Virus record (IMG/VR): IMGVR_UViG_3300031576_000002
Span: 62,001-126,000 of that record
Direction: 5' to 3' (one strand)
Length of the DNA: 64,000 bases
In this document: positions 1 through 64,000 of the stretch, in pieces
Position numbering within the stretch: the stretch's first letter is position 1
Layout: each line of letters opens with the position of its first letter
Position numbers and translations under genes: made by a program
Notes under the pieces: generated by a model
Told to the model about the DNA's origin: nothing
Seen by the model: the letters and a program-made list of their open reading frames with translations, nothing else
Database searches by the model: none

Positions 1-1
1 A

Positions 2-757
2 GCTCATCTCAAAAATCTTGATATTCGACTTTGACTGATTAAAGACATGGTCTGCCAAAGGAGCTAGGCCGATGTCAAAATCGCAAAGGGCTAGGGTCGT
101 GTAATAGTCCACCCACTGAACCCAGTGAACCTGGTAGGCGCCTTTGAAGTCGGGAAACTGGAAGAGCTTGATCGCGGCCTCTCCCGAGTCTCGAAGCGTT
201 TCTAGCGCGGGCTGTACTCGCGCAAAATCCATCTTGTGCGTACCGCTGCCTGTCCATCCTACGACAGGCTTGCGGTTGTTGCGAGGTCGCTGGGGAATCT
301 GGTCGGGATCGAACGAGTTGGGTAGTACATAGACATGCTTGTTGTGCTGACCGTACACCTTGGCTAGATGCTCGGTCGATACGAAGATCGCGTCGCACTC
401 TTCCAGGAAGTAGGTAAAGTTCTGCCGAATGTCGGGGTGAGTGAAAAGTTCGTGGCTTGGATTCCACTCCGGCAAACTGAAGAAGTCATCATCCGCTTCG
501 TAGATCACGCGCGTCTTGGCGTTCTTGCGCCCAGTCAGGGCGTTGGCGAAGCTGCGGCCGTCTACCTGCCTTTGGAGGATGATGGCGCGACTTGCTTCGA
601 TGTCCTCGGGCTTCATCTGGTACGTGATCTTGATTCGATACTGGTCGGGATGATGGGTTGCGATTGCGTTAAGGGGGAAGAAAAGCCGGTAGCCGTAGCA
701 AGCTCCAAAATCGGCCTGATACGCCGTGATCCGAATGGGCTTAGCTTTTGTGTTCAT
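2..757 (-). CDS. GT-B glycosyltransferase, partial (runs off the window edge; not in the ORF track)
   Basis: Hand translation from ATG 757 (ATGA overlap with the upstream stop): GACYGYRLFFP, VIYEADDD, VSTEHL, VLPNS, VGWTGSGTH, DIGLAPLADHVFNQSKSNIK; motifs typical of phage GT4-like enzymes. Confidence 0.85.
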   Translation of the reverse strand, partial: MNTKAKPIRITAYQADFGACYGYRLFFPLNAIATHHPDQYRIKITYQMKPEDIEASRAIILQRQVDGRSFANALTGRKNAKTRVIYEADDDFFSLPEWNPSHELFTHPDIRQNFTYFLEECDAIFVSTEHLAKVYGQHNKHVYVLPNSFDPDQIPQRPRNNRKPVVGWTGSGTHKMDFARVQPALETLRDSGEAAIKLFQFPDFKGAYQVHWVQWVDYYTTLALCDFDIGLAPLADHVFNQSKSNIKIFEMS

Positions 758-1143
758 GTAGGCCCAGGCTTTCCGACTAGCAGGGGGATCGGCTCTTCGG
801 GAAGGATGGGCAGCTCTTCCGGGAATAGAATGGGTGTAAGAACACGAATCTGTTCGACAGTTGTGATGACTTTTTTGCTAAAAAGAATGTCAACAAGAGT
901 ACGGAACGCCCCTAGCAGACCAGCATCAGCATCTTCGAGGGCAGAGATTCGCCCTTCATGGTCAAGTAGAGTAGGATCGACGTAGGTCGATCGCCACTCT
1001 TCTAGTATAGCGACCCGTGTCTGAAGGTCAGCGACATCGGCTTGGAGTGCAGTAATCGCGTTCTCGGCCGTAGTCATGCGATCTCCAAGATCGTTGATCT
1101 GATCTTGAAGATCGTCGCAAGTAGTCTGGTCGCAAGCAGCCAT
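754..1143 (-). CDS. Coiled-coil virion/fibre-associated protein
   Basis: Heptad repeats (LQDQINDL..ITALQADVADLQTRV..RISALE); located after the fibre genes. Confidence 0.5.
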   Translation of the reverse strand: MAACDQTTCDDLQDQINDLGDRMTTAENAITALQADVADLQTRVAILEEWRSTYVDPTLLDHEGRISALEDADAGLLGAFRTLVDILFSKKVITTVEQIRVLTPILFPEELPILPEEPIPLLVGKPGPT

Positions 1144-1149
1144 AGACTT

Positions 1150-3243
1150 TTACTTCAGCAGGTTGAGCACTTCCTGTAGCATGTCCGCCGTCTCCATCGG
1201 AGACCGCTCTTCGTCGCAGCTTTGCGCCAGTTCGTTCAAGCGCTGCTCTGTCTTGGACTTGTCCCGGTGGAACTCCCGGGGGTAGACAAAGATGAGAACG
1301 GATTCTCCAGGAGAAGGAACCTGAGTTTGTGTCACTGTATACTCCCCAAAAACTTCCCCAAACGGGCCAAAACTTATAATAATTGGTATTGTAGCTACTA
1401 TCGTAGTTCCTGATTCTGTGTTTGTGAGGAACGTAGATAGCGGACGATCTGCAACAGTTGGGTCGCCAGGAGCCGTTCCCGCCATGAACTTGTTCTGGCT
1501 GATGGTAAAGCCGTTCAAACTCTCCGATTCAATGACAAAAAAGTAGTAAAGGTGGTGGGTATCAATGAAAAATGGAAGGCGCTGCGATCTCATGAACTCT
1601 ACTACATTTGAGACCGGATGCCCGATCGAGCCTCCCCCGTTAATTATAATCTCGTTAGAGAGGTGCGCGAGAAGTTCATCGGGTAGCAGAACCTCGGGAT
1701 TCGTCCTCAAGTCGATCGGTGTCACAGCCTGGTATGGATAGGTCTTGCTGTCTGGTGCTTCCGGATCTCGGGTAAAAGGCCGCAAGACCCGAAGCTCTTG
1801 CAGGTACAGAAGCAGTTCTCGATTAGGCACAAGAAGAAGCCAGACTGGAAAATCTTCTTCTAGTACCTCATTCTGAATACGCGGAATATCAGTCAGAGGC
1901 ACGGCTTCTGGAAAGCGCCGCTCAAAGATCGCGGTACGCTCTTTCCTGCCGTCAGGAATTGGCTTTTCAGGGTCATACCACAAATAGCGCCCCTGTTGAT
2001 CGACATTGAGAATGAGAGTCGTCTTTCTTGTTACGGGGTCGAACAGGCTGCCCTTGGTACCAATTCCGAAAGGGTCGAGTAAGTCGAAGGTTGGTACATT
2101 GAACAGATCTACATTGGGATTCGTCAGAGTGCCCTCTTCTAGCGCAGGTAGTACATAGCGATCGTCGCCCAGAATCGTCCGTCCGTCAAAGGTTTTCCGA
2201 AACGCACTCTTGATGACGATTTCTTCATCTAAGGTTACGAGATCCGTCGGGAAAAAGGATGCGTCCACTTCTACTGTCAGTGAGACCTCTTTAACGGATG
2301 TCTCTCCATTTGCAGGATTGACAACGTCACGGACATTCAAGAGCACGAAAGTACAAGTTCCAAGATCGGGGCTCTTGACTTCTACGGGAAGCCCAAATTC
2401 CACCGCTTCAGGTGGCTTCCACGCCAGAAAAAAAACGCTAGTACCGTGGCTGACAACGCGCGTCCAGCGGATCATTCCATTCCTGCCCTCTTGGTCGGAG
2501 GAATTCGTATTGTTCGAGGCTTCGACTACTTTGACGATTCCAGCAATGTTCTCGGTAACTTTGCGCGCCGATACGCTGTTGTTAATGGGAAACGCGCCAA
2601 CGACGTAGCCTTCATTCGTTGGCTTGGATACAGTAACTTCGACGCTTGGTACGACAACAACCAGTGCATCGGTAGCATCTACTCCAAGGCGTTCCAGGTT
2701 GACATCTTGCCCGAGAACGATAGTGGTCCGCTCCACGACAAGAACAGAGAGCGGCTTTGGTGGATTATCCTCAATCGCGGTCGGATCCTTTACCTCGATC
2801 ACAAGGAGATCGCGCGCAGTTGGAGCCTGCGGTGTTACGGGATGGAACGGATTGACTTCTGCTGGCGCAGATTCTTGTTTGACGAGTGCTGCATCGAGGA
2901 TGACAACATCCTTCTCGACTCCCTTCTCTTTGTACTTGGCGGTGTGATTGGCGAGAGGGCTGATGAAGGGTGTTACTGGCGGAGTAATAGATGAATCGCT
3001 AATCTCAGTCAGCACAGATTGCGATACGACCCGTAGGACTCGCGGCGACTTCTCGCTGACGATGTTGGAGAAGACTTCGACCAGGCTGACCTCTGCCGGA
3101 TCGTAGCGCTCCCGAGAGAGGATCTCGGTATCGGTCGGGATCAGCGCGCCGGGCAGAAGCTCGGCAAGACGAAACGCTTTGGTAGCAAGGACACGAGCTG
3201 TTGCCAGCTCGTAGAAAACTCGAACTCTCGGAAGAATCGCCAC
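1150..3243 (-). CDS. Hypothetical protein, probably virion structural
   Basis: 697-aa ORF in the tail operon. Confidence 0.5.
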   Translation of the reverse strand: MAILPRVRVFYELATARVLATKAFRLAELLPGALIPTDTEILSRERYDPAEVSLVEVFSNIVSEKSPRVLRVVSQSVLTEISDSSITPPVTPFISPLANHTAKYKEKGVEKDVVILDAALVKQESAPAEVNPFHPVTPQAPTARDLLVIEVKDPTAIEDNPPKPLSVLVVERTTIVLGQDVNLERLGVDATDALVVVVPSVEVTVSKPTNEGYVVGAFPINNSVSARKVTENIAGIVKVVEASNNTNSSDQEGRNGMIRWTRVVSHGTSVFFLAWKPPEAVEFGLPVEVKSPDLGTCTFVLLNVRDVVNPANGETSVKEVSLTVEVDASFFPTDLVTLDEEIVIKSAFRKTFDGRTILGDDRYVLPALEEGTLTNPNVDLFNVPTFDLLDPFGIGTKGSLFDPVTRKTTLILNVDQQGRYLWYDPEKPIPDGRKERTAIFERRFPEAVPLTDIPRIQNEVLEEDFPVWLLLVPNRELLLYLQELRVLRPFTRDPEAPDSKTYPYQAVTPIDLRTNPEVLLPDELLAHLSNEIIINGGGSIGHPVSNVVEFMRSQRLPFFIDTHHLYYFFVIESESLNGFTISQNKFMAGTAPGDPTVADRPLSTFLTNTESGTTIVATIPIIISFGPFGEVFGEYTVTQTQVPSPGESVLIFVYPREFHRDKSKTEQRLNELAQSCDEERSPMETADMLQEVLNLLK

Positions 3244-3269
3244 TTAAGTCTTAGCCCGAAGGGCTTAGA

Positions 3270-6200
3270 TTATGGCTTCTTTACGCGGATAAGTCCAGTG
3301 TTGATCTGGCCGTCGCTGTTAAGGCTGGCGTCCGTAATTGTAACACTTTGAACTCCCGCTCCACTAGGCGCGGTAACTCGTAGTTTCAGAATTCTACTTG
3401 TCGTAGGAGCTTCGCTGTTATGAGGGGTCCCCCCAAAAGGAATTACTACAAATTTTGTAACAACATTGGCTGCACTAACTCCCCTAACTTTTGCTCGAAA
3501 GCTGGGATCGCCTGAAGCACCGACAGACAACGGAATGTTATTCAAGCGAAGTTGAAAAATTGCTTCATCGTTGGTATCCGAAATTACGATCGCTTGAAAT
3601 GCTACAGAGCCGCTAATCTGACTCCTGTCATTTGGCTGCGTCCAAGACACAAGATCCATTGTATAAACACTGCCATTTGTTAGTATTCCACCGTCCCAGT
3701 TCTTAGTAGAGCCTATGCTATCAAACCCGCCCGCATCTCCAGTCTCCAGCTCAACCAGAGCCGTCTGATCCCCGAGGTCCGTAACCTCGAAATCGTCACT
3801 CTTGAAGCGTAGCCGCGCCGTCGGTTTTACGACGGATACGCCTGTTGTCGCATCACCCTCTTGGGTATCCAACAGGGGTCCGACAGTTCCGAGCGCTTCA
3901 ATGTTAGCCGCCGTTCTCGGATTCGGACCCGCCTGCACTCGGAAGAAGATGAAGTGCGAATCACCATCCGACAGCCCCAGCCCGGAAGCAGCAGGCAACA
4001 GGCTGGTGGAAATCGAGCTGAACCCCACCATGAAGACGCCGTCTTTGGACTCATCGTCGAGCCACCAGAACGGAGGCTGCGAGTCCACTGTAGAGGTGTG
4101 ATGGCAGTTCCACCACCAGCCTCCTGCGGCATCCGGATCCGTCGAGAACGGGAACGCGGGGTCGATACCGCTGCGCTGGAATACGCCCCGCACCTGCGCA
4201 TCATCGAGGTAACGGCGATCGACGATGGTAGAGACAACGCCCGGGAACGAGCGCCGATCCTCCGCGTACTCAAGTGTGGTACTCGCCACCTGGACGTAAC
4301 AAATCGCCAAAAGCGCCAGCCGCCTTCCGCTGAGCGTTTGACGAACGTCCGCTGAGCTAAGAACGACCTCGCCAGATTCGTTGACGTAGAGATAGCGGCG
4401 CCGGTTGCTCGAAGAGTTGACAACTGTATTGGTCGCAGTCCCTGCCTCGATCGTGTAGCGATTGCCGCCCACGTCCACGACACCGCCCGTCCAGGAAATG
4501 TCCGAGCCGGTAAAGCTGAGATCAAGGCCCCGGATCACCCCGTCCGAGCGGGTCTCGGAATGGTACTCGTCGTGAATCCGCTTCGAGAAGTCGAGCGCGT
4601 CGGATCCAAGCGACCGCCGACCCACGGTTCCGAACCGGCGCTTGTCGATGATGCGGATGATCTCGCTCGAACCGTCGTAAGAGATTCGGGCAAGCTCCAG
4701 GCTCTCGTTTAGGTCGAGGGGCGCCAGAACCGTGAACGTAGCCGTCGCATCTGCCGTAGGAGCGACAATAGTGCCGATTCGAGTAATCTCGATCCAGTTG
4801 ACTCCGTCACCGGCGTACAGGCGCCAAGTCTCCCCATCTTGCGTCGGATCCGTTACTACAGGATCGCCGACTCCATCAAATGTCACAAAAAAGGTGTGGA
4901 ATCCGGTGGTCGGGAAATTGACCACAATGTCAAGAGTTGGGGAACCCGCAGGCCAATCGTTTGAAATGGTCGAGATCACATAGCCAGGAATCAGCTTGTT
5001 CTGTGCATCCTGGTCCTCTCGGACTCGAACGTGGTTTTTGAGCCGAGCAAACTCGTCCACGTAGAGTTGATGAACTGACGCAACAGACTCCGGCCCGGTG
5101 CCGTCATCGTTCGTATCATTCGCGTAATCAAAGTCGGGCGGATCGTTCTCGGGGTCCGAGTTATCCACGACCTCGGTATGCTCACGGCCGTCCACGTAGA
5201 AGAACGTGGTCGCCGCATCCGGCTGCTGAACTGTTACCAAAGAGTTGGGACTTGCTAGCTCGACCAGCAGCGCATTCGGATCCGTGTCGAGAACGGAATC
5301 GTGCTCGTGATGAGTCGAGATGCCGTTGTCGAGCAGCCGGTTCCGGTCATCCTTGACTCGGTGAGCCAGCGTGGGAGAAGTTCCCCGAGTCTCGGTAACA
5401 TCCAGCTCCAGCGCTGCCACACGCCGGTCATTGTCCGCGGTAGCGAATCGGCGCAGGTCGAAGTCCGAGGGAAAGCTGCAATCCGTCTGATCCCACAGGA
5501 CCATGCAGAGCGGTAAAGTGTTTTCGATGTTGACGACATTGGCGTCGAGTAGAACCGTGACCGTCATGTTGACGGTCGTACCCGTCGTAATCAGTTCGGT
5601 CAGGTCGAGGCCAATTCGCAGGATGTCGCCATTAGCCGACACCAGGCGCATGTCTGCCTTGGCTTCTTGCGCTACACCAAACCCGTTCTCTCCCGCCGAG
5701 TCATCTCCGGGGGCTCGCCAACGGAACGTCTGATCGGCGGGGTTGTATCTCAGCGTGCCGGGAACCGTGCCATCGTTCGGCGCCAGCGTGTTGTAGATGT
5801 CCAGAATCCGCAGGTGAGGCGCAGTCGGAAGCGTCTCCTCCGTCACGACTCCGGTCAGGAGCGGCAACGCAGCCGCCCGGATCGCGGTCAGGATGCCGTC
5901 CGCGTCCACGTAGACCAGGTAGTAGCCGGTCGGGTTGAGGGCGTTGAAGACGACCTGGGGAGGATCGGGCAGAAGGTCATTGAAGCTGACGCCTTGGATC
6001 AGGTAGACGTCCGCCGCCGAAAGTGGCGGCTGGGCCTGAATCGCGTCATCCCCGCCCGCAGTGGTCACTTCACTGCACTCTAGGAAGTCGGATGCAGCGT
6101 CCACCGAAATTCCGTTGATATGGAAGCGATTTTGGTGCGTCTCGAAGGGGTTGTCCCCCGTCGATTCGGCGATGTCCCCGAACGACGTCCCGTGCGGGTT

Positions 6201-7496
6201 CCGGGGCGTAGGCGTGCCCGAGCCCACGTAACTGCGGTGGAGGATGTCGTCAGCGGTTTGAACCGCTACCAGCAGGTCGTAGAGGCCCCTGACGTCAATC
6301 TCATCCGTGAACACGGTCAGTCCCGTGTCCGGATTGAGTCCGATCGGAAGCTGAGTCTCCGAGACGAAGACCGAAGCGAACAGGGCGGTCGCCGCCGAGC
6401 GGAGGATGAACGGTCCCCCTCCTGAAACGTCCAGTCCCGTGCCTGCTGTGTCGCCCGGCGCTGCCCAGCTCATCAGCTTCGTCGCCGAGTCGTAGGTCAG
6501 AGTGCCCGTGCCCGTCGAGGTATTGGTCGAGAGACGCCGGATCACAGCTCCGGTCACTACAACGGGCTGGCTGGCCTGGGGAAAAGTCAGAGCCAGTCGG
6601 GTAACGACGCTGATCGCCTCTCGCGTGTCGATCAGCGGCAGAGAGGCTTTGACCACGTCTACGACAATCGTGAATGTAGAAGTAGCGGACTGAATCGCAA
6701 TGACCCCGTTCGGGTCAGGTACGGCAACTCCCGCGCCCTCTCCAGAATCGGAAGGCGCCTGCCAGGACAGCGAAGCGCTCCCCTCGCTGATGCGCAAGCG
6801 GAGAAATCCTGTTCCGGGCGGCGTGTTCGAGGATACGTTGACGATACGAACGCCAGTGAGCGTCACCGGCTGCGTAACGCCTGGATCGACGCCCTGGATG
6901 TCTGCCTGCGTCAGCGGGATCGACGGACCCTTGGTCGTTACAATCGCCAGCAAGATGCGAAACTGGCGGGACGGAAACGGATCCGTAGTCGGAAACGGAG
7001 CCCCGGGAACGTCGATCGCATCGCTGCTGGTCAGTGCCTCGAACTCTGCTTCTTCCAGAACCTCGATCTCGAAAGAGCCCGTGACAATGGTGTTGTGCTG
7101 GACAGGCAAGAAACGCTCAACCAGCGGGTGCTGGGAGCGCTCGGTGTAGCGCAACATGACATAGTTGCGAGCGTTCAGGGTATAGTCGCCCTCACCTCGA
7201 ACCGCAACTGGAAAGACCTCCGCCGTCAGGGCGAGAGAGGTAGAAACATCGAGGCGGAGACCTACGATGTTCTCATTCAGCCTGACCCGTTCCCCGTTCG
7301 GGGTGTAGCCCTGCCCTGGACTGATGTCGATTCGAGTGGCATCCAGTGCGTTGACGGTGACGCGCAAGCCCCTCCGCACGCCTCGGGTATTGCCATCCTT
7401 AAATCGCTCCAAGGTCTCCTCGACCTGAGCGGATTCAGAATTTGTAAATACCTGCTCGTCCGGATGGATGTCGTTAAAGAAAAGAGACCTTCGCAT
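3270..7496 (-). CDS. Large baseplate/tail fibre protein with repeated W-x-APGD beta domains
   Basis: 1408 aa; N-terminal GLRV..RIDISPGQGYTPNGER motif; 3-4 repeat domains; NPHG motif; follows the baseplate genes. Confidence 0.7.
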   Translation of the reverse strand: MRRSLFFNDIHPDEQVFTNSESAQVEETLERFKDGNTRGVRRGLRVTVNALDATRIDISPGQGYTPNGERVRLNENIVGLRLDVSTSLALTAEVFPVAVRGEGDYTLNARNYVMLRYTERSQHPLVERFLPVQHNTIVTGSFEIEVLEEAEFEALTSSDAIDVPGAPFPTTDPFPSRQFRILLAIVTTKGPSIPLTQADIQGVDPGVTQPVTLTGVRIVNVSSNTPPGTGFLRLRISEGSASLSWQAPSDSGEGAGVAVPDPNGVIAIQSATSTFTIVVDVVKASLPLIDTREAISVVTRLALTFPQASQPVVVTGAVIRRLSTNTSTGTGTLTYDSATKLMSWAAPGDTAGTGLDVSGGGPFILRSAATALFASVFVSETQLPIGLNPDTGLTVFTDEIDVRGLYDLLVAVQTADDILHRSYVGSGTPTPRNPHGTSFGDIAESTGDNPFETHQNRFHINGISVDAASDFLECSEVTTAGGDDAIQAQPPLSAADVYLIQGVSFNDLLPDPPQVVFNALNPTGYYLVYVDADGILTAIRAAALPLLTGVVTEETLPTAPHLRILDIYNTLAPNDGTVPGTLRYNPADQTFRWRAPGDDSAGENGFGVAQEAKADMRLVSANGDILRIGLDLTELITTGTTVNMTVTVLLDANVVNIENTLPLCMVLWDQTDCSFPSDFDLRRFATADNDRRVAALELDVTETRGTSPTLAHRVKDDRNRLLDNGISTHHEHDSVLDTDPNALLVELASPNSLVTVQQPDAATTFFYVDGREHTEVVDNSDPENDPPDFDYANDTNDDGTGPESVASVHQLYVDEFARLKNHVRVREDQDAQNKLIPGYVISTISNDWPAGSPTLDIVVNFPTTGFHTFFVTFDGVGDPVVTDPTQDGETWRLYAGDGVNWIEITRIGTIVAPTADATATFTVLAPLDLNESLELARISYDGSSEIIRIIDKRRFGTVGRRSLGSDALDFSKRIHDEYHSETRSDGVIRGLDLSFTGSDISWTGGVVDVGGNRYTIEAGTATNTVVNSSSNRRRYLYVNESGEVVLSSADVRQTLSGRRLALLAICYVQVASTTLEYAEDRRSFPGVVSTIVDRRYLDDAQVRGVFQRSGIDPAFPFSTDPDAAGGWWWNCHHTSTVDSQPPFWWLDDESKDGVFMVGFSSISTSLLPAASGLGLSDGDSHFIFFRVQAGPNPRTAANIEALGTVGPLLDTQEGDATTGVSVVKPTARLRFKSDDFEVTDLGDQTALVELETGDAGGFDSIGSTKNWDGGILTNGSVYTMDLVSWTQPNDRSQISGSVAFQAIVISDTNDEAIFQLRLNNIPLSVGASGDPSFRAKVRGVSAANVVTKFVVIPFGGTPHNSEAPTTSRILKLRVTAPSGAGVQSVTITDASLNSDGQINTGLIRVKKP

Positions 7497-7510
7497 GAAT
7501 TGGCCCTCCG

Positions 7511-10180
7511 TCAGGGAGGTAGGAACGCCTCGAAGCCAGGTACGAGAAAGCCTTCCGGGATGTTACGCGGAGATGAAACCGTGGTCAAGAAGCCGTCCAC
7601 CCCTCCCAGCACCATGCCCATGTCGGTGATGAGATTGCACTCTGCGTCGAAGCCTAGCGTGACCCAACGGTAGAAGTCGTCGAAGATGAGACAACGCGGC
7701 GGAATTGGCTGCACGGACCTGCGCAGCGCGATTCCCAGAAACTCGTAATCCGCAGGAGTTGGATTTGATTCGTGATCGGGGCGATCCTCAATAGTGATTC
7801 GGAACTGGATGTAAGGATTGGTCAGCGTGAGGCGGTCGTACGGCGCGATTTCGGTAAAGTCCTCGCCAAGCGGGTCGTAGGAAGGATCGTCTTCGTCCGG
7901 TGAGTTTCCAAGGCGGTATGCAAATTGTCGCCCGACATTCTCACTGTAGATCCGGTCAAGCAGACTGCACTCAACGGCGGTTGCACTCAAGCCCGCCAAA
8001 AGAACAGGAACGGTTCTCAGCTCGGCCGTCCGAACTCGAAGCCTTTCGAGTACAGTCGCGGTCGGAAGCTGGTTGGCGAGTACGCGCACACGGAGACGGT
8101 AGAGCGAATTTCCAGAAGTAATCTGGAAGTCACCCCCATCTGTAATCAAAACCGGCGCCGTTATAGTGACAAGAGACGACGTGGCTAGGGTAGGGACAAA
8201 GTCCAAATCTACTTCAATTGTCAAGCGAGCGCCCGAATTGGCAGTAACTATATGCGCTCCCGATTCTTCGATGTCCGTCTCGGCTCCAGGAGGAGTTTCT
8301 CCAGGCGCCAGCCAGGAGAGCTTCGCCGGGTTTCCACCTGATGCGGGAGTGTAGCTCAACGTACCGTCGCCAGGACGGGTGTTCGCGGAGGCTGCAACCA
8401 CCAACATGCCCGCGTGAGGATTGGTCACTGTAAGTCCGTCCGTGAGCGGAAGGATCCCACCAGGCAGGGAAGCCGTAAAGATGAATATGAGAAGCTCGCG
8501 CGTCACCGTGGAGGAGCGCAGGCGTAGCTGTCCTCCAGGCGTCGCAGGAATAGCCAGTGGGGTTCCAGGGCTCACATCTCCTGGAGCCTGCCACGTCATT
8601 GTCTGTGCGACCGGATCGTAGGTCAGCAGTCCCACACCGTTCGGCGTGTCCTCCAGTACGCTAACAACGGTCACACCCGTAATCAGAAATGGCGCCGAAA
8701 CCGTAGGTGCCTCTATGGTAATTTGCGCTCCACTCCCCAACGGATCGAGGCCGAAAGGCGCGGAAGGATCGGGAGCCTGCCACAGCAGCGTTCCGCTCGG
8801 TTCATCAAAATTGAGAACTCCGACTCCGCTCAGCGTATCTGCCGAGATTTCTGTGATGAGCAGGCCGGTCAATTCTTCTGGGCTGCTGACGAGATTGTCT
8901 TGTACCCTCCAGTGGAAGGTTGGCCCTAGCTCAAAGTTCTCTGCAAAAGCATTTTCATAGTCGTGGAAGCGCTCCTTGATAACGATGAAGGGTCCGCACA
9001 AATCAGGGACCGAGGTCGTATCCACTCCAGTTGCGTAGAGCGAGAATGCGGAACCCTCTGCGGGAAAGGCAGAGCTGTACGCACGAACTTGCAGATCCCC
9101 AAAGACCGGAATCTGTGGGGGAAACGCCGACGCAAATAGAACCGTTTCCGGTGTACACCAGATCGGCCCCAGCGTGTCCTCGACGTTGAGAAGCCCTGGC
9201 TCCTCCAGCGGGTACTGCGCGATTCCGACAGGAGGATGGTCCGCTGTCCGCTTCAACAGCTCGATCATTTCATCTCGGGTAACCTCCGAGATGCGGCTAA
9301 CGCCTAGCGTTTCCGCTACCAGTCCGTGCGTCAGGCTGTAAGCGCTTGGAAGCCACGCCTGCTCATCACAGCAGATGTCTGGCATCGGCAAAATATGCAC
9401 GGAGAAAGATGCCGCCGACGCCGATGCAGAAGCGCTGAACGCGGTCGTGTCCACGCTGGCGTAGACGTTGTAGAGCTTGCTGTAGGACCTCACAAAGTAC
9501 CGGCCACTGAGAAGCACTTCGACGGGATCTCCCGCAACGGGATCTCCAGGTGCTTGCCAGGACAGTTGGACAGGAGGGCCAGGATCGACCGTCAGCGTTC
9601 CGATTCCGGGAAGAGTTTCGCCCGACGCACTTGTAAGCTGGACGCCGCTTTGTGGAATGGCGGGGACCAGGATCGAGGCTCCCGTGAGCCGCGACACGCC
9701 CATGATCCAGTACCCGGGAAACTGATCCGTGCGCGTCACGAACGCGGGAACGCCGGTATAGGCGCCGAGGATCCGGTGGTAGGACTTGAGGGCACCGCCT
9801 TCTACGTTGGCGAGGAAAACGTCTTGGAGCCGGTTTCGGTAGGCTTCGAGCGAAAGATCAATGGCTCGCACGCCCAGCATGTCGGCGAAACGTCGCAGCT
9901 CCTTGGAACGCTTCAAGTACCACTGCCGGCGGATGTCGCTGACGCCGACTTCGGCCTGCGCGAAAAGGCGACTCTGAAAGGCTTGGACTACCGCGGCGAC
10001 ACGAGTAACTTCCGGGCTGACTTCCCAGAACTCCGGATCCATGATCTCTTCGAGATAGAGAGGATCGGCAGTTCCAGCGGAAGGCGCTCCCCTCTCGTCA
10101 AAGCGTAGCTCTGTCTCTGTCGTAACGCGACTCTCGATCGCGCCGACGTCAGGGCGGCTCTTGTCAAACCCGTGAGCCAT
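7511..10180 (-). CDS. Baseplate wedge-type protein with four W-x-APGD repeat domains
   Basis: EAYRNRL..GGALKSY..ILGAYTG resembles P2 gpI/Mu gp48-type wedge N-termini; lies two genes after baseplate J. Confidence 0.6.
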   Translation of the reverse strand: MAHGFDKSRPDVGAIESRVTTETELRFDERGAPSAGTADPLYLEEIMDPEFWEVSPEVTRVAAVVQAFQSRLFAQAEVGVSDIRRQWYLKRSKELRRFADMLGVRAIDLSLEAYRNRLQDVFLANVEGGALKSYHRILGAYTGVPAFVTRTDQFPGYWIMGVSRLTGASILVPAIPQSGVQLTSASGETLPGIGTLTVDPGPPVQLSWQAPGDPVAGDPVEVLLSGRYFVRSYSKLYNVYASVDTTAFSASASASAASFSVHILPMPDICCDEQAWLPSAYSLTHGLVAETLGVSRISEVTRDEMIELLKRTADHPPVGIAQYPLEEPGLLNVEDTLGPIWCTPETVLFASAFPPQIPVFGDLQVRAYSSAFPAEGSAFSLYATGVDTTSVPDLCGPFIVIKERFHDYENAFAENFELGPTFHWRVQDNLVSSPEELTGLLITEISADTLSGVGVLNFDEPSGTLLWQAPDPSAPFGLDPLGSGAQITIEAPTVSAPFLITGVTVVSVLEDTPNGVGLLTYDPVAQTMTWQAPGDVSPGTPLAIPATPGGQLRLRSSTVTRELLIFIFTASLPGGILPLTDGLTVTNPHAGMLVVAASANTRPGDGTLSYTPASGGNPAKLSWLAPGETPPGAETDIEESGAHIVTANSGARLTIEVDLDFVPTLATSSLVTITAPVLITDGGDFQITSGNSLYRLRVRVLANQLPTATVLERLRVRTAELRTVPVLLAGLSATAVECSLLDRIYSENVGRQFAYRLGNSPDEDDPSYDPLGEDFTEIAPYDRLTLTNPYIQFRITIEDRPDHESNPTPADYEFLGIALRRSVQPIPPRCLIFDDFYRWVTLGFDAECNLITDMGMVLGGVDGFLTTVSSPRNIPEGFLVPGFEAFLPP

Positions 10181-11493
10181 CAGATGTCCGTTCCAGTGTT
10201 GACGAGCTGGCTGATGAACTCTAGCGAGAAGTCTCGACCGGCGTCATCCGGCGCGACAAAGCGCGGGTTGAACTGGTAGATAGATCCACCGGTTTCTACG
10301 TGTTCGGCAAAGGAGCCTTCTACGTCGAATAGCTCTCCGCTGAGGTCATACGTGTTGATGTAATCCACGTCGAGTGAAACATTGCCCGTCGTCTTGTAGC
10401 CGGTCACGAGCCGGCTCAAAGCGATGTTACGTAGCACGATCCGGATTGCGTCCGAGGTCGCGGGCTCAGCCCAAATACCGATTCCGACTCGGTCGGCGGT
10501 GATGTTCAGCCACGTCGCGCTCAAGCCAAGCAGAGAGGATCGAATTCCTGCATCTGCCCGGTACGCGAGTATGCTCTGGAGTCTCGCATCCTGCGCGCCG
10601 ATGATGCGGTAGCCGGCCGTCTGGGTTCGGTAGGCTTCTCCCTGGTCGTGTCCGGAGCGCACGACAAAGACCCTGGAATTCTTGAGAACGAGGTTGACGC
10701 CATTGGCGAGGCCGAAGGCGCCGATGCCCGCGGCAAAATCTTGTCCTTCTCCGGCCTGCCCGTGAGTGAAGATTTCTCGCACGACACAGTTCGAGATTCG
10801 AGCTACGTCCGGTGTAGGAGCCGAGACCTCGATTCCCGTCAGGATTCCGGCGACGTTGGCGTTCACGCCGCTGACGGTCGTGACGCGAGTATCCAAGATC
10901 GAGCACGTTCCCGTGTTCTCCACGCGGATGCCGTAGAGGGAGCCCCCCGCGACCGCGCTCGTACCCGGAGAAAAGGTACAGGCTAGCCCTCTGACATCCG
11001 TCCGCTGGATCTTGACCAGGTCGCAGTCAGACGCAAAGATCCCCGTGACTCTCAGGCTGGAGCGTACTTCGTTGATCGCCCAGAACTCGCAGATCGTGTC
11101 CGTGACGAGATTTCCCTCGCCGCCCGTAATTGCGACAACTGATGTGAAGTTGAAGGCGTCGGGAGTTCCATTGGGAAGCAGTACGCTACTAGGGGGTTCG
11201 ATAATCAGGCCGTCCAGCACGTACTGGCGGCAGTCCTCCAGTGTGATGAGTCCCGGCTCATCTTCTAGCGTCTCGAAGATGATCTTGACTTCGCCGCGAT
11301 CCAGCGCCTTGCACTGGCCCTGGATGACGCCGCGAACGGCTAGAGGGGAGGGCTCGACGTAGTCGCCCGCCTCGATCAGAATGCGGTCACCATTGCCCTG
11401 CTCGGCAACGGCCTTGCGAACGGTCTGGAACGGCGCAGTCCGGGATCCGTCTGCGCTGTCGCTTCCAGTTGGGGAAACGTAAAAGTCACGCAC
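10180..11493 (-). CDS. Right-handed beta-helix (pectin lyase-like) protein
   Basis: N-terminal FYVSPTGSDSADGSRTAPFQTV..GDRILIEAGDY; beta-helix periodicity; C-terminal NPRFV..DFSL. Confidence 0.8.
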   Translation of the reverse strand: MRDFYVSPTGSDSADGSRTAPFQTVRKAVAEQGNGDRILIEAGDYVEPSPLAVRGVIQGQCKALDRGEVKIIFETLEDEPGLITLEDCRQYVLDGLIIEPPSSVLLPNGTPDAFNFTSVVAITGGEGNLVTDTICEFWAINEVRSSLRVTGIFASDCDLVKIQRTDVRGLACTFSPGTSAVAGGSLYGIRVENTGTCSILDTRVTTVSGVNANVAGILTGIEVSAPTPDVARISNCVVREIFTHGQAGEGQDFAAGIGAFGLANGVNLVLKNSRVFVVRSGHDQGEAYRTQTAGYRIIGAQDARLQSILAYRADAGIRSSLLGLSATWLNITADRVGIGIWAEPATSDAIRIVLRNIALSRLVTGYKTTGNVSLDVDYINTYDLSGELFDVEGSFAEHVETGGSIYQFNPRFVAPDDAGRDFSLEFISQLVNTGTDI

Positions 11494-11506
11494 TTTCTAA
11501 CTTTTC

Positions 11507-12985
11507 TCACGAGACCGTCGAGATTGCGATGGACTCGAACCGAGCGTATTCCTTTTCGCTGAATTCGATCATCTCCCCTGCGGGATCGTCTGTGATCCTG
11601 CGGATGTTTCCAAACTCATCTGTTGCAGTGATCTCTCGAATAATGACTTGATCGACGGACTGCACACGCACGCCTGAGACTCCAGTCTGGATGACGACGA
11701 TAACGTCCGATACCTGAATGGGGTCTCCCAGGCGGAACAGATCGAAGAAGAGGCTCAGCGCGAGCCGGATCTTCTCGCTCTCAACTTCGATGTCCACGCC
11801 GCCGAAGAAGGTGACAGCCGCGCGCATTTCCACGCCAAACCGGATCCCGCGCTTTACGAGTGGATTCGCAGTCAGGATCTGGTTCTCGGGCGTATCAATG
11901 TCGATCTGCGCTCTGGAGACCTCGCTCGCAAACGAGTAGGTCACCGTGAATACTTCCCCTTCACTCAGAGCGACGTGTCCCGCAGGTAGAATTCGTAAGC
12001 GCTCCAAGGCCCGCATAGAAAAGCGCAAGATCGAAGTCGAATCGCGCTCGACTTCGTAGTGCGTACCTTCCGACAGTGTTCCTGCGGCTTCTCCCCGCAC
12101 GATCAGTACCGCAAGCATAGGCTTGGCGACACGACTTCGTTCTACTTGTGCGCCCAAGCCGTACACATCGAGCGTTGGATCGTGGATGAAGGTCTGCGTA
12201 ATCTCTGCCAAGGAGTCGTCAATGACGAAGGCATCAATCCCGTTGGCGCGTTCGCTTTGAGTATCGTCCGTCCGAAGCACACGCGCGTCGAAGAAGTCGA
12301 AGTTATTGACAAGGTAGGATTCGAGGCCCCTGCGAATGTTTCTTTCTCGTCCTCGGGCTCGCCGCAGAACCCGCTCTCGCAGGACTTGGTCGGACTCCCG
12401 ATCCGTTCCGCCGGTAACTGCGTCCGGGTTGTAGACGCCCTCGATTCCAGCAACTGCGCCTTGTACGGATGAGATCCTCGCTTCGCCGATGTTTCCCTTC
12501 GTACCAATCTCAACGGCCTCGATCGGAACCGGATCCGTTTCGTAGCGCTGCGTATCGGAATGGAAGAAGGGTGTCGCCCCAATCCCACCTGGCATGGTAC
12601 GGGTTGCGACCGTCCGGTAGGTTACCTGCTGGGTCAGGTTGAAGGTCACGGTTGAGACCAATGTACCTGCCGGGATTTCGAGATCCGCTGTGGGAGCCGT
12701 GGAGGTGAAGAAGACCGCGGAGCCCCGCGATCTCCGCCCGGACTTTCTCGTCAGCGCGTAGTTCCCAGCCTCTTCGTCCAGGTCTTCGCCCGTGAGCGTA
12801 GAGATGACTTGCAGCTCTTGAACTATATCGAGCTGACTGAAGATCAGCTTGCCGGAGATCGACGCCGGAAAGAGAACTAGGTTCGACACGACGCTGTTGG
12901 GCGACGTATCAATATCGGGCCGTACGTTCCGGAGAAAGCGCCGGACTTCCGACAGGAGTTGGATCTCGTCCTTGATCTCGGCCAT
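11507..12985 (-). CDS. Baseplate J/gp47-like protein
   Basis: GEDLD..LTRK, IPAGTLV, EAVEIGTKGNI, NPDAVTGGTDRESDQVLRER motifs. Confidence 0.9.
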   Translation of the reverse strand: MAEIKDEIQLLSEVRRFLRNVRPDIDTSPNSVVSNLVLFPASISGKLIFSQLDIVQELQVISTLTGEDLDEEAGNYALTRKSGRRSRGSAVFFTSTAPTADLEIPAGTLVSTVTFNLTQQVTYRTVATRTMPGGIGATPFFHSDTQRYETDPVPIEAVEIGTKGNIGEARISSVQGAVAGIEGVYNPDAVTGGTDRESDQVLRERVLRRARGRERNIRRGLESYLVNNFDFFDARVLRTDDTQSERANGIDAFVIDDSLAEITQTFIHDPTLDVYGLGAQVERSRVAKPMLAVLIVRGEAAGTLSEGTHYEVERDSTSILRFSMRALERLRILPAGHVALSEGEVFTVTYSFASEVSRAQIDIDTPENQILTANPLVKRGIRFGVEMRAAVTFFGGVDIEVESEKIRLALSLFFDLFRLGDPIQVSDVIVVIQTGVSGVRVQSVDQVIIREITATDEFGNIRRITDDPAGEMIEFSEKEYARFESIAISTVS

Positions 12986-12989
12986 GGCG

Positions 12990-13748
12990 CTATACGAAGT
13001 TCAATCCCTGCCGAATCGGGGTGGGAGTCGTAATGTTGATCTGCTCACCTTCCAGGGTACGCACCTTCATCCGGATCATCGCGTTCCGCGGATCTTCAGG
13101 ATTTTCCACCACAGTTACGTCCTCTACTCCAAGCAAGATTTCGCCACGGGTGAAGGTCCGGTTCGAGGAGAAGAAGAAGGTGATCGCCTTGCGCTCCGGA
13201 AACACGGTGAAGTTCTGCCGGATGTCGAAGGTGCCGCCAGAGACGGGTGGCGTGATTTCAACGATCTCGACAGATACTCCACGGTCGTTGAACCGCCGAC
13301 TCCTGCGGTCGATCCGATAGGTTTCCAGCCGGCCCGGCCGTACTGCGGTATCGACAAAACTCTGGACGATCGGATCCTGGTTCAGCTTGACGAACTGATT
13401 CGTGCGCAGGTCGAGCTTGTAGATGTCCCAGCCTTGAAGATCGGTATCGTTCTCAGACACGAACGACATCTGGTTCTGCTTGAAGCTCTCAATCGCGGCA
13501 AGTATCACAGCACGGTATTCCTGCGCGCGGAAGATTTTGAGGAAGGACGCCGTGCGACGATTCACAATGGCAAAAGTAAGCTGTTGCGCCAGCTTGAGCT
13601 TGTCGGTAACCCGGCCGCACCTTCCAAGAGGATCCACGAGAATGTCGAACTTGAAGCTCGTCTCCTGGTTCTGAATGATCTGCACGGGCTGGCTCATGCC
13701 CTCCCGTATGACCGTATTGATCTCAACTGCGATGTCGTAGGTCGCCAT
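12990..13748 (-). CDS. Putative baseplate wedge/sheath-initiator (gp25-like) protein
   Basis: Immediately upstream of baseplate J; DILVD..KLAQQ and DPRNAMIRMKV segments. Confidence 0.45.
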   Translation of the reverse strand: MATYDIAVEINTVIREGMSQPVQIIQNQETSFKFDILVDPLGRCGRVTDKLKLAQQLTFAIVNRRTASFLKIFRAQEYRAVILAAIESFKQNQMSFVSENDTDLQGWDIYKLDLRTNQFVKLNQDPIVQSFVDTAVRPGRLETYRIDRRSRRFNDRGVSVEIVEITPPVSGGTFDIRQNFTVFPERKAITFFFSSNRTFTRGEILLGVEDVTVVENPEDPRNAMIRMKVRTLEGEQINITTPTPIRQGLNFV

Positions 13749-13749
13749 C

Positions 13750-14349
13750 TTAGCCTTGCGCCGCGTCGAGAATTTGCTGGAGGAGAGCTTCGGGATCAGG
13801 ACCGGGTGGAATCTGAAGGGAGCCGACTGCGCCGATACAGTTCTGGAGGCTGTCCCAAATCTCTTTGATTTCGTCCAGGTCTTTGATTACCCCGCCCAGA
13901 AAAGTAGATCCCTGGATCTGATTGAAGATCGCGTTCATGATCTTGGAGCTGCCCGCTTCAATCCCTTCCAGCAGCTTCTGCTTGCGGTAGGCAGCACTCG
14001 TGATCGCTGCCTGAATCTCAGCAATGGGGGCTACGATACCTGAAATCATTTCGGCCGCTGCGGCACACGTTGCAAAGGGCAGGATGATGTTGGTGAGTAC
14101 GGTCAAGACATTGAAGAGGGGCTGAAGGAGAAGGAGTACAGCGGCAATTTGTTCGTCGATGAGTTCGATCAGGATTTGGACGTACTTGTCCAGATTTAAC
14201 GATAGGAAGGCTTCGGCTTCTGCGATTTTCGATAGAACATCCAGGGCGTCGTTCAGTATCTGCCGCACGTCGTCTGGGAGGAATGATAGAAATTGCAGTA
14301 AGCATTGCGGGTTACCCAGCGAATTCAAGTACTCCGAGCAGGATGCCAT
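13750..14349 (-). CDS. Hypothetical helical protein
   Basis: 199-aa ORF tightly coupled within the baseplate operon. Confidence 0.5.
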   Translation of the reverse strand: MASCSEYLNSLGNPQCLLQFLSFLPDDVRQILNDALDVLSKIAEAEAFLSLNLDKYVQILIELIDEQIAAVLLLLQPLFNVLTVLTNIILPFATCAAAAEMISGIVAPIAEIQAAITSAAYRKQKLLEGIEAGSSKIMNAIFNQIQGSTFLGGVIKDLDEIKEIWDSLQNCIGAVGSLQIPPGPDPEALLQQILDAAQG

Positions 14350-14350
14350 G

Positions 14351-15439
14351 TCAAGGTGAAATCTTGATGGTCTGAGATAAGACAGTAGGCGGCGCAGGTG
14401 TAACTGGCGTACTCGAAGGAAGTACTCCGGCTGGAGCTTGCGGGACTATATGCGTATGCGAATTATATGCAGCAAGAAAAGCATTTCCCAGAATGGGGGA
14501 CTCTGAAGGATTAGCGCCAATCTCTACTAGCGGGGCTTTCACCGAAGCTATTGCCGTACCAATAAGCTCTGCATTGGTAGCAATAACCCGAACAAGCACT
14601 TTTGCGCCAAGCTCCATCTGCCCCGTCTCGGTCATGTGAACGTACGCTATGGGACTCAAGCCCCCCACAAGCGGAAAAATCTCCAGCACGCCACGTAGCG
14701 TATCCCCTAGACTTTTGCTAGCTTCTATTACTCCACGATCGTCAATCACTCCTGTCCCAAGTGAAATCCTAGCGGCCCGGCTAACTTCAGTGCCCGGGGG
14801 CGGAACGGGAATAAAGGGTACGTTGATTGTGAACTCATTATGGTTAAATCCGGGGTTTAAGATATTTGTGACAGGCTCGTCTGGGGCAGGAATAAGTGGT
14901 ATTCCCGTTTTGGGGTAGCGCCGGACAACTCCAAGCATCATTCGGCCTGCATTGGACATCACTTCCCACAGGTCAGGGGCTAGAGCCCTCACCCTTTGCG
15001 TGGGAATGACTTCAAAGCCCTCGTCACGATTCGTCAGGAGTTGGACGGATCCATCGTTGCGGAAGTGGAGGCGCTGGCCGAATCGTTTGGCGGTCCAGAG
15101 GCGTTCGCCGTGAAGGGCCTCGGGAATCTGGAACCCGTCTAGGCGTTCATCAAAGTTAAGTTCACAGAAGCCTATAACCATAGGCTGCTTGGCCCCGTCA
15201 ATAACGCAGATGACGACATCGCCAGACTCGGGGAGGGAGTAATTTCCCACGTCTGACCAAATCTTGAGATCAGTTCCTGTCCCTAAATGATTATTCCACT
15301 CTACACGGACGGTGCGTGTTTTTGTGTCTACTCCACGCACTGTAGCACGTTCTACAACGCGCAAATCTCCTGGAGATGCCGCTTTCATTTTGGGGAAACC
15401 CCCAAATGGTTTTTCGTATGCCGTTTCTGTACGTGCCAT
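14351..15439 (-). CDS. Baseplate central spike (gpV/gp45-like)
   Basis: OB-fold-like N-terminus (LPESGDVV) and C-terminal metal-binding NSHTH motif. Confidence 0.75.
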   Translation of the reverse strand: MARTETAYEKPFGGFPKMKAASPGDLRVVERATVRGVDTKTRTVRVEWNNHLGTGTDLKIWSDVGNYSLPESGDVVICVIDGAKQPMVIGFCELNFDERLDGFQIPEALHGERLWTAKRFGQRLHFRNDGSVQLLTNRDEGFEVIPTQRVRALAPDLWEVMSNAGRMMLGVVRRYPKTGIPLIPAPDEPVTNILNPGFNHNEFTINVPFIPVPPPGTEVSRAARISLGTGVIDDRGVIEASKSLGDTLRGVLEIFPLVGGLSPIAYVHMTETGQMELGAKVLVRVIATNAELIGTAIASVKAPLVEIGANPSESPILGNAFLAAYNSHTHIVPQAPAGVLPSSTPVTPAPPTVLSQTIKISP

Positions 15440-17574
15440 TAGGGACCTGTTAAGCCGGCTGTTACTTGCGCGGCACCTGTAATATCTGCAACTTCGGTTG
15501 CGAATCCAAGAAGATCCTGCGTCCCTTTAGAAGCAGCTCTGAGAAGATCCGCCACTGTAGGGTTCAAAAGAACAGCGCCAGGAGACTGTGCAGACCCTAT
15601 CAGACTGGTGCTGGTGGTACGTTTAAGTCCGCTTGCGATAGTAAAAAGCGTAATCAAAGCATCAATTTCTTGCTGAGTAATGGTAATGGTCGTGTTGCGT
15701 TGGATCAAAAACTCCGTAAAATCAATCGGTAGTGCATCCGTCTTTCTGACGTAGGATACGCCAAGACCCGTTGTGGGATCCCCGCCTACGGGAAAGTTGT
15801 GGTCAATGCTGATTATGTAACCAATGTCTCTGCGTTCAGGGAAATAGACTGGACGCGCAACTTCCAGCTCTGGACGAAATACGATTGTCACTTGCGCTGA
15901 ATAGAGATCCTTGTTGAGGTAGGCCAATCGGGCAAGAGCGTATAGCCCCAGCAAGCTATTGTACGTTTTCGTTTTGGCGTCTTTTGTGTCCTTTCCGGTC
16001 TGGCTTGAGCCAGCATTCACGAGCTGTTCTTGCTGCTCTCTAACCCAAAATCCATAGCGTAGCCCGAGTTCTTGAGCAACTGCTACTGTGCGGTGGCCAA
16101 ATACACTAAGAAGGGGAATTGTTGAACCAAAAATGGCTGGCTCCCCCTGAAACAAAAGCACAGTAGCTATTTCTTCGTCTGATATGGTAAAGCTGGATGA
16201 ACGCATCTCATCGTATGAGACTACATAAGCGCTAGTAAGTTTGGATGCAGCAAAATCTGGAATATCTGTTCCGTTAACGCGCGCCACAGTGTTGAGGAAT
16301 AGCATTGCATGACGGTATGGATGTGCTTGATAATGCCCGCAAGCATCTGCGTAAAACTCAGTCATTGTGCGTTTAGAAATTTCCTGGACTGCCTCCAAGC
16401 GATTGATAAAATCACTACCGAAAAATGTAGGCACGCGGGCAGGCAAAATCGCACGATACGGGTTTATGTCGTCTAGCCCCCAAAAAAATAGTTTCGGGGA
16501 CATGACGCTAGACCTACGAAGATCGCGAATACGAGGCGCAAGAAGATCCGGGTTTTCGCCAGCGTACGAGATTTTACGCCTAGCCTCGTAAATGCCAAAA
16601 TCTGATGGTTCGTCCGCAAGCTGATAGTCTAAAACCGCAAAAGGCGGCTGCCCTACAACACTGCCCAGATTTGATCCAAGAATGATGTAACTGTACACCT
16701 CCTTCATAGTTCGGCCCGAAAGAGGATGATTGGTAACAGCCGTGCTGTTACCCACAATGTTTTGAATGTTTGCATCTGCCGTAGGAGCTAGTGCCGGATT
16801 CACCCGCATCATCGTTTTGTGGAGAGGCTTGAGAGCATCTTCACATACTACTTCTAGGCTCTCATAACCCTGCTGGTTTGAGCGCGTCACATGATTTATC
16901 AATCCGGTAAATACCGGGTAGTAGTTTGCAGGGTCCAGACGTCCTCGACCGTAGATGTATACCCATGTCATAGGCGTTAAGAGTTGATCTAGCACTGTGA
17001 ACTCGCCAGTTTCCGCGGGAACGAAAAAGTGGTTCCAGAATAGAAGGGTATCAATCTGGAACTCGGGCTCTTTTCCTGGAGTAAAAAGCCCCGAACGCCT
17101 CGACATTGTCGGAAATGTAATCGAAACTGTGGCCGTACTCGGACCTGTCGAAGTCCGTCGCACGGACACATTCGAGATAAAGTGGCGAACAGCCTGATTG
17201 AGAAAGTCCTGCTTAGCTTCGGCGCTAGCAGCTATTGGTAGCTGACTTCCAGACAAAAAAGGAATTGAACGGTCAAAACCGAAAGCCTGTGCAAAATCTC
17301 GAAAAATCTTGTAGTAATACTCAACCCTTTGAATAGCGCGATCCGTCGCGAACGTGTCATTGACAACTTGGTTGAGGAGTTTACCACTTTTTAGTTCCTG
17401 CGGAGTCGCTGTTACGCGCCGTACAAAATCAAAATATACCCATATATCAGGCTGGTAGTGGTTATCTGGAACAGTAAAAGTTTCCGCGTTCATAGCACTA
17501 CGGATAATCCCATCGGGGATCGGGCGCTCCCGTGAGAGAAGGATCTGGAAGGGATTGACGGGGCCAGGTGGCAT
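15439..17574 (-). CDS. Baseplate hub protein
   Basis: VFTGLI, EFYADACG, RYG, RPELEVARPV..GYIISIDH motifs; lies between the tape measure region and the spike. Confidence 0.7.
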   Translation of the reverse strand: MPPGPVNPFQILLSRERPIPDGIIRSAMNAETFTVPDNHYQPDIWVYFDFVRRVTATPQELKSGKLLNQVVNDTFATDRAIQRVEYYYKIFRDFAQAFGFDRSIPFLSGSQLPIAASAEAKQDFLNQAVRHFISNVSVRRTSTGPSTATVSITFPTMSRRSGLFTPGKEPEFQIDTLLFWNHFFVPAETGEFTVLDQLLTPMTWVYIYGRGRLDPANYYPVFTGLINHVTRSNQQGYESLEVVCEDALKPLHKTMMRVNPALAPTADANIQNIVGNSTAVTNHPLSGRTMKEVYSYIILGSNLGSVVGQPPFAVLDYQLADEPSDFGIYEARRKISYAGENPDLLAPRIRDLRRSSVMSPKLFFWGLDDINPYRAILPARVPTFFGSDFINRLEAVQEISKRTMTEFYADACGHYQAHPYRHAMLFLNTVARVNGTDIPDFAASKLTSAYVVSYDEMRSSSFTISDEEIATVLLFQGEPAIFGSTIPLLSVFGHRTVAVAQELGLRYGFWVREQQEQLVNAGSSQTGKDTKDAKTKTYNSLLGLYALARLAYLNKDLYSAQVTIVFRPELEVARPVYFPERRDIGYIISIDHNFPVGGDPTTGLGVSYVRKTDALPIDFTEFLIQRNTTITITQQEIDALITLFTIASGLKRTTSTSLIGSAQSPGAVLLNPTVADLLRAASKGTQDLLGFATEVADITGAAQVTAGLTGP

Positions 17575-17576
17575 TC

Positions 17577-18419
17577 TTAGATCCGGTCGAAGAGGCCGCC
17601 CAGGGATTCGTCGAAGAACTGGACAATGCCGTTTTCAGGTATTTTTAGGTCTTCCAGAGCGCCATTAGCCCTAAGTAGCCGACCAGTGTCAAATGTGTCG
17701 AGGGTGCCGCCAATAAGAGACTCTAGCCCCTGGACCACTACAAAATCGGCTCCAAATTTCCAATTCCACGGGTTGTTCGCATCAACAGTAAAAGTCCAGT
17801 TAGTCAGGTAGCCGCGAAATATGCCTCGGCTAAAAGTCATCAGGAGGATGTCATTATTCGCATCAAACTCGTGGTACAGAATGTAGAACTCCAGAAAGGT
17901 TAAGAATCGTGGAGAAGCTAGCAAAAGGCCGGTATACGGGTACCCGCCTGCGAGACCGGTTGTTACTTCGGGCGTTCCGCTTGCGTTTAGGTTAAGGTAT
18001 CCTTGTGTATCAAAGTTGACAACTTGCGGAACACTTTGAAAAGCGTTTATACCTCCCGTAAAAGGTGCCGGTACAATAGGAGCGGGCAGAGGGGCGCTTC
18101 TGTAAGGCAGCATATTTCCTGTCTGCATCTTGAGGGACACCGTTGTTAGATCCGGTCCCCAGTCCTGAACAACGTAACGCCCGCGTGAAAGAGTTCTAGT
18201 CTTTTGAACTTCTTTTGGTGTCGCAAAAGTTACTTCATACGGATTGATTAACAGTTCTACCGCATTCAAATCCGGCCCGAGTACAATTTTCTCGCCTGTG
18301 CCTAGCCCCGCAGTAGCCGGTACAGCGCTCCGGATCTGATCGACCGTAAGCTCAGCAACAGCCTCCTTCCGGAATTTCCGGAAGATGATTGCTTCGTGGG
18401 ATCCGATAGAAGACGCCAT
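17577..18419 (-). CDS. Tail tube initiator/baseplate organiser-like protein
   Basis: LINP..TLSRG.YVVQDWG and FRGY..FTVDANNPW motifs; directly after the tape measure. Confidence 0.6.
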   Translation of the reverse strand: MASSIGSHEAIIFRKFRKEAVAELTVDQIRSAVPATAGLGTGEKIVLGPDLNAVELLINPYEVTFATPKEVQKTRTLSRGRYVVQDWGPDLTTVSLKMQTGNMLPYRSAPLPAPIVPAPFTGGINAFQSVPQVVNFDTQGYLNLNASGTPEVTTGLAGGYPYTGLLLASPRFLTFLEFYILYHEFDANNDILLMTFSRGIFRGYLTNWTFTVDANNPWNWKFGADFVVVQGLESLIGGTLDTFDTGRLLRANGALEDLKIPENGIVQFFDESLGGLFDRI

Positions 18420-18422
18420 GGT

Positions 18423-18470
18423 TCAAGTACCTGTCTGGAAGATGGCTTCGTGCTGGCCGATGGATGCCAT
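18423..18470 (-). pseudogene. 15-aa remnant duplicating the N-terminus of the next gene
   Basis: MASIGQHEAIFQTGT* versus MASSIGSHEAIIFRK. Confidence 0.6.
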
Positions 18471-18472
18471 GA

Positions 18473-21202
18473 CTAGGCGTTTGGATCATGTACACGCGGC
18501 GCCACAGGGGGCGGCGTAGGGGGCTTAGCCGCCTGCTCCATTCTACGGGCTACCATTTCAGCAGCTCTGTCGATTAGATCTATGTACGCATCTGCTTTCT
18601 CTGAATCCAGACCTTTACTTTTAGGCCCCATATAGAACTTACGCAGGCCCTCCTCAAGAGTTCCTGAGCTTTCCAACATTTTGGCCAGATAGCCCACACC
18701 AGTCCGTAATCCTGCTTCAATAGATGTAGGAGAAGCTCCTAGCTCTAAGTTAAGCTCTTTACGCATTAATTCGAATGTACCTTCTATAGGCTGCATTAGC
18801 CCGGTAGCGGTACTCGTAGGAGCTTTTGCAGTAGGATCAAATCCTGACTCAACTTGAATAATGGGCAGTAGATCTTTCGCAGTAGCGCCTACCTTCTTAA
18901 ATACATTTGCAAACTCGTCATAAGCCTCAATAGCTTTTTGTGCAATCTTTTCTCTCTGCTCCTGTGGTATTTCTTCACCCGCGTGCCTTCCCCACGGGTA
19001 AGTCTTCGGAACGCCAGAAAGAACAGTTTCAAAATCGCCATTACGGAGAACTTCAGCAGGTCTCTGCCTTCTGTTAGACACCAGTGTAAATCCAGGAGAC
19101 ATTCTGCCAACAGGTTCGCCAGTTGGACTGCCAGAAATTAACGGGACTTCGGGGCGGGCTTCCCTATTCTTGTACTTTTCAAGCCATTCAGTAATCTTCT
19201 GCACCATTACTTTGGGGTCACCTTTAGCCTCTTCCTTTGCCTGTGCGAGCACTCTGCTAATACCAAAAGGACTTAAACCTGAGCCTTTGATAGCAGCGCC
19301 CCTACTTGCTAGAACGCCTTTTCCCCATGGACCCTCATTATGCAATTCATCCAGGACCCCTTCTAATTCAGGAGTCAGGTCAAATTGCGTCAATCCTAGT
19401 TCCTGTAGCTGACCTTTGCGTTCCTCTCCCAGTGTCGCCAATGTCTCTTTTGCTCCAAAACCTACACCGGCCGCGATTAGCTTTGTCCATCCTGCTATCT
19501 GAGTGGTCCAGTTGACGATGTCCGCCGTATTCTGTTCAATGTTCTTGTCCGTCGTTTTTGGCAGAGTCCCAGTCTTGATAAACTCGTTGTACGCCTCCTC
19601 TGTAATCTGGCCCTGATCCTTCATCTCAGTCAATACCTTTTCCTGAGCATTCTTGAAAATCTCACCCATTTTTACGGGGTCGCGGAGAACTGCGTCTCCT
19701 CCCTGCACTGTCTCGGCGATGCTACGAGCGATGCGCGCTATCACCTGTGGATCAGTACCAGGAGCTACTCCTGCGGATTTAGCTAGTTCTGCTCCTAGTG
19801 CGGCCAAAGCTCCTTCCGACAAATCCGGCATGGATTCCGACAACATCTTCATAAGATTAGCCATAGGCCCAAGAGTAAGGTCAAGCGTGAGCTTGGCCCC
19901 TTTAGGTCCCGAAGCTGCTAGCAAGCCTTCATTGATCTTCTGAATGATCTCCAAAGTCTCGTTAAGACTGGTGCCAGGTTTTGCCAGCGCCACCGCCATC
20001 AGCTTAGACTCGAAGCTTGCACCTTGTAGACCTAAAGCGGCATCACCGATTGACTTGACCATGTCCTGCGTCATACCGCGAGCTTTAGCGAGTCCAAGTG
20101 TAGCCAGCCCCGCAGCGGTGTAGAGGAGCATGAACTGCTTGGGCAAAGTAGAAGCATCAAATTTTAGGCCACTTGTCTGTTTGACGAGTTTGCTAATACC
20201 TTCCAGGGCTTCTTCAGGCGAGAGATTACGGATTTCCTGCCCGAGAATCGCGGCCTCCCGAATCATATTCTTGGTGAGCCGCATACCGTCCGACAGGGAA
20301 CCCCCAAAGTTTCCAGCCTCCCGCGTAATCTGCTTGTAGAGCCTGACCTGCACTTCAAGGGGAACATTGAGAGCAGTCTGAGTTTGAAACATGCTCTTCG
20401 AGATGTGGGCTAACTCATCAGCTTTGATCCCTGCTGCTCCTATCTGTCCTACAAAAGACGCAGCTTCCTCGACGCTCAAATTTCCTGCAAACGCTACCTC
20501 TCTGAGAGCCCTGCGTACATTCTGTGTTTGGTCAGTTACCAGCGACATGTGGCTGGCTACTTTTAGAACTTGTCCTTTAACATCCGCCATCTCCTGAGCA
20601 ATTTTTCCTGCGGCTACAGCAAGTCCGAGACTTAGCCCGCCAACAGTTCCAATTCCGCGCGTCAAGCTAGATACGATTCCACCCAGCTCTGGACTGACCC
20701 TCCCAAGAACGTCTCCTACCATTCCCCCGGCTTCGGCGACTTTTCCCAGTCCCTTCAAGGGCATCGTCGCAAGAGCTTCTTTGAGTGCTCTCGCTTTCCG
20801 ATCCGCCTCCTCGAACTGCTCGGGCAAATTTTTGGCTTCCAGTGCGGCGACAAAATCGTCGAAGGACTTTCCCGCTCCGTAGGTATCCTTCTGGAGTTTA
20901 ATAACTTCGTCCTTGAGTCGCGTCACTTCCGCTTTTGCCGCTTCACTTGCAGCCTTCAGCTTCACTACGCCGTCACCGCTTCGCAGAGCGGCAGAGTTCA
21001 TCTGAGAGAATAGGCGCAAAGAGCTGCCCAACGAATTGCCGAGCAGCGCGATATTGCGTGAAGCCTGCCCGCTTACATTAGCCGTTCCACGAAGCTGTTG
21101 ATTGATAGCCCCCAGCGCACGCTCCATAGCGGTAAACGCCTGAAGCGTGTTAGGCCCTATCGACAGAGTCGGGGCACCAGGAGCGGTAGTCGGCGGGGGC
21201 AT
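18473..21202 (-). CDS. Tape measure protein with C-terminal lytic transglycosylase (SLT) domain
   Basis: Ala/Gly-rich helical 909 aa; IIQVESGFDPTA..ATGLMQ SLT motif; follows the chaperones. Confidence 0.9.
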   Translation of the reverse strand: MPPPTTAPGAPTLSIGPNTLQAFTAMERALGAINQQLRGTANVSGQASRNIALLGNSLGSSLRLFSQMNSAALRSGDGVVKLKAASEAAKAEVTRLKDEVIKLQKDTYGAGKSFDDFVAALEAKNLPEQFEEADRKARALKEALATMPLKGLGKVAEAGGMVGDVLGRVSPELGGIVSSLTRGIGTVGGLSLGLAVAAGKIAQEMADVKGQVLKVASHMSLVTDQTQNVRRALREVAFAGNLSVEEAASFVGQIGAAGIKADELAHISKSMFQTQTALNVPLEVQVRLYKQITREAGNFGGSLSDGMRLTKNMIREAAILGQEIRNLSPEEALEGISKLVKQTSGLKFDASTLPKQFMLLYTAAGLATLGLAKARGMTQDMVKSIGDAALGLQGASFESKLMAVALAKPGTSLNETLEIIQKINEGLLAASGPKGAKLTLDLTLGPMANLMKMLSESMPDLSEGALAALGAELAKSAGVAPGTDPQVIARIARSIAETVQGGDAVLRDPVKMGEIFKNAQEKVLTEMKDQGQITEEAYNEFIKTGTLPKTTDKNIEQNTADIVNWTTQIAGWTKLIAAGVGFGAKETLATLGEERKGQLQELGLTQFDLTPELEGVLDELHNEGPWGKGVLASRGAAIKGSGLSPFGISRVLAQAKEEAKGDPKVMVQKITEWLEKYKNREARPEVPLISGSPTGEPVGRMSPGFTLVSNRRQRPAEVLRNGDFETVLSGVPKTYPWGRHAGEEIPQEQREKIAQKAIEAYDEFANVFKKVGATAKDLLPIIQVESGFDPTAKAPTSTATGLMQPIEGTFELMRKELNLELGASPTSIEAGLRTGVGYLAKMLESSGTLEEGLRKFYMGPKSKGLDSEKADAYIDLIDRAAEMVARRMEQAAKPPTPPPVAPRVHDPNA

Positions 21203-21849
21203 CAGTCTACCTTCAGATTCTTCAACACGTCGGCCAGCACGCCAAAGCTACCGCCCTGCCCTGACTTCTCCAAAGCGATCTTTTGCGCGCGACGAACCAA
21301 GTCGAGATCGGCCGCTTTCGGAGCTTCCACACCTGCGTCAGTTGGCATTGCGGGCATTCCTTGGCTCCGACTCCGAGACACCATACTACGCGCGACTGAC
21401 TCGAACTGCTTGTACCGTGGGTCAGCTTCCCGCATGATCCGAGAACCCTCTCCCACCTTCCGGGCCAGCTCGATCTCTTCCGCAGTCGGGACGTACCGAC
21501 CTTCTGCGTCCACACGCCGTCCCTGCTCCTCGTACAAAGCATTCTCGCGGACGAAGCCGAAGAAGCCGCCTTCCTCGTGGCGCATGCCGCTGTCTTCGGC
21601 CTGCTTCTTGTTCTTTTCCTCGTCCTGGACCTTCTTCCACAGCTCAGGATTGAGCCAAGGCTTGACCGAATCCAACACCATCTTGATGGTGTCGTGCTTC
21701 TCCCGCTCTTCCTCGAAGATAGAGTAGAGCAGAGCATGCTTTTGGTGGGGCGCTAGACGGAGGAACCGCTCGTCGGTGGGGAGGACGTTGAATCTTCGGC
21801 AGATGTTGAGATCCCACCACCAAGCCCCGCCGCGTTCGGACTTTTTTTT
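21202..21849 (-). CDS. Tail assembly chaperone, -1 frameshift extension (gpGT-like)
   Basis: Reached by a -1 shift at the A8G run; abuts the tape measure start. Confidence 0.75.
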   Translation of the reverse strand, partial: KKKSERGGAWWWDLNICRRFNVLPTDERFLRLAPHQKHALLYSIFEEEREKHDTIKMVLDSVKPWLNPELWKKVQDEEKNKKQAEDSGMRHEEGGFFGFVRENALYEEQGRRVDAEGRYVPTAEEIELARKVGEGSRIMREADPRYKQFESVARSMVSRSRSQGMPAMPTDAGVEAPKAADLDLVRRAQKIALEKSGQGGSFGVLADVLKNLKVD

Positions 21850-22229
21850 ACAGCCTCTAGGTCCTTGAAATACTGGTCCATCCACTGCCCAGCGGCTACG
21901 TCGAGCATTTGTATGGTGTGGATCATGAAGCGGTCCTGCAACAGCAGCGAGGCTTCCTCCACCGAGGTCAATTCGGCCCTGTTCAAGCGCTTTTTGACCG
22001 CGTCGCGCTCGCTCGGATCCAAGACAAGAGAACCACCGTCGATGGTGACGATGGTACGAGCCAGCGACTCAATCTGATTGGAAAGGGCTTTAGCCGAGGG
22101 AGACTGGTACTTGTGAGAGGTCTCCCAGACCTCTAGCCACTCACCGGGAGTGAGGACCTTGAAGACGACCTTGTGGCCGTCTACGTCAATGGGCTGACTA
22201 CGAGCGTTCGGATTGAGAAAGTCGAGCAT
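21753..22229 (-). CDS. Tail assembly chaperone (gpG-like)
   Basis: Between tube and tape measure; contains the slippery site. Confidence 0.8.
   Translation of the reverse strand: MLDFLNPNARSQPIDVDGHKVVFKVLTPGEWLEVWETSHKYQSPSAKALSNQIESLARTIVTIDGGSLVLDPSERDAVKKRLNRAELTSVEEASLLLQDRFMIHTIQMLDVAAGQWMDQYFKDLEAVKKSPNAAGLGGGISTSAEDSTSSPPTSGSSV
21841..21850 (-). other. Programmed -1 frameshift slippery site TAAAAAAAAG
   Basis: GTA AAA AAA AGT (frame 0) versus AAA AAA AAG TCC (frame -1). Confidence 0.8.
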
Positions 22230-22250
22230 GGTCCCTCACGGGACCATGAA

Positions 22251-22694
22251 CTACGCCGGGGTAACCGTCGCAATCAGCACCGTGGCCCGTTCCATGACGA
22301 ACGTGGTACCCACGCTGATGGTAGTGCCGTACTCGGTAAAGAGGCAGTTCCGGTATGCGGTGCGGACGGGTGCAGCTCCGGCGGGTCGGTTCATGGTCTC
22401 AAGGATGTCAAACGGCTGGTTGAAGTCTTCGATGGTACGCACGTCGGTTCCGATGGACTGCATCAGGTTCAAGGAAAAGAGGCGGATTCGTTCCATCGTC
22501 GCCGAGATGTCGCAAATGCCCGGCACGATGTCAACAACCTTGGGGCCGCTGTCGAAGAGGATTTCGCGGACTCGATCGACAGTCTTGGAGAAGGTCGGAT
22601 TGAAGGACTGGAGGTTGCCGATGGGCTGATTGTTTACACTCAGAGTATAGGCCCACCAAATGCTACTACGTACATTTGCGGGGAGTGTGGACAC
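22251..22694 (-). CDS. Tail tube protein
   Basis: 147 aa; IGNLQSFNP..EIL..IVPG motifs; perfect SD AAGGAGGT; position after the sheath. Confidence 0.8.
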   Translation of the reverse strand: MSTLPANVRSSIWWAYTLSVNNQPIGNLQSFNPTFSKTVDRVREILFDSGPKVVDIVPGICDISATMERIRLFSLNLMQSIGTDVRTIEDFNQPFDILETMNRPAGAAPVRTAYRNCLFTEYGTTISVGTTFVMERATVLIATVTPA

Positions 22695-22737
22695 TTGTGC
22701 TACCTCCTTCTATGGCATTGGCCGCTTTTCTGCGGCG

Positions 22738-23703
22738 TTACAGGACAAGCGTAACTTCACGAGGGGCTACAGTATCAGCCGTTGTTGCAGCAAACTCCAC
22801 GGCTGGATCAAAGCGCTCCCACGCCTTTCTGATTTTCCAGTAGCGCCTGAAGTATTCTATCCATTTCGGCCTGTTGTGGTTTGTAGCCATGTGGCACGCA
22901 ACGCACGAAGAGATAAGATTTCGGCTGAGGCCCTTACCCGTCTTACCGTAGTTATGATGCTTGTCGTAGTCCACATGGTGTACACTCAGTTTGACCTTAC
23001 AGCCCTTCTGGTGAATTCCGCAGATCTGGCAAGTGTACCAGTCCCGCTTTCTAATCCTTCGTCGAAGCCGTTTGCTGAATTCAGGAGGGTGTGGAAGAAA
23101 CGATGTTCCGCCTTTCCAGTTATAGTGGTTTGGACCTGAGAATCGTTCGATCATCTCAGGACGATTGAAGGTCTTTTTCAGACTGGCTGTGATCTTAGCC
23201 TGATGCTCTGGCGTCTTCTTTCTACCTTTGTTCCAACTCCCCCAGCCAGGTGGAGGCTTCCAAGGATTCGCAGCTCGCGCCGCTCGAATCTTCTGGCGTG
23301 TCTCTTCCGAGAGGTGGCGCCCTTTGAAGTAAGAAGTAGCCCTGCCACGAGTGTGCGCTAGCTTCTGCACTTCAATTTGGCTACGCCTTTTTATTCCGTG
23401 AATCTTCAGCCATCTGGATACAGGAGTAACGCTGCATCCGATTTCTTCGGCAATCTCTGCAACCGACATCTCTGCGTACTTTGCTTTCATCCAGCTCTTA
23501 TCTTTGAGGGTGGCGTAGGGAAGGCGTAGCTTTACAGTCGAAGGCATTCCCATCGGACGTACTGGAATTTTGGCCTTCCGCAAGCTTCTTAGAACTAGGG
23601 GCTTACTTACGCCGAGGCGGTCTGCCACTGCCTGCGCTGGCAGGCACTCCACCACATATAGTTGCTTCAAGGCTAGCGGGTCGAGATTGATGCGAGCCGG
23701 CAT
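22738..23703 (-). CDS. HNH homing endonuclease with HTH/NUMOD3-like repeats (intact)
   Basis: HLSEETRQKI, WNKG, NWKGG, RD.YTCQIC, VHHVDYDK..NL..C..CH. Confidence 0.9.
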   Translation of the reverse strand: MPARINLDPLALKQLYVVECLPAQAVADRLGVSKPLVLRSLRKAKIPVRPMGMPSTVKLRLPYATLKDKSWMKAKYAEMSVAEIAEEIGCSVTPVSRWLKIHGIKRRSQIEVQKLAHTRGRATSYFKGRHLSEETRQKIRAARAANPWKPPPGWGSWNKGRKKTPEHQAKITASLKKTFNRPEMIERFSGPNHYNWKGGTSFLPHPPEFSKRLRRRIRKRDWYTCQICGIHQKGCKVKLSVHHVDYDKHHNYGKTGKGLSRNLISSCVACHMATNHNRPKWIEYFRRYWKIRKAWERFDPAVEFAATTADTVAPREVTLVL

Positions 23704-23748
23704 AGAACTTCCTACGACCTGGGACTAGCCCAGATCGTAGCAGTTCTA
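23703..23748 (-). promoter_or_regulatory. Hairpin covering the RBS of the HNH gene, containing an extended -10-like TGCTACGAT
   Basis: TAGAACT-GCTACGATCTGGG...CCCAGGTCGTAGG-AAGTTCTA directly before the ATG. Confidence 0.55.
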
Positions 23749-23759
23749 GGCCAAAACGT

Positions 23760-24629
23760 CTATTCGAAGGAGGCGGCTGTTGCAGCAAATTCCACGGCAG
23801 GGTTGAAGTGTTCCCAGGCTGTCCTAATCTTCCAGTAACGCCTGAAGTATTTGACCCACTTTTTTCTATCCGTGTTGGTTCGGACGTGGCAAGGTATACA
23901 CAGTGTTGTAAGATTCTCGGGCACGTTATTATGCTTATCGTAATCTACACGGTGAACGCTCAGGCGTGCCTTACAGTCTTTCTGCTGCACACAACATATC
24001 TGGCATATCTGCCCATCCCGTGCCCGAATTTCTCGCCGTAACTCTGCGCTAAAAGTTCTCGGATATGGGTACTTTGCAATTCCGCCCTGCCAATTGTGAT
24101 TGAGCGGACCCGATATATCAGGACGAAATTTTCCCTTACCCTGTGCAACTCGACCTTGCTTAAAAGTTAAGCGGACAGCCTCGCTCCGGCTACGAAGGGG
24201 TATCCCAAATTTTTGAAATGACGCTACTACAACGCTCTGGGTACAGCCGAGCTTTGTAGCAATATCAGAAGTTGCTAAAGTCTTGTACTGCTCACGCAAC
24301 CACGCGGGATCTTGAAGCTCTGGGTACTGCGTTGGACCGTAGATTGTAGCTTTATGGAATTTGAGAACTCGCACGATAGTGGGACGGGTTACTCCAATCT
24401 TCTGTGCAACTTGTTCAGCAGAATGGCATTTCTCGTAAAGGTGTAGGATCCGATCGTGGTCCAGACTGTTCCAGATACTTGTAGGATGCCGCTCGATGCC
24501 CGAGCTAACCATAAACGTCCAGACTTTGTACTTCGAGACGCCCAAGTTTTTGGCGATCTGAAGGCACGTCATGCCCTGCTTTCGCAGGTGCTTGACGCGC
24601 TCTGGGTCGAGGTCTATACGCGCTGGCAT
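23760..24629 (-). CDS. HNH endonuclease paralog with catalytic His-to-Arg change
   Basis: Start reassigned to MPARID (matches paralog MPARIN); VHRVDYDK instead of VHHVDYDK. Confidence 0.85.
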   Translation of the reverse strand: MPARIDLDPERVKHLRKQGMTCLQIAKNLGVSKYKVWTFMVSSGIERHPTSIWNSLDHDRILHLYEKCHSAEQVAQKIGVTRPTIVRVLKFHKATIYGPTQYPELQDPAWLREQYKTLATSDIATKLGCTQSVVVASFQKFGIPLRSRSEAVRLTFKQGRVAQGKGKFRPDISGPLNHNWQGGIAKYPYPRTFSAELRREIRARDGQICQICCVQQKDCKARLSVHRVDYDKHNNVPENLTTLCIPCHVRTNTDRKKWVKYFRRYWKIRTAWEHFNPAVEFAATAASFE

Positions 24630-24661
24630 GCTACAGTTCGAGGCGGGCTCAGACTGTAGCA
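24630..24661 (-). promoter_or_regulatory. Hairpin/extended -10-like element (TGCTACAGT) before the HNH start
   Basis: GCTACAGT...ACTGTAGC inverted repeat abutting the ATG. Confidence 0.45.
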
Positions 24662-24686
24662 CACTCCAACTAGCCACGCCAGCAGC

Positions 24687-26318
24687 TTACTCGAACGAAG
24701 CCACAAATGCGAAATTCACGTCCAGGAAACGAAGCGGGAATGCAGGCTTGACTCTCGCCCGCACAAAGATCCTGCGCGGCTCGATCGTGTCCTGCTGCGC
24801 CTGCACGTCCCGGAACTCCGCCAGGATTCGATCCTGGACAAGAGTCTGAAGAATGGACGTGACCGAGGTCTCGATCGCACCTTCGGTGTCTGCCGTGATC
24901 TTGGTATTTCGGTAGAGATCGAACAGGCGCAGGCGCACGAACTGCCGGAGATAGTCCGCCGTGTCCTGAACGCTCAGGTCTTCCGTGAACACATTGGTCG
25001 TGTCCACGGTAATCGGAATCGCCATGATCGTGCCGAGGTTGGCGATATCGGCACGGCGCCGCTTGAAGGGAATGACGCCGTTTCGCCGAAGCTCTCGGGC
25101 CTCGTCGAGGATCCAGCTATCGTAAAGCGTGACGCCCGAAATGGGGGCGAAGTTGTTCGGCGCTCCGATGAACGATCCCGCCAGGAGTCCGCCGGTTGCA
25201 GCCATCAAGAAGTTCACGTTCTGATTGCTACCCAGCGTAGTCGCTGAAGCCGTCGAGCCCGAGATCGTACCTACCTGGATCGCTACCGCAGATCGCACGG
25301 TATGGCCGTCCAGATCGCCCGGAGGACCCTTCACGCCGGGAAGTGCGATTCGGTTTCCGGCGGTCTGGTTCTCATCGAACGGATTCGCCTGCTCCTTGAA
25401 CGACTCGGCAATCGCCGTCATCAAGGTAAGATCCGTACCTCTGGGGTAGCTGCCCAGCAGGGTACGCTCCCGGCCCTCGTCAGGGGCAGAAGCGGACAGG
25501 GCGTGGATGAAGAACCGGCTATTGTTGTCCTCGCCGAAAGTCCAGTCAGCTCTGTCCGGGTCACTGCCGGGATCCATGGGCACCAGCCAGAGCTTGAACT
25601 CCTCCACCTTGTTGATCTTCTGCACGGCAATGTCGTAGCTGGGCTCCATCTCTAGTGTCCCGCCTATGGGAGGAACAGTAGTAGGGTTAAGCGGATCCCC
25701 CCAGTCCAGTGCGGTCACGCCCGGCAAAGAACCATTGCCGGTAACGGAAGGATGGAAGTCGAGCTGGAGAATGACCACACCAGGCGCGTTGTTCTTGAAC
25801 GCCAACCGGCCCGCCGCCACCAGCGGATTGACCTCGCGGTCGTCAGCGAGAACCGAGGAGAAGAACAGCTCGCTGCCCCGCTCTCGAATCATCAACTGCT
25901 CGTCGAGATACAGCAGCGGCTCGAACGCGCTTGCGGGAATCTCCACGGTGTAGTTGAGGAAATACTTGGTTCCTACCGGGGGCTCTGCACCTCCCGGTGC
26001 CCATTCGACCCGTGCGGGAACGGTCGAGCTGGGAGAAGGCGTGATGGTGTAGTCCGTGCCCTCGGAGAACTGCGTCGCTCCCGGCGCTCTGCCGACACCC
26101 CAGACAGTCACGACAGGGCTGGTACTCGGCTCCGCGCGCAGATCGTCGTAAGAAGTCGTGGAGCTACGGGTCAGGCCGAGATTGCGTTCCTTGATGACCT
26201 CGTAGTCGCCCCGGCCAATAATGGCGGGAAAACGCTCGAAACCCGCGGGCGCGATGATGCCCTGGTTCTCGATCGTCACTACGATGCCAGGAAGACGTTC
26301 GCCAGTAGAGAGCGGCAT
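24687..26318 (-). CDS. Contractile tail sheath protein
   Basis: N-terminal LPGIVV; C-terminal LSVQDTADYLR..DTIEPRRIFV..PAFPLRFL sheath domain. Confidence 0.9.
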   Translation of the reverse strand: MPLSTGERLPGIVVTIENQGIIAPAGFERFPAIIGRGDYEVIKERNLGLTRSSTTSYDDLRAEPSTSPVVTVWGVGRAPGATQFSEGTDYTITPSPSSTVPARVEWAPGGAEPPVGTKYFLNYTVEIPASAFEPLLYLDEQLMIRERGSELFFSSVLADDREVNPLVAAGRLAFKNNAPGVVILQLDFHPSVTGNGSLPGVTALDWGDPLNPTTVPPIGGTLEMEPSYDIAVQKINKVEEFKLWLVPMDPGSDPDRADWTFGEDNNSRFFIHALSASAPDEGRERTLLGSYPRGTDLTLMTAIAESFKEQANPFDENQTAGNRIALPGVKGPPGDLDGHTVRSAVAIQVGTISGSTASATTLGSNQNVNFLMAATGGLLAGSFIGAPNNFAPISGVTLYDSWILDEARELRRNGVIPFKRRRADIANLGTIMAIPITVDTTNVFTEDLSVQDTADYLRQFVRLRLFDLYRNTKITADTEGAIETSVTSILQTLVQDRILAEFRDVQAQQDTIEPRRIFVRARVKPAFPLRFLDVNFAFVASFE

Positions 26319-26394
26319 TTTTGTGCCTCCGAATTGCTAAGGGACTTTCGCAATCTTCGCACCCTCAACGCTTCCGCATGAAAGCGCGATTGCA

Positions 26395-27126
26395 TCAAGG
26401 GTCGTAGAGAGTTGCAGAAAAGAACGCGGCTTCGATCTCATCCAGGCGGACGAGACGATCTTCCCACTCGCCTCTCACCGGAATCGTAAGCTCGGTCTGG
26501 TAGAGACGAAAGTCGGTTGCTACATCCTCTGTCGAGGACTGCGAGCCAAAGCTGGGAGCGTCTGTAATCACGAAGCCGTACTTCTTCATCAGGAGCGCTT
26601 TGAATACGGGATGCGCGGTAAAGTACCCCGCCATGTCCGCTAGATTGTCCGCTTCTTCTCTGGTTCTAGCGACCGCGGTAAAGCTCAGCACGAACTCCGC
26701 CGCACCTCCGAAAACAGCTTCATTGGGGTCAAGAGATTCGTCGATCTCCATGAAGCCGCCGAACGATCCACTGCCGAGCATGGAGCGGATCTCGTTGCCG
26801 TCTGGATTGGTCGGAATCCTGGGAGCTTGTACAGTGGTGAAGCTCAACTCTTTCATCGGCCCCGTAACGGCATTGATGAGCACGCAGGGATACTCCCGGT
26901 TCCTGAGATCAATCCCTGCCAGCCCTCTTGTCTGCCCCGTAGCTTGGTCGAGTCCGGCTGCTCTCGCTTCCCACTCTTCGTAGGTTCTGGCAGTCGGCTT
27001 TCGTGAGAACTTGATCGCTTCTCTGCCATCCGAGAGACGAATCACATCTCGATCAACCAGGTCGAAGAGGCGCCGAAAGTAATCGACGAATCCGTGCTTG
27101 ATTCCGCGTGTGAGCCGAAAGTACAT
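26395..27126 (-). CDS. Putative tail terminator/completion protein
   Basis: Upstream of the sheath; YPCVLI and ARTREEADNLAD motifs. Confidence 0.55.
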   Translation of the reverse strand: MYFRLTRGIKHGFVDYFRRLFDLVDRDVIRLSDGREAIKFSRKPTARTYEEWEARAAGLDQATGQTRGLAGIDLRNREYPCVLINAVTGPMKELSFTTVQAPRIPTNPDGNEIRSMLGSGSFGGFMEIDESLDPNEAVFGGAAEFVLSFTAVARTREEADNLADMAGYFTAHPVFKALLMKKYGFVITDAPSFGSQSSTEDVATDFRLYQTELTIPVRGEWEDRLVRLDEIEAAFFSATLYDP

Positions 27127-27488
27127 CAGCCTTTCCTTTCAACCAGCAGTGCTTCTGTCCAGGCTCTCACACCTGGAAGAGGCTCGGCAATCCGCATGTA
27201 GATTCGGGGGGCTCTTCCTGTCTGCTTTGCCATATCTCGTGCGATGCGGATGACAGTGGGAATGTTCTCCGGAGTCTCTTTCGTGCCCTTTTCCTTGAGC
27301 GCGATTCTACCCTGGCCGCCTCTTGCCGTCGCTTCCAGCCGATTGATGAAGTCTACGTCGCCTGCTTCCGCCGCTTGCATCACGGCTTCGGTGTAGCCCT
27401 GCCGTACAAAGGCGTTCGTCTGCTCCGCCGGCAGTGCCTTCAAGTAATTCTGGAACTGCTGAATGGCTCTGGTATCTACATTAAACAT
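27126..27488 (-). CDS. Hypothetical protein
   Basis: Translationally coupled ORF. Confidence 0.5.
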   Translation of the reverse strand: MFNVDTRAIQQFQNYLKALPAEQTNAFVRQGYTEAVMQAAEAGDVDFINRLEATARGGQGRIALKEKGTKETPENIPTVIRIARDMAKQTGRAPRIYMRIAEPLPGVRAWTEALLVERKG

Positions 27489-27771
27489 GATTCGAGTACA
27501 CCTTTGCGCCGAGAAGATCGCTCAGCGCCGCGATTGGCTCTTCCGATTCTACGCGAAGCAGCAAAGCTTTGCGGTTCCGAAAGCACACTTTTTCTCCGGC
27601 CAGAAGCGCAGATGAAAAGGGATGCGGGACTCGCAACACGATCGGGCTAGTGGGAGTTTCGGTAGCAGGAGAGATTCGTACTTCGACCGTGCTGTCGGGA
27701 TCCCATCCTGCCGTTACTTCCGACACAACTCCTAAGAGTTCATCCGGGCAGGCAGAGTGCCAGGCGTACAT
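27481..27771 (-). CDS. Hypothetical protein
   Basis: Translationally coupled ORF. Confidence 0.45.
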   Translation of the reverse strand: MYAWHSACPDELLGVVSEVTAGWDPDSTVEVRISPATETPTSPIVLRVPHPFSSALLAGEKVCFRNRKALLLRVESEEPIAALSDLLGAKVYSNHV

Positions 27772-28265
27772 CAGAATGCCCAGCCTGCGGAAAATACAAC
27801 GGAGTTGATCCCGCCATTCGGTGCATCAAGGCCGGCATTCGATAGATGGTGGATTCGAGTTCCAAGCTCCAGTTCCTCGATTACACGCACGCTCGCGCCG
27901 GCTTGCAGCAGGAACATGACCTTGTCCGCCTGCCCACGCGCCCCATCGAAATCCGTATAGCCCGCGCCTGCATCTGCTCTTGCTGTAAAGCGGCTGTACT
28001 GGACACGACCTCCGCCGTACAGGAACGCGCCCCAGCCGTGGTACGGCGCATAGACACCCAAACCTTGAAGGCCGATCGCGCCCTTGAGGTACTCGAAAAG
28101 TACAGGAGTTCGACTCTCTACTTCGACCAGACCGAGGCGTGAATCAACCAGGTTCCCGTTTCGCGTACCGCCCAAGGGAACGCCGAATCCCCAGCCTGCT
28201 TCGATAGAAGGCTGCGCTTGCGCCGCAGTTGCAAGCAGCAGGAGGAAGGCCAGCGTTCGCATCAC
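27771..28265 (-). CDS. pagL: PagL-like lipid A 3-O-deacylase (outer-membrane beta-barrel)
   Basis: Signal peptide (..ATAAQA), amphipathic strands, HHLSNAGLDAPNGGINS catalytic motif, terminal Phe. Confidence 0.8.
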   Translation of the reverse strand: MMRTLAFLLLLATAAQAQPSIEAGWGFGVPLGGTRNGNLVDSRLGLVEVESRTPVLFEYLKGAIGLQGLGVYAPYHGWGAFLYGGGRVQYSRFTARADAGAGYTDFDGARGQADKVMFLLQAGASVRVIEELELGTRIHHLSNAGLDAPNGGINSVVFSAGWAF

Positions 28266-29155
28266 GTTCGCACGACTGGAATCTTAGTTCTCGGATCGTT
28301 CTCTTCTAGCAGGACTGCCGTGAATTTCTGGCTTTTCAAGCGGGACTGGCCGTTGGCGAATCCAAGCCCCCAGTCCAGCTCGTTCATCACGACTTCGTAG
28401 TATGCGTTGTTCGCAGCGCGAACGAGCAGATCGTGTTCGAGGATCACGGGCGTGAAAGGCGGCACGGAGGTCCACCATTCGATTCTACTTGCGCGCGTCA
28501 TACCCGCAGGCTGCACGGAGAGATCACCGGGTTCGGCAGGAAGCGCCAGTGGAATGATGTGCGGCGCGGTAACGCCGCGGAAGAGGCGCTTGGGGTCCAG
28601 GAATTGCCGGTAGCCTCGCAGACTCGTCTCCTTAGAGGGGAAGTTGTCTACGACCGGCTGACGGCTGTGGAAGTCAGTAGCAGGAGAAATCCAACGGTAC
28701 AGGACGTGAACGGGGTCCGTGCCGTTGTGGGGCGGAGCATTGAGGATGAGGTAGACCACTCCTGGCAGGGGGTTATCACTCGCGTCTACACGCCTTGCTT
28801 GAAAGTCGAGAGAGAACTGAGCTGCATTCGGTGAGAAGGTATCCTTGTCCTGAATCTGAGTTAGCTCGATCGCACCGAAGCTGGTCGTGAGCGTCGCCTC
28901 GAACCCTTCCGAGTCGGGGAATTCTTCCGGCGGATCTCGCTCTTCGTGCCAGATGACGGTACGCGGCAATCTTACGTCAGGGTCGAGATCATAGTTTCCG
29001 AGCGTCTTCACCACTCGATCGGAGTCGTAGCGCCGCTGGAGAAGATAGAACGGCTCGCCTCCAAACTGGAGGTACTCGTCCTGGTGCGCGATGACAATGT
29101 CAAGCGCACCCGTGGCGTCAAGGACGTGCCAGGGTTCGACCCAGAAGCGACTCAT
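28262..29155 (-). CDS. Putative neck/head-closure protein
   Basis: GGEPFYLLQR and PVILEHDLLV..YEV motifs; position upstream of the tail genes. Confidence 0.45.
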   Translation of the reverse strand: MSRFWVEPWHVLDATGALDIVIAHQDEYLQFGGEPFYLLQRRYDSDRVVKTLGNYDLDPDVRLPRTVIWHEERDPPEEFPDSEGFEATLTTSFGAIELTQIQDKDTFSPNAAQFSLDFQARRVDASDNPLPGVVYLILNAPPHNGTDPVHVLYRWISPATDFHSRQPVVDNFPSKETSLRGYRQFLDPKRLFRGVTAPHIIPLALPAEPGDLSVQPAGMTRASRIEWWTSVPPFTPVILEHDLLVRAANNAYYEVVMNELDWGLGFANGQSRLKSQKFTAVLLEENDPRTKIPVVRT

Positions 29156-29439
29156 GCTGTAGGTGAAGGTAAGAGTGGAGCTGCGGGCGGTGCAGCCGGC
29201 GGAACTTCGGCTGGGGGAGTAGGCGGCTTACGCGCAGCAAGCGGAGGGCGCATGGCAAAGTACGCGCCCACAACGGTCATGACCAAAGCGCTAAACTGAT
29301 CGTTCGGAAGATCAATCGCAACTCCCAGAAGAGGACCACAAGCCCTGAGAGTTACAAGTCCGAGGTAGGTCCAGACCACGGAAAGCGTGATGATGGCTCG
29401 AATGCTGCCCTCTGGAAGATTAAGGCTCCCGCGTTTCAT
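29152..29439 (-). CDS. Two-TM membrane protein (holin-like)
   Basis: LNLPEGSIRAII plus two hydrophobic segments. Confidence 0.5.
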   Translation of the reverse strand: MKRGSLNLPEGSIRAIITLSVVWTYLGLVTLRACGPLLGVAIDLPNDQFSALVMTVVGAYFAMRPPLAARKPPTPPAEVPPAAPPAAPLLPSPTA

Positions 29440-29810
29440 GGACGCAGTGTCCCACGGCCAAAGCGCGGTACTTTGACGAGTTGTGGCTGCTCACCTTTCG
29501 GCTTGATGAGCACCGCTTCCTGCCCGTAGCGGCGTCCGTAATCAAGGGCCTGGCTGAGGGGCATGTTCTCAACGCGAATATCGAGTTCCTTCTGCCCCCG
29601 CCAGTTACCCGGCTCTACCCGAAGCCGGGGAAAGCGCTCCTTCAATTCGTCGAGAAGCTGCCAGTGCCGTTCTAGGTTCTTTGCTTCTGGCGCACCAGGG
29701 TTGAAGGCGGAGACGACCGCGTACTCCCAATGTTGAGCGTTCCGGCCCAGCCCGTAGTCGAGAACTTCGCGGACTGGATTCAGGAAGCGCCTGCGCTTAG
29801 GCGAGCCCAT
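29436..29810 (-). CDS. DUF3293-like protein
   Basis: VSAFNPG..N..L..EL..G.W...E..ALDYGRRYGQEAV. Confidence 0.6.
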   Translation of the reverse strand: MGSPKRRRFLNPVREVLDYGLGRNAQHWEYAVVSAFNPGAPEAKNLERHWQLLDELKERFPRLRVEPGNWRGQKELDIRVENMPLSQALDYGRRYGQEAVLIKPKGEQPQLVKVPRFGRGTLRP

Positions 29811-30090
29811 GGGAAAGGTCGATCAGGCGGTCCATGAAGACCTCGGCGAACTGCTCGGCCGCGAACTCGGGATCCTCTTCAGCACCTACCTGGTCGCGGT
29901 AGCGCGCTTCAAAAAGGCGGTCCGCGTACAGCTTGAGGTCGCCCGAGTTGACTGCGACCTGTGCGTTCTGGCGGTCTTCCAACCACGTCTTCTCGGCTGC
30001 CTCTTCCGCAAGCTCTCGAAGGTCGAGAGCGCTGGACGCCAGCTTAGAGATGGCGCCATGAAGAGCGGATCGGGCAAATTTTTGTCTCAC
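29797..30090 (-). CDS. Hypothetical protein
   Basis: Coupled ORF, acidic C-terminus. Confidence 0.5.
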   Translation of the reverse strand: MRQKFARSALHGAISKLASSALDLRELAEEAAEKTWLEDRQNAQVAVNSGDLKLYADRLFEARYRDQVGAEEDPEFAAEQFAEVFMDRLIDLSHGLA

Positions 30091-30093
30091 CGC

Positions 30094-30279
30094 CTACCCC
30101 TCTCGCTTTCCGTGAACGGCGCGGTAGCTGACGCTTTGCATCATCGGGCTCCGCGGATCCAGTCCTACCGGATCCAGCTTCCACAGCGGCACTACAGAGG
30201 CAGTCGTCTGCTTGCCGACTCTTGCAGCGCGTTGCTTGCGGGCACGCTTGGTATTCTTGCGGACTTGCTTAGATGTCAT
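30094..30279 (-). CDS. Small basic protein
   Basis: SD GAGGA; fills the gene gap. Confidence 0.45.
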   Translation of the reverse strand: MTSKQVRKNTKRARKQRAARVGKQTTASVVPLWKLDPVGLDPRSPMMQSVSYRAVHGKREG

Positions 30280-30288
30280 GGAGTCCTC

Positions 30289-30420
30289 TCAGGTGTATGG
30301 ATTTTTCCAGAGTACCGTTACGATGCCCGCCAAGAGTAGCACGATCCAGGCGCGTACGATACCGGCTACGAGCAAGGCGACGAAATTGATTCCTGCCAAA
30401 GTTCGAGCCGCAAAGTCCAC
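30289..30420 (-). CDS. 43-aa membrane peptide (not in the ORF track)
   Basis: AAGGAGG-N5-GTG; MDFAARTLAGINFVALLVAGIVRAWIVLLLAGIVTVLWKNPYT. Confidence 0.55.
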   Translation of the reverse strand: MDFAARTLAGINFVALLVAGIVRAWIVLLLAGIVTVLWKNPYT

Positions 30421-30471
30421 GGTGCCCTCCTTGCCGGAAGCATCTTAGCCGCTTGCAAGGAAGGAGCTACA

Positions 30472-30900
30472 TCATCTTTTGCGCCGGTAGCCGTGGCGGG
30501 CGGCGTGAGCGTCCAGCACTCGCCCGACTTCTGCACGGGCCTTGTCGTTCCAGGAGCCCCAAGGCATCTCGTCTTCCAGCACTTCGCGGCTGGCCTCGAT
30601 GCCGCAGTCGTAGGAAGAGGACAACGACTTGGTCGCTTCCAGGCAGCTCTCGAAGTGCATGACCATGGCCGCAATCCCACGCTGCATTCTCTTGGCCGCC
30701 GCTTCGACCCCGGGCTCGTCTACCCGAAGCCCCCACGCTGCGGGCGTCACGGGAATGTTGTAACGCTGAATATATTTTCCAAGTCGCTTCCGCTCTTCCG
30801 CCTTCTTGGCAATACGCGGCATCAAATCAACAACCTGGGCGGGCTCGGTAGGAGGGCTCTTGATAAAGCCTAGCTCTTTGCGCAATCGCGGAGTTCTCAT
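30472..30900 (-). CDS. Hypothetical protein
   Basis: Start MRTPRL with ATGA overlap. Confidence 0.5.
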   Translation of the reverse strand: MRTPRLRKELGFIKSPPTEPAQVVDLMPRIAKKAEERKRLGKYIQRYNIPVTPAAWGLRVDEPGVEAAAKRMQRGIAAMVMHFESCLEATKSLSSSYDCGIEASREVLEDEMPWGSWNDKARAEVGRVLDAHAARHGYRRKR

Positions 30901-31091
30901 TTTGAACAGACTACCGCTCGCAATTCTTTGTCTAGGTGCTGCCCGCAACGCTTGCAACTGATTGGTTCTTCTTCGACGGTCTTCCAGAGCCGCCCCAGTC
31001 GCCCCCACTTTCCGCAGAACATCGTCACGATTTCGTCGCGCCCCTGGACAACATGTACAGTCCCACTGGGAGTGTAGCGGGCCAGGTTCAC
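30897..31091 (-). CDS. Small Zn-finger protein
   Basis: GTGA overlap; H..FCG..CKRC. Confidence 0.45.
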   Translation of the reverse strand: MNLARYTPSGTVHVVQGRDEIVTMFCGKWGRLGRLWKTVEEEPISCKRCGQHLDKELRAVVCSK

Positions 31092-31375
31092 GCCGATGCG
31101 AACTCGGGGAGAGGCAGCCACCGCGATCGATCCTCGGGCGGATCGAGAACGACCCGTACCCACATCGGGTTGATGTATCCCGTCAAGTTCTCCAAGTTGA
31201 TCTCTGAAACCAGGAGATCGTCTGCGTCTTGATAGATCGTAGTCAGGTAGCCCACGTAGGCACGGGCAGCGTCCTCGCAGGAGAATACGGGAATCCACAC
31301 GCAACGGCTCTCGCAGAATGGATGGATCATGAACGGCGCATGTCCTTCTTCACGGACGATGAAAAAGACTTGCAC
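31088..31375 (-). CDS. Hypothetical protein
   Basis: Coupled ORF. Confidence 0.45.
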   Translation of the reverse strand: MQVFFIVREEGHAPFMIHPFCESRCVWIPVFSCEDAARAYVGYLTTIYQDADDLLVSEINLENLTGYINPMWVRVVLDPPEDRSRWLPLPEFASA

Positions 31376-31376
31376 G

Positions 31377-31985
31377 TTAGATTCTCAGGAAGTAACGGAA
31401 CTCTTCGCACATTCGCGGACTGCCAAACTCATAACCTTCGTAGTAAAAGTGTTCTCCATAGCAGTGGTAGGGCCATACAATCTTTAGGCGGTCCGAGTGG
31501 TACTCCACGGCGGCTTTGAGTTTTACCCCGTGCTCTAACTTCAGCCAATCTGCAAACTCGTATATGACCTCGTGAAAGACTTGAGTGTTTACAGGGAGTT
31601 CGTACTCCTGCGTGAACTTTTTGCCATCAAACACCATCAGCTTGCAAATACTGATGTCGCCGGCAACGGTCCGGCAGAGAGCGTCCAACCTGCGGCGCAA
31701 AAGGGCAAAGCTCGAAGCTGGCTCTGCGTAGGGCTCTTCTTTAGAAGGTCGCGACGTAGGGCGCTCTGGTCGCGGAAGCGTTCGGAATCCTGACTTTGCC
31801 AGGATTCGATACGCTTCGTTGATCGCCTTCATCCGTTCCTCGGCCATGTCCCGGAACTGCTTGGGCGCACGGTCAGGGTGATAGGCGAGACTCAGAAAGC
31901 GATAGACCTTCTTGATGTCCGCTTTGTCCGCGGACATGGAAACACCTAGCACCTGACAAGCTTCTTGGGGCGTGGAAAGCGGCAT
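31377..31985 (-). CDS. J-domain (DnaJ-like) protein
   Basis: VLGVS..IKKVYR..YHPDR..AEERMKAINEAYRIL. Confidence 0.9.
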   Translation of the reverse strand: MPLSTPQEACQVLGVSMSADKADIKKVYRFLSLAYHPDRAPKQFRDMAEERMKAINEAYRILAKSGFRTLPRPERPTSRPSKEEPYAEPASSFALLRRRLDALCRTVAGDISICKLMVFDGKKFTQEYELPVNTQVFHEVIYEFADWLKLEHGVKLKAAVEYHSDRLKIVWPYHCYGEHFYYEGYEFGSPRMCEEFRYFLRI

Positions 31986-31986
31986 A

Positions 31987-32568
31987 CTACCGCCGTGACA
32001 ATGGATACGCGATATGCACGGCCCTAGAAGCGGCCAGAACCGCCTCTTTCCACCTATCGTACTCGCGCAGCCCTTCCCGCCAAGCGGCTGGACTCAAATC
32101 TCTCGGATCGAGCGAAGTAAACGCTTCGTCGATGCGTTCGGCGTCATTCGAGAAGAAGACGGAGCGCCACCCTTCAGGCGGCCCTTGTCCCCGGCCAAAG
32201 CCTGAGAATCCGGACTCCTTGGCGTACTGCTGGAAAGACACAATCTGATCGTCCATCACGTTGAAGCTGGAGTCTGAGTGCTCGATCTCATGCCGAAGGC
32301 GTTTGACTAGATCATCTCGGGTGCTGAGGTCAAGATCATTGCGCTCCGCCTGGAACTTCTTGAGCACGGCTAGGAGTCCCTGCTCTTCCCAGGTATTCCA
32401 GAACTCACCAATTCCCGGACGCTGAAAGCCAGGATCCTCGGACATGATGTCCTGGACTTTTTCGAGCGTGTCTTGAACGGTCTTGCGCTGCTTCTGGATA
32501 CGGCGTTCGCCGAGGTCGATGACATCGGCCTGAGAGAAGCGTTGAAGTACAGCCTGGAGGCGTTTCAT
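31987..32568 (-). CDS. Hypothetical protein with amphipathic leader
   Basis: ATGA-coupled start MKRLQAVLQRFSQA. Confidence 0.55.
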   Translation of the reverse strand: MKRLQAVLQRFSQADVIDLGERRIQKQRKTVQDTLEKVQDIMSEDPGFQRPGIGEFWNTWEEQGLLAVLKKFQAERNDLDLSTRDDLVKRLRHEIEHSDSSFNVMDDQIVSFQQYAKESGFSGFGRGQGPPEGWRSVFFSNDAERIDEAFTSLDPRDLSPAAWREGLREYDRWKEAVLAASRAVHIAYPLSRR

Positions 32569-32798
32569 TTTGATCTCGGCCCGAACTGAGTCTTGACCCA
32601 TTCCAGAGAGCTTGCTCTACCGTCTCCGAACTGATTCCAGAAAGCGTGAAAGGTTCCCTCGGGGTAAGGAAAGAGGGCTTGGTAGAGGTAGAGCTTGTCC
32701 CTGATGTTGTCTTTGTCGTGGATCCGTTGAATCTTGGACTCGTAGGGCTCCTGGACAGGAGCAGAGAAGCGGTGGAGGATGGAGGTGAGGGGGCTCAT
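32565..32798 (-). CDS. Hypothetical protein with MSPLT leader
   Basis: MSPLTSILHRFSA. Confidence 0.5.
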   Translation of the reverse strand: MSPLTSILHRFSAPVQEPYESKIQRIHDKDNIRDKLYLYQALFPYPEGTFHAFWNQFGDGRASSLEWVKTQFGPRSK

Positions 32799-32803
32799 TG
32801 TGC

Positions 32804-33160
32804 TCACGCGAATGTAAGATACTCCGGTGAAGCAAAGATGTTTCGCCGTTTCAAGGGCTCCGGAGATTCTGCTTCGCACCAGCGTTTCGTCCACGGCAGT
32901 GAATCAATGTCGGGGAACAGATAGAAAGGGGCTCTCATACCTCCGACCGCAGAGGTCCATGCAGGGGGCTTCTGCCCCTTCCGAAGGGCGAGTAGCTCGA
33001 TGATGGCGGCAGCTAGGGCTAGTTCTTCTGAACTTCCCAGGCAGGGTCTTTCTACCTCCCCGAGGTTATCGACAGAGCGCAGAAGCTCCATCGTCCACGC
33101 ACGCACGTAAAAATCGTTCTGTGCGTGCGCAGCAACTGCAATCTTTTCAAGTAGGCTCAT
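32804..33160 (-). CDS. Probable antitoxin-like partner of the nucleotidyltransferase
   Basis: ALAAAIIELLA..PPAW..PFY..ESPEPLKRRNIF, a pattern I associate with DUF6036 neighbours. Confidence 0.55.
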   Translation of the reverse strand: MSLLEKIAVAAHAQNDFYVRAWTMELLRSVDNLGEVERPCLGSSEELALAAAIIELLALRKGQKPPAWTSAVGGMRAPFYLFPDIDSLPWTKRWCEAESPEPLKRRNIFASPEYLTFA

Positions 33161-33734
33161 GAAGCCTTCCCCACAAATCGTCAAAGGCATACTGCATTTT
33201 AAGCTCTCGGCCTTTTTGAAGAAAGGGCTGCAAACTTTCCCAGACACTCTCTTTGCTCGCATCTTCTGCCAAAGCCTTGAGCAGTTCCGTAGCGTCTCCG
33301 TAGTCACCCGCTCCACGCCAAGCCCCCAGCTTCAGAGCTAGCAACTGTTCTGTAGAGGGCTGAGAAGCTGTGATCCCTTCTGATTGTACCAGAACAGGAC
33401 CCTCGGATAGAACATCGACATAGCCCTTGGCCGCATCATTGAGCCAGTCACGGGGCCAGTTGTTCTCTGCGGCTACCGCCTCTGCCCATTTCCGCACGAG
33501 CTGTGCATTGGGCGATAGAATGACGACGTCAACATCTTTGGTGGACTCTCGGGTGCGGTAGCCAAGAACCATAGCAGCGCCACCAAGAACGACCAAATGG
33601 ATCTGTTGACCATCGGCATGGGCAAGTTCGCCGAGTCGGGTAAGGCCGGATTGAATATCGGAAAAGTTGAAGGAGGAGTCTGCGGGAGACGCGGAAAGGC
33701 AGAGGCGACGGAGGATAGCTGTGAGGGGGCTCAT
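33147..33734 (-). CDS. DUF6036/AbiEii-like nucleotidyltransferase
   Basis: LVVLGGAAM..RESTKDVD..WLND..LLALKLGA.R..DYGD. Confidence 0.8.
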   Translation of the reverse strand: MSPLTAILRRLCLSASPADSSFNFSDIQSGLTRLGELAHADGQQIHLVVLGGAAMVLGYRTRESTKDVDVVILSPNAQLVRKWAEAVAAENNWPRDWLNDAAKGYVDVLSEGPVLVQSEGITASQPSTEQLLALKLGAWRGAGDYGDATELLKALAEDASKESVWESLQPFLQKGRELKMQYAFDDLWGRLHEPT

Positions 33735-34936
33735 GCTGCGGCCTGGACGAGACGGGGTATGCCGAGGAAGGTGCGGAGGCGCTTGCGGACTAGCTTGCGG
33801 CCTTCCTTGGACTTCAGTTCGCACTCCCACACAATGAGCAATTTCCATCCTGCATCAGCTAGAGCTTCTGCCTTTGCTTTATCACGTAGTACGGCGGCGA
33901 TCTGCGGAACGTACTTAGGAGTGTACGGCTGATGCCATTCATTACCAACAGCGTGTGCATGCCAAAAGCATCCATTGCACTCTATCGCTACTTTAGTTTG
34001 TAAGAGCGCGATGTCGAGGGCTCGCTTCTTACCACGCTGGTAGCGATGGTCAAAAGTGTAATCAGTTTGAAACTCTACCCCCAGTTTGCGCAAAATTCTC
34101 TGGACACGGCGTTCAGGTAGCGAATCCTTGACTGGCTGGCAACGGCGTAACGGAATACCGAACTTCTTCACTCGGTCGGCTATGGTACTCGTGGTGCAAT
34201 GAAAGCATCGAGCAATTTCCGGAATTGTCAGCTTTTGAGCTGTATAGAGCCCTTCTAGCGACTCTTTTGTAATATCGGGCCTTCGCTCACGATCCGGCCA
34301 GTTACCAGCTTCGATTGTTCTTTTAGCCCAAATCTTCGTCGCCGTTACTGTATCGCGCCTTTTTACCCCACTTCTTTCCAGGCGGTCAATAATAGTAGTT
34401 GTATCAACTTTAAGTTCTGCTGCAAGACTCGAAGCGCTCCTGCCGTCCTTGTATTGAACGACTATGTACGCATCATCAAGCTCTTTAGCCGCAAAACTCT
34501 TCCTAACGCTTACCCCTTGTGCAGACATGTAACTGCGTACGGTAAGACCGTCAAGCCCGGTACGGTTAGCTATCTCTCTGATACTATGCCCTGCCTTGTA
34601 GAGAGACACTATTTCAGAAGACTTTTCTGCGTACTTCCTCCATTCGTACTTGTAGACTCCCGCAAGAGTCAAACGATTTATTACGATTTTCTCTGTTGTT
34701 TCTACTTCGCGTGCAATCGCTCGCGGACCTTTTCCCGTCTGGTAGAGCTGTAAGATACGTTCAGCATCGACCTCAACTCTTCCAGGGCACTTTTCGATGA
34801 TAACCCCCGCTTCGCGCAGTCTGGACTTGACGAGCTTTCTGGAAACTCCTAAAGAAGCCGCCAAAGCGCTTAGGCTTTCCCGCGCCTTGTAGCGTGCAAC
34901 TAGCACGGCCGAGTTGAGATGGATTTGGCGTTTCAT
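33731..34936 (-). CDS. Free-standing Vsr/DUF559-type endonuclease with multiple HTH repeats
   Basis: Five LY..G.S..IA repeats; LDIA..VAIECNGCFWHAH..RD..GWKLLIVWECE; TATAAAAT upstream. Confidence 0.85.
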   Translation of the reverse strand: MKRQIHLNSAVLVARYKARESLSALAASLGVSRKLVKSRLREAGVIIEKCPGRVEVDAERILQLYQTGKGPRAIAREVETTEKIVINRLTLAGVYKYEWRKYAEKSSEIVSLYKAGHSIREIANRTGLDGLTVRSYMSAQGVSVRKSFAAKELDDAYIVVQYKDGRSASSLAAELKVDTTTIIDRLERSGVKRRDTVTATKIWAKRTIEAGNWPDRERRPDITKESLEGLYTAQKLTIPEIARCFHCTTSTIADRVKKFGIPLRRCQPVKDSLPERRVQRILRKLGVEFQTDYTFDHRYQRGKKRALDIALLQTKVAIECNGCFWHAHAVGNEWHQPYTPKYVPQIAAVLRDKAKAEALADAGWKLLIVWECELKSKEGRKLVRKRLRTFLGIPRLVQAAA

Positions 34937-34970
34937 GCAGCGGGCAATTTTATAGCAACTGCGTAGAACA

Positions 34971-36812
34971 TCAAGGCGTAAATCCGCTTCCTGCAAGTAC
35001 CCCGCTAGGCCCGCCGACCGACAAGCCGTACCTACTGAAAAACCCCGACGGAACACTACTATTACAGCACATGATCCCGTCCGCTACAAAGTTCTCGAAC
35101 CTGCTCCCAGGCACAGAAATATCGTACATACGTGGGCTCTTCATAGGCTCGATAGATACGATCTTAGCGCGACAGACTTCGGTATCCAAGAGATGCCCTT
35201 GCGCCCTTGGAGGAGCTACGACAATCTCATCTCCCACTTGAAGGTCTCGACCTTTTACCCGTAGAAGGCTGTTCAAGCCGAACCGAAATACCGAGTGGTC
35301 TCCCGTGAGAGAAATCGATGTCCTGCTTGACAGACGCACCCGATAGCAGTCCTTTCCCGCGCAATCATGAGAGAGCCACGCCTGGACTTTTTTCCAGGCA
35401 GGACGCCCCGTCTTTGTATCGACCGCAAGCACTTCGGGAGATTTGACTTCAGCGGCAAAATCGCCAATTGGAACTGTCTGGATCTTTCCGCCGTCCCTCA
35501 CAATCAACTCGTGTTCCGCGCCAACAGAAAAGAAGCGGCCAATCGAGTTGTGAGCCATGACGCCCGAAGCCACGAAGTTCTCTACTCCAGGCACGGACAG
35601 GTCGTACATCTTAGCTACGTGAACAGGTTCTACTGCCTTGACACGGTCAATCCGTGAAGTGCTGGTTTCCAGACGGTGCCGAAGATCGCAAGTGACAATC
35701 TCACTACCTTCTTTCAGGGCTCTTCCTTGTACCGGCTCCAGCCGGTTTCCCTGCACCTCAAACAAGGAGTGATCCCCTGTAATCGTAATGGACTTTCCAC
35801 CGGCTGTCTTGATCTTGTAGCAGTCTTTGGCAGAAGTGTCGTGCTCCCACCACTGGGTAACCGGATGCCATCCTACCTCACCGCTAGCGGGATGGATCGC
35901 CAAGACTTCAGAGCCTTCTCGTGGGTTCGCACAAGCCTCTCCAATCGTAACCGGATAGGTTCGTTTACCCTCCCGTATAAGTAATTCTTCTTCAGTAGAT
36001 ATACTGAAGGAATACTGCATCTGGACTAACACCGATCCTTGACTTCTAAACTGCTGCTTGAACCGGATCAGCCAGTCTTTGAAGTCCGCGAACAGGGGAA
36101 GTCCGCTCACCTGAGCAATCTTGCTCAGGTGGTCAATGGTGAGCGCGTTGCCGCCGAGGCTGTAGACGTAGTCCGTGTCCACGGCGTAGATGCCCTGGCT
36201 CTCCAGGGCTACCAGGGTAGCGGCCTGGATGAGAACCCAGAGATGCTGGTCTGGGAAGTTGCCGACCCCGAACCCGGTATAGGGCGGCACCATGTTGATG
36301 ACGCCCGCTCCGAGGTCGAGGTAGACGGACATCATCGCGTCGGAGTAGCCGTAGGTGACGCCTCCCCGCGACGTAATGTTGGTGGACGTGAGGCTCTTGC
36401 GGCTCTTGTCCACCATCAGCCGCAGGATGGGGATGTACTTGAAGTATTTGATCGGGGCTACGCGGATCAGGTGCTGCTTCCGGATCTCCCTGGCGTTTCC
36501 AGTCCGGAAGCGGTAGAAGGCCAGGTACGTGGGGCTCTGAAGCAATGCTGAGTCAAAACCGTACTTGTACGTGCCCAATCCAAGCCGCTGGACAGCACCA
36601 CTGCCTGCCTCTGGAAACAGCAGCGTCTCGATCGCGGTCCCGCCGTCGTCCACTAGCTCGATCTTTCCCGCTTCGGGGTCGGTCGTGATGAGCTGCTCGG
36701 GAGTCGCGTTCCTGTCGAGTGGCTCGGTCGCCGCAATGAGAATGTCCTCGGCAGTGCCTTGCCTGAGCAGGACAAGCTCTTGATCGCTTCTGAGAGGCTG
36801 TGGCTGGCTCAT
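34971..36812 (-). CDS. Putative head-tail/neck protein interrupted by two mini-inteins
   Basis: Two Hint domains; predicted spliced product of about 304 aa; host-protein function inferred from context only. Confidence 0.6.
   Translation of the reverse strand: MSQPQPLRSDQELVLLRQGTAEDILIAATEPLDRNATPEQLITTDPEAGKIELVDDGGTAIETLLFPEAGSGAVQRLGLGTYKYGFDSALLQSPTYLAFYRFRTGNAREIRKQHLIRVAPIKYFKYIPILRLMVDKSRKSLTSTNITSRGGVTYGYSDAMMSVYLDLGAGVINMVPPYTGFGVGNFPDQHLWVLIQAATLVALESQGIYAVDTDYVYSLGGNALTIDHLSKIAQVSGLPLFADFKDWLIRFKQQFRSQGSVLVQMQYSFSISTEEELLIREGKRTYPVTIGEACANPREGSEVLAIHPASGEVGWHPVTQWWEHDTSAKDCYKIKTAGGKSITITGDHSLFEVQGNRLEPVQGRALKEGSEIVTCDLRHRLETSTSRIDRVKAVEPVHVAKMYDLSVPGVENFVASGVMAHNSIGRFFSVGAEHELIVRDGGKIQTVPIGDFAAEVKSPEVLAVDTKTGRPAWKKVQAWLSHDCAGKDCYRVRLSSRTSISLTGDHSVFRFGLNSLLRVKGRDLQVGDEIVVAPPRAQGHLLDTEVCRAKIVSIEPMKSPRMYDISVPGSRFENFVADGIMCCNSSVPSGFFSRYGLSVGGPSGVLAGSGFTP
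35061..35528 (-). mobile_element. Mini-intein 2 (156 aa, ends CCN)
   Basis: SVGAEHEL..LTGDHSVF..MYDISV..ENFVADGIMCCN|S. Confidence 0.85.
35547..36005 (-). mobile_element. Mini-intein 1 (153 aa)
   Basis: SISTEEEL..ITGDHSLF..MYDLSVPGVENFVASGVMAHN|S. Confidence 0.9.
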
Positions 36813-37834
36813 AGCGGGGCTTCCGGTGCGGGCTGATAGCCCTTGTGGAGAGGCTTCAGCTCATCGTAGAGAGCGTTCAAGAAATTCCACCGCGGATTTT
36901 CCCCGAGAGCCTCATCTTGAGCCTCTTGTTCCAACTTATACCAGTCTGCTTCTGCACGCTGAAACTCTTCATCACTCTCGAAGTCTTCTTCGCGGGGCAT
37001 GGAGGGTAGGCCGTAGTTAGCGTCGTAGGAGTGCCATTCTTCCCAGAACTTGTCCTGCTCTGCGTCGCGTATGACTGCGAGTTCCGCTACGGTACCACTC
37101 GCTTCAGCAAGCTCTACAAAGGCTTCCGCAACGTCTTGAACGTCGCGCGCCCGGTGGTACTTTCCGACAAGCTCTAACGCCCTACCTACGAGATGCTCCC
37201 AAACGTGACCACTTAGGTCGGGCATTACCCCATAGTCGGAGGAACCCCATTCTCTGCCTACGACTTGGTCAAAACTCCAGTCGTCAGCTTCTCCAAGCTT
37301 GGGGTGGTCAAGTGCCTGGAACCATTCCTTGAGGAGCGCCTTGTAAGGCTTCGAGGGCTCTGAGTTTGACTTTCCCTTGATCTGCGCAATGCGCGGGTTT
37401 TTGGTAGAATGTGGCGTGCTCATTTCAATCGTGACATGTGGTTGATTCTGTGGGTCGCGTAACGAATAAATGTATGAATCCTCTGCATACACCGCTTGAC
37501 AGTAGGACCCGATGCAATGTTTCATCTTGGCGCCCTCGACTTCCAGATCATTCTTGGACTTGACCTGTTGAATCGTCCATCCACTGTCCAGGCTGTAGAC
37601 GACATTCTTTTCTTCGTACTCTTCCGGCTCTTGTGTTCCTATCTCCCGGTCCCACTCACGGACCGCGTCTAGTACCTGTTCCGAGGTCATGGGCATGATG
37701 TTAGGACGTTTCTCTCTAAACCAGTCGCCAATGTGGTCAATTACTTCGGCGTCTATAGGAGGAAGATCTCGCTCCTGGATGTAGTCGTTGAACGTGGTCC
37801 ACAGCCTTTCCCGTTGTAGTTCCCGAACACCCAA
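36809..37834 (-). CDS. PcfJ-like domain protein (possibly the frameshifted C-terminus of the upstream gene)
   Basis: LEVEGAKMKHCIGSY..IYSLRD..PHVTIE..QIKGKSN. Confidence 0.75.
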   Translation of the reverse strand: MGVRELQRERLWTTFNDYIQERDLPPIDAEVIDHIGDWFREKRPNIMPMTSEQVLDAVREWDREIGTQEPEEYEEKNVVYSLDSGWTIQQVKSKNDLEVEGAKMKHCIGSYCQAVYAEDSYIYSLRDPQNQPHVTIEMSTPHSTKNPRIAQIKGKSNSEPSKPYKALLKEWFQALDHPKLGEADDWSFDQVVGREWGSSDYGVMPDLSGHVWEHLVGRALELVGKYHRARDVQDVAEAFVELAEASGTVAELAVIRDAEQDKFWEEWHSYDANYGLPSMPREEDFESDEEFQRAEADWYKLEQEAQDEALGENPRWNFLNALYDELKPLHKGYQPAPEAPL

Positions 37835-39615
37835 GAAATGAGCTTTTCGTCGCGCTCGCGTACATTATCCTTCACCCACTGAATGTTGGACCTAGACCGT
37901 TCATCCTGATTCTCTGGACGACTTTGCAAGTGCTTGATTCTTGTATCCTTGTCCGCCTGCCGGAAGATCCTGAGCACGCCTTGGAGCGGCAGATCTATCT
38001 GCCTTGGATCGCGCTCTGGCGCAAACAGTGGAAAGCTGGAATAAACAGGAACTTCATAGCCTTCCGCTTTCATCCATTCGATGAAGTTCTTGATCGTCTC
38101 TTCATTCAATTCTGCCGAAATCTTCTCCAGTATCTTCTCTCGGCCTTCTACAAGGCGGTCGATAAACTCACCCTCAGCTTTCATCTCTAGCTCGGAACGA
38201 TACTCGCTTTGGTACCAATCATCTACGTCCAACTCATCCAAAACGGTATAAGCCTCTTCCTGCTCTTCAGGATCATCCGTAGTAATTTCGATAATGCCGC
38301 CCTTGGCAGTGAGATGGGGAACCGAGTCTTCGAGCCACTCTATAAAGGTTCTCTCTACATCGATCTCTTTTATCAGATCGGCCAGGTCAAGACTGTAAGG
38401 ATCTTCGGATAGTTTTTTCCACTCTGCTTCATAATCTTTAAAGTCGATGTAGTCGATAAAGAGTCCGATAGCCAAAGGCGGTATGTTCTCCTCCATCCAG
38501 TGTCCTAGCATCCTGCGTGGGTACTCCTCGTCTACTAAGATTTCCTGCTCTGGCCTGAGCTTTCTATGCTCCTCTTCCCACTTCAGATCCTGCTCGATCC
38601 ACTCCTGCGTCCGCTCTATCGCGGACTCTTTGAGATCATCTATTTCATAGTGGTCGGCGTACTCATGGCGTAAGTTCACACCAAGACTATTGGTCAACTT
38701 TTCGAGCGTGTACGCGCCAATGCCTATGAGAGGTCTTCGGATCTCGTCGATAACTTTTTCGCCTACTTCCCGATCACGAACGTCTTTGTACTGACGAGAT
38801 TCTGGATGTGCCAGCACGTACTTCTCGCCGTTTTTCAGGATGAGGTAGAGCGGACCGTCTTTCAGGTAGTCCTTTGAGAACCGTGGATCCTTCACGCACC
38901 AGTCTGTGCCGTGACAGAGTGCCGCAGAAGACTCAGGCGTCGTAATCTTCAGTACCTGGTACGTGCCGTCGTCATAGACTTGCTGCGCACCTTCTACTTC
39001 CTTGACGCGGACCTTCTCCTTCTTGCTTTCCTGGCCAGTTGCGCTGTCGATCGCATCCGCAAGATCGCCGTAGCTTCTGTACTGGCCGATGTCTTTGGGA
39101 GCCTGGAAGCGTGGACTGTTCTTGAGCCGTTCAAACTTGGAGAGCGCTTCGTGGACTTTCTCGGTATCTTCTGGAAACCGGATCTGCTCCGCCTGCACCT
39201 GACGGACGATCCAGGACAGATACTTCTTGGCAAGCGATGGATCGGCTTCCGCCGCTTCTCGGATCTCGGCTTCACCGAACTGCGGAAATGCTTTGAGCAG
39301 GCCGGGTAGCCTCTCTTCAAGCCCTGCTTGAATGAGACGGGCTAGGACTCTTTTCAGCGCGGCCGGAGCCCAGGCACCTCCCTGCTCCTGACTTCTCGTA
39401 CCTCGTTGAAAGTTTCCGCGCGTATCTATGAAGCCAGTGTCCTGAATGTCGTCCCATGCTAGCGAATTGCTCAACACGATCTCGACGTGAGGCTGGTCAA
39501 ACTCTCCCACGATGACCTCGCCGTCGGTAAGGAGAATCGCCGGGCGGCGCTTTACGAACTCTGCGTGCAGCAATTCATTGGCTAGCAGCAGGGTAGTCGC
39601 AGTCAAGGGGCTCAC
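37753..39615 (-). CDS. Multidomain protein with repeated leader motifs
   Basis: GTGA-coupled start MSPLT; ADPS..KYLSW, KDIGQY, GTDWCV domain; acidic C-terminal half. Confidence 0.6.
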   Translation of the reverse strand: MSPLTATTLLLANELLHAEFVKRRPAILLTDGEVIVGEFDQPHVEIVLSNSLAWDDIQDTGFIDTRGNFQRGTRSQEQGGAWAPAALKRVLARLIQAGLEERLPGLLKAFPQFGEAEIREAAEADPSLAKKYLSWIVRQVQAEQIRFPEDTEKVHEALSKFERLKNSPRFQAPKDIGQYRSYGDLADAIDSATGQESKKEKVRVKEVEGAQQVYDDGTYQVLKITTPESSAALCHGTDWCVKDPRFSKDYLKDGPLYLILKNGEKYVLAHPESRQYKDVRDREVGEKVIDEIRRPLIGIGAYTLEKLTNSLGVNLRHEYADHYEIDDLKESAIERTQEWIEQDLKWEEEHRKLRPEQEILVDEEYPRRMLGHWMEENIPPLAIGLFIDYIDFKDYEAEWKKLSEDPYSLDLADLIKEIDVERTFIEWLEDSVPHLTAKGGIIEITTDDPEEQEEAYTVLDELDVDDWYQSEYRSELEMKAEGEFIDRLVEGREKILEKISAELNEETIKNFIEWMKAEGYEVPVYSSFPLFAPERDPRQIDLPLQGVLRIFRQADKDTRIKHLQSRPENQDERSRSNIQWVKDNVRERDEKLISWVFGNYNGKGCGPRSTTTSRSEIFLL

Positions 39616-40088
39616 GAATTCCCCCGCCGTGCGCGTTCGGTTTGAAGCATTTCGTAGACCGCGTTGCTCGTCAGGTTCTGGTAAGTACCGGCCGCATCTC
39701 GCCACCATCGAGCTTCGGCCTGGTTTGGGCCTCGGGAGCGTACATCAAGGTGTAGCCCGGAATTTGCCCAAAGAGGGTAGAGACCTATTCCGCCCCAGCC
39801 GAATCTTTCCGCCTGAATCCAGGAATCAATGAGACTGAGACCTTGAACGTGGCAATCCACGGCTTCCCCGCGGTAATGAGCGGAGTCCGCAGCATGCCCG
39901 TCGGCTGCCCACGCGGCATGGATGAGAACAGGCTTGCCGACAAAAGCTCGGAAGATGTCGAGACGGAAAAGGAGTTCTTGCTCGATTTGATTGGGGTCTC
40001 CCCACGCATTGACGCCTGGACGCCCAAAGGCTTGCTCTTCTCTTTTGAAGAACTTGAGCGTCTTCCAGAACGCTGCATCAGCTTTCAT
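39612..40088 (-). CDS. Peptidase M15 endolysin
   Basis: SAHYRGEAVD..GGIGLY..LHLDVR Zn-peptidase motif. Confidence 0.85.
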   Translation of the reverse strand: MKADAAFWKTLKFFKREEQAFGRPGVNAWGDPNQIEQELLFRLDIFRAFVGKPVLIHAAWAADGHAADSAHYRGEAVDCHVQGLSLIDSWIQAERFGWGGIGLYPLWANSGLHLDVRSRGPNQAEARWWRDAAGTYQNLTSNAVYEMLQTERARRGNS

Positions 40089-40094
40089 TTTCGG

Positions 40095-40412
40095 CTAGTC
40101 CCGCCGAGGATGGGGGCGCTGCCCTAGCTGGAGCTTTCTTCCAATCTGGCGAGCTACTTCCTCCCAGGAAAAGCCTGCGGAGTCTCCAGTCTCGACAATA
40201 CTGCGAACTCGTGAATCTTGTCCGAACCTGCGCTCTAGCTCCTGCCCAAGGTTAACCCAATCAGGTTCCGGGTCTCCCCACTCACCAATCGCTTTTGTTA
40301 CAAGATCCCCGACCGGCCAGAAATCCTGATTGTACTGAAATAGTTTCACGACTGCATCGACCGTACTGTTGCTGTCCGCCAAGAGGTGTAGTGCGTTTCT
40401 TAGGTGTTTCAT
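40095..40412 (-). CDS. Hypothetical protein with amphipathic leader
   Basis: MKHLRNALHLLA. Confidence 0.5.
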   Translation of the reverse strand: MKHLRNALHLLADSNSTVDAVVKLFQYNQDFWPVGDLVTKAIGEWGDPEPDWVNLGQELERRFGQDSRVRSIVETGDSAGFSWEEVARQIGRKLQLGQRPHPRRD

Positions 40413-40422
40413 CAGAGTCCCT

Positions 40423-40908
40423 CTACTCCGGCAAGATACCGATTCCACGTCGAACGGTTTGCACCACCGACTTCTCAGGATCTACGTCAAACGCCTTGAA
40501 CAGAATATCTGTGGCTTTCTCGACATCGAACTCCTTACAGGAAAAGAAATCGGCTGATAGATAAGAACGCTGCGGCCAGGTATGAACGGAGAGATGAGAT
40601 TCCGCGATTATGACAATTCCGGAAACTCCCGACTCCCCCCACGCACGTTCTTCGAGATGCCGTTCCATATCTCGAACTACAGTTTCTGCGTGAGACGGTA
40701 ACGGAGCAACTCCACCACGGAGCTGCTCTACAAAACGCTGAAGCTCGCTCGCTGCATGCGGGAAACGTACGCAAAGCGGTGGCACTACGACACACATATC
40801 TAGGTGCGCCGGCATCTCTGCAAGTACGTGATAAACGGTCTCTAAACTCGCTAGAGCCCCGGGGCTCCTAACCCGGCAATCAAAAAGTAGGTGCAACCCA
40901 GTCTGCAT
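40423..40908 (-). CDS. speD: S-adenosylmethionine decarboxylase proenzyme
   Basis: [31 protein letters not shown]; GGAGG SD before the ATG at 40908. Confidence 0.9.
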
Positions 40909-40910
40909 GG

Positions 40911-41516
40911 CTACGCTGCCTCCAGTTTTTCCAGTAACAGCGCTTCTACTTGGTGAGGGCACATGCCGGGATTTTCTAAGTTGAAGGCTTTTCCCGCATT
41001 ACAGTTGTAGCACAAAGTTTGGTACTTAGTCGGATCATTCTCTACTATCATACGCTGCCACATTTTCCGCAAGCCGCAGAGCTTCCGGTCTCTATTTCCG
41101 CCGCCTTTAATACGGTCAATTACTAAAAACTGTAAGCGAGCTTCTCCGCAGCAAGTACACGCATAGCCGTAAAGGTCAAAAAGCCTAAAGCGTAGGCGCA
41201 TCCTCGAATTGTAAAACTTCCTTCTTATCTTGTCTGGATGCTTTTTCTGATAGCGTCGCTCTCGCTCTTTACGTCTTGGATCAACTTTGTGAGATTTATA
41301 GTAGTCGGCATTCCGCTGCTTTATGTATTCTCGCCTCTTTGCGTTCCGCAAACGGTCGGCCTCCCTCAAAGATTCTATATGCTCAAGTCGCCACTTTCTG
41401 TTTTTAGCCAGTAATGTAGCCTTATTTTTCTGGTAGAAGGCTCGCTTCTTCTCCAAAATTTCTTGCCGGTTAGTCTGATAATACTCCTGCCTTTTCTTTA
41501 GTTCTAGGCTAGACAC
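40911..41516 (-). CDS. HNH endonuclease paralog with catalytic His-to-Arg change
   Basis: [26 protein letters not shown]. Confidence 0.8.
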
Positions 41517-41519
41517 AAT

Positions 41520-42140
41520 TTAGGCCGCCTTGTCCAACTCCATAGTCCGCCTTTCTACCTCGTGCGGACAAATACCAGGATACTCAAAATTATTCACTTT
41601 TCCAGCGTTACAGTTCCAGCACAGTGTCTGGTACTTGGCCGGATCTTTCTCAACAATCATACGTTTCCACATGCTCCGGCTGTTTCCGGAATTTTTCAAA
41701 TCTCGGTTTCCTCCGCCATTTATATGGTCTATCGCGAGAAATGGAAGACGGTGTTCACCGCAACAGGCACAGCATAGACCGTAAATTGTTAAAACTCTGT
41801 AGCGAACTGCGGCCCACTGCTTGCGACCTCTCGCATTCAACTCTTCCCGTCTACGTTTATAGGCTTGGTGTAGCCGCTCTTTATACTGTGGATCATTTTT
41901 ATGAGCCTGGCGCCACGCTGTACTCTGCGCATTATGCTTTTCTTTATTAGCTTTGTAGTAAGCGCGCTGGTACGCGCGCGAGCGCTCACTGTTAGCAGCC
42001 CGCCACTTTCTATTACGCGCTACAACTTTTTCCTTATTCAAGGCGTAGCGCGCCCGGATCTTATCAATGTTCTTCCAGTAATACCTCCGACCTCTCGCCC
42101 GCTCTTTTACTAAGTCAACTTCCTTGCGATCAACAGCCAT
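41520..42140 (-). CDS. HNH endonuclease (intact)
   Basis: CACCGE..FLAIDHINGGG..YQTLCWNCN. Confidence 0.85.
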   Translation of the reverse strand: MAVDRKEVDLVKERARGRRYYWKNIDKIRARYALNKEKVVARNRKWRAANSERSRAYQRAYYKANKEKHNAQSTAWRQAHKNDPQYKERLHQAYKRRREELNARGRKQWAAVRYRVLTIYGLCCACCGEHRLPFLAIDHINGGGNRDLKNSGNSRSMWKRMIVEKDPAKYQTLCWNCNAGKVNNFEYPGICPHEVERRTMELDKAA

Positions 42141-42155
42141 AGCCGTAACCCACCG

Positions 42156-42296
42156 TTACCACTCCTGCCTGACCATCGCTGTCATGCTGATTTCTGCGGG
42201 CAAGTTTTCGAGCAGGTGGTAGACGGTCGGGAGGCTAGCTATCGCTCCTGCCGTGCGTGTACGGCAGTCGAAGAGGAGATGGATTCCTGTTTCCAA
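42156..42296 (-). pseudogene. Truncated duplicate of the speD N-terminus
   Basis: LETGIHLLFDCRTRTAGAIASLPTVYHLLENLPAEISMTAMVRQEW*; 24 of 42 residues identical to speD. Confidence 0.85.
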
Positions 42297-42311
42297 TTCA
42301 CAAAACCTTCC

Positions 42312-42680
42312 TTACGGAGCAGTAGAAGCGTCCGTGATTCTCAGCCGCAGCAAGTCGAGCAGCTTCAGCCCGTCCTCGTGCGGAAGCGCTTCGTAGACCT
42401 CGATCGCTAGAACTGGCCCCGCCTCGAACAAGGCGTTGACAACATCTTCGAGGTTTCCGTTAATCCAGGTCTCGGCCAACTCTTGTGCCTCGTTGAGACC
42501 CTCCTCACCACCTAGCCCTTTCGTAGAATCTTCCATGGACTCTTCCATGGACTCTTCCATGGACTCTTCCGTGGACTCTTCCATGGACTCTTCCATGGAC
42601 TCTTCCGTGGACTCTTCCATGGACTCTTCCACGTCGTCTTCCGCGCCGATAGCGCGGATGATTCTACTGAGGCGCTGCAT
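42312..42680 (-). CDS. Acidic protein with (M/T)EES repeats and amphipathic leader
   Basis: MQRLSRIIRAIGA; GGAG SD. Confidence 0.6.
   Translation of the reverse strand: MQRLSRIIRAIGAEDDVEESMEESTEESMEESMEESTEESMEESMEESMEDSTKGLGGEEGLNEAQELAETWINGNLEDVVNALFEAGPVLAIEVYEALPHEDGLKLLDLLRLRITDASTAP
42526..42633. repeat. 12-bp tandem repeat, about 9 copies (GGACTCTTCCAT)
   Basis: Directly visible in the sequence. Confidence 0.9.
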
Positions 42681-42695
42681 GGGAGGCTCCTTGCG

Positions 42696-43202
42696 CTACG
42701 GCAGCGCGTTGGTAATCGTGGTCAGAAGGTCCAGCGTGCTGTCGCGGAACTCGACGTAGGGCGCTGGACGGGCGGCAGCCACGGGCTCGTTGCGAGTACG
42801 GGGCTGACTCACCTTCTTCTGCTCGATCGCGGTACGAACTGTGTCCACGTCCGCAATCACAGCTCCATTACCCTGCGCAGCAGCGATGTCCGTGAGAAGA
42901 CCGAGGATTTCGTCGCGAAAAGAGCGCCGATTGATCGGAGCCTCGAACTCAACGCCGCGTACGAACACGTCCGAAACCTTGTTGACGCGATAGCCAGCGA
43001 TACGCGCCAGGAGCGCGGTCACAGTTGCAGAAGGCGCCAGAAGGTCGAGAACCGCCTCGCCTACGTCCAGGGTGGTATCCCGGAAGTTACGAAAGGCGTA
43101 CACTCCGACCTGCTCAGAGCCGGTCACGAATGCGCCCGAAACCAAGCGGTTCTCGATGTTGTCCAGCTCTGCCAGGATCTCTGCCTTTGTGCTTAGGGCC
43201 AT
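42696..43202 (-). CDS. Putative virion protein (paralog of 44786-45331)
   Basis: MALSTKAEIL; FV(T/R)G motifs; GGAGG SD. Confidence 0.55.
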   Translation of the reverse strand: MALSTKAEILAELDNIENRLVSGAFVTGSEQVGVYAFRNFRDTTLDVGEAVLDLLAPSATVTALLARIAGYRVNKVSDVFVRGVEFEAPINRRSFRDEILGLLTDIAAAQGNGAVIADVDTVRTAIEQKKVSQPRTRNEPVAAARPAPYVEFRDSTLDLLTTITNALP

Positions 43203-43265
43203 GACGTTTCCTCCGTGCCGTTAGTATCTATACGAATCACGGTTCAATTTCGTTCAGCGTTGTGC

Positions 43266-44423
43266 CTAGTCGCAAACACAGGCAAGTTCTAGGTCAACTG
43301 CGGCGCTAAAAGTAGAAAACAGACTCGCCACATTCACGCCAAGAGCGTCGGGAGAGTTGGTGCAGGTTGGTCCCGAATGAGTCGTCACGCCTGCCGGGTA
43401 GATCGTCAGTCCAGTTCCCCCGCTAGTGTTCCACTCAAGCTTAGCAGTGTCTGCCGCGTCTATGTTACAGACCCGGCAAGACCGAATGTTTCCGGCACAG
43501 GACGCTGGCAAAGTAACGGACTGGTCGGATCCATTGGGAGAAGCTGTGGTCGTGTTGACTTCTCCGCCGTTCTGAGAGACGCCGTTCACACGAAGACCGT
43601 AAACTCCATCTCCAGGGAGTTGGTACAAATCGCCCACCGCGTCGCGCAAGCCAACTGCAAGCGCGCCCGTAGGCGCGTCGGCGCCGTGGATTGCAGCAAG
43701 CTGCTCCACCACTGCATTGGCAGCGTCCTTCGCCGCGATTACTGGAGCACCTGTAGTGCTCGTCAACAGGCGTCTTGCATTTCCATCTTGAGACGTGCCT
43801 CCCACGTTGAGAAGTCCTGTGGGAACGGGGGAGTCGTGAGTACCGACAAAATTCGAGATTGCTGTTCCATCAATCTTATCCAAGTCTACTACAAAGGTAC
43901 CAGACCCGTAGTCAACTGTGAGCGATGATCCACCGTCCGATACATGCAGATTACCGCTCGAAGAATTCAAAATGCTGATGTACCCGGCCACGTTATCAAA
44001 CGCTAGCGGCATGTTGAGCAAAGCACTAGGGGTGGGCAGCAGAGGATCAAACGGCGCCGTAACGCTGCTGAGAATTCCCAGAGCCGTTGGCGTTACGCCC
44101 TCCAGTCCGTAAGTCAAAGACGGCATCGGATTCGCCGTCGATACAGCGGCTCCAGCCACGACCATAAAAGTGGGTAGTGGATTTGCAATTCCTACGGGAG
44201 TTCCAGCAATCTGCGTGATGTTTACGGGCTGCTCTCCTGCGCCAGGAGTGGTCGTAATCGATCCTGTCACGGGGACAGGAACCAGAGCCGAGACGGGGGA
44301 GAACGTGCCGCTACCGTCTTGAACGTACAGCACGCTCGGATTTGGAGCGGCTGTATAAACCGTTTGGGCAGCAGCAGAGCCTACCCACAAAAGAAGGAGA
44401 AATGGTATGTTCCGAATTTTCAT
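43266..44423 (-). CDS. Signal-peptide protein with fibre-like low-complexity repeats
   Basis: MKIRNIPFLLLLWVGSAAA; V..ANP(L/M)P repeats. Confidence 0.55.
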   Translation of the reverse strand: MKIRNIPFLLLLWVGSAAAQTVYTAAPNPSVLYVQDGSGTFSPVSALVPVPVTGSITTTPGAGEQPVNITQIAGTPVGIANPLPTFMVVAGAAVSTANPMPSLTYGLEGVTPTALGILSSVTAPFDPLLPTPSALLNMPLAFDNVAGYISILNSSSGNLHVSDGGSSLTVDYGSGTFVVDLDKIDGTAISNFVGTHDSPVPTGLLNVGGTSQDGNARRLLTSTTGAPVIAAKDAANAVVEQLAAIHGADAPTGALAVGLRDAVGDLYQLPGDGVYGLRVNGVSQNGGEVNTTTASPNGSDQSVTLPASCAGNIRSCRVCNIDAADTAKLEWNTSGGTGLTIYPAGVTTHSGPTCTNSPDALGVNVASLFSTFSAAVDLELACVCD

Positions 44424-44758
44424 GGCGGCGTCTCCTTCTTGTCAGTATGACCTACCCCGCTTTTTTCCTTTTCGTCGGTGTTTTTGTCGGCCCGTTCTTT
44501 AGCAGGGACAGGAGACTTGCACTCCAACCCTCTAAGGTTTTTGTAGACTCCGTCCACGGGCGCGCAACATGGAATGCACCCTGGCGTGGGAAGATTTCCG
44601 CAGCAGGGAAGGCATTGGCCGCCTTGTAGCGTATCAAGGTCAATCCAGCGGCCACGACTTGCGTCTACCCACCGACTTGTATCAACCCAGTGGGGTGGGG
44701 GCATAGGCGCCGTACAAGCGCTGCTCAGCAGAAAAACAAACAGAAATAGTGATTTCAT
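44420..44758 (-). CDS. Cys-rich lipoprotein
   Basis: Lipobox LSSAC after a hydrophobic core. Confidence 0.55.
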   Translation of the reverse strand: MKSLFLFVFLLSSACTAPMPPPHWVDTSRWVDASRGRWIDLDTLQGGQCLPCCGNLPTPGCIPCCAPVDGVYKNLRGLECKSPVPAKERADKNTDEKEKSGVGHTDKKETPP

Positions 44759-44785
44759 TTTGGTTGTCAGGAGTTTGGATCCCTG

Positions 44786-45331
44786 TCAGGGATAAGCGGC
44801 CACAGCATCCCGAAAAATAGGAAACATTAAGACCGCGATCTCGTCTAGCGTCGCGCAACGATGGATAGGCACACCTCTCACGTATGAGCTTCCTATGAGC
44901 TTATTCAGGACCAATTCTTCCGCTTTCAGCGCAGCACTGAGAGCAGATGGATATCCATTTGCTAGATCAGACAACGTGCCTGCTGCGATGGTGATAGAGA
45001 TGATGCCTGCGTCGTCAGGCACCAACCCACGAAGTAGGGGGCGCCCGATTGGCCTTGGTTGCGGCTTTCCCCGCACTATGATGCCGATGTCAAGACTCGC
45101 GCGAGTCTCTTCCACAAAGGCGATGACCGCCGCTCGAACGAATGCAGTGAGGGGGTCACTTGTCGGAGTAATGAGTGCAGTGCCCTCCAAAATGTCAAGC
45201 CCTGTAGTTATGAGGGTGGCATCACTGAGAGCACTGGATTGTTCTTGTCCCCGAACAAACACCCCTGAGTGATTCAGCGCAGTGGCGCCGTCAATCACTC
45301 GCAAAATTTCTGCTTTGGTCGAAAGAGTCAT
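44786..45331 (-). CDS. Putative virion protein (paralog of 42696-43202)
   Basis: MTLSTKAEIL; SGVFVRGQEQ. Confidence 0.55.
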   Translation of the reverse strand: MTLSTKAEILRVIDGATALNHSGVFVRGQEQSSALSDATLITTGLDILEGTALITPTSDPLTAFVRAAVIAFVEETRASLDIGIIVRGKPQPRPIGRPLLRGLVPDDAGIISITIAAGTLSDLANGYPSALSAALKAEELVLNKLIGSSYVRGVPIHRCATLDEIAVLMFPIFRDAVAAYP

Positions 45332-45510
45332 GGCACGTCAGGGCAGCAGCCGGCGCTGCGGTGCAGTTCGCGCCTACGCCGCAGATCATCCGCGTCCTGC
45401 GGATGGGCCATCAAGCGTGCCATCAACTCATCGTGCAGTGTGGGATCCTGCTGCTTCAGCTTTCTGAAGACGCTGCCCACAAGATCAAACTCTTGTGAGT
45501 TTGGCTTCAC
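45328..45510 (-). CDS. Hypothetical protein
   Basis: Coupled ORF. Confidence 0.45.
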   Translation of the reverse strand: MKPNSQEFDLVGSVFRKLKQQDPTLHDELMARLMAHPQDADDLRRRRELHRSAGCCPDVP

Positions 45511-45752
45511 GATTCCCGCGCGAGTACGATCTGGCCCAGCTCGTACGTCACCAGAGCCAATTGCTTTACGACCTTCCGCAAGTCCGCCACGTTGCCGGTG
45601 TTGGCGTCGATGTAGGCTTCGATCGCGGGCCGTGTCATCTGGAGGAAGGGCTTGGGCTCGGTCGCGGCCAACTTTTCGGCCTTGACGTTCTTCTTACCCG
45701 TCTCGCGCTTCTGCGCCACGGGATCGATGACGGGTTGGATCGTCTGGGCCAT
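45507..45752 (-). CDS. Hypothetical protein
   Basis: Coupled ORF. Confidence 0.5.
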   Translation of the reverse strand: MAQTIQPVIDPVAQKRETGKKNVKAEKLAATEPKPFLQMTRPAIEAYIDANTGNVADLRKVVKQLALVTYELGQIVLARES

Positions 45753-45753
45753 C

Positions 45754-46023
45754 TCAGTTCTTCCTCACATGTAGGGTGTAGCCCTGTCCGATATCGAAGG
45801 ATACCAGTTCGTCGTTCTCACTAAGTAGGTGTGTTTCCCCCACCCGCTCTACACTTGATAGGTGCTGTTGTACAAAGACATTGGCCGCTTCCAATGGATC
45901 GTTTGCCTCAACCACAACCTGCGGATATGCAGAATCGTACCCCCGTTCAGAATCCCAGCGGTTCAACTGAACTTGATACGAGCGTGCAGTAAGGATACGA
46001 ATGGCACGGATTAGCGCGTACAT
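45754..46023 (-). CDS. Hypothetical protein with amphipathic leader
   Basis: MYALIRAIRILTA. Confidence 0.5.
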   Translation of the reverse strand: MYALIRAIRILTARSYQVQLNRWDSERGYDSAYPQVVVEANDPLEAANVFVQQHLSSVERVGETHLLSENDELVSFDIGQGYTLHVRKN

Positions 46024-46032
46024 ATGAATCTC

Positions 46033-46446
46033 CTACACCACTTGCAACCAGTTGACCGTCGTCTGGTCCAGATCCGTCGCGTTGGTCGGCAGGACAAACC
46101 ACGCAAGGGTCGCGAGCTTGACCCAAGGGGCGACAGGCGAACCGTGGGCCTGGATGTTGTTCTTGATGAGGCTGGCATCCAACAAGATGCCGCAGACCCC
46201 CACGTCGTTTGCATCGGTCGAGGGATTGTGCAGCAGGTAGACCAGCACGTCCTTGGGCAGCACCAGGTCAGGAGTGAAGTCAAGTACCTCTTGGGCGAAG
46301 CTGTAGGTCACGAGATCGCCACTGGCATCGGGCTCAATCCAGTCGCCCGCCGAAATGGTCAACTGGAGTGCCCCCGTCTGGGCCACCTGGATGCTGCTGG
46401 ACGAGCCGGAAGCAGCGCCATCGACAAGGTGTTGGACGAGCGCCAT
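46033..46446 (-). CDS. Putative small virion protein
   Basis: GGAGGAG SD; structural-gene codon style. Confidence 0.5.
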   Translation of the reverse strand: MALVQHLVDGAASGSSSSIQVAQTGALQLTISAGDWIEPDASGDLVTYSFAQEVLDFTPDLVLPKDVLVYLLHNPSTDANDVGVCGILLDASLIKNNIQAHGSPVAPWVKLATLAWFVLPTNATDLDQTTVNWLQVV

Positions 46447-46448
46447 GG

Positions 46449-46706
46449 CTACTCCTCCACCGCCATGATGTCAACCGACTCGACATCGGTCGCGGTACCA
46501 CCAAAATGATACCGGAGTCCCGTCTTGGTCAGGTTCGTGATGCTCCCGGCCTTCGGGTTGTTCCCCGTGATCTTGTCACCCTGGCTGATCTTCGGAACTT
46601 TGGCGAACGCTTTGGAGAACACAACGTCCGCAAATCCCTGGCCCCCTGATGGGTTCTGAACCGTGAACGACTGAAGGTTGACCCCAACGGCATAATGTTT
46701 TGGCAT
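46449..46706 (-). CDS. Small beta protein (H-type lectin-like?)
   Basis: VVFSKAFAKVPKI..ITNLTKTG..IMAVE. Confidence 0.4.
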   Translation of the reverse strand: MPKHYAVGVNLQSFTVQNPSGGQGFADVVFSKAFAKVPKISQGDKITGNNPKAGSITNLTKTGLRYHFGGTATDVESVDIMAVEE

Positions 46707-46708
46707 CG

Positions 46709-47008
46709 TTACACCAGATCCGTATCTATCAGTCCAAAGGCGGTGACCCGCAACTTCCAGAGGGCTCCGTTAGGACTCCGCAAATACAAAGGCTCCTCGG
46801 GGTAAGGGCTCGGATGGGCCGCGATCACGTTGGTAAGGGCGGTCTGCTCTGCTCCAGTCAGCGTGTCCGCCATCACGACGATCCCATTTGGATCAGCGTA
46901 GTCGATCCGCACGACGGAAGGCGCGATCCCAGGGTAGGCATTGATCTCGATGTGGAGCTTACCAGCCCGCACACCGGATTTAGAAAACAGATAGTTGGTT
47001 TCGGGCAT
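46709..47008 (-). CDS. Putative small virion protein
   Basis: LRSPNGALWKLRV..G motif common in phage fibre proteins. Confidence 0.45.
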   Translation of the reverse strand: MPETNYLFSKSGVRAGKLHIEINAYPGIAPSVVRIDYADPNGIVVMADTLTGAEQTALTNVIAAHPSPYPEEPLYLRSPNGALWKLRVTAFGLIDTDLV

Positions 47009-47009
47009 G

Positions 47010-47834
47010 TTAGTTCACCTTCACGACCGTAAGGGTTCGTTGGTGCGTTGTGCCGGTACCACCCGATACTCTCCACCGGATCTCAATTGCTTGACCCCCC
47101 GTTACACCCGTTACGTAGGCGTGGGTTGCGACTGGATACGGATTGTTGGCCTGTCCTTTGGACGGTCGCTCCGTATGGGCCACCTGGACGCCCCCCACGT
47201 AAATCGAAATCGTGGTGCTCTGGGCACCCGAAGTATTCTCCAGCGTAGTGGTGAACCAGATAAGGTAGCCGCCCGCCCCCGGCGTAAGGGTCATGCCAGA
47301 CAAGAGCCCGTCAGTGGGGGATATTGTGGTGGTGTCGCCCGTGGCCGAAACTTGCGCCGGGGTCCCGATGGTGCCGGCAAGACCGCTAACCGATTTGATC
47401 TTGGCCTGGTTGCTAGCATCAATCTCCAGCGTCACGTTATCGGTCTTGACCGCGAGGAACCCGGCATCTGCTGCCGCAGCTCCAGTACCATCCGAGTTCC
47501 TATCCTTGACGATCCCACCGTACTGTTGCGCGAGTGCCGCGACCGCGACATCCGACGAGATAGTGCCGCCAGACTTCCCAATCCCGTCGCCCGCCGACAG
47601 GTACGTGAGGCCATCAACGTAACTTTTGGAGGTTGCGGCAGGAGCACTGGACGGGGTGGTCGGCACCACGACATCGCCTGATCCGTCCCGCTGCACGATG
47701 TTGCCCGCGGTTGCGGCGGTGCCGAACGCCTTCTCCGCCAAGGCACTCGACTCTGTACCCAGCAACGTCCCGTTGGTACCGGGCGCGTGGTTCTCCGCGT
47801 TACTGATCGCGTGCTGTTTCTTGTGGATCGCCAT
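47010..47834 (-). CDS. Fibre/whisker-like protein
   Basis: AATSKSYVD, AGDGI, BclA-C-like C-terminal domain. Confidence 0.55.
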   Translation of the reverse strand: MAIHKKQHAISNAENHAPGTNGTLLGTESSALAEKAFGTAATAGNIVQRDGSGDVVVPTTPSSAPAATSKSYVDGLTYLSAGDGIGKSGGTISSDVAVAALAQQYGGIVKDRNSDGTGAAAADAGFLAVKTDNVTLEIDASNQAKIKSVSGLAGTIGTPAQVSATGDTTTISPTDGLLSGMTLTPGAGGYLIWFTTTLENTSGAQSTTISIYVGGVQVAHTERPSKGQANNPYPVATHAYVTGVTGGQAIEIRWRVSGGTGTTHQRTLTVVKVN

Positions 47835-47836
47835 TT

Positions 47837-49045
47837 TCAGCTATCCATCTCGACCAACGCGAAGTCGTCGATTGTGCCGGCCGCAACACTGCGGCGGAAC
47901 GCCAAGTACGTGGAATCGGTCGCGCCCTTCTTGAAGAAAGCCCATTGGTTCACAGCCGTCAGTTGGTCCAGCTCTCCCGTGAAGACGGGATCTGCCCCTG
48001 CGTAGCTGAAGGCCCCCTGGAACAGCACAGCGTTCGACCCCGCCTTGAGCCGAAGCTGATTTGAAGGATCGACCTCCAGGGTTGTGTTGTCGGTCTTGAC
48101 CGCAAGAAATCCTGCATCGGCCGCTGCCACGCCTGTACCGGCAGAATTCCGATCCTTGACAACGCCACCGTACTGCTGCGCAAGAATGGCGGTCGCGACG
48201 TCAGCAGCCAGGGGAGTACCAGAGCCTCCCCCGAGTCCATCGCCGGCTGCTCCTGCGGCAATCCGGACCTGATTGGACCCGTCAATCTCTAGTGTTAAAA
48301 AATCGGTCTTGGCCGCAGCGTACCCCAGGTCTGCTCCCGCGATCCCAGATCCATCGGCAGTGCGACGAACATCAAGACCGCCGTACTGTTGTGGCGCCGC
48401 CGCTACCGCAGGGGCTACCCGTAGGACGTTGACGGCTTTGTCGAGACCGTCACCTGCTTCAAGCTGCGCCGCAGTAAAAGGACTCCACGGCAAAGGATCG
48501 GTATCAACAATATCGGTGCCGAAGGGTGCAGTACATACCCACGAGGTATTGATATTGACTGTACCTTCCAACACCGAGATGATAAACACGCCGCTGGCCG
48601 AATTCCCCGTCACCAAATCGGAGGAACGGACAGGAGCGCCCGCGAGCTGGACGTCGTATACCCCATTCTGGGTCGCGGACACTTGGTTCTTGATTAGGAT
48701 GCGGTCCCCCGTCACGAGCAATACGCCGTCAATCGTGTCGCCATTCTCAAAATCGGTCGCGAGGGTACCGGCCACCACGGTGGCGGCCCGGGCAGCTTCG
48801 TGGGGTTGCAGCCCTGAAGCCGCGGCATCAACGTACGCCTTGGACGCCGCATCATTCGATTCGAAGGGAACCAGCGGAACATTGATCTGATCGCCGTCTC
48901 GTTGAACCAGAGCATCCGACGTCACCATAGGGCTAAACACAATCTCGGCGAGCAATCCTCCACTATCCGTCCCGATAACCGTCTCGGCGGTCCCGGGGTC
49001 GTGGTCTCCGGTGGAGGCCAGCTCGTGGTTTTGCCGGTGGCTCAT
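47837..49045 (-). CDS. Fibre/head-decoration-like protein
   Basis: AASKAYVD..TIDGVLLVTGDRILIKNQ..NGVY domain; AGDGL repeats; ATGA-coupled start. Confidence 0.65.
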   Translation of the reverse strand: MSHRQNHELASTGDHDPGTAETVIGTDSGGLLAEIVFSPMVTSDALVQRDGDQINVPLVPFESNDAASKAYVDAAASGLQPHEAARAATVVAGTLATDFENGDTIDGVLLVTGDRILIKNQVSATQNGVYDVQLAGAPVRSSDLVTGNSASGVFIISVLEGTVNINTSWVCTAPFGTDIVDTDPLPWSPFTAAQLEAGDGLDKAVNVLRVAPAVAAAPQQYGGLDVRRTADGSGIAGADLGYAAAKTDFLTLEIDGSNQVRIAAGAAGDGLGGGSGTPLAADVATAILAQQYGGVVKDRNSAGTGVAAADAGFLAVKTDNTTLEVDPSNQLRLKAGSNAVLFQGAFSYAGADPVFTGELDQLTAVNQWAFFKKGATDSTYLAFRRSVAAGTIDDFALVEMDS

Positions 49046-49713
49046 GGGGGCGTCGTCAGTTCCACGGCATACAGCGTACCGCTCACGTTCAAGACCTGGA
49101 ACGAGGTCAAGTTGACGGTGTCGAACCAAAAGCCCCATGTACTCGTGGGGATCTGGACTGTCGCGGGGGCCGCGGGCTGAGAGAAAATCCCGCGGTACGC
49201 ATGGGCCACGCTGGCGGCAACGTGTGCATCGAGCGTTGCGCCATCGACCGAAACATCGCGCCCGTCGAAAGTTCCGGGAGTCGTGAAGTTTCCGAGATCG
49301 TCAAGAATCGCGAGACTGTTCTGGATGATTTTTCCAGTAATTCCGTCAAACCGAGTAACGGCGTTGTCGGTCGAAACCGCAGGGCCGTCAACATCGCCCA
49401 GTGCCCCCGCATTGATATTTGAAAATGCTTCTTCGGCATCACTCGGATTCCCGATATTGGGGTAGCTGCCTTCTACGATTACGTTCGAGGCTGTAATCTG
49501 CCCAGAAGAGATAAGAGTTAGGGCTTCAATCACATCCCGGATTTCAACGCCCCGTGCTCGCGGCTCCTTAGCAATTCCCTCTTCCCGTAAAAGCTTGTCA
49601 AGAAGATAAGGATTAGGAGCACCCGGTTGCTCACGACCTCGAACAAATACGCCCGTGCCGTAACCACCGACAATTCGCCGAAAGAAATCTGATACGACAG
49701 AAATAGCTGCCAT
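49042..49713 (-). CDS. Fibre-like virion protein
   Basis: GDVDGP..STDNAV.RFDG.TGKIIQNS and DGRDVSVDG motifs. Confidence 0.6.
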   Translation of the reverse strand: MAAISVVSDFFRRIVGGYGTGVFVRGREQPGAPNPYLLDKLLREEGIAKEPRARGVEIRDVIEALTLISSGQITASNVIVEGSYPNIGNPSDAEEAFSNINAGALGDVDGPAVSTDNAVTRFDGITGKIIQNSLAILDDLGNFTTPGTFDGRDVSVDGATLDAHVAASVAHAYRGIFSQPAAPATVQIPTSTWGFWFDTVNLTSFQVLNVSGTLYAVELTTPP

Positions 49714-49723
49714 GGTAGTTGGC

Positions 49724-50230
49724 TTAGTTCACGCCAGTCCGTGAAGACGTACCATTCGGTTTCAGACCCAGCAACGCTTCAACTTTGCCCTTGTCTCGTA
49801 GAACTTGTTCAAGAGCCCGCTTGAGCACTAAAACTTCTTGAAGGTGTGAGTCAATCTTTTGCTGACGCTCTTGAATATCACTCACAGCATGCTCGATCCT
49901 ATCAATTCCTTCTTTTGTTGCACGAGCAATGGCGAGAGAGTCTCCTTCTTTGAAGACGCCGGCTAGAGCTTCGAGCCTCCCCATTCGCCCTGCTAGTTGA
50001 TCTATGTCTTGCTGTAGCAACGCCAAGTGTTGAGCCGCGTCAACCACTTTCGGGGACTCTAGCGACACAAGCGCATTTCGCCGTTTCGGTGGCGCGCTTT
50101 GGGGCTTAGGAGCATCTTCGGTGGGTACGACCTCTAAGCCTTTAGAAACTGGTCCCACCTGCTCATTGCCGCGCACGAATACTCCTGTCCCGCGCCTGCG
50201 GACAAGCAAACGACCGGCGTAAACGGGCAT
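49724..50230 (-). CDS. Coiled-coil protein with GTGVFVRG motif
   Basis: Translated ORF. Confidence 0.5.
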   Translation of the reverse strand: MPVYAGRLLVRRRGTGVFVRGNEQVGPVSKGLEVVPTEDAPKPQSAPPKRRNALVSLESPKVVDAAQHLALLQQDIDQLAGRMGRLEALAGVFKEGDSLAIARATKEGIDRIEHAVSDIQERQQKIDSHLQEVLVLKRALEQVLRDKGKVEALLGLKPNGTSSRTGVN

Positions 50231-50288
50231 GTTACAAGTCTAGCCGGGCACCGTCGCCCGGTAGCAGCGCGTGTTGTCAGACCGACAG

Positions 50289-50588
50289 CTAGCCGCCAAA
50301 GACCGACTTCTTGATCGCGCCAATGATTCCGTCGAACCGAGCAAACTGCGAATTGGGGTAGGTCATCCGAAGATGGCTGAGAACGTCGAATCCCGCTTTC
50401 GGATTTTCAGGATTGGGGTTCCTGAAAAAAACCTCGAAGGCTCGGCCGTCTTTCCGCGCAGATGCCATCTCCATACCGGAGATAATGAGAAACGCGGCAA
50501 GGCCCAGGTCGCCAACCTTGTAGAAACCTTCCGGCGTAGGGCCAAAGTTCATAGGCCGGAACTCGTGGATAGTCGCAGTCGCGGGCAT
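50289..50588 (-). CDS. DUF5659-like protein
   Basis: DLGLAAFL..G..FEVFF. Confidence 0.45.
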   Translation of the reverse strand: MPATATIHEFRPMNFGPTPEGFYKVGDLGLAAFLIISGMEMASARKDGRAFEVFFRNPNPENPKAGFDVLSHLRMTYPNSQFARFDGIIGAIKKSVFGG

Positions 50589-50589
50589 G

Positions 50590-50820
50590 TCAGCCTACTT
50601 TCAAAATGCGAATCGCACGCTGGAGAGAACTCTGCCGCGGACGCAGAACTCCTTCTGCTACATCTGCCGCTTCATCGGTTCCGGTAGCGCCCGTGTTCAA
50701 CTCGTGCGCCGTGTTGGAGGCTACTTGGTAGCTCTCGTCCTGTATGACGCGCTTGCCGGTCTGGGTGTCCACTACATCCCAGTTTCCGTCTGCCGTGGGC
50801 TTGGTTTGGTATCGCATCAT
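50590..50820 (-). CDS. Hypothetical protein
   Basis: Coupled ORF; C-terminal LQRAIRILK. Confidence 0.5.
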   Translation of the reverse strand: MMRYQTKPTADGNWDVVDTQTGKRVIQDESYQVASNTAHELNTGATGTDEAADVAEGVLRPRQSSLQRAIRILKVG

Positions 50821-51374
50821 GCCGCCAGGATCTGCCGAAGCTCGGAGGCAACTTTACGGAGATTCTCGTGAACCTCCTGCATCGTCGCCTTGGCCTGCGG
50901 CAAGATCAGAAGGTGGTAGGACTCGTACAGCTTGAAGCCGAGGTCGGGAACGCGGGCGTTAACGTAGGTTACCAGGTACTCCTCATCCGCGTCGTCAACG
51001 CCTTCCAGCCTCAAAACCCGCACGTATTCGCTTGGAGTACACCCAAGCTTGAAGTACCAGTGCTTGTCGTTAGGCTCGGCAGCATGCTCCTCCGCAATCT
51101 TCTGGAGGTAGGCCGCGAACGACTTGGGCTTGGCCTGAGCCGTCTTTTCGAACGACGTCCCAGGCCAGACCCAAAATAGAAAACGGTGAAGAGCCGCTGC
51201 GAAGTTCAGCGGGTCTTTCATCTTGACGGCTTCGGCGTACTTCATGACTTCCTGCAAGTCGCCATCCGAAGCACGCCAAAATTCTTCCCACTGGTTCCGA
51301 TTCGCCTCGGAAAACTGATACTGCCCGTACGGACGCCAACGATTTGTCCGGTACCGAGCGGTTAGCTGGGGCAT
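50817..51374 (-). CDS. Hypothetical protein
   Basis: GGAGG SD. Confidence 0.55.
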   Translation of the reverse strand: MPQLTARYRTNRWRPYGQYQFSEANRNQWEEFWRASDGDLQEVMKYAEAVKMKDPLNFAAALHRFLFWVWPGTSFEKTAQAKPKSFAAYLQKIAEEHAAEPNDKHWYFKLGCTPSEYVRVLRLEGVDDADEEYLVTYVNARVPDLGFKLYESYHLLILPQAKATMQEVHENLRKVASELRQILAA

Positions 51375-51404
51375 GGCGTAGCGCCTCCGTGCAGAAGTAG
51401 GAGG

Positions 51405-52178
51405 CTATTCTCCGTCTTCCATGTGACGCCGCATCGCCTTCTCTTTCGCTCGTTCCAGAGCGCTCTCGAATCCGGCAGAGCCAGGAACTGCGCTCACCGA
51501 AATCTCATCTTCCTCGACTGAGCGCTTCCGCGGCCGGCGAACCGGCTCCTCGGCTTCGTCAGGACGGACGATTCGGGGCTTCGTCTGGAGCGGGGGAGGG
51601 GCCTCACCCGAGCGCGTGTTCAGCACTTCCTGCGCCCACTCGCAAACTTCAAAGTTACGAGCGGCCGAGTGGAGGTACTCCAAGTCGCTATCAGTGAAAC
51701 CGCTCTCCATGGGCAACAGCATGTTGAGTGCCGCCTCCGCGGTCAAGCGCCGATCGTGCAGCTCCTCGACCACATGCAGGACGCGCGGATTGACGAAGTC
51801 CTCCAGCGAGCCGGATTCGTACTTCACCTTGAGACGGGGATCGGCGGTACGTGCCCGCAGGGAAAGCTCGGCGATCTTGTTCTTGACGGCATCCACCCGT
51901 TCGGGATGCTTTGCCAGGTGGCTCCGCGCCTCCTCGGGCTCCCACAGCTTGAGAATTCCGCGACCGATTGCGACACGCAGATCCTGACAGTCGCGAAGCT
52001 GCCGGTTATCCAGCAGTGCGGTCAGGTTGATCGGATCGTGCCCAATCGGCAGGGGCGGAATCTTGAGATCCTTGTTGGGATGGTTCAGTACGAACACTCC
52101 CGGCGGCTGCCCCTTGATCCCGGGGAAGCTGACGTAGATTTCCTCGTTCGAGCTGAATACTTCGTGCAGCGTTGTCAT
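51405..52178 (-). CDS. Hypothetical head-module protein
   Basis: AAGGAG SD; downstream of the major capsid gene. Confidence 0.55.
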   Translation of the reverse strand: MTTLHEVFSSNEEIYVSFPGIKGQPPGVFVLNHPNKDLKIPPLPIGHDPINLTALLDNRQLRDCQDLRVAIGRGILKLWEPEEARSHLAKHPERVDAVKNKIAELSLRARTADPRLKVKYESGSLEDFVNPRVLHVVEELHDRRLTAEAALNMLLPMESGFTDSDLEYLHSAARNFEVCEWAQEVLNTRSGEAPPPLQTKPRIVRPDEAEEPVRRPRKRSVEEDEISVSAVPGSAGFESALERAKEKAMRRHMEDGE

Positions 52179-52190
52179 GACGTTTCTCCT

Positions 52191-52595
52191 TTAGTCCTCG
52201 TCCATGGGTTCTGCTTCGTCCCGTTCATCCAAGTGGCGGTCCACGAAATGTACTAGCTGGTGGATCGGCACAAGGCCCCTTACGACTTTCACGTCCTTGC
52301 CTGTCATCAGTACCGCGCCTAGATCCAGCTTCTCTCCATCGGGCGCCCAGATCCTTCCGGAAACCTGGTAGCCCTCCGACGTCTTGCCCTCGTCTACGGA
52401 GAGCCGGAATCCCTCTCCGTACAACTCGTCGATGATGTCGAAAAGTTCTTCCGCGAAGGGCGGAAAGAAGTGGACGCCGCGAAAGACGGCGTCCTCTCTC
52501 CGCATCCGGATCGTGTCAGAAACAAGCCGCGAAAGGGGGTATTCGTCACCCCCCTGCGCGGCCAGTTCCCATTCTACAAGCGGGTCCACGCCCAC
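52191..52595 (-). CDS. Hypothetical protein
   Basis: ORF in the head operon. Confidence 0.5.
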   Translation of the reverse strand: MGVDPLVEWELAAQGGDEYPLSRLVSDTIRMRREDAVFRGVHFFPPFAEELFDIIDELYGEGFRLSVDEGKTSEGYQVSGRIWAPDGEKLDLGAVLMTGKDVKVVRGLVPIHQLVHFVDRHLDERDEAEPMDED

Positions 52596-52602
52596 CCGCA
52601 GT

Positions 52603-53049
52603 TCAGCTCAGAAAGCGGTCGAGCGCCAGATGCCGTGCCTTCTTGACATCGCGCTCGCTGAAACCCAGACGAGCCATCCGGGCCTCTCGCAGACTTGCAC
52701 TCTTGTTGCCCTTGCCGATGTCGGGCATGCCCTTCTCGCGCCGATGCTCCTTGTAGGAAGCGTCGGCGTCGCCCTTGTCCCAGCCCTCCAGCGGCCGGCG
52801 GCGAGCCACAGGACGACGCTCTGCTGCCTTGCGGCTGCTCTTGCGCGACTCCATGCGCTCGAACGCGGCGTCGATCTTCACCAGCTCTTCACGCACCTTG
52901 TCCTCGGCTTCGGGGCCAAAGACGTAGAGCGCCTCGTGACATTCATCCACGCGATCCGCGAGCCCTCGGTAGCCGCTCTTCTCGATCTCCAGCGCGGCGC
53001 GATCCAGCTCGTCGAGCGCGTCCTCCCTTGCCTTTCTCGACAGTGCCAT
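52603..53049 (-). CDS. Putative prohead core/internal protein
   Basis: ELDRAALEIEKSG..LADRVD helix; LREARMxRL shared with the scaffold. Confidence 0.5.
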   Translation of the reverse strand: MALSRKAREDALDELDRAALEIEKSGYRGLADRVDECHEALYVFGPEAEDKVREELVKIDAAFERMESRKSSRKAAERRPVARRRPLEGWDKGDADASYKEHRREKGMPDIGKGNKSASLREARMARLGFSERDVKKARHLALDRFLS

Positions 53050-53071
53050 TTTTTTCTCCCTTTGCTCGGAA

Positions 53072-53105
53072 AGGAGGGGCCTTGCGACCCCTCCTCCGTT
53101 TTTTT
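53072..53105. terminator. Intrinsic terminator-like hairpin after the major capsid gene
   Basis: Minus strand AGGAGGGGTC-GCAA-GGCCCCTCCT followed by a short T run; T7 run on the plus strand. Confidence 0.6.
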
Positions 53106-53115
53106 CGCGCTGCGC

Positions 53116-54297
53116 TTAGGTCGTCTTGAGACCCTTCGACACGCCGGCCTTGGTAATGATGAGTTCGTCGATCAGCTCCCACCAGAACCAGCCCCGCACC
53201 GGCTTGCCGGCCTGGAACTGATTCGTCGGCTCGCTGAACAACTCGACCCACACCGGGAAGCCGCCGAGGTACTCAGGAGCGGTCACGCAGAAGATTTCAC
53301 CAGGACGGATGACCTCGAAGTCGTTCGGACGGCGACCGGCCGAAACGATCACGGGGACGCTGAGGATCATCCCGATGAAGCCTGCCATGACCAGCTCGCG
53401 CTGCGTCACGTTGTCCACTTCCTGGCTCATCACCGTCACGAAGTCGGAAATCTCGCGGCGGTTGACCAGAAACTTGTCGGCCACGAGCCGATTCTTCTCC
53501 ACCTGGTAGCGAATCGCTTCCATGGTGGCGAGGTTGGCGGTGGCAAAGAACACGAGGTCGTTCACCGCAGTTGCTGCGGCGTCGAGCCGGCTACGCAGGA
53601 TGCTGTCCTCCTGCTTCTCGATCGCCTGCCGAGCACGATCCTGGATGCGGCTCAGGATGTCGTAGCCCGCCTGGTACACGTCAGCCAGGTTGATGGTCGG
53701 GTACGCGGACACCACACGCGGGACCGGGAACACGTACCGGCCACCCAGACGGGTTTCCGGGGTCTGTGCGTCCACGCCCACATCGAACGCCGTCGCGAAA
53801 ACGTCCTTGTCGTACCGGACGGTTTCGCCCTGCCTCACCAATCTCACGGGCAGGATCCGACGGCTGAACCCGTCGTAGTCGAGCGTCTCCTTGACGGGAT
53901 TGACGAGCTGCTGGCCAAGAATTTCGAACGCCTCTCCGCGGGGATTCGCCAGCGCCTCGCGGATCATTCCTTCCTCTTCCGCAGCCGTGACGTTGATGCC
54001 TGCGCTTGCGGTGCGATCCCAGGTCGGGACAGCATCGACCTCGCCCTCCGCCATGCTGTCGATCACATGCTTGATCTGGAACAGGACGTCGCGCTGGTCG
54101 TAGGCGTTGATCTCACCCTGACGGTCGAAGACCATCTCCCGCGAACGCTGCTTGGTACCAGCGCGGGTCAGACCGCCGAAAGCGGGAAGGTTGGCGGGCT
54201 CGCCAGTGCGGCGATCCCGGTAGGTCAGACCGGCAGGCGCGAGCGGCTTCTTGCCCCCCGTGGCTGCGGCGCCCAGTTGAAGATACGGGTTAGACAT
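53116..54297 (-). CDS. Major capsid protein (HK97-like)
   Basis: About 393 aa; AAGGAG SD; NPVKETLDYDGFSRRIL..YDKD..ARQAIEKQED motifs; strong codon bias; follows protease, scaffold and decoration genes. Confidence 0.85.
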   Translation of the reverse strand: MSNPYLQLGAAATGGKKPLAPAGLTYRDRRTGEPANLPAFGGLTRAGTKQRSREMVFDRQGEINAYDQRDVLFQIKHVIDSMAEGEVDAVPTWDRTASAGINVTAAEEEGMIREALANPRGEAFEILGQQLVNPVKETLDYDGFSRRILPVRLVRQGETVRYDKDVFATAFDVGVDAQTPETRLGGRYVFPVPRVVSAYPTINLADVYQAGYDILSRIQDRARQAIEKQEDSILRSRLDAAATAVNDLVFFATANLATMEAIRYQVEKNRLVADKFLVNRREISDFVTVMSQEVDNVTQRELVMAGFIGMILSVPVIVSAGRRPNDFEVIRPGEIFCVTAPEYLGGFPVWVELFSEPTNQFQAGKPVRGWFWWELIDELIITKAGVSKGLKTT

Positions 54298-54365
54298 TTT
54301 CATCTCCTTTTGGAAGGGGCGGAGGAATTTCCTCCTCCACTCCGGATTTCAGTTCGTCTTTGTCA

Positions 54366-55088
54366 TCAGGCCGGGAGCAGAGTCCCGAACTCGACCTCCA
54401 GCATCTCGTTGGACGCATTCGGCGGAGTAATCACTCGGCCGAACACTCGCGTTCCCACCACTGTCGTCACGCGCCCCACCGCGTTCACGTACAGGGCATC
54501 GTTGACTGCGTAGTCCTGCGCGGTGTCGTACATCGACGTGTAGACCTGAGTGTCCGCCTGAAGGACGGTCGCCAGGCCGTTGCCTAGGGTGTCGTCAGGC
54601 TGCCGATCGTAGTTGATGCCCAGGGTCAGCAGCTCGGCCACGGTGATGTTGCGCCGGTAGCGAATCGTGATCGTTCCGCCAGCAGGAATCGGGTTCGCGC
54701 CCGCGCCGGTACGGGTGATCCCGCCGCCCGCCGTCAGGGTGTACTCGCCCGTCGCGACCGAGATGTCGGTACCGTCCTCCAGCTCGCCGAAATCCGAGCC
54801 GGCCTCGACCGAGGTGCCGCGAAGCTGGATCGGACCGTTGGTCGGAGCGCCGGTACCATCGACGAACGTGATGGTCTCGATCTCGACCTTGGTAACGGTT
54901 GTGGTCTTGTCACCCCAGAACATTCCGATCGGGGTCTCGGCCGTTCCGCCGGTCGCCAGAGTCACGATGGTAGCGCCCGAGCTGTCCGAGGTAAGAGCTG
55001 CGATGTTGCCCGCCTCCCAGTTCGCACTGGGATCAGCGGTGTAAGAGCGCCGCTTGTCGATGAAGAGCTGCGACTTGTCGATAGCCAT
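54366..55088 (-). CDS. Capsid decoration/cement protein
   Basis: DDTLGNG..TSMYDT..YAVNDALYV..G; lies between scaffold and capsid. Confidence 0.65.
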   Translation of the reverse strand: MAIDKSQLFIDKRRSYTADPSANWEAGNIAALTSDSSGATIVTLATGGTAETPIGMFWGDKTTTVTKVEIETITFVDGTGAPTNGPIQLRGTSVEAGSDFGELEDGTDISVATGEYTLTAGGGITRTGAGANPIPAGGTITIRYRRNITVAELLTLGINYDRQPDDTLGNGLATVLQADTQVYTSMYDTAQDYAVNDALYVNAVGRVTTVVGTRVFGRVITPPNASNEMLEVEFGTLLPA

Positions 55089-55114
55089 TGGAAGTTCTCC
55101 TTGATGCCAGTGCC

Positions 55115-56758
55115 TTACCGGCGTGCGTTGAACATGGCAGCGAGCTTACGGCGGTTCTCCAGACCCGCAGGCTTCGGCACGATGGCCGCAAACCGTGCAG
55201 CAAGATCGCTCCCTCTCTCGTCCATTCCGTCCCCGTCCGTTGATGGCACTGCGCTTCCAGCCGCAGCCCGCAGACGCATCGAACGCGCCTCCACGCTGCG
55301 CGCTGCAATCTCTTCTTCCTCGGGCTCGGGCGGCATGAGCGTGTTGGCCCGCCGCACCGTCCGCTCCCACTCTGCCAAGCTCTGATCTTCCATCCCCATC
55401 CACTCGTTCGCCTGCTCCATCAGGCTCTCGCCGTACTTCTCACCGGCCAGGCGGAACGCCCGCTCGATCACGGCGATCGGGTTGTTGATCCCGACCTTTT
55501 CCAGTACGTCATGGAAAGCGACCTTGAGCGGATTCGCGGTCAGGTTGCGGTTGGCGGCCAGGATCGCGATCTGGAACGTCCGCTTGAAACGCTCCATGTG
55601 ATCCGCAGCCGCTCGCTTGGCGACAGCCGTGATCTCTGCCTTGGAGGCGTAGACCGCTTCCTTGGGAGCCTTCGGGCACTTGGGGCAGTCTTCCATGTCG
55701 TGATCGGCACAGCGCGTTGCCGCTACCTTCTCCTCGGCAGGAGCAGGAGTCGGAGCCGTTGCCGGAGCCTCGGGGGCCTTTGCAGCTTCCGCCTCCGGAG
55801 CCACGTCCACGGGAGTCGCCTGAAGGCTGTCCATCGCGTCGGCGAAGCCCTTCTTGTGGATGGCTTTCAGGATGCGCATGCCGTACTCACGCTTGGCGTA
55901 CTCGGACGGATCCACGCCCTCGGGCCGATCGATCCGAGCGATCTTCTGGTTGGTGTCGGTACGGACCACATGCCAGGCGCGCTTGCCGGTCTCGCCCACC
56001 AACTGCACAGAAAGGCTGGACTTGGCCGCACCCTTGGGATTGAAGGTGTCCTTCCACATGGGAGGAGTCTTGCCGCGCTCTTCCTTGGTCCGCTTCTCGA
56101 TCTCGCTCGCCGGATTGAAGTTCTCCACAGAACCCGCATCCGACTTGAGATCGTCGCGCTGCTCTTCGGAGCGCCAGTGATCGCGCAGGGTCGTGTCCGG
56201 TCCCTCCGGAACGTCGTGGCTCTGCGCCTTCTTCTCCTTCTCAGCCAATCGGCGCATACGCGCCTCACGTAGATTTCCCATGGGGTAGCTCCTTGTCGCC
56301 TTTCTCGCTCCGTAGAACGTCTGGGAGAGGCCGTATTCTTCGCCCGTGACCGTGTCGTCGTCAGTCAACTCGTCTTTGCGCTCGCGGACTTCCTCATCGA
56401 TCTCGGCAGGAGAGGCTTCATCCATCTTGATCTCGTGCAAGATCTCCTCGTGAGATCGCAGCACGTCCGAGATTTCTTCCAGGCTGTCCTCGATGCCGCG
56501 AAGCTGATCGTCAATACCGCTGTCCTCGCCCGCGGGGGCCGGTGCGGGAGCTGCCATCTCCTCTTCGGGCTCTTCGGGGGGCAGCAGATCCTCCACCGGC
56601 TCTCCGTCTCCGACCTCTTCCTCGTCTTCTGTCTCTTCCTGTGCAAGACGATCCATCCGATGGCGCAGAGAATCGCGCTCGATCGGATCGACTTCCTCTT
56701 CGAGGCGCTGCTCGTACTGTCGCAGCTTCTGTGCAAGGATTGCGTGCATTCGCCTCAC
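55115..56758 (-). CDS. Scaffold/prohead core protein
   Basis: Highly charged, helical, low complexity; directly after the protease. Confidence 0.7.
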   Translation of the reverse strand: MRRMHAILAQKLRQYEQRLEEEVDPIERDSLRHRMDRLAQEETEDEEEVGDGEPVEDLLPPEEPEEEMAAPAPAPAGEDSGIDDQLRGIEDSLEEISDVLRSHEEILHEIKMDEASPAEIDEEVRERKDELTDDDTVTGEEYGLSQTFYGARKATRSYPMGNLREARMRRLAEKEKKAQSHDVPEGPDTTLRDHWRSEEQRDDLKSDAGSVENFNPASEIEKRTKEERGKTPPMWKDTFNPKGAAKSSLSVQLVGETGKRAWHVVRTDTNQKIARIDRPEGVDPSEYAKREYGMRILKAIHKKGFADAMDSLQATPVDVAPEAEAAKAPEAPATAPTPAPAEEKVAATRCADHDMEDCPKCPKAPKEAVYASKAEITAVAKRAAADHMERFKRTFQIAILAANRNLTANPLKVAFHDVLEKVGINNPIAVIERAFRLAGEKYGESLMEQANEWMGMEDQSLAEWERTVRRANTLMPPEPEEEEIAARSVEARSMRLRAAAGSAVPSTDGDGMDERGSDLAARFAAIVPKPAGLENRRKLAAMFNARR

Positions 56759-57624
56759 CCGAACAAGTGCGCGCCGAGGCGTGCCATGCCCTCGGGAAGA
56801 CGGTTTACGTTGGCCTTGAAGTAGCGCAGAATCTCATCACGATCGTCCCGGTCCAGATCGAGACTTTCGATCAGGGGAACGGCTCGTGAAGCGGCCTTGG
56901 CGATCGGCGTGGGAGCGTTCTGGGCCAACTTGCCCAGCATCGCAATCGTCCGCGCCTTCTTGTCGGCAGGATCGGGAACGTCGGAAAGCTCTGTGAAGGA
57001 TACGCCAAAGCAGTTCTCGTAGCAGAGCTTTCCCGCCACATGCTGCATCTTCTGACTACGCAGATGAAAGCACAGATCATCTTCGGTACTTGCGTACTTC
57101 TGACAGATCGAGCATTGGACTTTAGCCGCCAAGCAGCCCATGCTGCACGAATCTCTCCTACCTGTCTCGTAATCTTGGGCTAACCGAGTATCTTTCGCGC
57201 GATCAATGGCTACCAACGCTTCGATGAATTTTTCTTGCGCACTCTCCCGATTGAAGTGGCAATCAGGAATAAAGCCTCTAGCCTGGGTACGATCCGCTGC
57301 CTGATGATTTACATGAAACGGAACATTCTGAAACGTCTGGTAGACTTGACAATTACGCGAAGCATCGAACCGGCGAAGCTCCGGCTCTGAGAACATATCG
57401 CCGTTTGAATTTGGCGTGTCTGCCGTAACCGCTCGTACTACAACGAAGAGGTAGTCTTTGGGATCGTTCGAGATGTTGTAAATCTCGGAAACGGCATTGA
57501 AAATATCCGAGCTGAGGATGTTCTCACGTTCACCGAAAACGGTGAAGCGGGCTTTCTTTTGAAAGCCGCCTTTGGGCGCGTCCAGGACGCGCAAGACGCG
57601 AGCTTCGGCAGTAAGAGCAAACAT
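56755..57624 (-). CDS. Prohead (capsid maturation) protease with Zn-finger insert
   Basis: PNSNGDMF..EL, FHVNH, SMGC..CSIC..C.H, ELSDV.DPAD. Confidence 0.8.
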   Translation of the reverse strand: MFALTAEARVLRVLDAPKGGFQKKARFTVFGERENILSSDIFNAVSEIYNISNDPKDYLFVVVRAVTADTPNSNGDMFSEPELRRFDASRNCQVYQTFQNVPFHVNHQAADRTQARGFIPDCHFNRESAQEKFIEALVAIDRAKDTRLAQDYETGRRDSCSMGCLAAKVQCSICQKYASTEDDLCFHLRSQKMQHVAGKLCYENCFGVSFTELSDVPDPADKKARTIAMLGKLAQNAPTPIAKAASRAVPLIESLDLDRDDRDEILRYFKANVNRLPEGMARLGAHLFG

Positions 57625-57648
57625 GGCTTTGGGTTTGACCCAAAGCCA
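57624..57648 (-). promoter_or_regulatory. Perfect 11-bp hairpin including the A of the protease ATG
   Basis: TGGCTTTGGGT-CAA-ACCCAAAGCCA(TG). Confidence 0.55.
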
Positions 57649-57689
57649 GTGTAAAAGCCGGTCAACTACTCAAAATAAAGGGGCGTTTC

Positions 57690-57836
57690 CTACTTTGCGG
57701 GAGGAGGGGGAGCTGGTTCCGCTTTAGAGGGCGCGTGCGGGTTCTGACAGCGCTCGCCAGGCTTATTGAGCGCGCCGCACTGCGGACACGGAACGAGCAC
57801 GGACTGAACAGGGGCATCTCCGGTCTTGTAAAACAT
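57690..57836 (-). CDS. 48-aa Zn-ribbon protein (not in the ORF track)
   Basis: GAGGAG-N5-ATG; CPQCG..C. Confidence 0.55.
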   Translation of the reverse strand: MFYKTGDAPVQSVLVPCPQCGALNKPGERCQNPHAPSKAEPAPPPPAK

Positions 57837-57845
57837 GGTCGCTCC

Positions 57846-58271
57846 TCAATCGCGTAGGACGCTGATGACCTTCCCATCTCGCACGACAAAACGCTTATCG
57901 CCCACGCGAATCGTAGAAGTGGACAGGTTCAAGATGTTCTCGATTCTGCCATGAAGCATGTGTCGGACTTCCTCACGCACAGAGTCTACATCGAGACTCT
58001 TGTAGAGCGCAAGGTACTGGAGCGCGGCGTGATCGCTTACCTCTAAGAAGGGGTCCGCGCCATTTCCGTTTGGAGCCTTCTCTCGCAGCTTCTTGGCTTC
58101 GGCGATCTTCTGCTGGACAAGGTGGAGTTCGTCCGCCTTGGCAATCCTTCTCTTTTTGAGGTCTTCCTCCGTCTGCCGAGCTTCTTCGTACTCGGCGCGG
58201 AGCAGGTCCTGCTTTTCCTGCAAGGACTTGAGCCATGCTCCCAGGTCCCGGTACGGGTTCGGCGCCGCCAC
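57846..58271 (-). CDS. Coiled-coil hypothetical protein
   Basis: Coiled-coil N-terminus plus VSDHA..Y domain. Confidence 0.55.
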   Translation of the reverse strand: MAAPNPYRDLGAWLKSLQEKQDLLRAEYEEARQTEEDLKKRRIAKADELHLVQQKIAEAKKLREKAPNGNGADPFLEVSDHAALQYLALYKSLDVDSVREEVRHMLHGRIENILNLSTSTIRVGDKRFVVRDGKVISVLRD

Positions 58272-58275
58272 GTTT

Positions 58276-58515
58276 TTAGCTAGGAACGGTTGGCGGCCAG
58301 CTCACCCAAATTCCCCGCGCTAGCTTGCGCGGGCGCCCTTTGAAATCGTACGAGGGACCTACCAGAACCGTCTCGTAGATTCCCGTGTAGGGACTCAAAT
58401 CTCTGGAGGCTTTGATGGTGACATCCAGGAGCCAGGAAAGGTTGTCCCGTCTGTAGCGCTTGAGCTTCTTGTCGAGCGTCGCGAGAAAGTCAGACTGCTT
58501 GACGTTTAGCGCCAC
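58276..58515 (-). CDS. Hypothetical protein
   Basis: GGAGG SD. Confidence 0.45.
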   Translation of the reverse strand: MALNVKQSDFLATLDKKLKRYRRDNLSWLLDVTIKASRDLSPYTGIYETVLVGPSYDFKGRPRKLARGIWVSWPPTVPS

Positions 58516-58909
58516 GAGATCCTCCGGCTAGGACAAGCAGGTCGGGCTTTTCCGCAGGTCCTACGTGCTGCTCGTAAATCGCGGTAACCGTACTATTTAG
58601 CTCTCCGTTTGCGATACCGGGGGGCAGTAGTTTGCTATTCCACTCAGCCAGGACAGATTTTCCAAGTTCCGTCAGCTTGTAGTATTCCGCCCTAAGATCG
58701 TCTTTGGAGCGCTGAAGGATAATATATTCCTTGTCTTTCAACTTTTGCAGGAGTCCACTAACGTGGGCGTGATGGAGCTTCAAGAGTTCCGCCAGCCTGC
58801 AAGTTCTCTCGCAGTGCCAGTTCAGCAAGAGCAGGATAGCGTGCAGAGTCGGGATACGCCTTCCCAGCAGTGCAGCGGCTATCAGCAATTCGTCCACGTA
58901 GTCCCCCAA
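58490..58909 (-). CDS. MarR-like winged-helix regulator
   Basis: LAELL..VSGLLQKL..YI..DDLR..LTELG. Confidence 0.7.
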   Translation of the reverse strand: MGDYVDELLIAAALLGRRIPTLHAILLLLNWHCERTCRLAELLKLHHAHVSGLLQKLKDKEYIILQRSKDDLRAEYYKLTELGKSVLAEWNSKLLPPGIANGELNSTVTAIYEQHVGPAEKPDLLVLAGGSRGAKRQAV

Positions 58910-58939
58910 GGCTACACCCGAAAGCCAAAAAATCGAGAC

Positions 58940-59182
58940 CTAGTTTCCGAAAACCGCATCGAGCGGCACTTGCAGCGCTTTGGCAATCAGGCGGGCGTTG
59001 CTGACCCGGGGCTCTCTGCGGCCAGAGCAGTATTTCCAGATCTCTTGCGGGCTGATCCCGGACGTTCCCGGCGCCGCTGTTCGAGTCAGGCGGGACAGCT
59101 CGCGCTGGTTGATACCCTTCTCCCGCAAGATCCGCCTTAGAGTATCGGCGGTCGCAGACTTCTTCGTCTTCGGTCTTCCCAT
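58940..59182 (-). CDS. XRE-family HTH regulator
   Basis: LREKGINQRELS..YCSGRREP..IAKALQVPLDAVF. Confidence 0.8.
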   Translation of the reverse strand: MGRPKTKKSATADTLRRILREKGINQRELSRLTRTAAPGTSGISPQEIWKYCSGRREPRVSNARLIAKALQVPLDAVFGN

Positions 59183-59188
59183 GCACGT

Positions 59189-59196
59189 ACTATACA
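59189..59196 (-). promoter_or_regulatory. -10-like TGTATAGT 6 nt before the ATG (possible leaderless mRNA)
   Basis: The same element recurs at 60427-60434. Confidence 0.45.
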
Positions 59197-59765
59197 CCAG
59201 CTCGCTCGGAGAGAACGCTCACAAAGGGCTCGATCGCAGGCTTGACTTCTACGAGTTCGGATGCCGCCTCGACCGTCTGCATCATGGGCTCCCTTCCTGC
59301 CCGCGGACCTGACTGCAAGTCGTGCAGCTTGAACTCGACCCGCCAGCGTTCGCCGTCGTGCTTCATGTCGTAGATGAGCTGGGCATGGGGTGCTTCCTCC
59401 CAGACGGTCTCCTTGACCATCTTCGGCGTACCGTCCTCGTTTTTGAGCAGACCCCGCAAGACGTGGTTGTCTTGCACCTCCCTTACGATACCGGACTTCC
59501 GGTAGAAAGACATGATGCCCTGGACATAGGTAAGCCCGTCCCAGGCTTGCACGCGCGCGTTCAGACTCCAGTACAGCCGTCCAAAATTGACACGTCCAGC
59601 CAGAGGAGAGTTCGACATGCGCTCCAGCAGGTACTCGCGGAACGCAATAGCTTCTCGGACACGGTCTTCCACCGCATCCGCTGCTCGAACTCGTATCGTC
59701 ATTGTTACTTTGAGCGGCGCTTGCTGGGATTCTTCTTCAGCCACTCCGAGTAGAGCGCCTGACAT
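59190..59765 (-). CDS. Hypothetical protein
   Basis: Translated ORF. Confidence 0.5.
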   Translation of the reverse strand: MSGALLGVAEEESQQAPLKVTMTIRVRAADAVEDRVREAIAFREYLLERMSNSPLAGRVNFGRLYWSLNARVQAWDGLTYVQGIMSFYRKSGIVREVQDNHVLRGLLKNEDGTPKMVKETVWEEAPHAQLIYDMKHDGERWRVEFKLHDLQSGPRAGREPMMQTVEAASELVEVKPAIEPFVSVLSERAGV

Positions 59766-59995
59766 AGAGCGGCAGGATCGTCCACGGAGTCGTTCTCACT
59801 CAGTTTTTCCATGCACTCGGTTCGCGGATGCTCAGCTTTCGAGAATCGACCGAACCAGTAGTCTTTCAACTGCGGAGGCACGTTCGTCTTGGCAAGCCTG
59901 CGCTTCATGCAAGGCGGACAGTCGTCGATACCTTCGAGGGGAGGAAGGCCCAGGGAATCGTTCAAAGACGCAATTACGCTTCGTAGCATGTCCAT
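59705..59995 (-). CDS. Hypothetical Cys-containing protein
   Basis: GAGGGGG SD. Confidence 0.5.
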   Translation of the reverse strand: MDMLRSVIASLNDSLGLPPLEGIDDCPPCMKRRLAKTNVPPQLKDYWFGRFSKAEHPRTECMEKLSENDSVDDPAALCQALYSEWLKKNPSKRRSK

Positions 59996-59999
59996 GACG

Positions 60000-60419
60000 C
60001 TACCCCCTCAAATTAAGAATATGCGTAGAGCGCTCTGCCTTGGAAGCAAGCTGGTGCAAGCGCGGAATCTGCTCGTCGATCTTGTTCACGGATACATGCT
60101 CGTATCGCTCAGGGTCCATCCGAAGATCGAGAAGGGCGTGGTACACGCGCAGGATTCTCGTGACATCCCCAATATCTACTTCTAGTTGTGTGAGCATGTC
60201 CTCCCAGCTTTCGTAGTCTGGAAGGTAGCGCTTCTCATCTCTGAGAAGCGTCATTAGCTTTGCGATCTCGGGCCACGTCGAGCGCATGAGCGTGTGGAGA
60301 TAGGCGCGCTGGATTCCCTTCCTACCGCCTTGCGCAATCTGATCGCAAGCAGAGACGGCAAGATCGAGGCAGTCGTCTTCGTCAAACTCTTCTAGGGGGG
60401 GATCGTCGGCGTCGTGCAT
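60000..60419 (-). CDS. Hypothetical protein
   Basis: Translated ORF; preceded by a -10-like element. Confidence 0.5.
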   Translation of the reverse strand: MHDADDPPLEEFDEDDCLDLAVSACDQIAQGGRKGIQRAYLHTLMRSTWPEIAKLMTLLRDEKRYLPDYESWEDMLTQLEVDIGDVTRILRVYHALLDLRMDPERYEHVSVNKIDEQIPRLHQLASKAERSTHILNLRG

Positions 60420-60437
60420 GACAACTACTATACAACT

Positions 60438-60743
60438 TCAACGCCGTCTTTCCGACACTTCCTGCGCCTTCAGGAGCATGCCCCAGACTTTATCGTTGAC
60501 ACTCGCAAGGACAGACTTCAGCCGCTCTTCCTCTGAATGGTGTAACTCGTCACGGCGTTCAAGCTCGGCTGTCCAGAAGGTATCCCGATCGACAAGCTCT
60601 TTTCTATGCTCCTGCTCTCGCCGGTCGTACCGTTGCTCGTAGTGTCTCCAGAGAGCGATAAGGCCGAGGAGGAAGACGGTCGCAACTCCCCAACCGCCTT
60701 CCTTGAAAAGCGCGAGAATCCATTCACCCGTCGTCTCCACCAT
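60438..60743 (-). CDS. Single-TM protein (holin/spanin-like)
   Basis: GGWGVATVFLLGLIALW followed by a coiled coil. Confidence 0.5.
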   Translation of the reverse strand: MVETTGEWILALFKEGGWGVATVFLLGLIALWRHYEQRYDRREQEHRKELVDRDTFWTAELERRDELHHSEEERLKSVLASVNDKVWGMLLKAQEVSERRR

Positions 60744-60991
60744 GGACCTCGTGCCGGTTCAGGCTCCGTCGCAGGATAACAGGGCTTCGGTAGCTCAGGC
60801 CGTTTCTGCGCGACAGCCGCCCGGGATGCTTGAACCGTCTGCTTGAGATCAGCCAGCTCCTTCGGCCCGATCGCGGCGTGAATTCCATCAACCAGGCTCT
60901 GGATGATGATTTCCGTGCCGCCGTCTACTGCTTCCTCCGTCTCCGGACGGGGGACGCGCCGATGCTCCCTGTCCAGCATGACAGCCTCCAT
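60518..60991 (-). CDS. Hypothetical protein (3' part overlaps the next gene)
   Basis: GAGGA SD. Confidence 0.35.
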   Translation of the reverse strand: MEAVMLDREHRRVPRPETEEAVDGGTEIIIQSLVDGIHAAIGPKELADLKQTVQASRAAVAQKRPELPKPCYPATEPEPARGPWWRRRVNGFSRFSRKAVGELRPSSSSALSLSGDTTSNGTTGESRSIEKSLSIGIPSGQPSLNAVTSYTIQRKSG

Positions 60992-61011
60992 CGTTCCTCG
61001 CAGTCCTTGCT

Positions 61012-62421
61012 TTAGGGACGGTACTTAGCCAGGGCTTCGAGCGCACGCAGGTTGTTTCCTGTGGGATCTTGCGACAGGTCGCCACTGGGGCCGTCGAGCA
61101 TGTTGATCTCCAGGTGGTACGGAGACTTTGCAGCCCATGCACACAGAGCGTCCATGTTGTACTTTTCCGTGCCCCGGCCGTCGGTCGAATAGCCGGTGGA
61201 CACATGACTGTACATCTCCGCCAGCTTGTCCCGGCAAGCATTCGGGCCTGGCTCTTCCGGGTTGGGGTGCTCCTGCCAAGGATGCAGCCACCACACCCCA
61301 GCCGATCCCTGGCCGTCATTGCCGTCGCGCCAGCTCGTATTGTGCGGTCCTTCGGGGCGGTGAGGCGTCGTGCAGGAAAGGAGCGACCATCCGAAAGGCG
61401 TGATCTGATCGCGGTACTCATCGATTCCATGCGCCCACTCAGCCCCCATCCACGACTCGTTCGGAGGCGGCTCATTGACGAGTTCCGGCAGCATCGCCTT
61501 CTTGAGCCGTGCATCAATCTTGCCGTAGTAGCGCTGTGCCAGGGAGGCAAACGTGGTGTCAGACGGACGCTTTCCGTTAAAGGCGCTCTCCGACTCGGGC
61601 AAATTCATCGGAGGCTTGGTATTCCGGTCGGGCTCGTCAAGGCTGACCAGCATGACCGCCACTCCCCGCTTGGCGCCCTCGTCAAGCATCGCGGCTAGAC
61701 GCTGGTCCCACTCTGCCCCGTTCGACCAGGGTGACACGTAGAGTTCACGCTTGGGCGGATTGTTGGGCGGGTTGCGGTACAAGGCCGTCATGACACGGAC
61801 CATGTTGCAGTTGTACTGCGCGGCGATCTGCACGATCCTTCGCGGATCGTAGTCCCGACGGCAAAGCCAGGGCAACGCCGCGAATCCCCACAACCTGACC
61901 GGCTTACCTTCACCGTCGAGGAGTTGGTTGGTGTTCCGCGGGCGGTTCCACTTCGTCACGTCCAGCGTAGAAGGCGGTGGATCCGGAGGCTCGGGCTGAT
62001 TGACCTGTTCGACCGCGGTCTTGAACGCCTCGGTCCGGCTCTTCACCTCTGAAGGAGACAGATCGTGACGCGGAACGTAAGCGGCTAGCACCTCTGGATC
62101 GGTGTAGCCCAGCACATCCACTTGCACCTTGTTGATGGTACTGCCGCGCTCCGCGCTCTTCGCCAGATCGATTGCGATTTCGGTAGGGGTAAAGTCGCTG
62201 AGCTGGTACGCCCTCTGCCCTTCCGGGTCTGCCTCGCGCCCTAGCACTTCAAGGTACGCATCCTTCACACGACGGATGCGCTCCTCTGAGCCTTTCAGGA
62301 TCAGCGTGAGCTTGTCTTCGGGAGTCTCGGCGTAGTATTCGATCGCACCGGGATCCGGCTCTCGCCCAAGAATGGCGAGAAAGTATCGGCGAACCTTGCC
62401 CGCTTGCTCGTTCGTTACCAC
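61012..62421 (-). CDS. DUF4214-like repeats fused to a clan GH-A (GH5-like) glycoside hydrolase
   Basis: LGREPD.G..Y repeats, Pro-rich linker, NMVRV, ELVNEP. Confidence 0.55.
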   Translation of the reverse strand: MVTNEQAGKVRRYFLAILGREPDPGAIEYYAETPEDKLTLILKGSEERIRRVKDAYLEVLGREADPEGQRAYQLSDFTPTEIAIDLAKSAERGSTINKVQVDVLGYTDPEVLAAYVPRHDLSPSEVKSRTEAFKTAVEQVNQPEPPDPPPSTLDVTKWNRPRNTNQLLDGEGKPVRLWGFAALPWLCRRDYDPRRIVQIAAQYNCNMVRVMTALYRNPPNNPPKRELYVSPWSNGAEWDQRLAAMLDEGAKRGVAVMLVSLDEPDRNTKPPMNLPESESAFNGKRPSDTTFASLAQRYYGKIDARLKKAMLPELVNEPPPNESWMGAEWAHGIDEYRDQITPFGWSLLSCTTPHRPEGPHNTSWRDGNDGQGSAGVWWLHPWQEHPNPEEPGPNACRDKLAEMYSHVSTGYSTDGRGTEKYNMDALCAWAAKSPYHLEINMLDGPSGDLSQDPTGNNLRALEALAKYRP

Positions 62422-62738
62422 GTTGAGTTCCCTTTCTGCTGCTCGACCCGAACCCGTTCAAGGAGTGCGTAAACGGATCCCGGATCCTCTCTAGCGAGTA
62501 GGACGAGAACGGAGTGCAGAACCTCACGGATCTGCGCGATGTTGACACCATACTTCTTGCCTTCCAGTCTCGCAACTTCCAGAGCTAGATCAGTACGATC
62601 AATTCGACGCGCTTCGAGTGAAAAGTAGTCAAGCCTCTGGCGAACCTGGATGAGGGAGTAGAGAACAACCCCAAACCCGCCAAGAGCGCAGGAAAGCATT
62701 GCCAGAAAGACAACTACCTGTCCGGGCGTGAGCGTCAC
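62415..62738 (-). CDS. Single-TM membrane protein
   Basis: N-terminal hydrophobic helix. Confidence 0.5.
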   Translation of the reverse strand: MTLTPGQVVVFLAMLSCALGGFGVVLYSLIQVRQRLDYFSLEARRIDRTDLALEVARLEGKKYGVNIAQIREVLHSVLVLLAREDPGSVYALLERVRVEQQKGNSTW

Positions 62739-62771
62739 CCCTCAAACGTAGCCTGCAACGAGGCTTGCGAA

Positions 62772-63512
62772 TCAGCCTTCGTTGCGGATGCAGGCCAGGA
62801 AGGCTTTGGCGCTCTTTCGCCGCAGGAACTCGTCCGGGTCTTTTCCTTCGGGAAGGTCGATTCCGGCCACTTGGAGGGAGGCTCTTTCCAACTCGATCCG
62901 CGCTTTCTTCGTCGCCGCCTGACCGGCTTTATCAGAGTCCAAGGCCAGGACCGCATTCTCCGTGTAGCGCGCTAAGACGATTCCGTGGAGCGGTGTCACC
63001 GCAGTTCCCATCGTAGCCACTACGTTTCGGATGCCTCGTAGATAGCAGCGGATCGCGTCAAAGTACCCCTCGACCAAAAACACACGGCCCTCTTCCCGAA
63101 TCGCGTCTTTGGCGTGGTGCAGGCCGTAGAGCAGCAGTTTCTTGGAAAAGATGGAGCTTGTGGGCGAGTTCCGGTACTTTGGCTCTTCGCTGCCTAGAGC
63201 CCTTCCTGAGAATCCGACAACTCGGCCGACTGCGTCTTGAATGGGAAAGACCAGCCTGCCCTGGATCAGCCTGCTCAGGTTGGGGTGGATTCTGTCGAGG
63301 GCGTAGCAGTGCTCGCCGTAGCCGATTCGGTAGGGAGCCAGCTCATCGAGATCGTACTCGCGTCCATCAAGGTACTGTCTCGCCGTCCTCCCCTGCTTCT
63401 GGCGCAGGGCTCTCTCCATGAACTGCGTCGCTATCTCGTGATCCCTCAGCAGCCTGTGATTCCGCTTGAGCGCTGGCGATCTCTGCAAGGCGTTTTCCGA
63501 TCGAATTGTCAA
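62772..63512 (-). CDS. DnaG-type DNA primase (catalytic core/TOPRIM only)
   Basis: RLVFPI..VVGFSGR, KYRNSP, VEGYFD, MGTA, DSDKAG, KDPDE. Confidence 0.9.
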   Translation of the reverse strand: MTIRSENALQRSPALKRNHRLLRDHEIATQFMERALRQKQGRTARQYLDGREYDLDELAPYRIGYGEHCYALDRIHPNLSRLIQGRLVFPIQDAVGRVVGFSGRALGSEEPKYRNSPTSSIFSKKLLLYGLHHAKDAIREEGRVFLVEGYFDAIRCYLRGIRNVVATMGTAVTPLHGIVLARYTENAVLALDSDKAGQAATKKARIELERASLQVAGIDLPEGKDPDEFLRRKSAKAFLACIRNEG

Positions 63513-63735
63513 GGTGTTCGCGGACCTGGTTCAGAATCGCTTCCCAGGACGTACCCACGATTCCGACTACGGTCGCGTTCCTGACTATGTGCATAATACC
63601 ATCCACCGGAATCCTTCCTCCCGTCTCTCCGACGAACCCGCCACAGAAGATAAAGGCTCCGCCCAGTTTGCTCCCTTTGGGGTAGTGGCCCTGTACCAGG
63701 TCATCCACTGTGACTGTCCATGCGCGCTCTTCCAA
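63367..63735 (-). CDS. Hypothetical protein
   Basis: GAGGAG SD; overlaps the primase 5' end. Confidence 0.35.
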   Translation of the reverse strand: MEERAWTVTVDDLVQGHYPKGSKLGGAFIFCGGFVGETGGRIPVDGIMHIVRNATVVGIVGTSWEAILNQVREHLDNSIGKRLAEIASAQAESQAAEGSRDSDAVHGESPAPEAGEDGETVP

Positions 63736-64000
63736 GCTGTTCTCCTCGGTAGGCTTTCAACCAGGTTTCTGGGTCTTGAACAGGAATACCTTCTTCTACT
63801 AGGGGAACTTCATAAGAATCTGCCAGCGCGCGAATCCGTTTTTCTCCCAGAGCCTTTTTTCGACGGTACAGGCTCTTCTCCAGCGTTACCTTGAATTCAA
63901 TCACACTCAGGGTAACAGCGGAGGGAAGAAGCTGCCGCAGGCCCTCTAGCTCTTTGCGCCAGTGCTCTCGTATGGACTGGGTCAGGTTGTAGTCGTCGAG
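63701..64000 (-). CDS. Hypothetical protein, partial (open to the window edge)
   Basis: Frame is open from 64000 (LDDYNLTQSIRE..) into the 63904 ORF. Confidence 0.5.
   Translation of the reverse strand, partial: LDDYNLTQSIREHWRKELEGLRQLLPSAVTLSVIEFKVTLEKSLYRRKKALGEKRIRALADSYEVPLVEEGIPVQDPETWLKAYRGEQLGRARMDSHSG

What the first reader, a model, noticed from the sequence alone, without database searches (positions are those of the whole stretch)
35061..36005. Two paralogous mini-inteins separated by a 6-residue extein in a structural protein
Seen: QYSF|intein 1 (153 aa, S..HN)|SIGRFF|intein 2 (156 aa, S..CCN)|SSVPSG. Both are Ser1 inteins at F/S junctions, are clearly related (EVLA..W..V..W.HD..KDCY..TGDHS.F) and lack an endonuclease domain; intein 2 has Cys instead of the penultimate His. 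Known: phage inteins mostly sit in terminase or replication proteins. Inference: local intein duplication, and splicing could gate virion assembly (ordered or redox-sensitive).
Basis: partly seen in the sequence, partly recalled or inferred. Interest (0 to 1): 0.65.

Follow-up and report, generated by a model that had tools for sequence, protein, structure and literature searches.

The report
Two tandem mini-inteins in phage neck protein
A 205-kb phage from a cave metagenome has two small, related self-splicing protein inserts (inteins) only six residues apart in the tail end of its probable head-to-tail adaptor protein, next to a free-standing homing endonuclease gene. The inteins themselves are ordinary, but their spacing and setting are unusual.

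Summary
The ORF at window 34971..36812 (-), 613 aa, reads N-extein 1-269 (..QYSF), intein 1 (153 aa, Ser1..His-Asn), SIGRFF, intein 2 (156 aa, Ser1..Cys-Asn), then C-extein (29 aa, SSVPSGFF..). Both inserts pass Pfam's intein cut-off. Six intein-free homologs (289-310 aa) read ..QYS(F/Y)S(I/L)GRFFS(S/E)VPSGFF.. straight across both junctions.

The two inteins are 41% identical (118 bits; next best 70 bits). They are sisters (94/94) inside a clade of Ser1 inteins. They are unrelated to the two other inteins of this phage and to the LAGLIDADG inteins that about 7% of family representatives carry at a third site.

The host protein is probably the portal adaptor. Relatives hit the PHROG family 'head-tail connector'. 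A confident model has an Ig-like domain plus a four-helix bundle that matches T4 gp13 and other phage neck proteins. The gene lies between the capsid and sheath genes. The inteins sit in the conserved C-terminal arm, which in T4 gp13 docks into the portal, so splicing is most likely required for neck attachment.

Third-codon-position GC content (GC3) falls from 0.80 to about 0.5 exactly at intein 1. It stays low through intein 2, the C-extein and an adjacent Vsr-like homing endonuclease gene. This suggests one mobile block. Redox or ordered gating has no support.

The parts
34971..36812 (-). Whole precursor gene: 613 codons plus stop. The predicted spliced product is 304 aa (269+6+29).
   Evidence: ORF list and translation. 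The start overlaps the stop of the upstream gene. Homologs begin with the same MSQP.P.
36006..36812 (-). N-extein, residues 1-269: an Ig-like N-terminal domain plus the helical bundle of a gp13-like head-to-tail adaptor. It ends QMQYSF.
   Evidence: 50-57% identity to the intein-free homologs P0003-P0006. Model and fold matches. GC3 0.80, like the capsid gene (0.82) and sheath gene (0.74).
35547..36005 (-). Intein 1, residues 270-422 (153 aa). It is a class-1 mini-intein with Ser1, TGDH (block B) and terminal His-Asn, followed by Ser+1.
   Evidence: PF14890 at 53.1 bits alone. Absent from all homologs at exactly this point. GC3 0.52.
35529..35546 (-). Six-residue inter-intein extein SIGRFF, residues 423-428. 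It contains the family's conserved Arg.
   Evidence: It aligns with SIGRFF / SLGRFF / SIGRFM of the intein-free homologs. The DNA is 15/18 identical to homolog L001.
35061..35528 (-). Intein 2, residues 429-584 (156 aa). It is a class-1 mini-intein with Ser1, TGDH and terminal Cys-Asn (no penultimate His), followed by Ser+1.
   Evidence: PF14890 at 37.3 bits alone. 41% identical to intein 1. Absent from homologs. GC3 0.55.
34974..35060 (-). C-extein, residues 585-613 (SSVPSGFFSRYGL..). This is the end of the conserved C-terminal arm.
   Evidence: It aligns with the homologs' C-termini; P and G are nearly invariant in 74 family members. GC3 is only 16/29, P=0.002 against the N-extein's rate, as expected for a co-converted flank.
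33731..34936 (-). Free-standing homing endonuclease gene. It encodes about 6 helix-turn-helix repeats plus a C-terminal Vsr-like nuclease (401 aa from ATG 34936). The open frame reaches back to GTG 35056, inside the C-extein.
   Evidence: Pfam HTH families and Vsr (25.7 bits, just under the cut-off of 27). PHROG 'endonuclease' 2.9e-15 and 'homing endonuclease' 1.3e-11. E. coli Vsr 1cw0 at E 1.8e-7, with the catalytic Asp and the Phe-Trp-His motif aligned. GC3 0.49. It is the only copy of this nuclease type in the genome.

Best explanation
The gene encodes the phage's head-to-tail adaptor, a functional analogue of T4 gp13 and probably a distant relative. It is interrupted by two canonical class-1 mini-inteins that lack an endonuclease domain.

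How it most likely works. Each intein uses Ser1 (N-O acyl shift), Ser+1 (transesterification) and its terminal Asn (cyclisation). Each should fold and splice independently. Removing both joins QYSF-SIGRFF-SSVPSGFF into a 304-aa adaptor with the family's conserved C-terminal arm.

[quoted passage not shown] A 17-kDa HINT (intein splicing) domain left in the arm would block this. So both splicing events are most likely obligatory maturation steps before the neck can attach to the DNA-filled head.

Origin. The inteins are sister paralogs. One most likely arose from the other by transposition to a look-alike F|S site 18 bp away.

Mobility. Lacking their own endonuclease, they most likely move (or once moved) together with the 3' end of the gene and the adjacent free-standing Vsr-like homing endonuclease gene. 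In this model that enzyme cuts intein-less alleles near this conserved site, and the inteins disrupt the site in the carrier genome.

Shown: intein identity, exact junctions, absence from homologs, sister relation within the sample, composition break, and the Vsr-like endonuclease with its catalytic motif.

Inferred: actual splicing, adaptor function and portal docking of the arm, duplication rather than double invasion, and endonuclease-driven mobility.
For: Inteins:
- PF14890 at E 3.9e-25 with two stretches; each intein is over the cut-off alone.
- Ser1, TGDH, terminal Asn and Ser+1 are present in both.
- Six intein-free homologs close both junctions exactly.

Relatedness:
- 41% identity, 118 bits.
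- The best other inteins found in 5.8 billion protein clusters (proteins of 337-1073 aa) score at most 70 bits, and they are also Ser1 inteins.
- The ML tree puts the two as sisters at 94/94, away from this phage's RecA-like and portal inteins and from the family's site-a inteins.

Host protein:
- 280 relatives at E<=1e-3.
- 18 of 74 members hit phrog_17327 'head-tail connector protein'.
- The AF2 model of homolog P0003 has pLDDT 83.6.
- Its residues 130-265 match T4 gp13 in 9lu4_D (Z 8.7, 110 residues), the phage 812 neck 8q01_b (Z 8.3, 126 residues), Pa223 9nwi_A, cyanophage A4 9k09_d and KHP30 7wmp_m.
- The gene lies between the major head protein and the tail sheath.
- Synteny with homolog contigs.
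- The gp13 C-terminal arm inserts between portal clip helices (PMC12929587).

Mobile block:
- GC3 is 0.80 in the N-extein, 0.52 and 0.55 in the inteins, 16/29 in the C-extein (P=0.002) and 0.49 in the endonuclease gene.
- The endonuclease gene starts 35 nt after the stop codon.
- Homolog contigs have no endonuclease gene at this place.
- Vsr-like homing endonucleases are already known beside or inside phage inteins (PMC2677866; bioRxiv 10.1101/2025.01.02.630785).
Against: - No splicing data exist. Intein 2 lacks the penultimate His that normally assists Asn cyclisation, so it could be slow or dead, although every other catalytic position is intact.
- The adaptor assignment rests on middling structural scores (Z 8.3-8.7 for a helical domain; the tool warns that Z below about 13 can be a common arrangement). 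It also rests on PHROG hits of relatives, not of this protein or its nearest homolog.
- The C-terminal arm is modelled at only pLDDT 48-84.
- The window holds at least four free-standing endonuclease genes, so one lying next to this gene has roughly a 1-in-15 chance of being coincidence.
- No relative with the same inteins, or with only one of them, was found, so neither duplication nor current mobility is demonstrated.
Confidence: 0.8

Rival explanations
1. There were two independent invasions. Related Ser1 mini-inteins (or their endonuclease-bearing ancestors) from a shared phage intein pool entered sites b and c separately. They are sisters here only because the pool is unsampled.
For: Identity is only 41% with long branches of 0.59 and 0.87. 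The tree has only 22 sequences, and the word-based search reaches only proteins of 337-1073 aa. The closest extein relative (57% identity) has neither intein, so the order of events cannot be read.
Against: No closer relative of either intein was found among 5.8 billion protein clusters. Both sit at similar F|S sites 18 bp apart and have the same GC3. An intein occupying one site would destroy a homing site that spans the other (principle studied in PMC10643990).
Confidence: 0.25
2. Intein 2, or both inteins, no longer splices. The gene is then a decaying copy, or it yields an adaptor with a permanently inserted HINT domain.
For: Intein 2 has Cys rather than the penultimate His. Serine nucleophiles are intrinsically weaker than cysteine. 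No expression or proteome data exist (one search found no RNA run).
Against: The frame is open over 613 codons, with Ser1, TGDH, the block F Asp, the terminal Asn and Ser+1 all intact in both inteins. No second adaptor gene turned up: BLAST of the homolog contigs' ORFs against the genome's ORFs matched only this gene. The inteins interrupt a motif with nearly invariant residues. Nine of ten site-a inteins of the same family also lack the penultimate His, yet sit in full-length genes. Splicing without that His has been shown experimentally for other inteins (my own knowledge: Chen, Benner and Perler, J Biol Chem 2000).
Confidence: 0.1
3. Splicing is a regulatory gate, conditional on redox state or on order, that times neck attachment.
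For: The position is in a probable docking arm. There is an unusual Cys-Cys-Asn end and several Cys residues in intein 2. Conditional inteins exist in other systems (reviewed in PMC7765530, listed; I did not read it).
Against: None of the four nucleophiles is a Cys, so the documented disulfide traps cannot form at the active sites. The compositional and endonuclease evidence points to selfish mobile DNA. Nothing in the sequence indicates a sensor.
Confidence: 0.07

Closest known systems
Pyrococcus abyssi CDC21 (MCM) with two mini-inteins, and T. kodakarensis DNA polymerase with PI-TkoI and PI-TkoII (as cited in PMC8966425)
   Same: Two inteins are present at once in one host protein. In CDC21 both are mini-inteins without an endonuclease.
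   Different: Those pairs are 48 and 85 residues apart, in archaeal replication proteins. Here the gap is 6 residues, the host is a phage virion protein, both inteins use Ser1, and they are sister paralogs.
Anaeramoeba Prp8 inteins at sites b and d (PMC10710043)
   Same: Inteins at two different sites of the same protein branch together. This is read as spread of an intein within one gene.
   Different: That case is a eukaryotic nuclear gene with Cys1 inteins at well-separated sites already known from other organisms. Here the sites are new, 18 bp apart, and in a phage.
DnaB intein sites a and c, two residues apart (PMC4760082), and haloarchaeal MCM-a/-d neighbouring inteins (PMC10643990)
   Same: Intein insertion sites cluster within a few residues inside a conserved functional motif. 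Neighbouring inteins are expected to interfere with each other's homing sites.
   Different: The passage on DnaB a/c that I read describes the two sites and does not say whether one protein carries both inteins. The MCM inteins studied include full-size inteins with their own endonuclease.
Actinobacteriophage inteins in structural proteins and with Vsr-like endonucleases (bioRxiv 10.1101/2025.01.02.630785)
   Same: Phage inteins occur in portal, minor capsid and tape measure proteins. Vsr-like homing endonucleases are associated with inteins. That paper proposes that free-standing endonucleases join inteins.
   Different: No adaptor or neck protein is among its 19 host proteins. There the Vsr-like ORF lies inside the intein in another frame. 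Here it is a separate gene downstream of the host gene.
'Fractured genes': split inteins with an intervening free-standing Vsr-like or GIY-YIG endonuclease gene (PMC2677866)
   Same: The same endonuclease family (Vsr-like, with an N-terminal DNA-binding part) sits as a free-standing gene beside endonuclease-less intein sequences in phage DNA.
   Different: There the endonuclease gene splits the intein and the host gene in two. Here both inteins are contiguous and the endonuclease gene follows the stop codon. No upstream hairpin was found (z 0.66).
Bacteriophage T4 gp13 neck/adaptor protein (PDB 9lu4; PMC12929587)
   Same: About 300 aa, with a four-helix bundle core and a C-terminal arm after the last helix. 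It attaches to the portal after packaging.
   Different: No detectable sequence similarity. This family has an N-terminal Ig-like domain instead of gp13's inserted swing domain, and a longer arm (about 45 aa) with its own conserved motif. T4 gp13 has no inteins.

Membership tests
Class-1 intein (HINT splicing domain) | Significant match to the intein splicing-domain profile | tested here: met
   PF14890 at 88.9 bits against a cut-off of 35.8, in two stretches. Singly: 53.1 and 37.3 bits.
Class-1 intein (HINT splicing domain) | Nucleophile (Cys/Ser/Thr) at intein position 1 and at extein position +1 | tested here: met
   Ser270 and Ser423 for intein 1; Ser429 and Ser585 for intein 2.
Class-1 intein (HINT splicing domain) | Block B Thr-x-x-His | tested here: met
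   TGDH in both inteins, aligned to each other.
Class-1 intein (HINT splicing domain) | Block G: penultimate His and terminal Asn | tested here: inconclusive
   Intein 1 ends His-Asn. Intein 2 ends Cys-Asn: the Asn is present and the His is absent. The His is not universal: nine of ten site-a inteins of the same host family also lack it.
Class-1 intein (HINT splicing domain) | In-frame insertion at a conserved site, absent from homologs, with exteins contiguous in them | tested here: met
   Alignment A1 with six intein-free homologs.
Class-1 intein (HINT splicing domain) | Protein splicing actually occurs | not testable with these tools
   No proteome or RNA data are available; the only runs are DNA contigs of the source sample.
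Mini-intein (no homing endonuclease domain) | Size of about 130-200 aa with no endonuclease domain between blocks B and F | tested here: met
   153 and 156 aa. No LAGLIDADG, HNH, GIY-YIG or Vsr hit inside the protein. The two align end to end without a large insert.
Phage head-to-tail adaptor (T4 gp13-like neck protein; phrog_17327 head-tail connector) | Profile match to a named connector family | tested here: inconclusive
   18 of 74 aligned relatives hit phrog_17327 (best E 3.4e-13). P0001 and its nearest homolog P0003 do not. No Pfam family hits.
Phage head-to-tail adaptor (T4 gp13-like neck protein; phrog_17327 head-tail connector) | Helical-bundle adaptor fold | tested here: inconclusive
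   Five independent neck or adaptor chains match residues 130-265 at Z 8.3-8.7, rmsd 2.5-3.8 A, with 94-126 residues aligned. This is below the level the tool regards as safe for helical domains.
Phage head-to-tail adaptor (T4 gp13-like neck protein; phrog_17327 head-tail connector) | Gene in the head-neck-tail morphogenesis module | tested here: met
   Major head protein at 53116..54303, this gene, then tail sheath at 24687..26318 and baseplate wedge at 11507..12985, all on the - strand. The same capsid block lies upstream in homolog contigs.
Phage head-to-tail adaptor (T4 gp13-like neck protein; phrog_17327 head-tail connector) | C-terminal arm binds the portal clip | not tested
   No complex was predicted. 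The portal itself carries an intein, and the spliced arm has no stored reference.
Vsr-like free-standing homing endonuclease (Dassa et al. 2009) | Vsr-type nuclease core with the catalytic Asp and the Phe-Trp-His motif | tested here: met
   E. coli Vsr 1cw0 at E 1.8e-7. The alignment shows the Asp, CFWH and the later Arg-Asp aligned. Pfam Vsr scores 25.7 bits, just under its cut-off of 27.
Vsr-like free-standing homing endonuclease (Dassa et al. 2009) | Separate DNA-binding module and its own reading frame beside a mobile or conserved target | tested here: met
   There are multiple HTH repeats over residues 40-300. The gene is separate and starts 35 nt after the host gene's stop.
Vsr-like free-standing homing endonuclease (Dassa et al. 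2009) | Cleaves the endonuclease-less or intein-less allele | not testable with these tools
   This needs a cleavage assay.

The most novel reading that the evidence does not exclude
The two endonuclease-less inteins, the co-converted last 29 codons of the adaptor gene and the downstream Vsr-like endonuclease gene are one composite homing cassette. The free-standing enzyme cuts the conserved arm-coding DNA of naive phages, and the inteins make the carrier immune by splitting that target twice. This would be an intein counterpart of intron plus free-standing-endonuclease 'collaborative homing'. It would also be a living intermediate of the 'splicing first, endonuclease later' model of intein evolution. 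The second intein would have arisen by mis-targeted repair 18 bp from the first.
Probability: 0.3. Interest if true: 0.75.

Novelty: new member of a known kind. Interest (0 to 1): 0.55.

Why it matters
1. I found no report of inteins in this host family, a widespread phage adaptor/neck protein. The library searches 'intein' with 'head-tail connector' or 'neck protein' gave nothing relevant. The family turns out to have three insertion sites, and about 7% of its representatives carry an intein at the third site.

2. A 6-residue spacing with both sites occupied is far closer than the pairs cited in the paper I consulted (48 and 85 residues, PMC8966425). It poses a concrete question: can two HINT domains whose active sites share a hexapeptide fold and splice independently, and in what order?

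3. Two small (153 and 156 aa), natural, diverged Ser1/Ser+1 mini-inteins that must work side by side are attractive candidates for orthogonal, cysteine-free protein ligation tools.

4. The locus offers a testable case of endonuclease-less inteins mobilised in trans by a free-standing endonuclease.

None of this changes what inteins are; it extends where and how they occur.

Tried and rejected
- **First structure model.** With only six sequences it was useless (pLDDT 47.5). It was replaced by a 74-sequence alignment.
- **Structure searches.** Foldseek against the PDB returned only immunoglobulin domains for the N-terminal domain. The viral and Atlas libraries gave only unnamed phage proteins.
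- **Sequence searches of the extein.** PDB sequence searches found nothing. Pfam and PHROGs do not hit the extein itself.
- **Relatives carrying the inteins.** IMG/VR gave 18 loci, all about 38% identical and intein-free over the matched part. The JGI metagenome scan returned only the source contig. Among the 150 best of 280 family representatives, only P0001 has inserts at sites b or c.
- **Population variants.** Only contigs of the source sample were available. They are identical to the window and show no joints, so no intein-less allele could be seen or excluded.
- **Regulatory hairpin upstream of the endonuclease gene** (as in Dassa et al.): not supported (z 0.66).
- **Redox control:** rejected as an active-site mechanism because all nucleophiles are Ser.
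- **Gene fractured by the endonuclease gene:** rejected. The C-extein ends where the homologs end.
- **Complex prediction (adaptor arm with portal):** not run. The portal carries an intein, the C-extein alone is 29 aa, and the spliced arm has no stored reference.
- **The joined (spliced) protein:** not built, typed or searched. The exteins were searched by reference (P0001:1-278), and natural intein-free homologs stood in for the spliced form.
Full report
**Setting**

The window is bases 62001-126000 of a 205,227-bp IMG/VR virus record, estimated 85% complete. The same contig is Ga0247727_10000083, from a cave metagenome. Nearly all genes lie on the - strand.

PHROG scans identify these genes:
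- a major head protein at 53116..54303 (E 2e-47);
- a tail sheath at 24687..26318 and a baseplate wedge subunit at 11507..12985;
- several free-standing HNH endonuclease genes.

So this is a large contractile-tailed phage rich in selfish DNA.

**The observation**

The ORF at 34971..36812 (-) encodes 613 aa. Its parts are:

| Part | Residues | Window coordinates | Notes |
|---|---|---|---|
| N-extein | 1-269 | 36006..36812 | ends QMQYSF |
| Intein 1 | 270-422 | 35547..36005 | 153 aa, Ser1 .. His-Asn |
| Spacer | 423-428 | 35529..35546 | SIGRFF |
| Intein 2 | 429-584 | 35061..35528 | 156 aa, Ser1 .. Cys-Cys-Asn |
| C-extein | 585-613 | 34974..35060 | SSVPSGFF.. |

The finding's coordinates, lengths and end residues are all correct.

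Pfam's Intein_splicing model hits at E 3.9e-25 with two stretches, and no endonuclease family hits inside the protein. In a six-frame search of the genome, each intein alone passes the curated cut-off: 53.1 and 37.3 bits against 35.8.

A word search with the N-extein by reference found six intein-free homologs of 289-310 aa. In the alignment the gaps open exactly at the two predicted junctions. P0003 reads QMQYSF-SIGRFF-SEVPSGFF and P0004 reads QMQYSY-SLGRFF-SSVPSGFF. The predicted spliced product is 304 aa, which is the family's length.

I did not build or search the joined sequence. The exteins were handled by reference, and natural intein-free homologs stood in for the spliced form.

An independent Logan assembly of the same sample is identical over 33700..37000.

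**Are the inteins paralogs?**

They align end to end at 41% identity (118 bits, E 2e-39), sharing Ser1, TGDH in block B, the MYD(L/I)SVPG..ENFVA block and the terminal Asn.

A search of 5.8 billion protein clusters with the intein region (proteins of 337-1073 aa) found nothing closer than 25-40% identity over parts of it. On the splicing cores these score at most 70 bits to intein 1 and 54 bits to intein 2. These distant relatives are LAGLIDADG-bearing inteins of FlaI-type ATPases, UDP-glucuronate decarboxylases and a RecA-like protein. They also start with Ser.

I built a maximum-likelihood tree of 22 splicing cores (first 105 plus last 45 residues of the long inteins). It places the two inteins as sisters with 94/94 support inside this Ser1 clade. 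They are far from three other groups:
- this phage's own RecA/UvsX-like intein (Cys1, 283 aa);
- this phage's portal intein (Cys1, LAGLIDADG, 393 aa);
- the inteins found at another site of the same host family.

Caveats:
- The tree is small and its branches are long.
- The four decarboxylase inteins were cut one residue short by a slip in my script.
- The word search cannot see very different lengths.

Within what can be sampled, duplication into a second F|S site 18 bp away is the simplest reading. Spread of an intein within one gene has a precedent in Anaeramoeba Prp8 (PMC10710043). Two separate invasions by related inteins remain possible.

**The host protein**

A profile of the six homologs found 280 relatives at E<=1e-3 among 1.84 billion representatives. 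None has a Pfam family. However, 18 of 74 aligned members hit phrog_17327, 'head-tail connector protein' (best E 3.4e-13).

With this 74-sequence alignment, AlphaFold2 gave a confident model of the nearest homolog (pLDDT 83.6, pTM 0.78). It has:
- an Ig-like sandwich (residues 9-129);
- a four-helix bundle with a beta-hairpin (130-264);
- a less confident C-terminal stretch with a short helix at 278-286, which is where both inteins are inserted.

An all-against-all structural search matched the bundle to five neck or adaptor structures:

| Structure | Chain | Z | Residues aligned |
|---|---|---|---|
| T4 gp13 | 9lu4_D | 8.7 | 110 |
| Pseudomonas phage Pa223 | 9nwi_A | 8.7 | 94 |
| Cyanophage A4 portal-tail complex | 9k09_d | 8.6 | 98 |
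| Phage KHP30 tail | 7wmp_m | 8.4 | 101 |
| Phage 812 neck | 8q01_b | 8.3 | 126 |

These Z values are middling for a helical domain. But the non-immunoglobulin matches I picked out for this domain are all phage neck, tail or portal-tail complexes. They agree with the PHROG label and with the gene's position between the capsid and sheath genes. I therefore take the protein to be the portal adaptor, with moderate confidence.

In T4, gp13's C-terminal arm after the last bundle helix inserts between the clip helices of adjacent portal subunits, and this is the first docking step (PMC12929587). In this family the equivalent stretch carries the conserved motif ..GR(F)F.xxP.GxF(S)R.. The Pro and Gly are conserved in at least 90% of the 74 members. 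The two inteins flank the conserved Arg. A retained HINT domain there should prevent docking, so splicing is most likely a required maturation step. That is inference by analogy, not a result.

**A family prone to inteins**

Ten of the 150 best family representatives carry a 415-437-aa Cys1 LAGLIDADG intein at a third site, DTDxx(F/Y)|S(D)QGN, in the hairpin between helices 3 and 4. An eleventh carries a 203-aa intein at the corresponding place. Nine of the ten large ones lack the penultimate His (C, F, Q, Y or N before the Asn). This makes the Cys-Asn end of intein 2 unremarkable. Only the window's protein has inserts at sites b and c.

**The neighbour and the composition break**

Thirty-five nucleotides after the stop codon an ATG opens a 401-codon gene (33731..34936; the frame is open back to a GTG inside the C-extein). 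It encodes about six helix-turn-helix repeats and a C-terminal Vsr-like nuclease. The evidence is:
- Pfam Vsr at 25.7 bits, just under the cut-off of 27;
- PHROG 'endonuclease' at 2.9e-15 and 'homing endonuclease' at 1.3e-11;
- E. coli Vsr at E 1.8e-7, with the catalytic Asp and the Phe-Trp-His motif aligned.

This is the family that Dassa et al. described as free-standing homing endonucleases beside split inteins in phage DNA (PMC2677866). Gosselin et al. found it out of frame inside actinophage inteins. Its nuclease type occurs only once in this genome. Homolog contigs have ordinary small genes at that position.

Third-position GC along the adaptor gene and its neighbour:

| Region | GC3 |
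|---|---|
| N-extein | 0.80 (capsid gene 0.82, sheath gene 0.74) |
| Intein 1 | 0.52 (0.30 in its first 30 codons) |
| Intein 2 | 0.55 |
| C-extein | 16 of 29 codons (P=0.002 against the N-extein's rate) |
| Endonuclease gene | 0.49 |

The C-extein also uses AGT/AGG codons where the nearest homolog DNA uses TCG/CGG. The whole stretch from site b to the endonuclease gene therefore looks like imported DNA, including a co-converted gene end.

I infer a composite mobile unit in which the free-standing enzyme supplies the mobility that the mini-inteins lack. The caution is that at least four free-standing endonuclease genes lie in these 64 kb, so adjacency alone is only weakly significant. No hairpin precedes the gene.

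**What is not supported**

Ordered or redox-gated splicing is not supported. All four nucleophiles are serines, so the known Cys-based disulfide traps cannot act at the active sites. The compositional evidence also argues for a selfish origin. No relative with one or both inteins was found in IMG/VR, the JGI metagenomes or the representative library, so neither the order of events nor present-day mobility can be shown.

**Comparison with what is known**

Inteins in phage structural proteins are known for portal, minor capsid and tape measure proteins. This phage's own portal-like gene also has one. Library searches gave no report of inteins in a neck or adaptor protein.

The pairs of inteins in one protein cited in the paper I consulted are 48 and 85 residues apart (PMC8966425). 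DnaB sites a and c are two residues apart as sites (PMC4760082). Neighbouring MCM inteins interfere with each other's homing (PMC10643990). A doubly occupied 6-residue spacing of sister mini-inteins is, as far as I could check, unusual.

**Verdict**

This is a real and cleanly delimited feature. The inteins are canonical in mechanism, so they are new members of a known kind. Three things are unusual:
- the host family is new for inteins;
- the two inteins lie exceptionally close together in tandem;
- the free-standing endonuclease gene beside them suggests how they move.

Noticed in passing
G000:C1 49808..51688 (-), outside the window (locus L005 661..2541): A RecA/UvsX-like recombinase of 626 aa is interrupted in its P-loop (GPES|C...VVHN|SGKS) by a 283-aa Cys1 intein. 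An HNH-like motif is visible in the intein.
   Followed up: partly
G000:C1 21112..24423 (-), outside the window (locus L007 490..3801): A 1103-aa portal-like protein carries a 393-aa Cys1 intein with a LAGLIDADG-type domain (..SDRLL|CHPAGT...SSHN|SASREW..). The phage therefore has at least four inteins, two of them in the two proteins expected to touch each other (portal and adaptor).
   Followed up: partly
Proteins P0044, P0056, P0064, P0078, P0079, P0089, P0098, P0100, P0107, P0151 (relatives from other metagenomes): The adaptor family has a recurrent third intein site in the DTDxxF|S(D)QGN hairpin. About 7% of the 150 best representatives hold a 415-437-aa LAGLIDADG intein there, mostly without the penultimate His.
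   Followed up: partly
window 22738..23703 and 23760..24677 (-): Two tandem HTH+HNH homing endonuclease genes lie directly downstream of the tail sheath gene. A further HNH gene is at 41520..42140.
   Followed up: no
window 33147..33848 (-) and 32804..33316 (-): A DUF6036/DUF2204 nucleotidyltransferase and an overlapping 170-aa ORF lie just downstream of the Vsr-like endonuclease gene. Both have low GC3 (0.52 and 0.59). They could be a small accessory or defence pair in the same imported block.
   Followed up: no
window 27771..28265 (-): A phage-encoded protein has a PagL lipid A 3-O-deacylase domain (Pfam E 1.7e-13). This hints at a Gram-negative host and at modification of the host's outer membrane.
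   Followed up: no
window 31377..31985 (-), 40423..40962 (-) and 36809..37834 (-): A DnaJ-domain protein, an S-adenosylmethionine decarboxylase (also present next to the adaptor gene in homolog contig L002) and a PcfJ-like protein immediately upstream of the adaptor gene.
   Followed up: no
P0024, P0134, P0148 and others (relatives): Many family members carry one to three extra copies of the N-terminal Ig-like domain in front of the helical core. This fits a surface-exposed decoration on the neck.
   Followed up: no

What the first reader, a model, noticed from the sequence alone, without database searches (positions are those of the whole stretch)
40423..42296. HNH cassette sits between a truncated speD 5' end and a complete, diverged speD
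Seen: the apparent intergenic DNA at 42156-42296 encodes LETGIHLLFDCRTRTAGAIASLPTVYHLLENLPAEISMTAMV, 24/42 identical to the intact speD start [42 protein letters not shown], with both HNH genes in between. Inference: the endonuclease cassette inserted inside speD while supplying a recoded replacement 5' end, which restores the gene without splicing and may make it resistant to cleavage.
Basis: partly seen in the sequence, partly recalled or inferred. Interest (0 to 1): 0.7.

Follow-up and report, generated by a model that had tools for sequence, protein, structure and literature searches.

The report
Endonuclease cassette that replaces speD's start
In an uncultured 205-kb cave phage, two HNH endonuclease genes sit inside a speD-type decarboxylase gene, and the gene stays whole because the insert brings its own diverged copy of the first 42 codons; this way of invading a gene is known from fungal mitochondria, and I found no phage report of it.

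Summary
On the minus strand the order is: a 46-codon speD 5' fragment (42296-42156), HNH1 (42140-41520), HNH2 (41516-40911), then a complete 161-codon speD (40908-40423). Fragment and speD start match 25/42 aa counting the fragment's TTG start as Met (24/42 read literally), E=3e-18, but only 55% at DNA level.

One related phage contig (L010) has the same flanking genes and an uninterrupted speD with no HNH genes. Its first 42 codons resemble the displaced fragment (72% nt; 4/38 aa differences over residues 2-39) more than the start of the intact gene (61% nt; 12/38). From codon 43 on, it matches the intact gene at the normal distance for these two phages.

So the intact speD is a chimera. A roughly 1.39-kb element (HNH1, HNH2 and a foreign 5' module) lies at about codons 39-43, in a predicted loop next to the family's conserved MT..PP motif. 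No intron or intein is present.

HNH1 keeps the HNH catalytic motif. HNH2 has lost the catalytic His. Cleavage, its site and self-immunity are all untested, and only one filled and one close empty allele exist.

This mirrors the fungal mitochondrial "mobile ORF plus replacement C-terminus" hybrids. I rate it a new variant of a known kind.

The parts
42171..42296 (-). Displaced native 5' end of speD (codons 1-42). The start codon is now TTG, and a GGAAGG Shine-Dalgarno-like motif lies 9 nt upstream.
   Evidence: Compared with the empty allele L010 it is 72% nt identical and differs at 4/38 aa (residues 2-39). Compared with the intact gene's start in the same genome it is only 55% nt identical. 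It has no frameshift or internal stop.
42141..42170 (-). Left junction and spacer. Four non-homologous codons (RQEW) and a TAA close the fragment ORF, followed by 15 nt before the HNH1 ATG.
   Evidence: Homology to the empty allele and to the intact gene ends within codons 39-42. The stop-to-start distance suggests translational coupling, which is an inference.
41520..42140 (-). HNH1, 206 aa. A putative active free-standing HNH homing endonuclease with an N-terminal helical repeat region and a C-terminal HNH domain.
   Evidence: PHROG HNH families, best E=1.3e-9. Family alignment A3 keeps CxxC...DH...N...CxxCN. AF2 model has pLDDT 92. Foldseek top hits are HNH nucleases but weak, best E=0.067. 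Relatives are annotated HNH endonuclease in isolated phages. There is no Pfam hit.
40911..41516 (-). HNH2, 201 aa. A paralogue of HNH1 (45% identical) that has lost the catalytic His (DR where the family has DH).
   Evidence: His is present in 12 of 13 aligned family members and only HNH2 has Arg. A predicted HNH1-HNH2 interface through the HNH domains scores 0.69 against a best control of 0.00.
40783..40908 (-). Replacement (foreign or long-branch) 5' module of speD, codons 1-42, with its own ATG. A GGAGG motif lies inside the HNH2 3' end, 10 nt upstream.
   Evidence: Compared with the empty allele it is 61% nt identical and differs at 12/38 aa. That is about three times the divergence of the displaced fragment, although the 5' and 3' regions evolve at equal rates against outgroups.
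40423..40782 (-). speD codons 43-161 plus stop. This is the resident-like 3' part, with the Glu103/Ser104 self-processing site, His109 and Cys124.
   Evidence: It differs from the empty allele at 22/119 aa, or 8/90 outside the variable helical insert. Pfam AdoMet_dc scores 71.2 bits against a cut-off of 25. PDB 1tlu matches at E=6.7e-10.
42312..42680 (-). Upstream flanking gene, a 122-aa acidic protein with 12-nt tandem repeats. Used as a synteny anchor.
   Evidence: Its homologue (100 aa, 50% identical over 54 aa) lies directly upstream of speD in L010. The repeats are shown.
42696..43202 (-). Second upstream flanking gene (168 aa). Used as a synteny anchor.
   Evidence: Its 3' end is 80% nt and 82% aa identical to L010 1-214. 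A 30%-identical homologue lies directly upstream of speD in the more distant L045.
40095..40412 (-). Downstream flanking gene (105 aa).
   Evidence: ORF. In L010 an ORF opening MRHL begins 15 nt after the speD stop, at the same relative place as this gene, which opens MKHL. Only 12 codons can be seen in L010.

Best explanation
A free-standing HNH homing-endonuclease cassette has invaded the coding sequence of the phage's speD-type pyruvoyl decarboxylase gene at about codons 39-43. The gene stays functional because the cassette carries a replacement 5' module.

**The inserted unit** is about 1388 bp (42170..40783). It consists of a 30-nt spacer, HNH1, HNH2, and a diverged copy of speD codons 1-42 with its own start codon.

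**The result:**
- The native 5' end is pushed upstream as a 46-codon stub.
- The new 5' module is fused in frame to the resident 3' part, giving a chimeric but complete speD.
- No intron, intein or split-protein reassembly is needed.

**Most likely origin (inferred).** During a co-infection the endonuclease cut an HNH-less speD near codon 42. The downstream end of the break invaded a donor genome in which the HNH genes lie just upstream of speD. It copied the donor 5' end and both HNH genes. The new strand was then joined to the unresected upstream end without homology.

**Consequence (inferred).** Once formed, the stub and the 3' part serve as homology arms, so the unit can home as a block into any L010-like allele. 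The diverged sequence across the former target would protect the carrier genome.

**Shown versus inferred.** The anatomy, the empty allele, the chimeric divergence pattern, the HNH motif state and the absence of an intron are shown. Cleavage, the site of the cut, self-immunity, the repair pathway and translational coupling are inferred.
For: 1. **Anatomy and tight co-oriented packing.** The fragment stop is 15 nt from the HNH1 ATG, the HNH1 stop is 3 nt from the HNH2 GTG, and the HNH2 stop is 2 nt from the speD ATG.
2. **Empty allele L010.** It has the same upstream genes and an intact speD with no HNH genes.
3. **The fragment is the orthologue of the empty allele's start.** Nucleotide identity is 91/126 between the empty allele (E) and the fragment (F), 77/126 between E and the intact gene (I), and 69/126 between F and I. 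F-I is lower than F-E at p=0.006. Sites where F=E but not I number 28, against 11 where I=E but not F (p=0.009). Of the 13 amino-acid sites in residues 1-42 where E and I differ, the fragment has E's residue at 11.
4. **Region-specific rate is excluded.** Against the outgroup P0020, the 5' and 3' parts differ equally (0.53 and 0.54). E-I is 0.32 in the 5' part against 0.18 in the 3' part (0.09 outside the variable insert). E-F is 0.11.
5. **In-situ duplication is excluded.** Only 5-7 nt sites and 1 aa site are shared by F and I against E.
6. **The breakpoint is structurally sensible.** It falls in the predicted loop 36-44, between the beta1/alpha1 unit and beta2, next to the subfamily's conserved MT..PP motif.
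7. **HNH1 has the full HNH motif and HNH2 lacks the His**. HNH assignment also rests on PHROG hits, the fold search and annotated relatives.
8. **No RNA family matches at gathering score**, so there is no sign of an intron.
9. **The assembly is reproduced** by a second assembler at even depth.
10. **The fragment shows little decay.** It has no stops and mostly conservative changes, with dN 0.12. This fits an insertion that is recent relative to the split from the L010 lineage.
Against: - There is only one filled allele and one close empty allele. No donor lineage was found that has HNH genes upstream of a speD with the I-type start.
- The compared region is only 42 codons, so some tests are weak: the aa sign test over residues 2-39 gives p=0.057, and E-I in the 5' part against the whole 3' part gives p=0.11.
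- Synonymous sites are saturated, so the downstream end of the foreign tract cannot be placed.
- The I-type start has slightly more unique changes than a clock predicts (5 against 1, not significant). Accelerated evolution after insertion cannot be separated from a more distant donor.
- No Pfam HNH model matches either protein, and the structural matches are weak.
- Nothing shows that HNH1 is active or that it targets speD.
Confidence: 0.68

Rival explanations
1. Whole-gene import. HNH1, HNH2 and a complete foreign speD arrived together and replaced everything downstream of codon 42 of the resident gene. The present speD would then be entirely donor-derived, not a chimera made in this genome.
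For: The downstream end of the foreign tract cannot be located, because synonymous sites are saturated. Synonymous divergence of the speD 3' part from L010 (pS 0.68) is higher than in the flanking 168-aa gene (pS 0.45).
Against: The intact gene is uneven against the same reference. It differs from L010 at 0.32 in residues 2-39 but at 0.18 (or 0.09) afterwards, while both regions evolve equally fast against outgroups. It is therefore a chimera somewhere in its history. The I-to-outgroup distance equals the E-to-outgroup distance in the 3' part only.
Confidence: 0.15
2. In-situ tandem duplication of speD. The upstream copy was then truncated, and HNH genes later landed between the copies. The endonucleases would have no causal role.
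For: The end product, a truncated copy followed by a full copy, is what a decayed tandem duplication can look like.
Against: The two copies in one genome are more different from each other (55% nt, dN 0.37) than the fragment is from another phage's gene (72% nt, dN 0.12). They share almost no derived states: 5-7 nt sites and 1 aa site. The syntenic relatives L010 and L045 have a single speD.
Confidence: 0.05
3. Accelerated evolution. The 5' module of the intact gene is not foreign. After a rearrangement it evolved quickly, for example under selection to escape cleavage, while the stub stayed close to the ancestor.
For: With P0020 as outgroup, the I-type start has 5 unique residues against 1 for the empty allele.
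Against: That excess is not significant (p=0.22). The changes are mostly conservative and synonymous sites are fully saturated (pS 0.89-0.96). This fits long separate evolution under purifying selection, not a recent burst. This rival also still needs a duplication event that left no shared derived sites.
Confidence: 0.08
4. Metagenome assembly chimera joining two co-existing strains, one with an F-type speD and one with HNH genes plus an I-type speD.
For: The source is a cave metagenome assembled from short reads, and both assemblies derive from the same reads.
Against: A second assembler gives one 72.7-kb contig across both junctions, with 0 differences and flat depth near 22x. No contig carries a full-length F-type speD even at 80% likeness. 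The junction has no shared sequence that could mislead a de Bruijn graph.
Confidence: 0.03

Closest known systems
Fungal mitochondrial mobile-ORF (mORF) gene hybrids: Allomyces macrogynus atp6; Glomus sp. atp6, atp9, cox2 and nad3 (PMC3630166, which cites Paquin et al. 1994 for Allomyces)
   Same: - An endonuclease ORF sits inside a protein-coding gene together with a foreign copy of the gene's terminus.
- The native terminus is displaced as an unexpressed duplicate.
- The native copy resembles the relative's gene, and the inserted copy is much more diverged (64-81% nt in Glomus; 55-61% here).
- No splicing is involved.
   Different: This case is the mirror image. The 5' end is replaced and the native stub lies upstream, whereas in fungi the 3' end is replaced and the stub lies downstream. 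The endonucleases here are HNH, and there are two of them, rather than LAGLIDADG or GIY-YIG. The host is a bacteriophage. The replacement end needs and has its own start codon and ribosome-binding site. Mobility has been shown biochemically for Allomyces and not here.
Intronless homing by free-standing endonucleases of T4-like phages: SegF, SegG, MobE (PMC2988022, PMC2790892)
   Same: - The endonuclease gene is free-standing, next to a conserved gene, and present or absent among relatives.
- Flanking donor sequence is co-converted, producing a chimeric neighbouring gene.
- The carrier is presumed immune through target polymorphism.
   Different: In the T4 cases the endonuclease gene lies between genes, and repair replaces the recipient sequence, leaving no duplicate. 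Here the insertion point is inside the ORF and the native 5' end is retained as a stub.
Genes split by homing-endonuclease insertion: Aeh1 nrdA/mobE, T4 gene 39/60 mobA, phage 25 gene 43 (PMC2988022)
   Same: A free-standing endonuclease gene is inserted within the coding region of a phage gene, without an intron or intein, and the function is retained.
   Different: In those cases the two halves are both expressed and reassemble as a two-chain enzyme. Here one complete chain is restored by a duplicated and replaced end, and the 46-codon stub is probably useless.
ShiLan-type hidden out-of-frame HNH insertion in actinophage methylase genes (PMC11855218)
   Same: An HNH homing element inside a phage ORF with no splicing element. 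It is another unorthodox way of tolerating an endonuclease gene in coding sequence.
   Different: That insert is read through in frame as an extra protein loop, with the HNH gene in another frame. Here the host ORF is interrupted and restarted.

Membership tests
HNH (beta-beta-alpha-Me) nucleases | Catalytic His of the D-H dipeptide on the first beta strand | tested here: met
   HNH1 has D138-H139. Asp is invariant and His is present in 12 of 13 aligned family members. HNH2 has Arg at this position, so for HNH2 the feature is NOT met.
HNH (beta-beta-alpha-Me) nucleases | Two CxxC pairs (zinc site) and the conserved Asn residues | tested here: met
   C124, C126/C127, C174, C177 and N178 are invariant, and N176 is nearly invariant, in alignment A3. 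All are present in both HNH1 and HNH2.
HNH (beta-beta-alpha-Me) nucleases | Match to a curated HNH profile or fold | tested here: inconclusive
   There is no Pfam HNH hit at E<=0.01. PHROG HNH families match at 1.3e-9 for HNH1 and 8.3e-4 for HNH2. Foldseek top hits are almost all HNH nucleases, but the best E is 0.067. tblastn relatives are annotated HNH endonuclease.
Free-standing homing endonuclease genes (intronless homing) | Presence or absence at the same locus in related genomes | tested here: met
   L010 has the same flanking genes and lacks the cassette. The more distant L045 also has the 168-aa-gene homologue directly upstream of speD, with no HNH gene. There is only one close relative.
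Free-standing homing endonuclease genes (intronless homing) | Flanking sequence of donor origin (a co-conversion tract) beside the endonuclease gene | tested here: met
   Codons 1-42 of the intact speD are two to three times more diverged from L010 than the displaced fragment or the 3' part. The downstream limit of the tract could not be placed.
Free-standing homing endonuclease genes (intronless homing) | Site-specific cleavage of the endonuclease-less allele, with resistance of the carrier allele | not testable with these tools
   This needs in-vitro cleavage or co-infection assays.
Free-standing homing endonuclease genes (intronless homing) | Not embedded in an intron or intein | tested here: met
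   No Rfam family reaches its gathering score in 40000-43000; the only hit is a chance glmS match at E=0.18 in the repeat gene. The HNH ORFs are separate and are not fused in frame with speD.
mORF-type gene hybrid (Allomyces atp6 type) | Duplicated gene terminus flanking an endonuclease ORF, with the native copy closer to the relative's gene than the inserted copy | tested here: met
   It is met in mirror image: the 5' end here, not the 3' end.
mORF-type gene hybrid (Allomyces atp6 type) | The hybrid is expressed and the native terminus is silent; the endonuclease drives mobility | not testable with these tools
   No RNA run holds this sequence. Only the intact ORF and the ribosome-binding-site-like motifs can be read.
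Class 1 pyruvoyl AdoMetDC/SpeD family (PF02675) | Profile match above the curated cut-off, and the Glu-Ser self-processing site with downstream His and Cys | tested here: met
   Pfam scores 71.2 bits against a cut-off of 25. The T. maritima enzyme 1tlu aligns across ESHLxxHTWP...C. S104, H109 and C124 are invariant and E103 nearly invariant in alignment A4. The AF2 model has pLDDT 87.
Class 1 pyruvoyl AdoMetDC/SpeD family (PF02675) | S-adenosylmethionine as substrate | not testable with these tools
   Many phage SpeD homologues are ornithine or arginine decarboxylases instead (PMC9992855, PMC10407285). This subfamily also carries a helical insert of about 35-40 aa.
Group I/II intron or intein carrying an endonuclease | A splicing RNA structure, or in-frame intein splicing blocks | tested here: not met
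   No intron family is found. Stop codons separate all four ORFs. A complete 5' end follows the cassette, so no splicing is required.

The most novel reading that the evidence does not exclude
Phages possess a general but overlooked 'end-replacement' class of homing element. In it, an endonuclease gene (here perhaps an active/inactive HNH heterodimer pair) travels with a diverged, self-starting copy of the target gene's first structural module. Such an element can home into the middle of coding sequences with no intron, intein or gene splitting. Each homing event leaves a 5' stub, which then serves as the upstream homology arm and possibly as a translational leader for the endonuclease.
Probability: 0.3. 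Interest if true: 0.7.

Novelty: new variant of a known kind. Interest (0 to 1): 0.55.

Why it matters
**A fourth arrangement in phages.** Phage homing endonuclease genes are known to live in coding sequence through introns, inteins, gene splitting, or read-through loops. This locus shows another arrangement in a phage, gene-end replacement, which has so far been described for fungal mitochondria. My literature searches found no phage report; they covered only the open-access library.

**Practical consequences:**
- Short 'orphan' ORFs beside endonuclease genes may be displaced gene ends, not new genes.
- Auxiliary metabolic genes next to endonuclease genes may be chimeras, which matters for phylogenies of such genes.
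- The stub marks the likely cleavage site to within a few codons. That makes the endonuclease's target directly testable.

**Further use.** If the cassette homes as a unit, it is a natural example of an endonuclease delivered with a cleavage-resistant rescue copy of its target. It would also be a compact model for how selfish elements drive modular exchange within protein genes.

Tried and rejected
**Searches for more alleles**
- IMG/VR scans with speD, the 168-aa flanking gene and the lysin found no close relatives.
- INPHARED blastn of 7 kb found nothing.
- A JGI metagenome scan with a speD alignment gave 33 loci, all at most 36% identical over the full length. None had an HNH gene or a speD stub beside speD.
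- A word-index search with the 168-aa gene found only itself.
- A word-index search with HNH1 found only relatives at 38% identity or less, on short contigs.

**Population variants.** Laying the source runs on the locus showed no cassette-less variant and no joints. Logan contigs cannot show rare variants.

**Alternatives tested and rejected**
- Intron: Rfam was negative.
- Pfam HNH assignment: negative.
- Own promoter or terminator signals for the cassette: no more than expected by chance.
- GC3 and codon usage as a marker of the foreign tract: not discriminating, because speD has low GC3 in both phages.
- Relative-rate test for accelerated evolution of the new 5' end: not significant.
- A speD link for the HNH family in Synechococcus phage S-SRM01: none.

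**Not attempted**
- Extending L010 from its run.
- DNA-binding prediction for HNH1 on the empty-allele site.
Full report
**Where the window comes from.** The window is bases 62001-126000 of a 205,227-bp virus record assembled from a cave metagenome. Its first and last 227 bases are 226/227 identical, so the genome is probably complete and circularly assembled. The finding lies in a late-gene region: a major head protein at 53116-54303, a head-decoration-like protein at 47837-49138 and an M15 endolysin-like gene at 39612-40088. All genes around the finding are on the minus strand.

**Check of the observation.** Read 5' to 3' on the minus strand, the order is as follows:
- a 168-aa gene (43202..42696);
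- an acidic 122-aa repeat protein (42680..42312);
- a 46-codon ORF (42296..42156, TTG start);
- HNH1 (42140..41520, 206 aa);
- HNH2 (41516..40911, 201 aa);
- speD (ATG 40908..40423, 161 aa);
- a 105-aa gene (40412..40095).

The short ORF aligns without gaps to speD residues 1-42. The match is 25/42 identical counting the TTG start as Met (24/42 read literally), E=3e-18, but only 69/126 at the nucleotide level. After codon 42 the ORF runs into four unrelated codons and a stop. The genome holds no other speD-like sequence, and a six-frame all-against-all comparison found no other short gene stub of this kind. A second assembler reproduces both junctions in one 72.7-kb contig at even depth, with no alternative contig.

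**What the genes are: speD.** It passes Pfam AdoMet_dc at 71.2 bits against a cut-off of 25. It aligns to the Thermotoga enzyme across the Glu-Ser self-processing site and the downstream His and Cys. The Pfam match covers only residues 91-155, because this subfamily has an extra helical hairpin at about residues 52-91. The AF2 model (pLDDT 87) gives beta1 at 2-13, helices at 16-35, a loop at 36-44, beta2 at 45-49, the inserted hairpin, and then the conserved core. The substrate is unknown, because many phage SpeD homologues decarboxylate ornithine or arginine (PMC9992855, PMC10407285).

**What the genes are: the HNH pair.** HNH1 and HNH2 are 45% identical paralogues. They have no Pfam hit but match PHROG HNH families and phage genes annotated as HNH endonuclease. 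In a 13-member family alignment the two CxxC pairs, the Asp and the Asn are invariant. The catalytic His is present in every member except HNH2, which has Arg. The HNH1 model (pLDDT 92) has a long helical N-terminal region and a C-terminal domain whose best structural matches are HNH nucleases, though only weakly, with best E=0.067. A third paralogue lies elsewhere in the genome.

**The empty allele.** The word-index protein search found one close speD relative, P0002 (78% identical, 161 aa), on a 1098-bp Logan contig, L010. L010 is syntenic. It starts with the 3' end of the 168-aa gene (80% nt, 82% aa identity), continues with a 100-aa homologue of the acidic protein, and then runs directly into an uninterrupted speD. 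An ORF with a similar start to the window's 105-aa gene follows. There are no HNH genes. A more distant relative, P0020 (47% identical, on L045-L049), also has the 168-aa-gene homologue directly upstream of an uninterrupted speD.

**Which 5' end is native.** Call the empty allele E, the fragment F and the intact gene I.
- *Nucleotides, codons 1-42:* E-F is 91/126 identical, E-I 77/126 and F-I 69/126.
- *Two copies in one genome:* F and I are less alike than F is to another phage's gene (p=0.006).
- *Site patterns:* 28 sites have F=E but not I, 11 have I=E but not F, and only 5 have F=I but not E (nt 4-117, sign test p=0.009).
- *Amino acids, residues 2-39:* differences are 4/38 for E-F, 12/38 for E-I and 15/38 for F-I.
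- *Codons 43-161:* E-I is 22/119, or 8/90 outside the variable hairpin.

The N-terminal region is not simply faster-evolving. Against the outgroup P0020, the two regions differ equally (0.53 and 0.54). So F is the orthologue of E's start. The 3' part of I lies at the orthologous distance. The first 42 codons of I have a separate and longer history. An in-situ duplication is excluded by the near absence of derived states shared by F and I.

Synonymous sites are saturated (pS 0.68-0.96), so the signal is mainly non-synonymous: dN is 0.12 for E-F, 0.29 for E-I in the 5' part, and 0.14 for E-I in the 3' part. F has no stop or frameshift and its changes are mostly conservative. This fits an insertion that is recent relative to the split from the L010 lineage.

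**Where the breakpoint lies.** Homology of F to E and I ends within codons 39-42. This is the predicted loop between the beta1/alpha1 unit and beta2. It lies next to the best-conserved N-terminal motif of the subfamily, M-T-x-x-x-P-P. Homing endonucleases typically recognise conserved coding sequence (established knowledge; PMC2988022). Across this site the intact gene differs from the empty allele at many positions. That is the basis for supposing self-immunity, but it is only an inference.

**Mechanism proposed.** The inserted unit runs from 42170 to 40783 (1388 bp) and comprises a spacer, HNH1, HNH2 and the replacement codons 1-42.

I propose that a cut in an HNH-less speD near codon 42 was repaired from a donor in which the HNH genes sit just upstream of speD. 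The downstream end used speD homology and copied leftwards through the donor 5' end and the HNH genes. The upstream end was joined without homology, which kept the native 5' end as a stub.

The product can then home as a block, with the stub and the 3' part as homology arms. The four ORFs are packed with gaps of 15, 3 and 2 nt. The stub keeps a Shine-Dalgarno-like GGAAGG, and a GGAGG lies inside the end of HNH2, upstream of the speD ATG. This fits one operon with coupled translation, which is an inference. The pattern scan gave no more promoter- or terminator-like sites than chance.

HNH2, which lacks the catalytic His, may be a decaying second invader or a non-catalytic partner. A complex prediction supports an HNH1-HNH2 interface through the HNH domains. 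The score was 0.69 against a best control of 0.00. That mark was reached by 51 of 78 solved complexes and 2 of 108 mismatched pairs. The runs agreed in at least 88% of contacts and the partner's pLDDT was at least 75. As the tool warns, a pass cannot tell which family member binds, so this may only reflect homodimerisation of the family.

**Rivals.**
- *Whole-gene import:* cannot be fully excluded, because the downstream limit of the foreign tract is invisible. The intact gene is uneven against the same reference, however, so it is a chimera somewhere in its history.
- *In-situ duplication:* rejected.
- *Accelerated evolution of the new 5' end:* not excluded, but the relative-rate excess is not significant (5 against 1) and the saturated synonymous sites point to long separate evolution.
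- *Assembly chimera:* unlikely.
- *Intron or intein:* rejected.

**Comparison with what is known.** The closest analogues are the fungal mitochondrial mORF hybrids. In those, an endonuclease ORF travels with a foreign C-terminus and the native C-terminus is left downstream. The native copy is close to the relative's gene and the inserted copy is 64-81% identical (PMC3630166). The present case is the mirror image (5' end, stub upstream), in a phage, with HNH enzymes.

Within phages, it shares presence/absence polymorphism and co-converted flanks with intronless homing. It differs in being inside the ORF and in leaving a duplicate (PMC2988022, PMC2790892). Known phage insertions into ORFs split the gene into two working chains (Aeh1 nrdA, T4 39/60), or are read through as a loop (ShiLan, PMC11855218).

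The T4 mobile-element review does not contain the word stem 'duplicat' at all. My other searches found no phage report of end replacement. That is absence within an open-access library, not proof of absence.

**Verdict.** Nuclease activity, cut site and immunity remain untested, and the sample is one filled allele against one close and one distant empty allele. I file it as a new variant of a known kind, of moderate to good interest.

Noticed in passing
G000:C1:2750-3931 (-), 146705-147886 (-), 159854-161257 (+); all outside the window: Three copies of a roughly 394-aa TnpB-like protein (Pfam OrfB_IS605 plus Cas12f1-like TNB) share about 89% aa identity in this phage genome. This suggests an IS200/IS605-type element that is active, or was recently, in a 205-kb phage.
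   Followed up: partly
G000:C1:145789-146277 (-), locus L009: A third paralogue of the HNH family (about 31-33% identical to HNH1) lies about 400 bp from one of the TnpB copies. No duplicated gene stub was seen beside it.
   Followed up: partly
window 33731-35056 (-): A 441-aa protein matches several PHROG HNH and homing-endonuclease families and DNA-binding families (best 3.6e-19). It overlaps the ends of both neighbouring ORFs and is probably another homing endonuclease gene of a different family.
   Followed up: no
G000:C1:1-227 and 205001-205227: The two ends of the record repeat each other (226/227 identical). The genome is therefore probably complete and circularly permuted or circularly assembled, although it is listed as linear and 85% complete.
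   Followed up: partly
window 42506-42661 (-), inside gene 42312-42680: There are about nine tandem 12-nt units encoding (M/T)EES repeats in the acidic protein upstream of the stub. The L010 homologue lacks the array, and the Logan assembly breaks here.
   Followed up: partly
window 40636-40755 (-), speD residues about 52-91; also P0002, P0020, P0021, P0022, P0026: A subfamily of phage and metagenomic SpeD homologues carries a helical hairpin of about 35-40 residues between beta2 and the strand leading to the processing site. This insert is why Pfam matches only the C-terminal half. Its function is unknown.
   Followed up: partly
window 41781-42140 (-), HNH1 residues 1-120; also HNH2 and P0018: The N-terminal regions of this HNH family consist of repeated helical motifs of about 16-17 residues, of the type (Y/W)(Y/R)xxN(K/P)EK. 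They are modelled as long helices and may be a modular DNA-recognition array.
   Followed up: no
window 42161-42170 and 41482-41491 (-): The first 10 nt after the stub's breakpoint (AGGCAGGAGT, coding RQE) recur exactly in HNH2 codons 8-11 (RQEY). This may be chance (roughly 5% by my estimate) or a trace of how the left junction formed.
   Followed up: partly
window 47269-47619 and 48060-48269: The adjacent structural genes 47010-47834 and 47837-49138 (the latter head-decoration-like) share a repeated segment of about 140 nt (76% over 46 aa in one frame). This suggests a duplicated domain.
   Followed up: no
window 40911-42140 (-): HNH1 and the His-less HNH2 are predicted to pair through their HNH domains (score 0.69 against best control 0.00). 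This hints at an active/inactive heterodimer, or simply at a dimeric family.
   Followed up: partly
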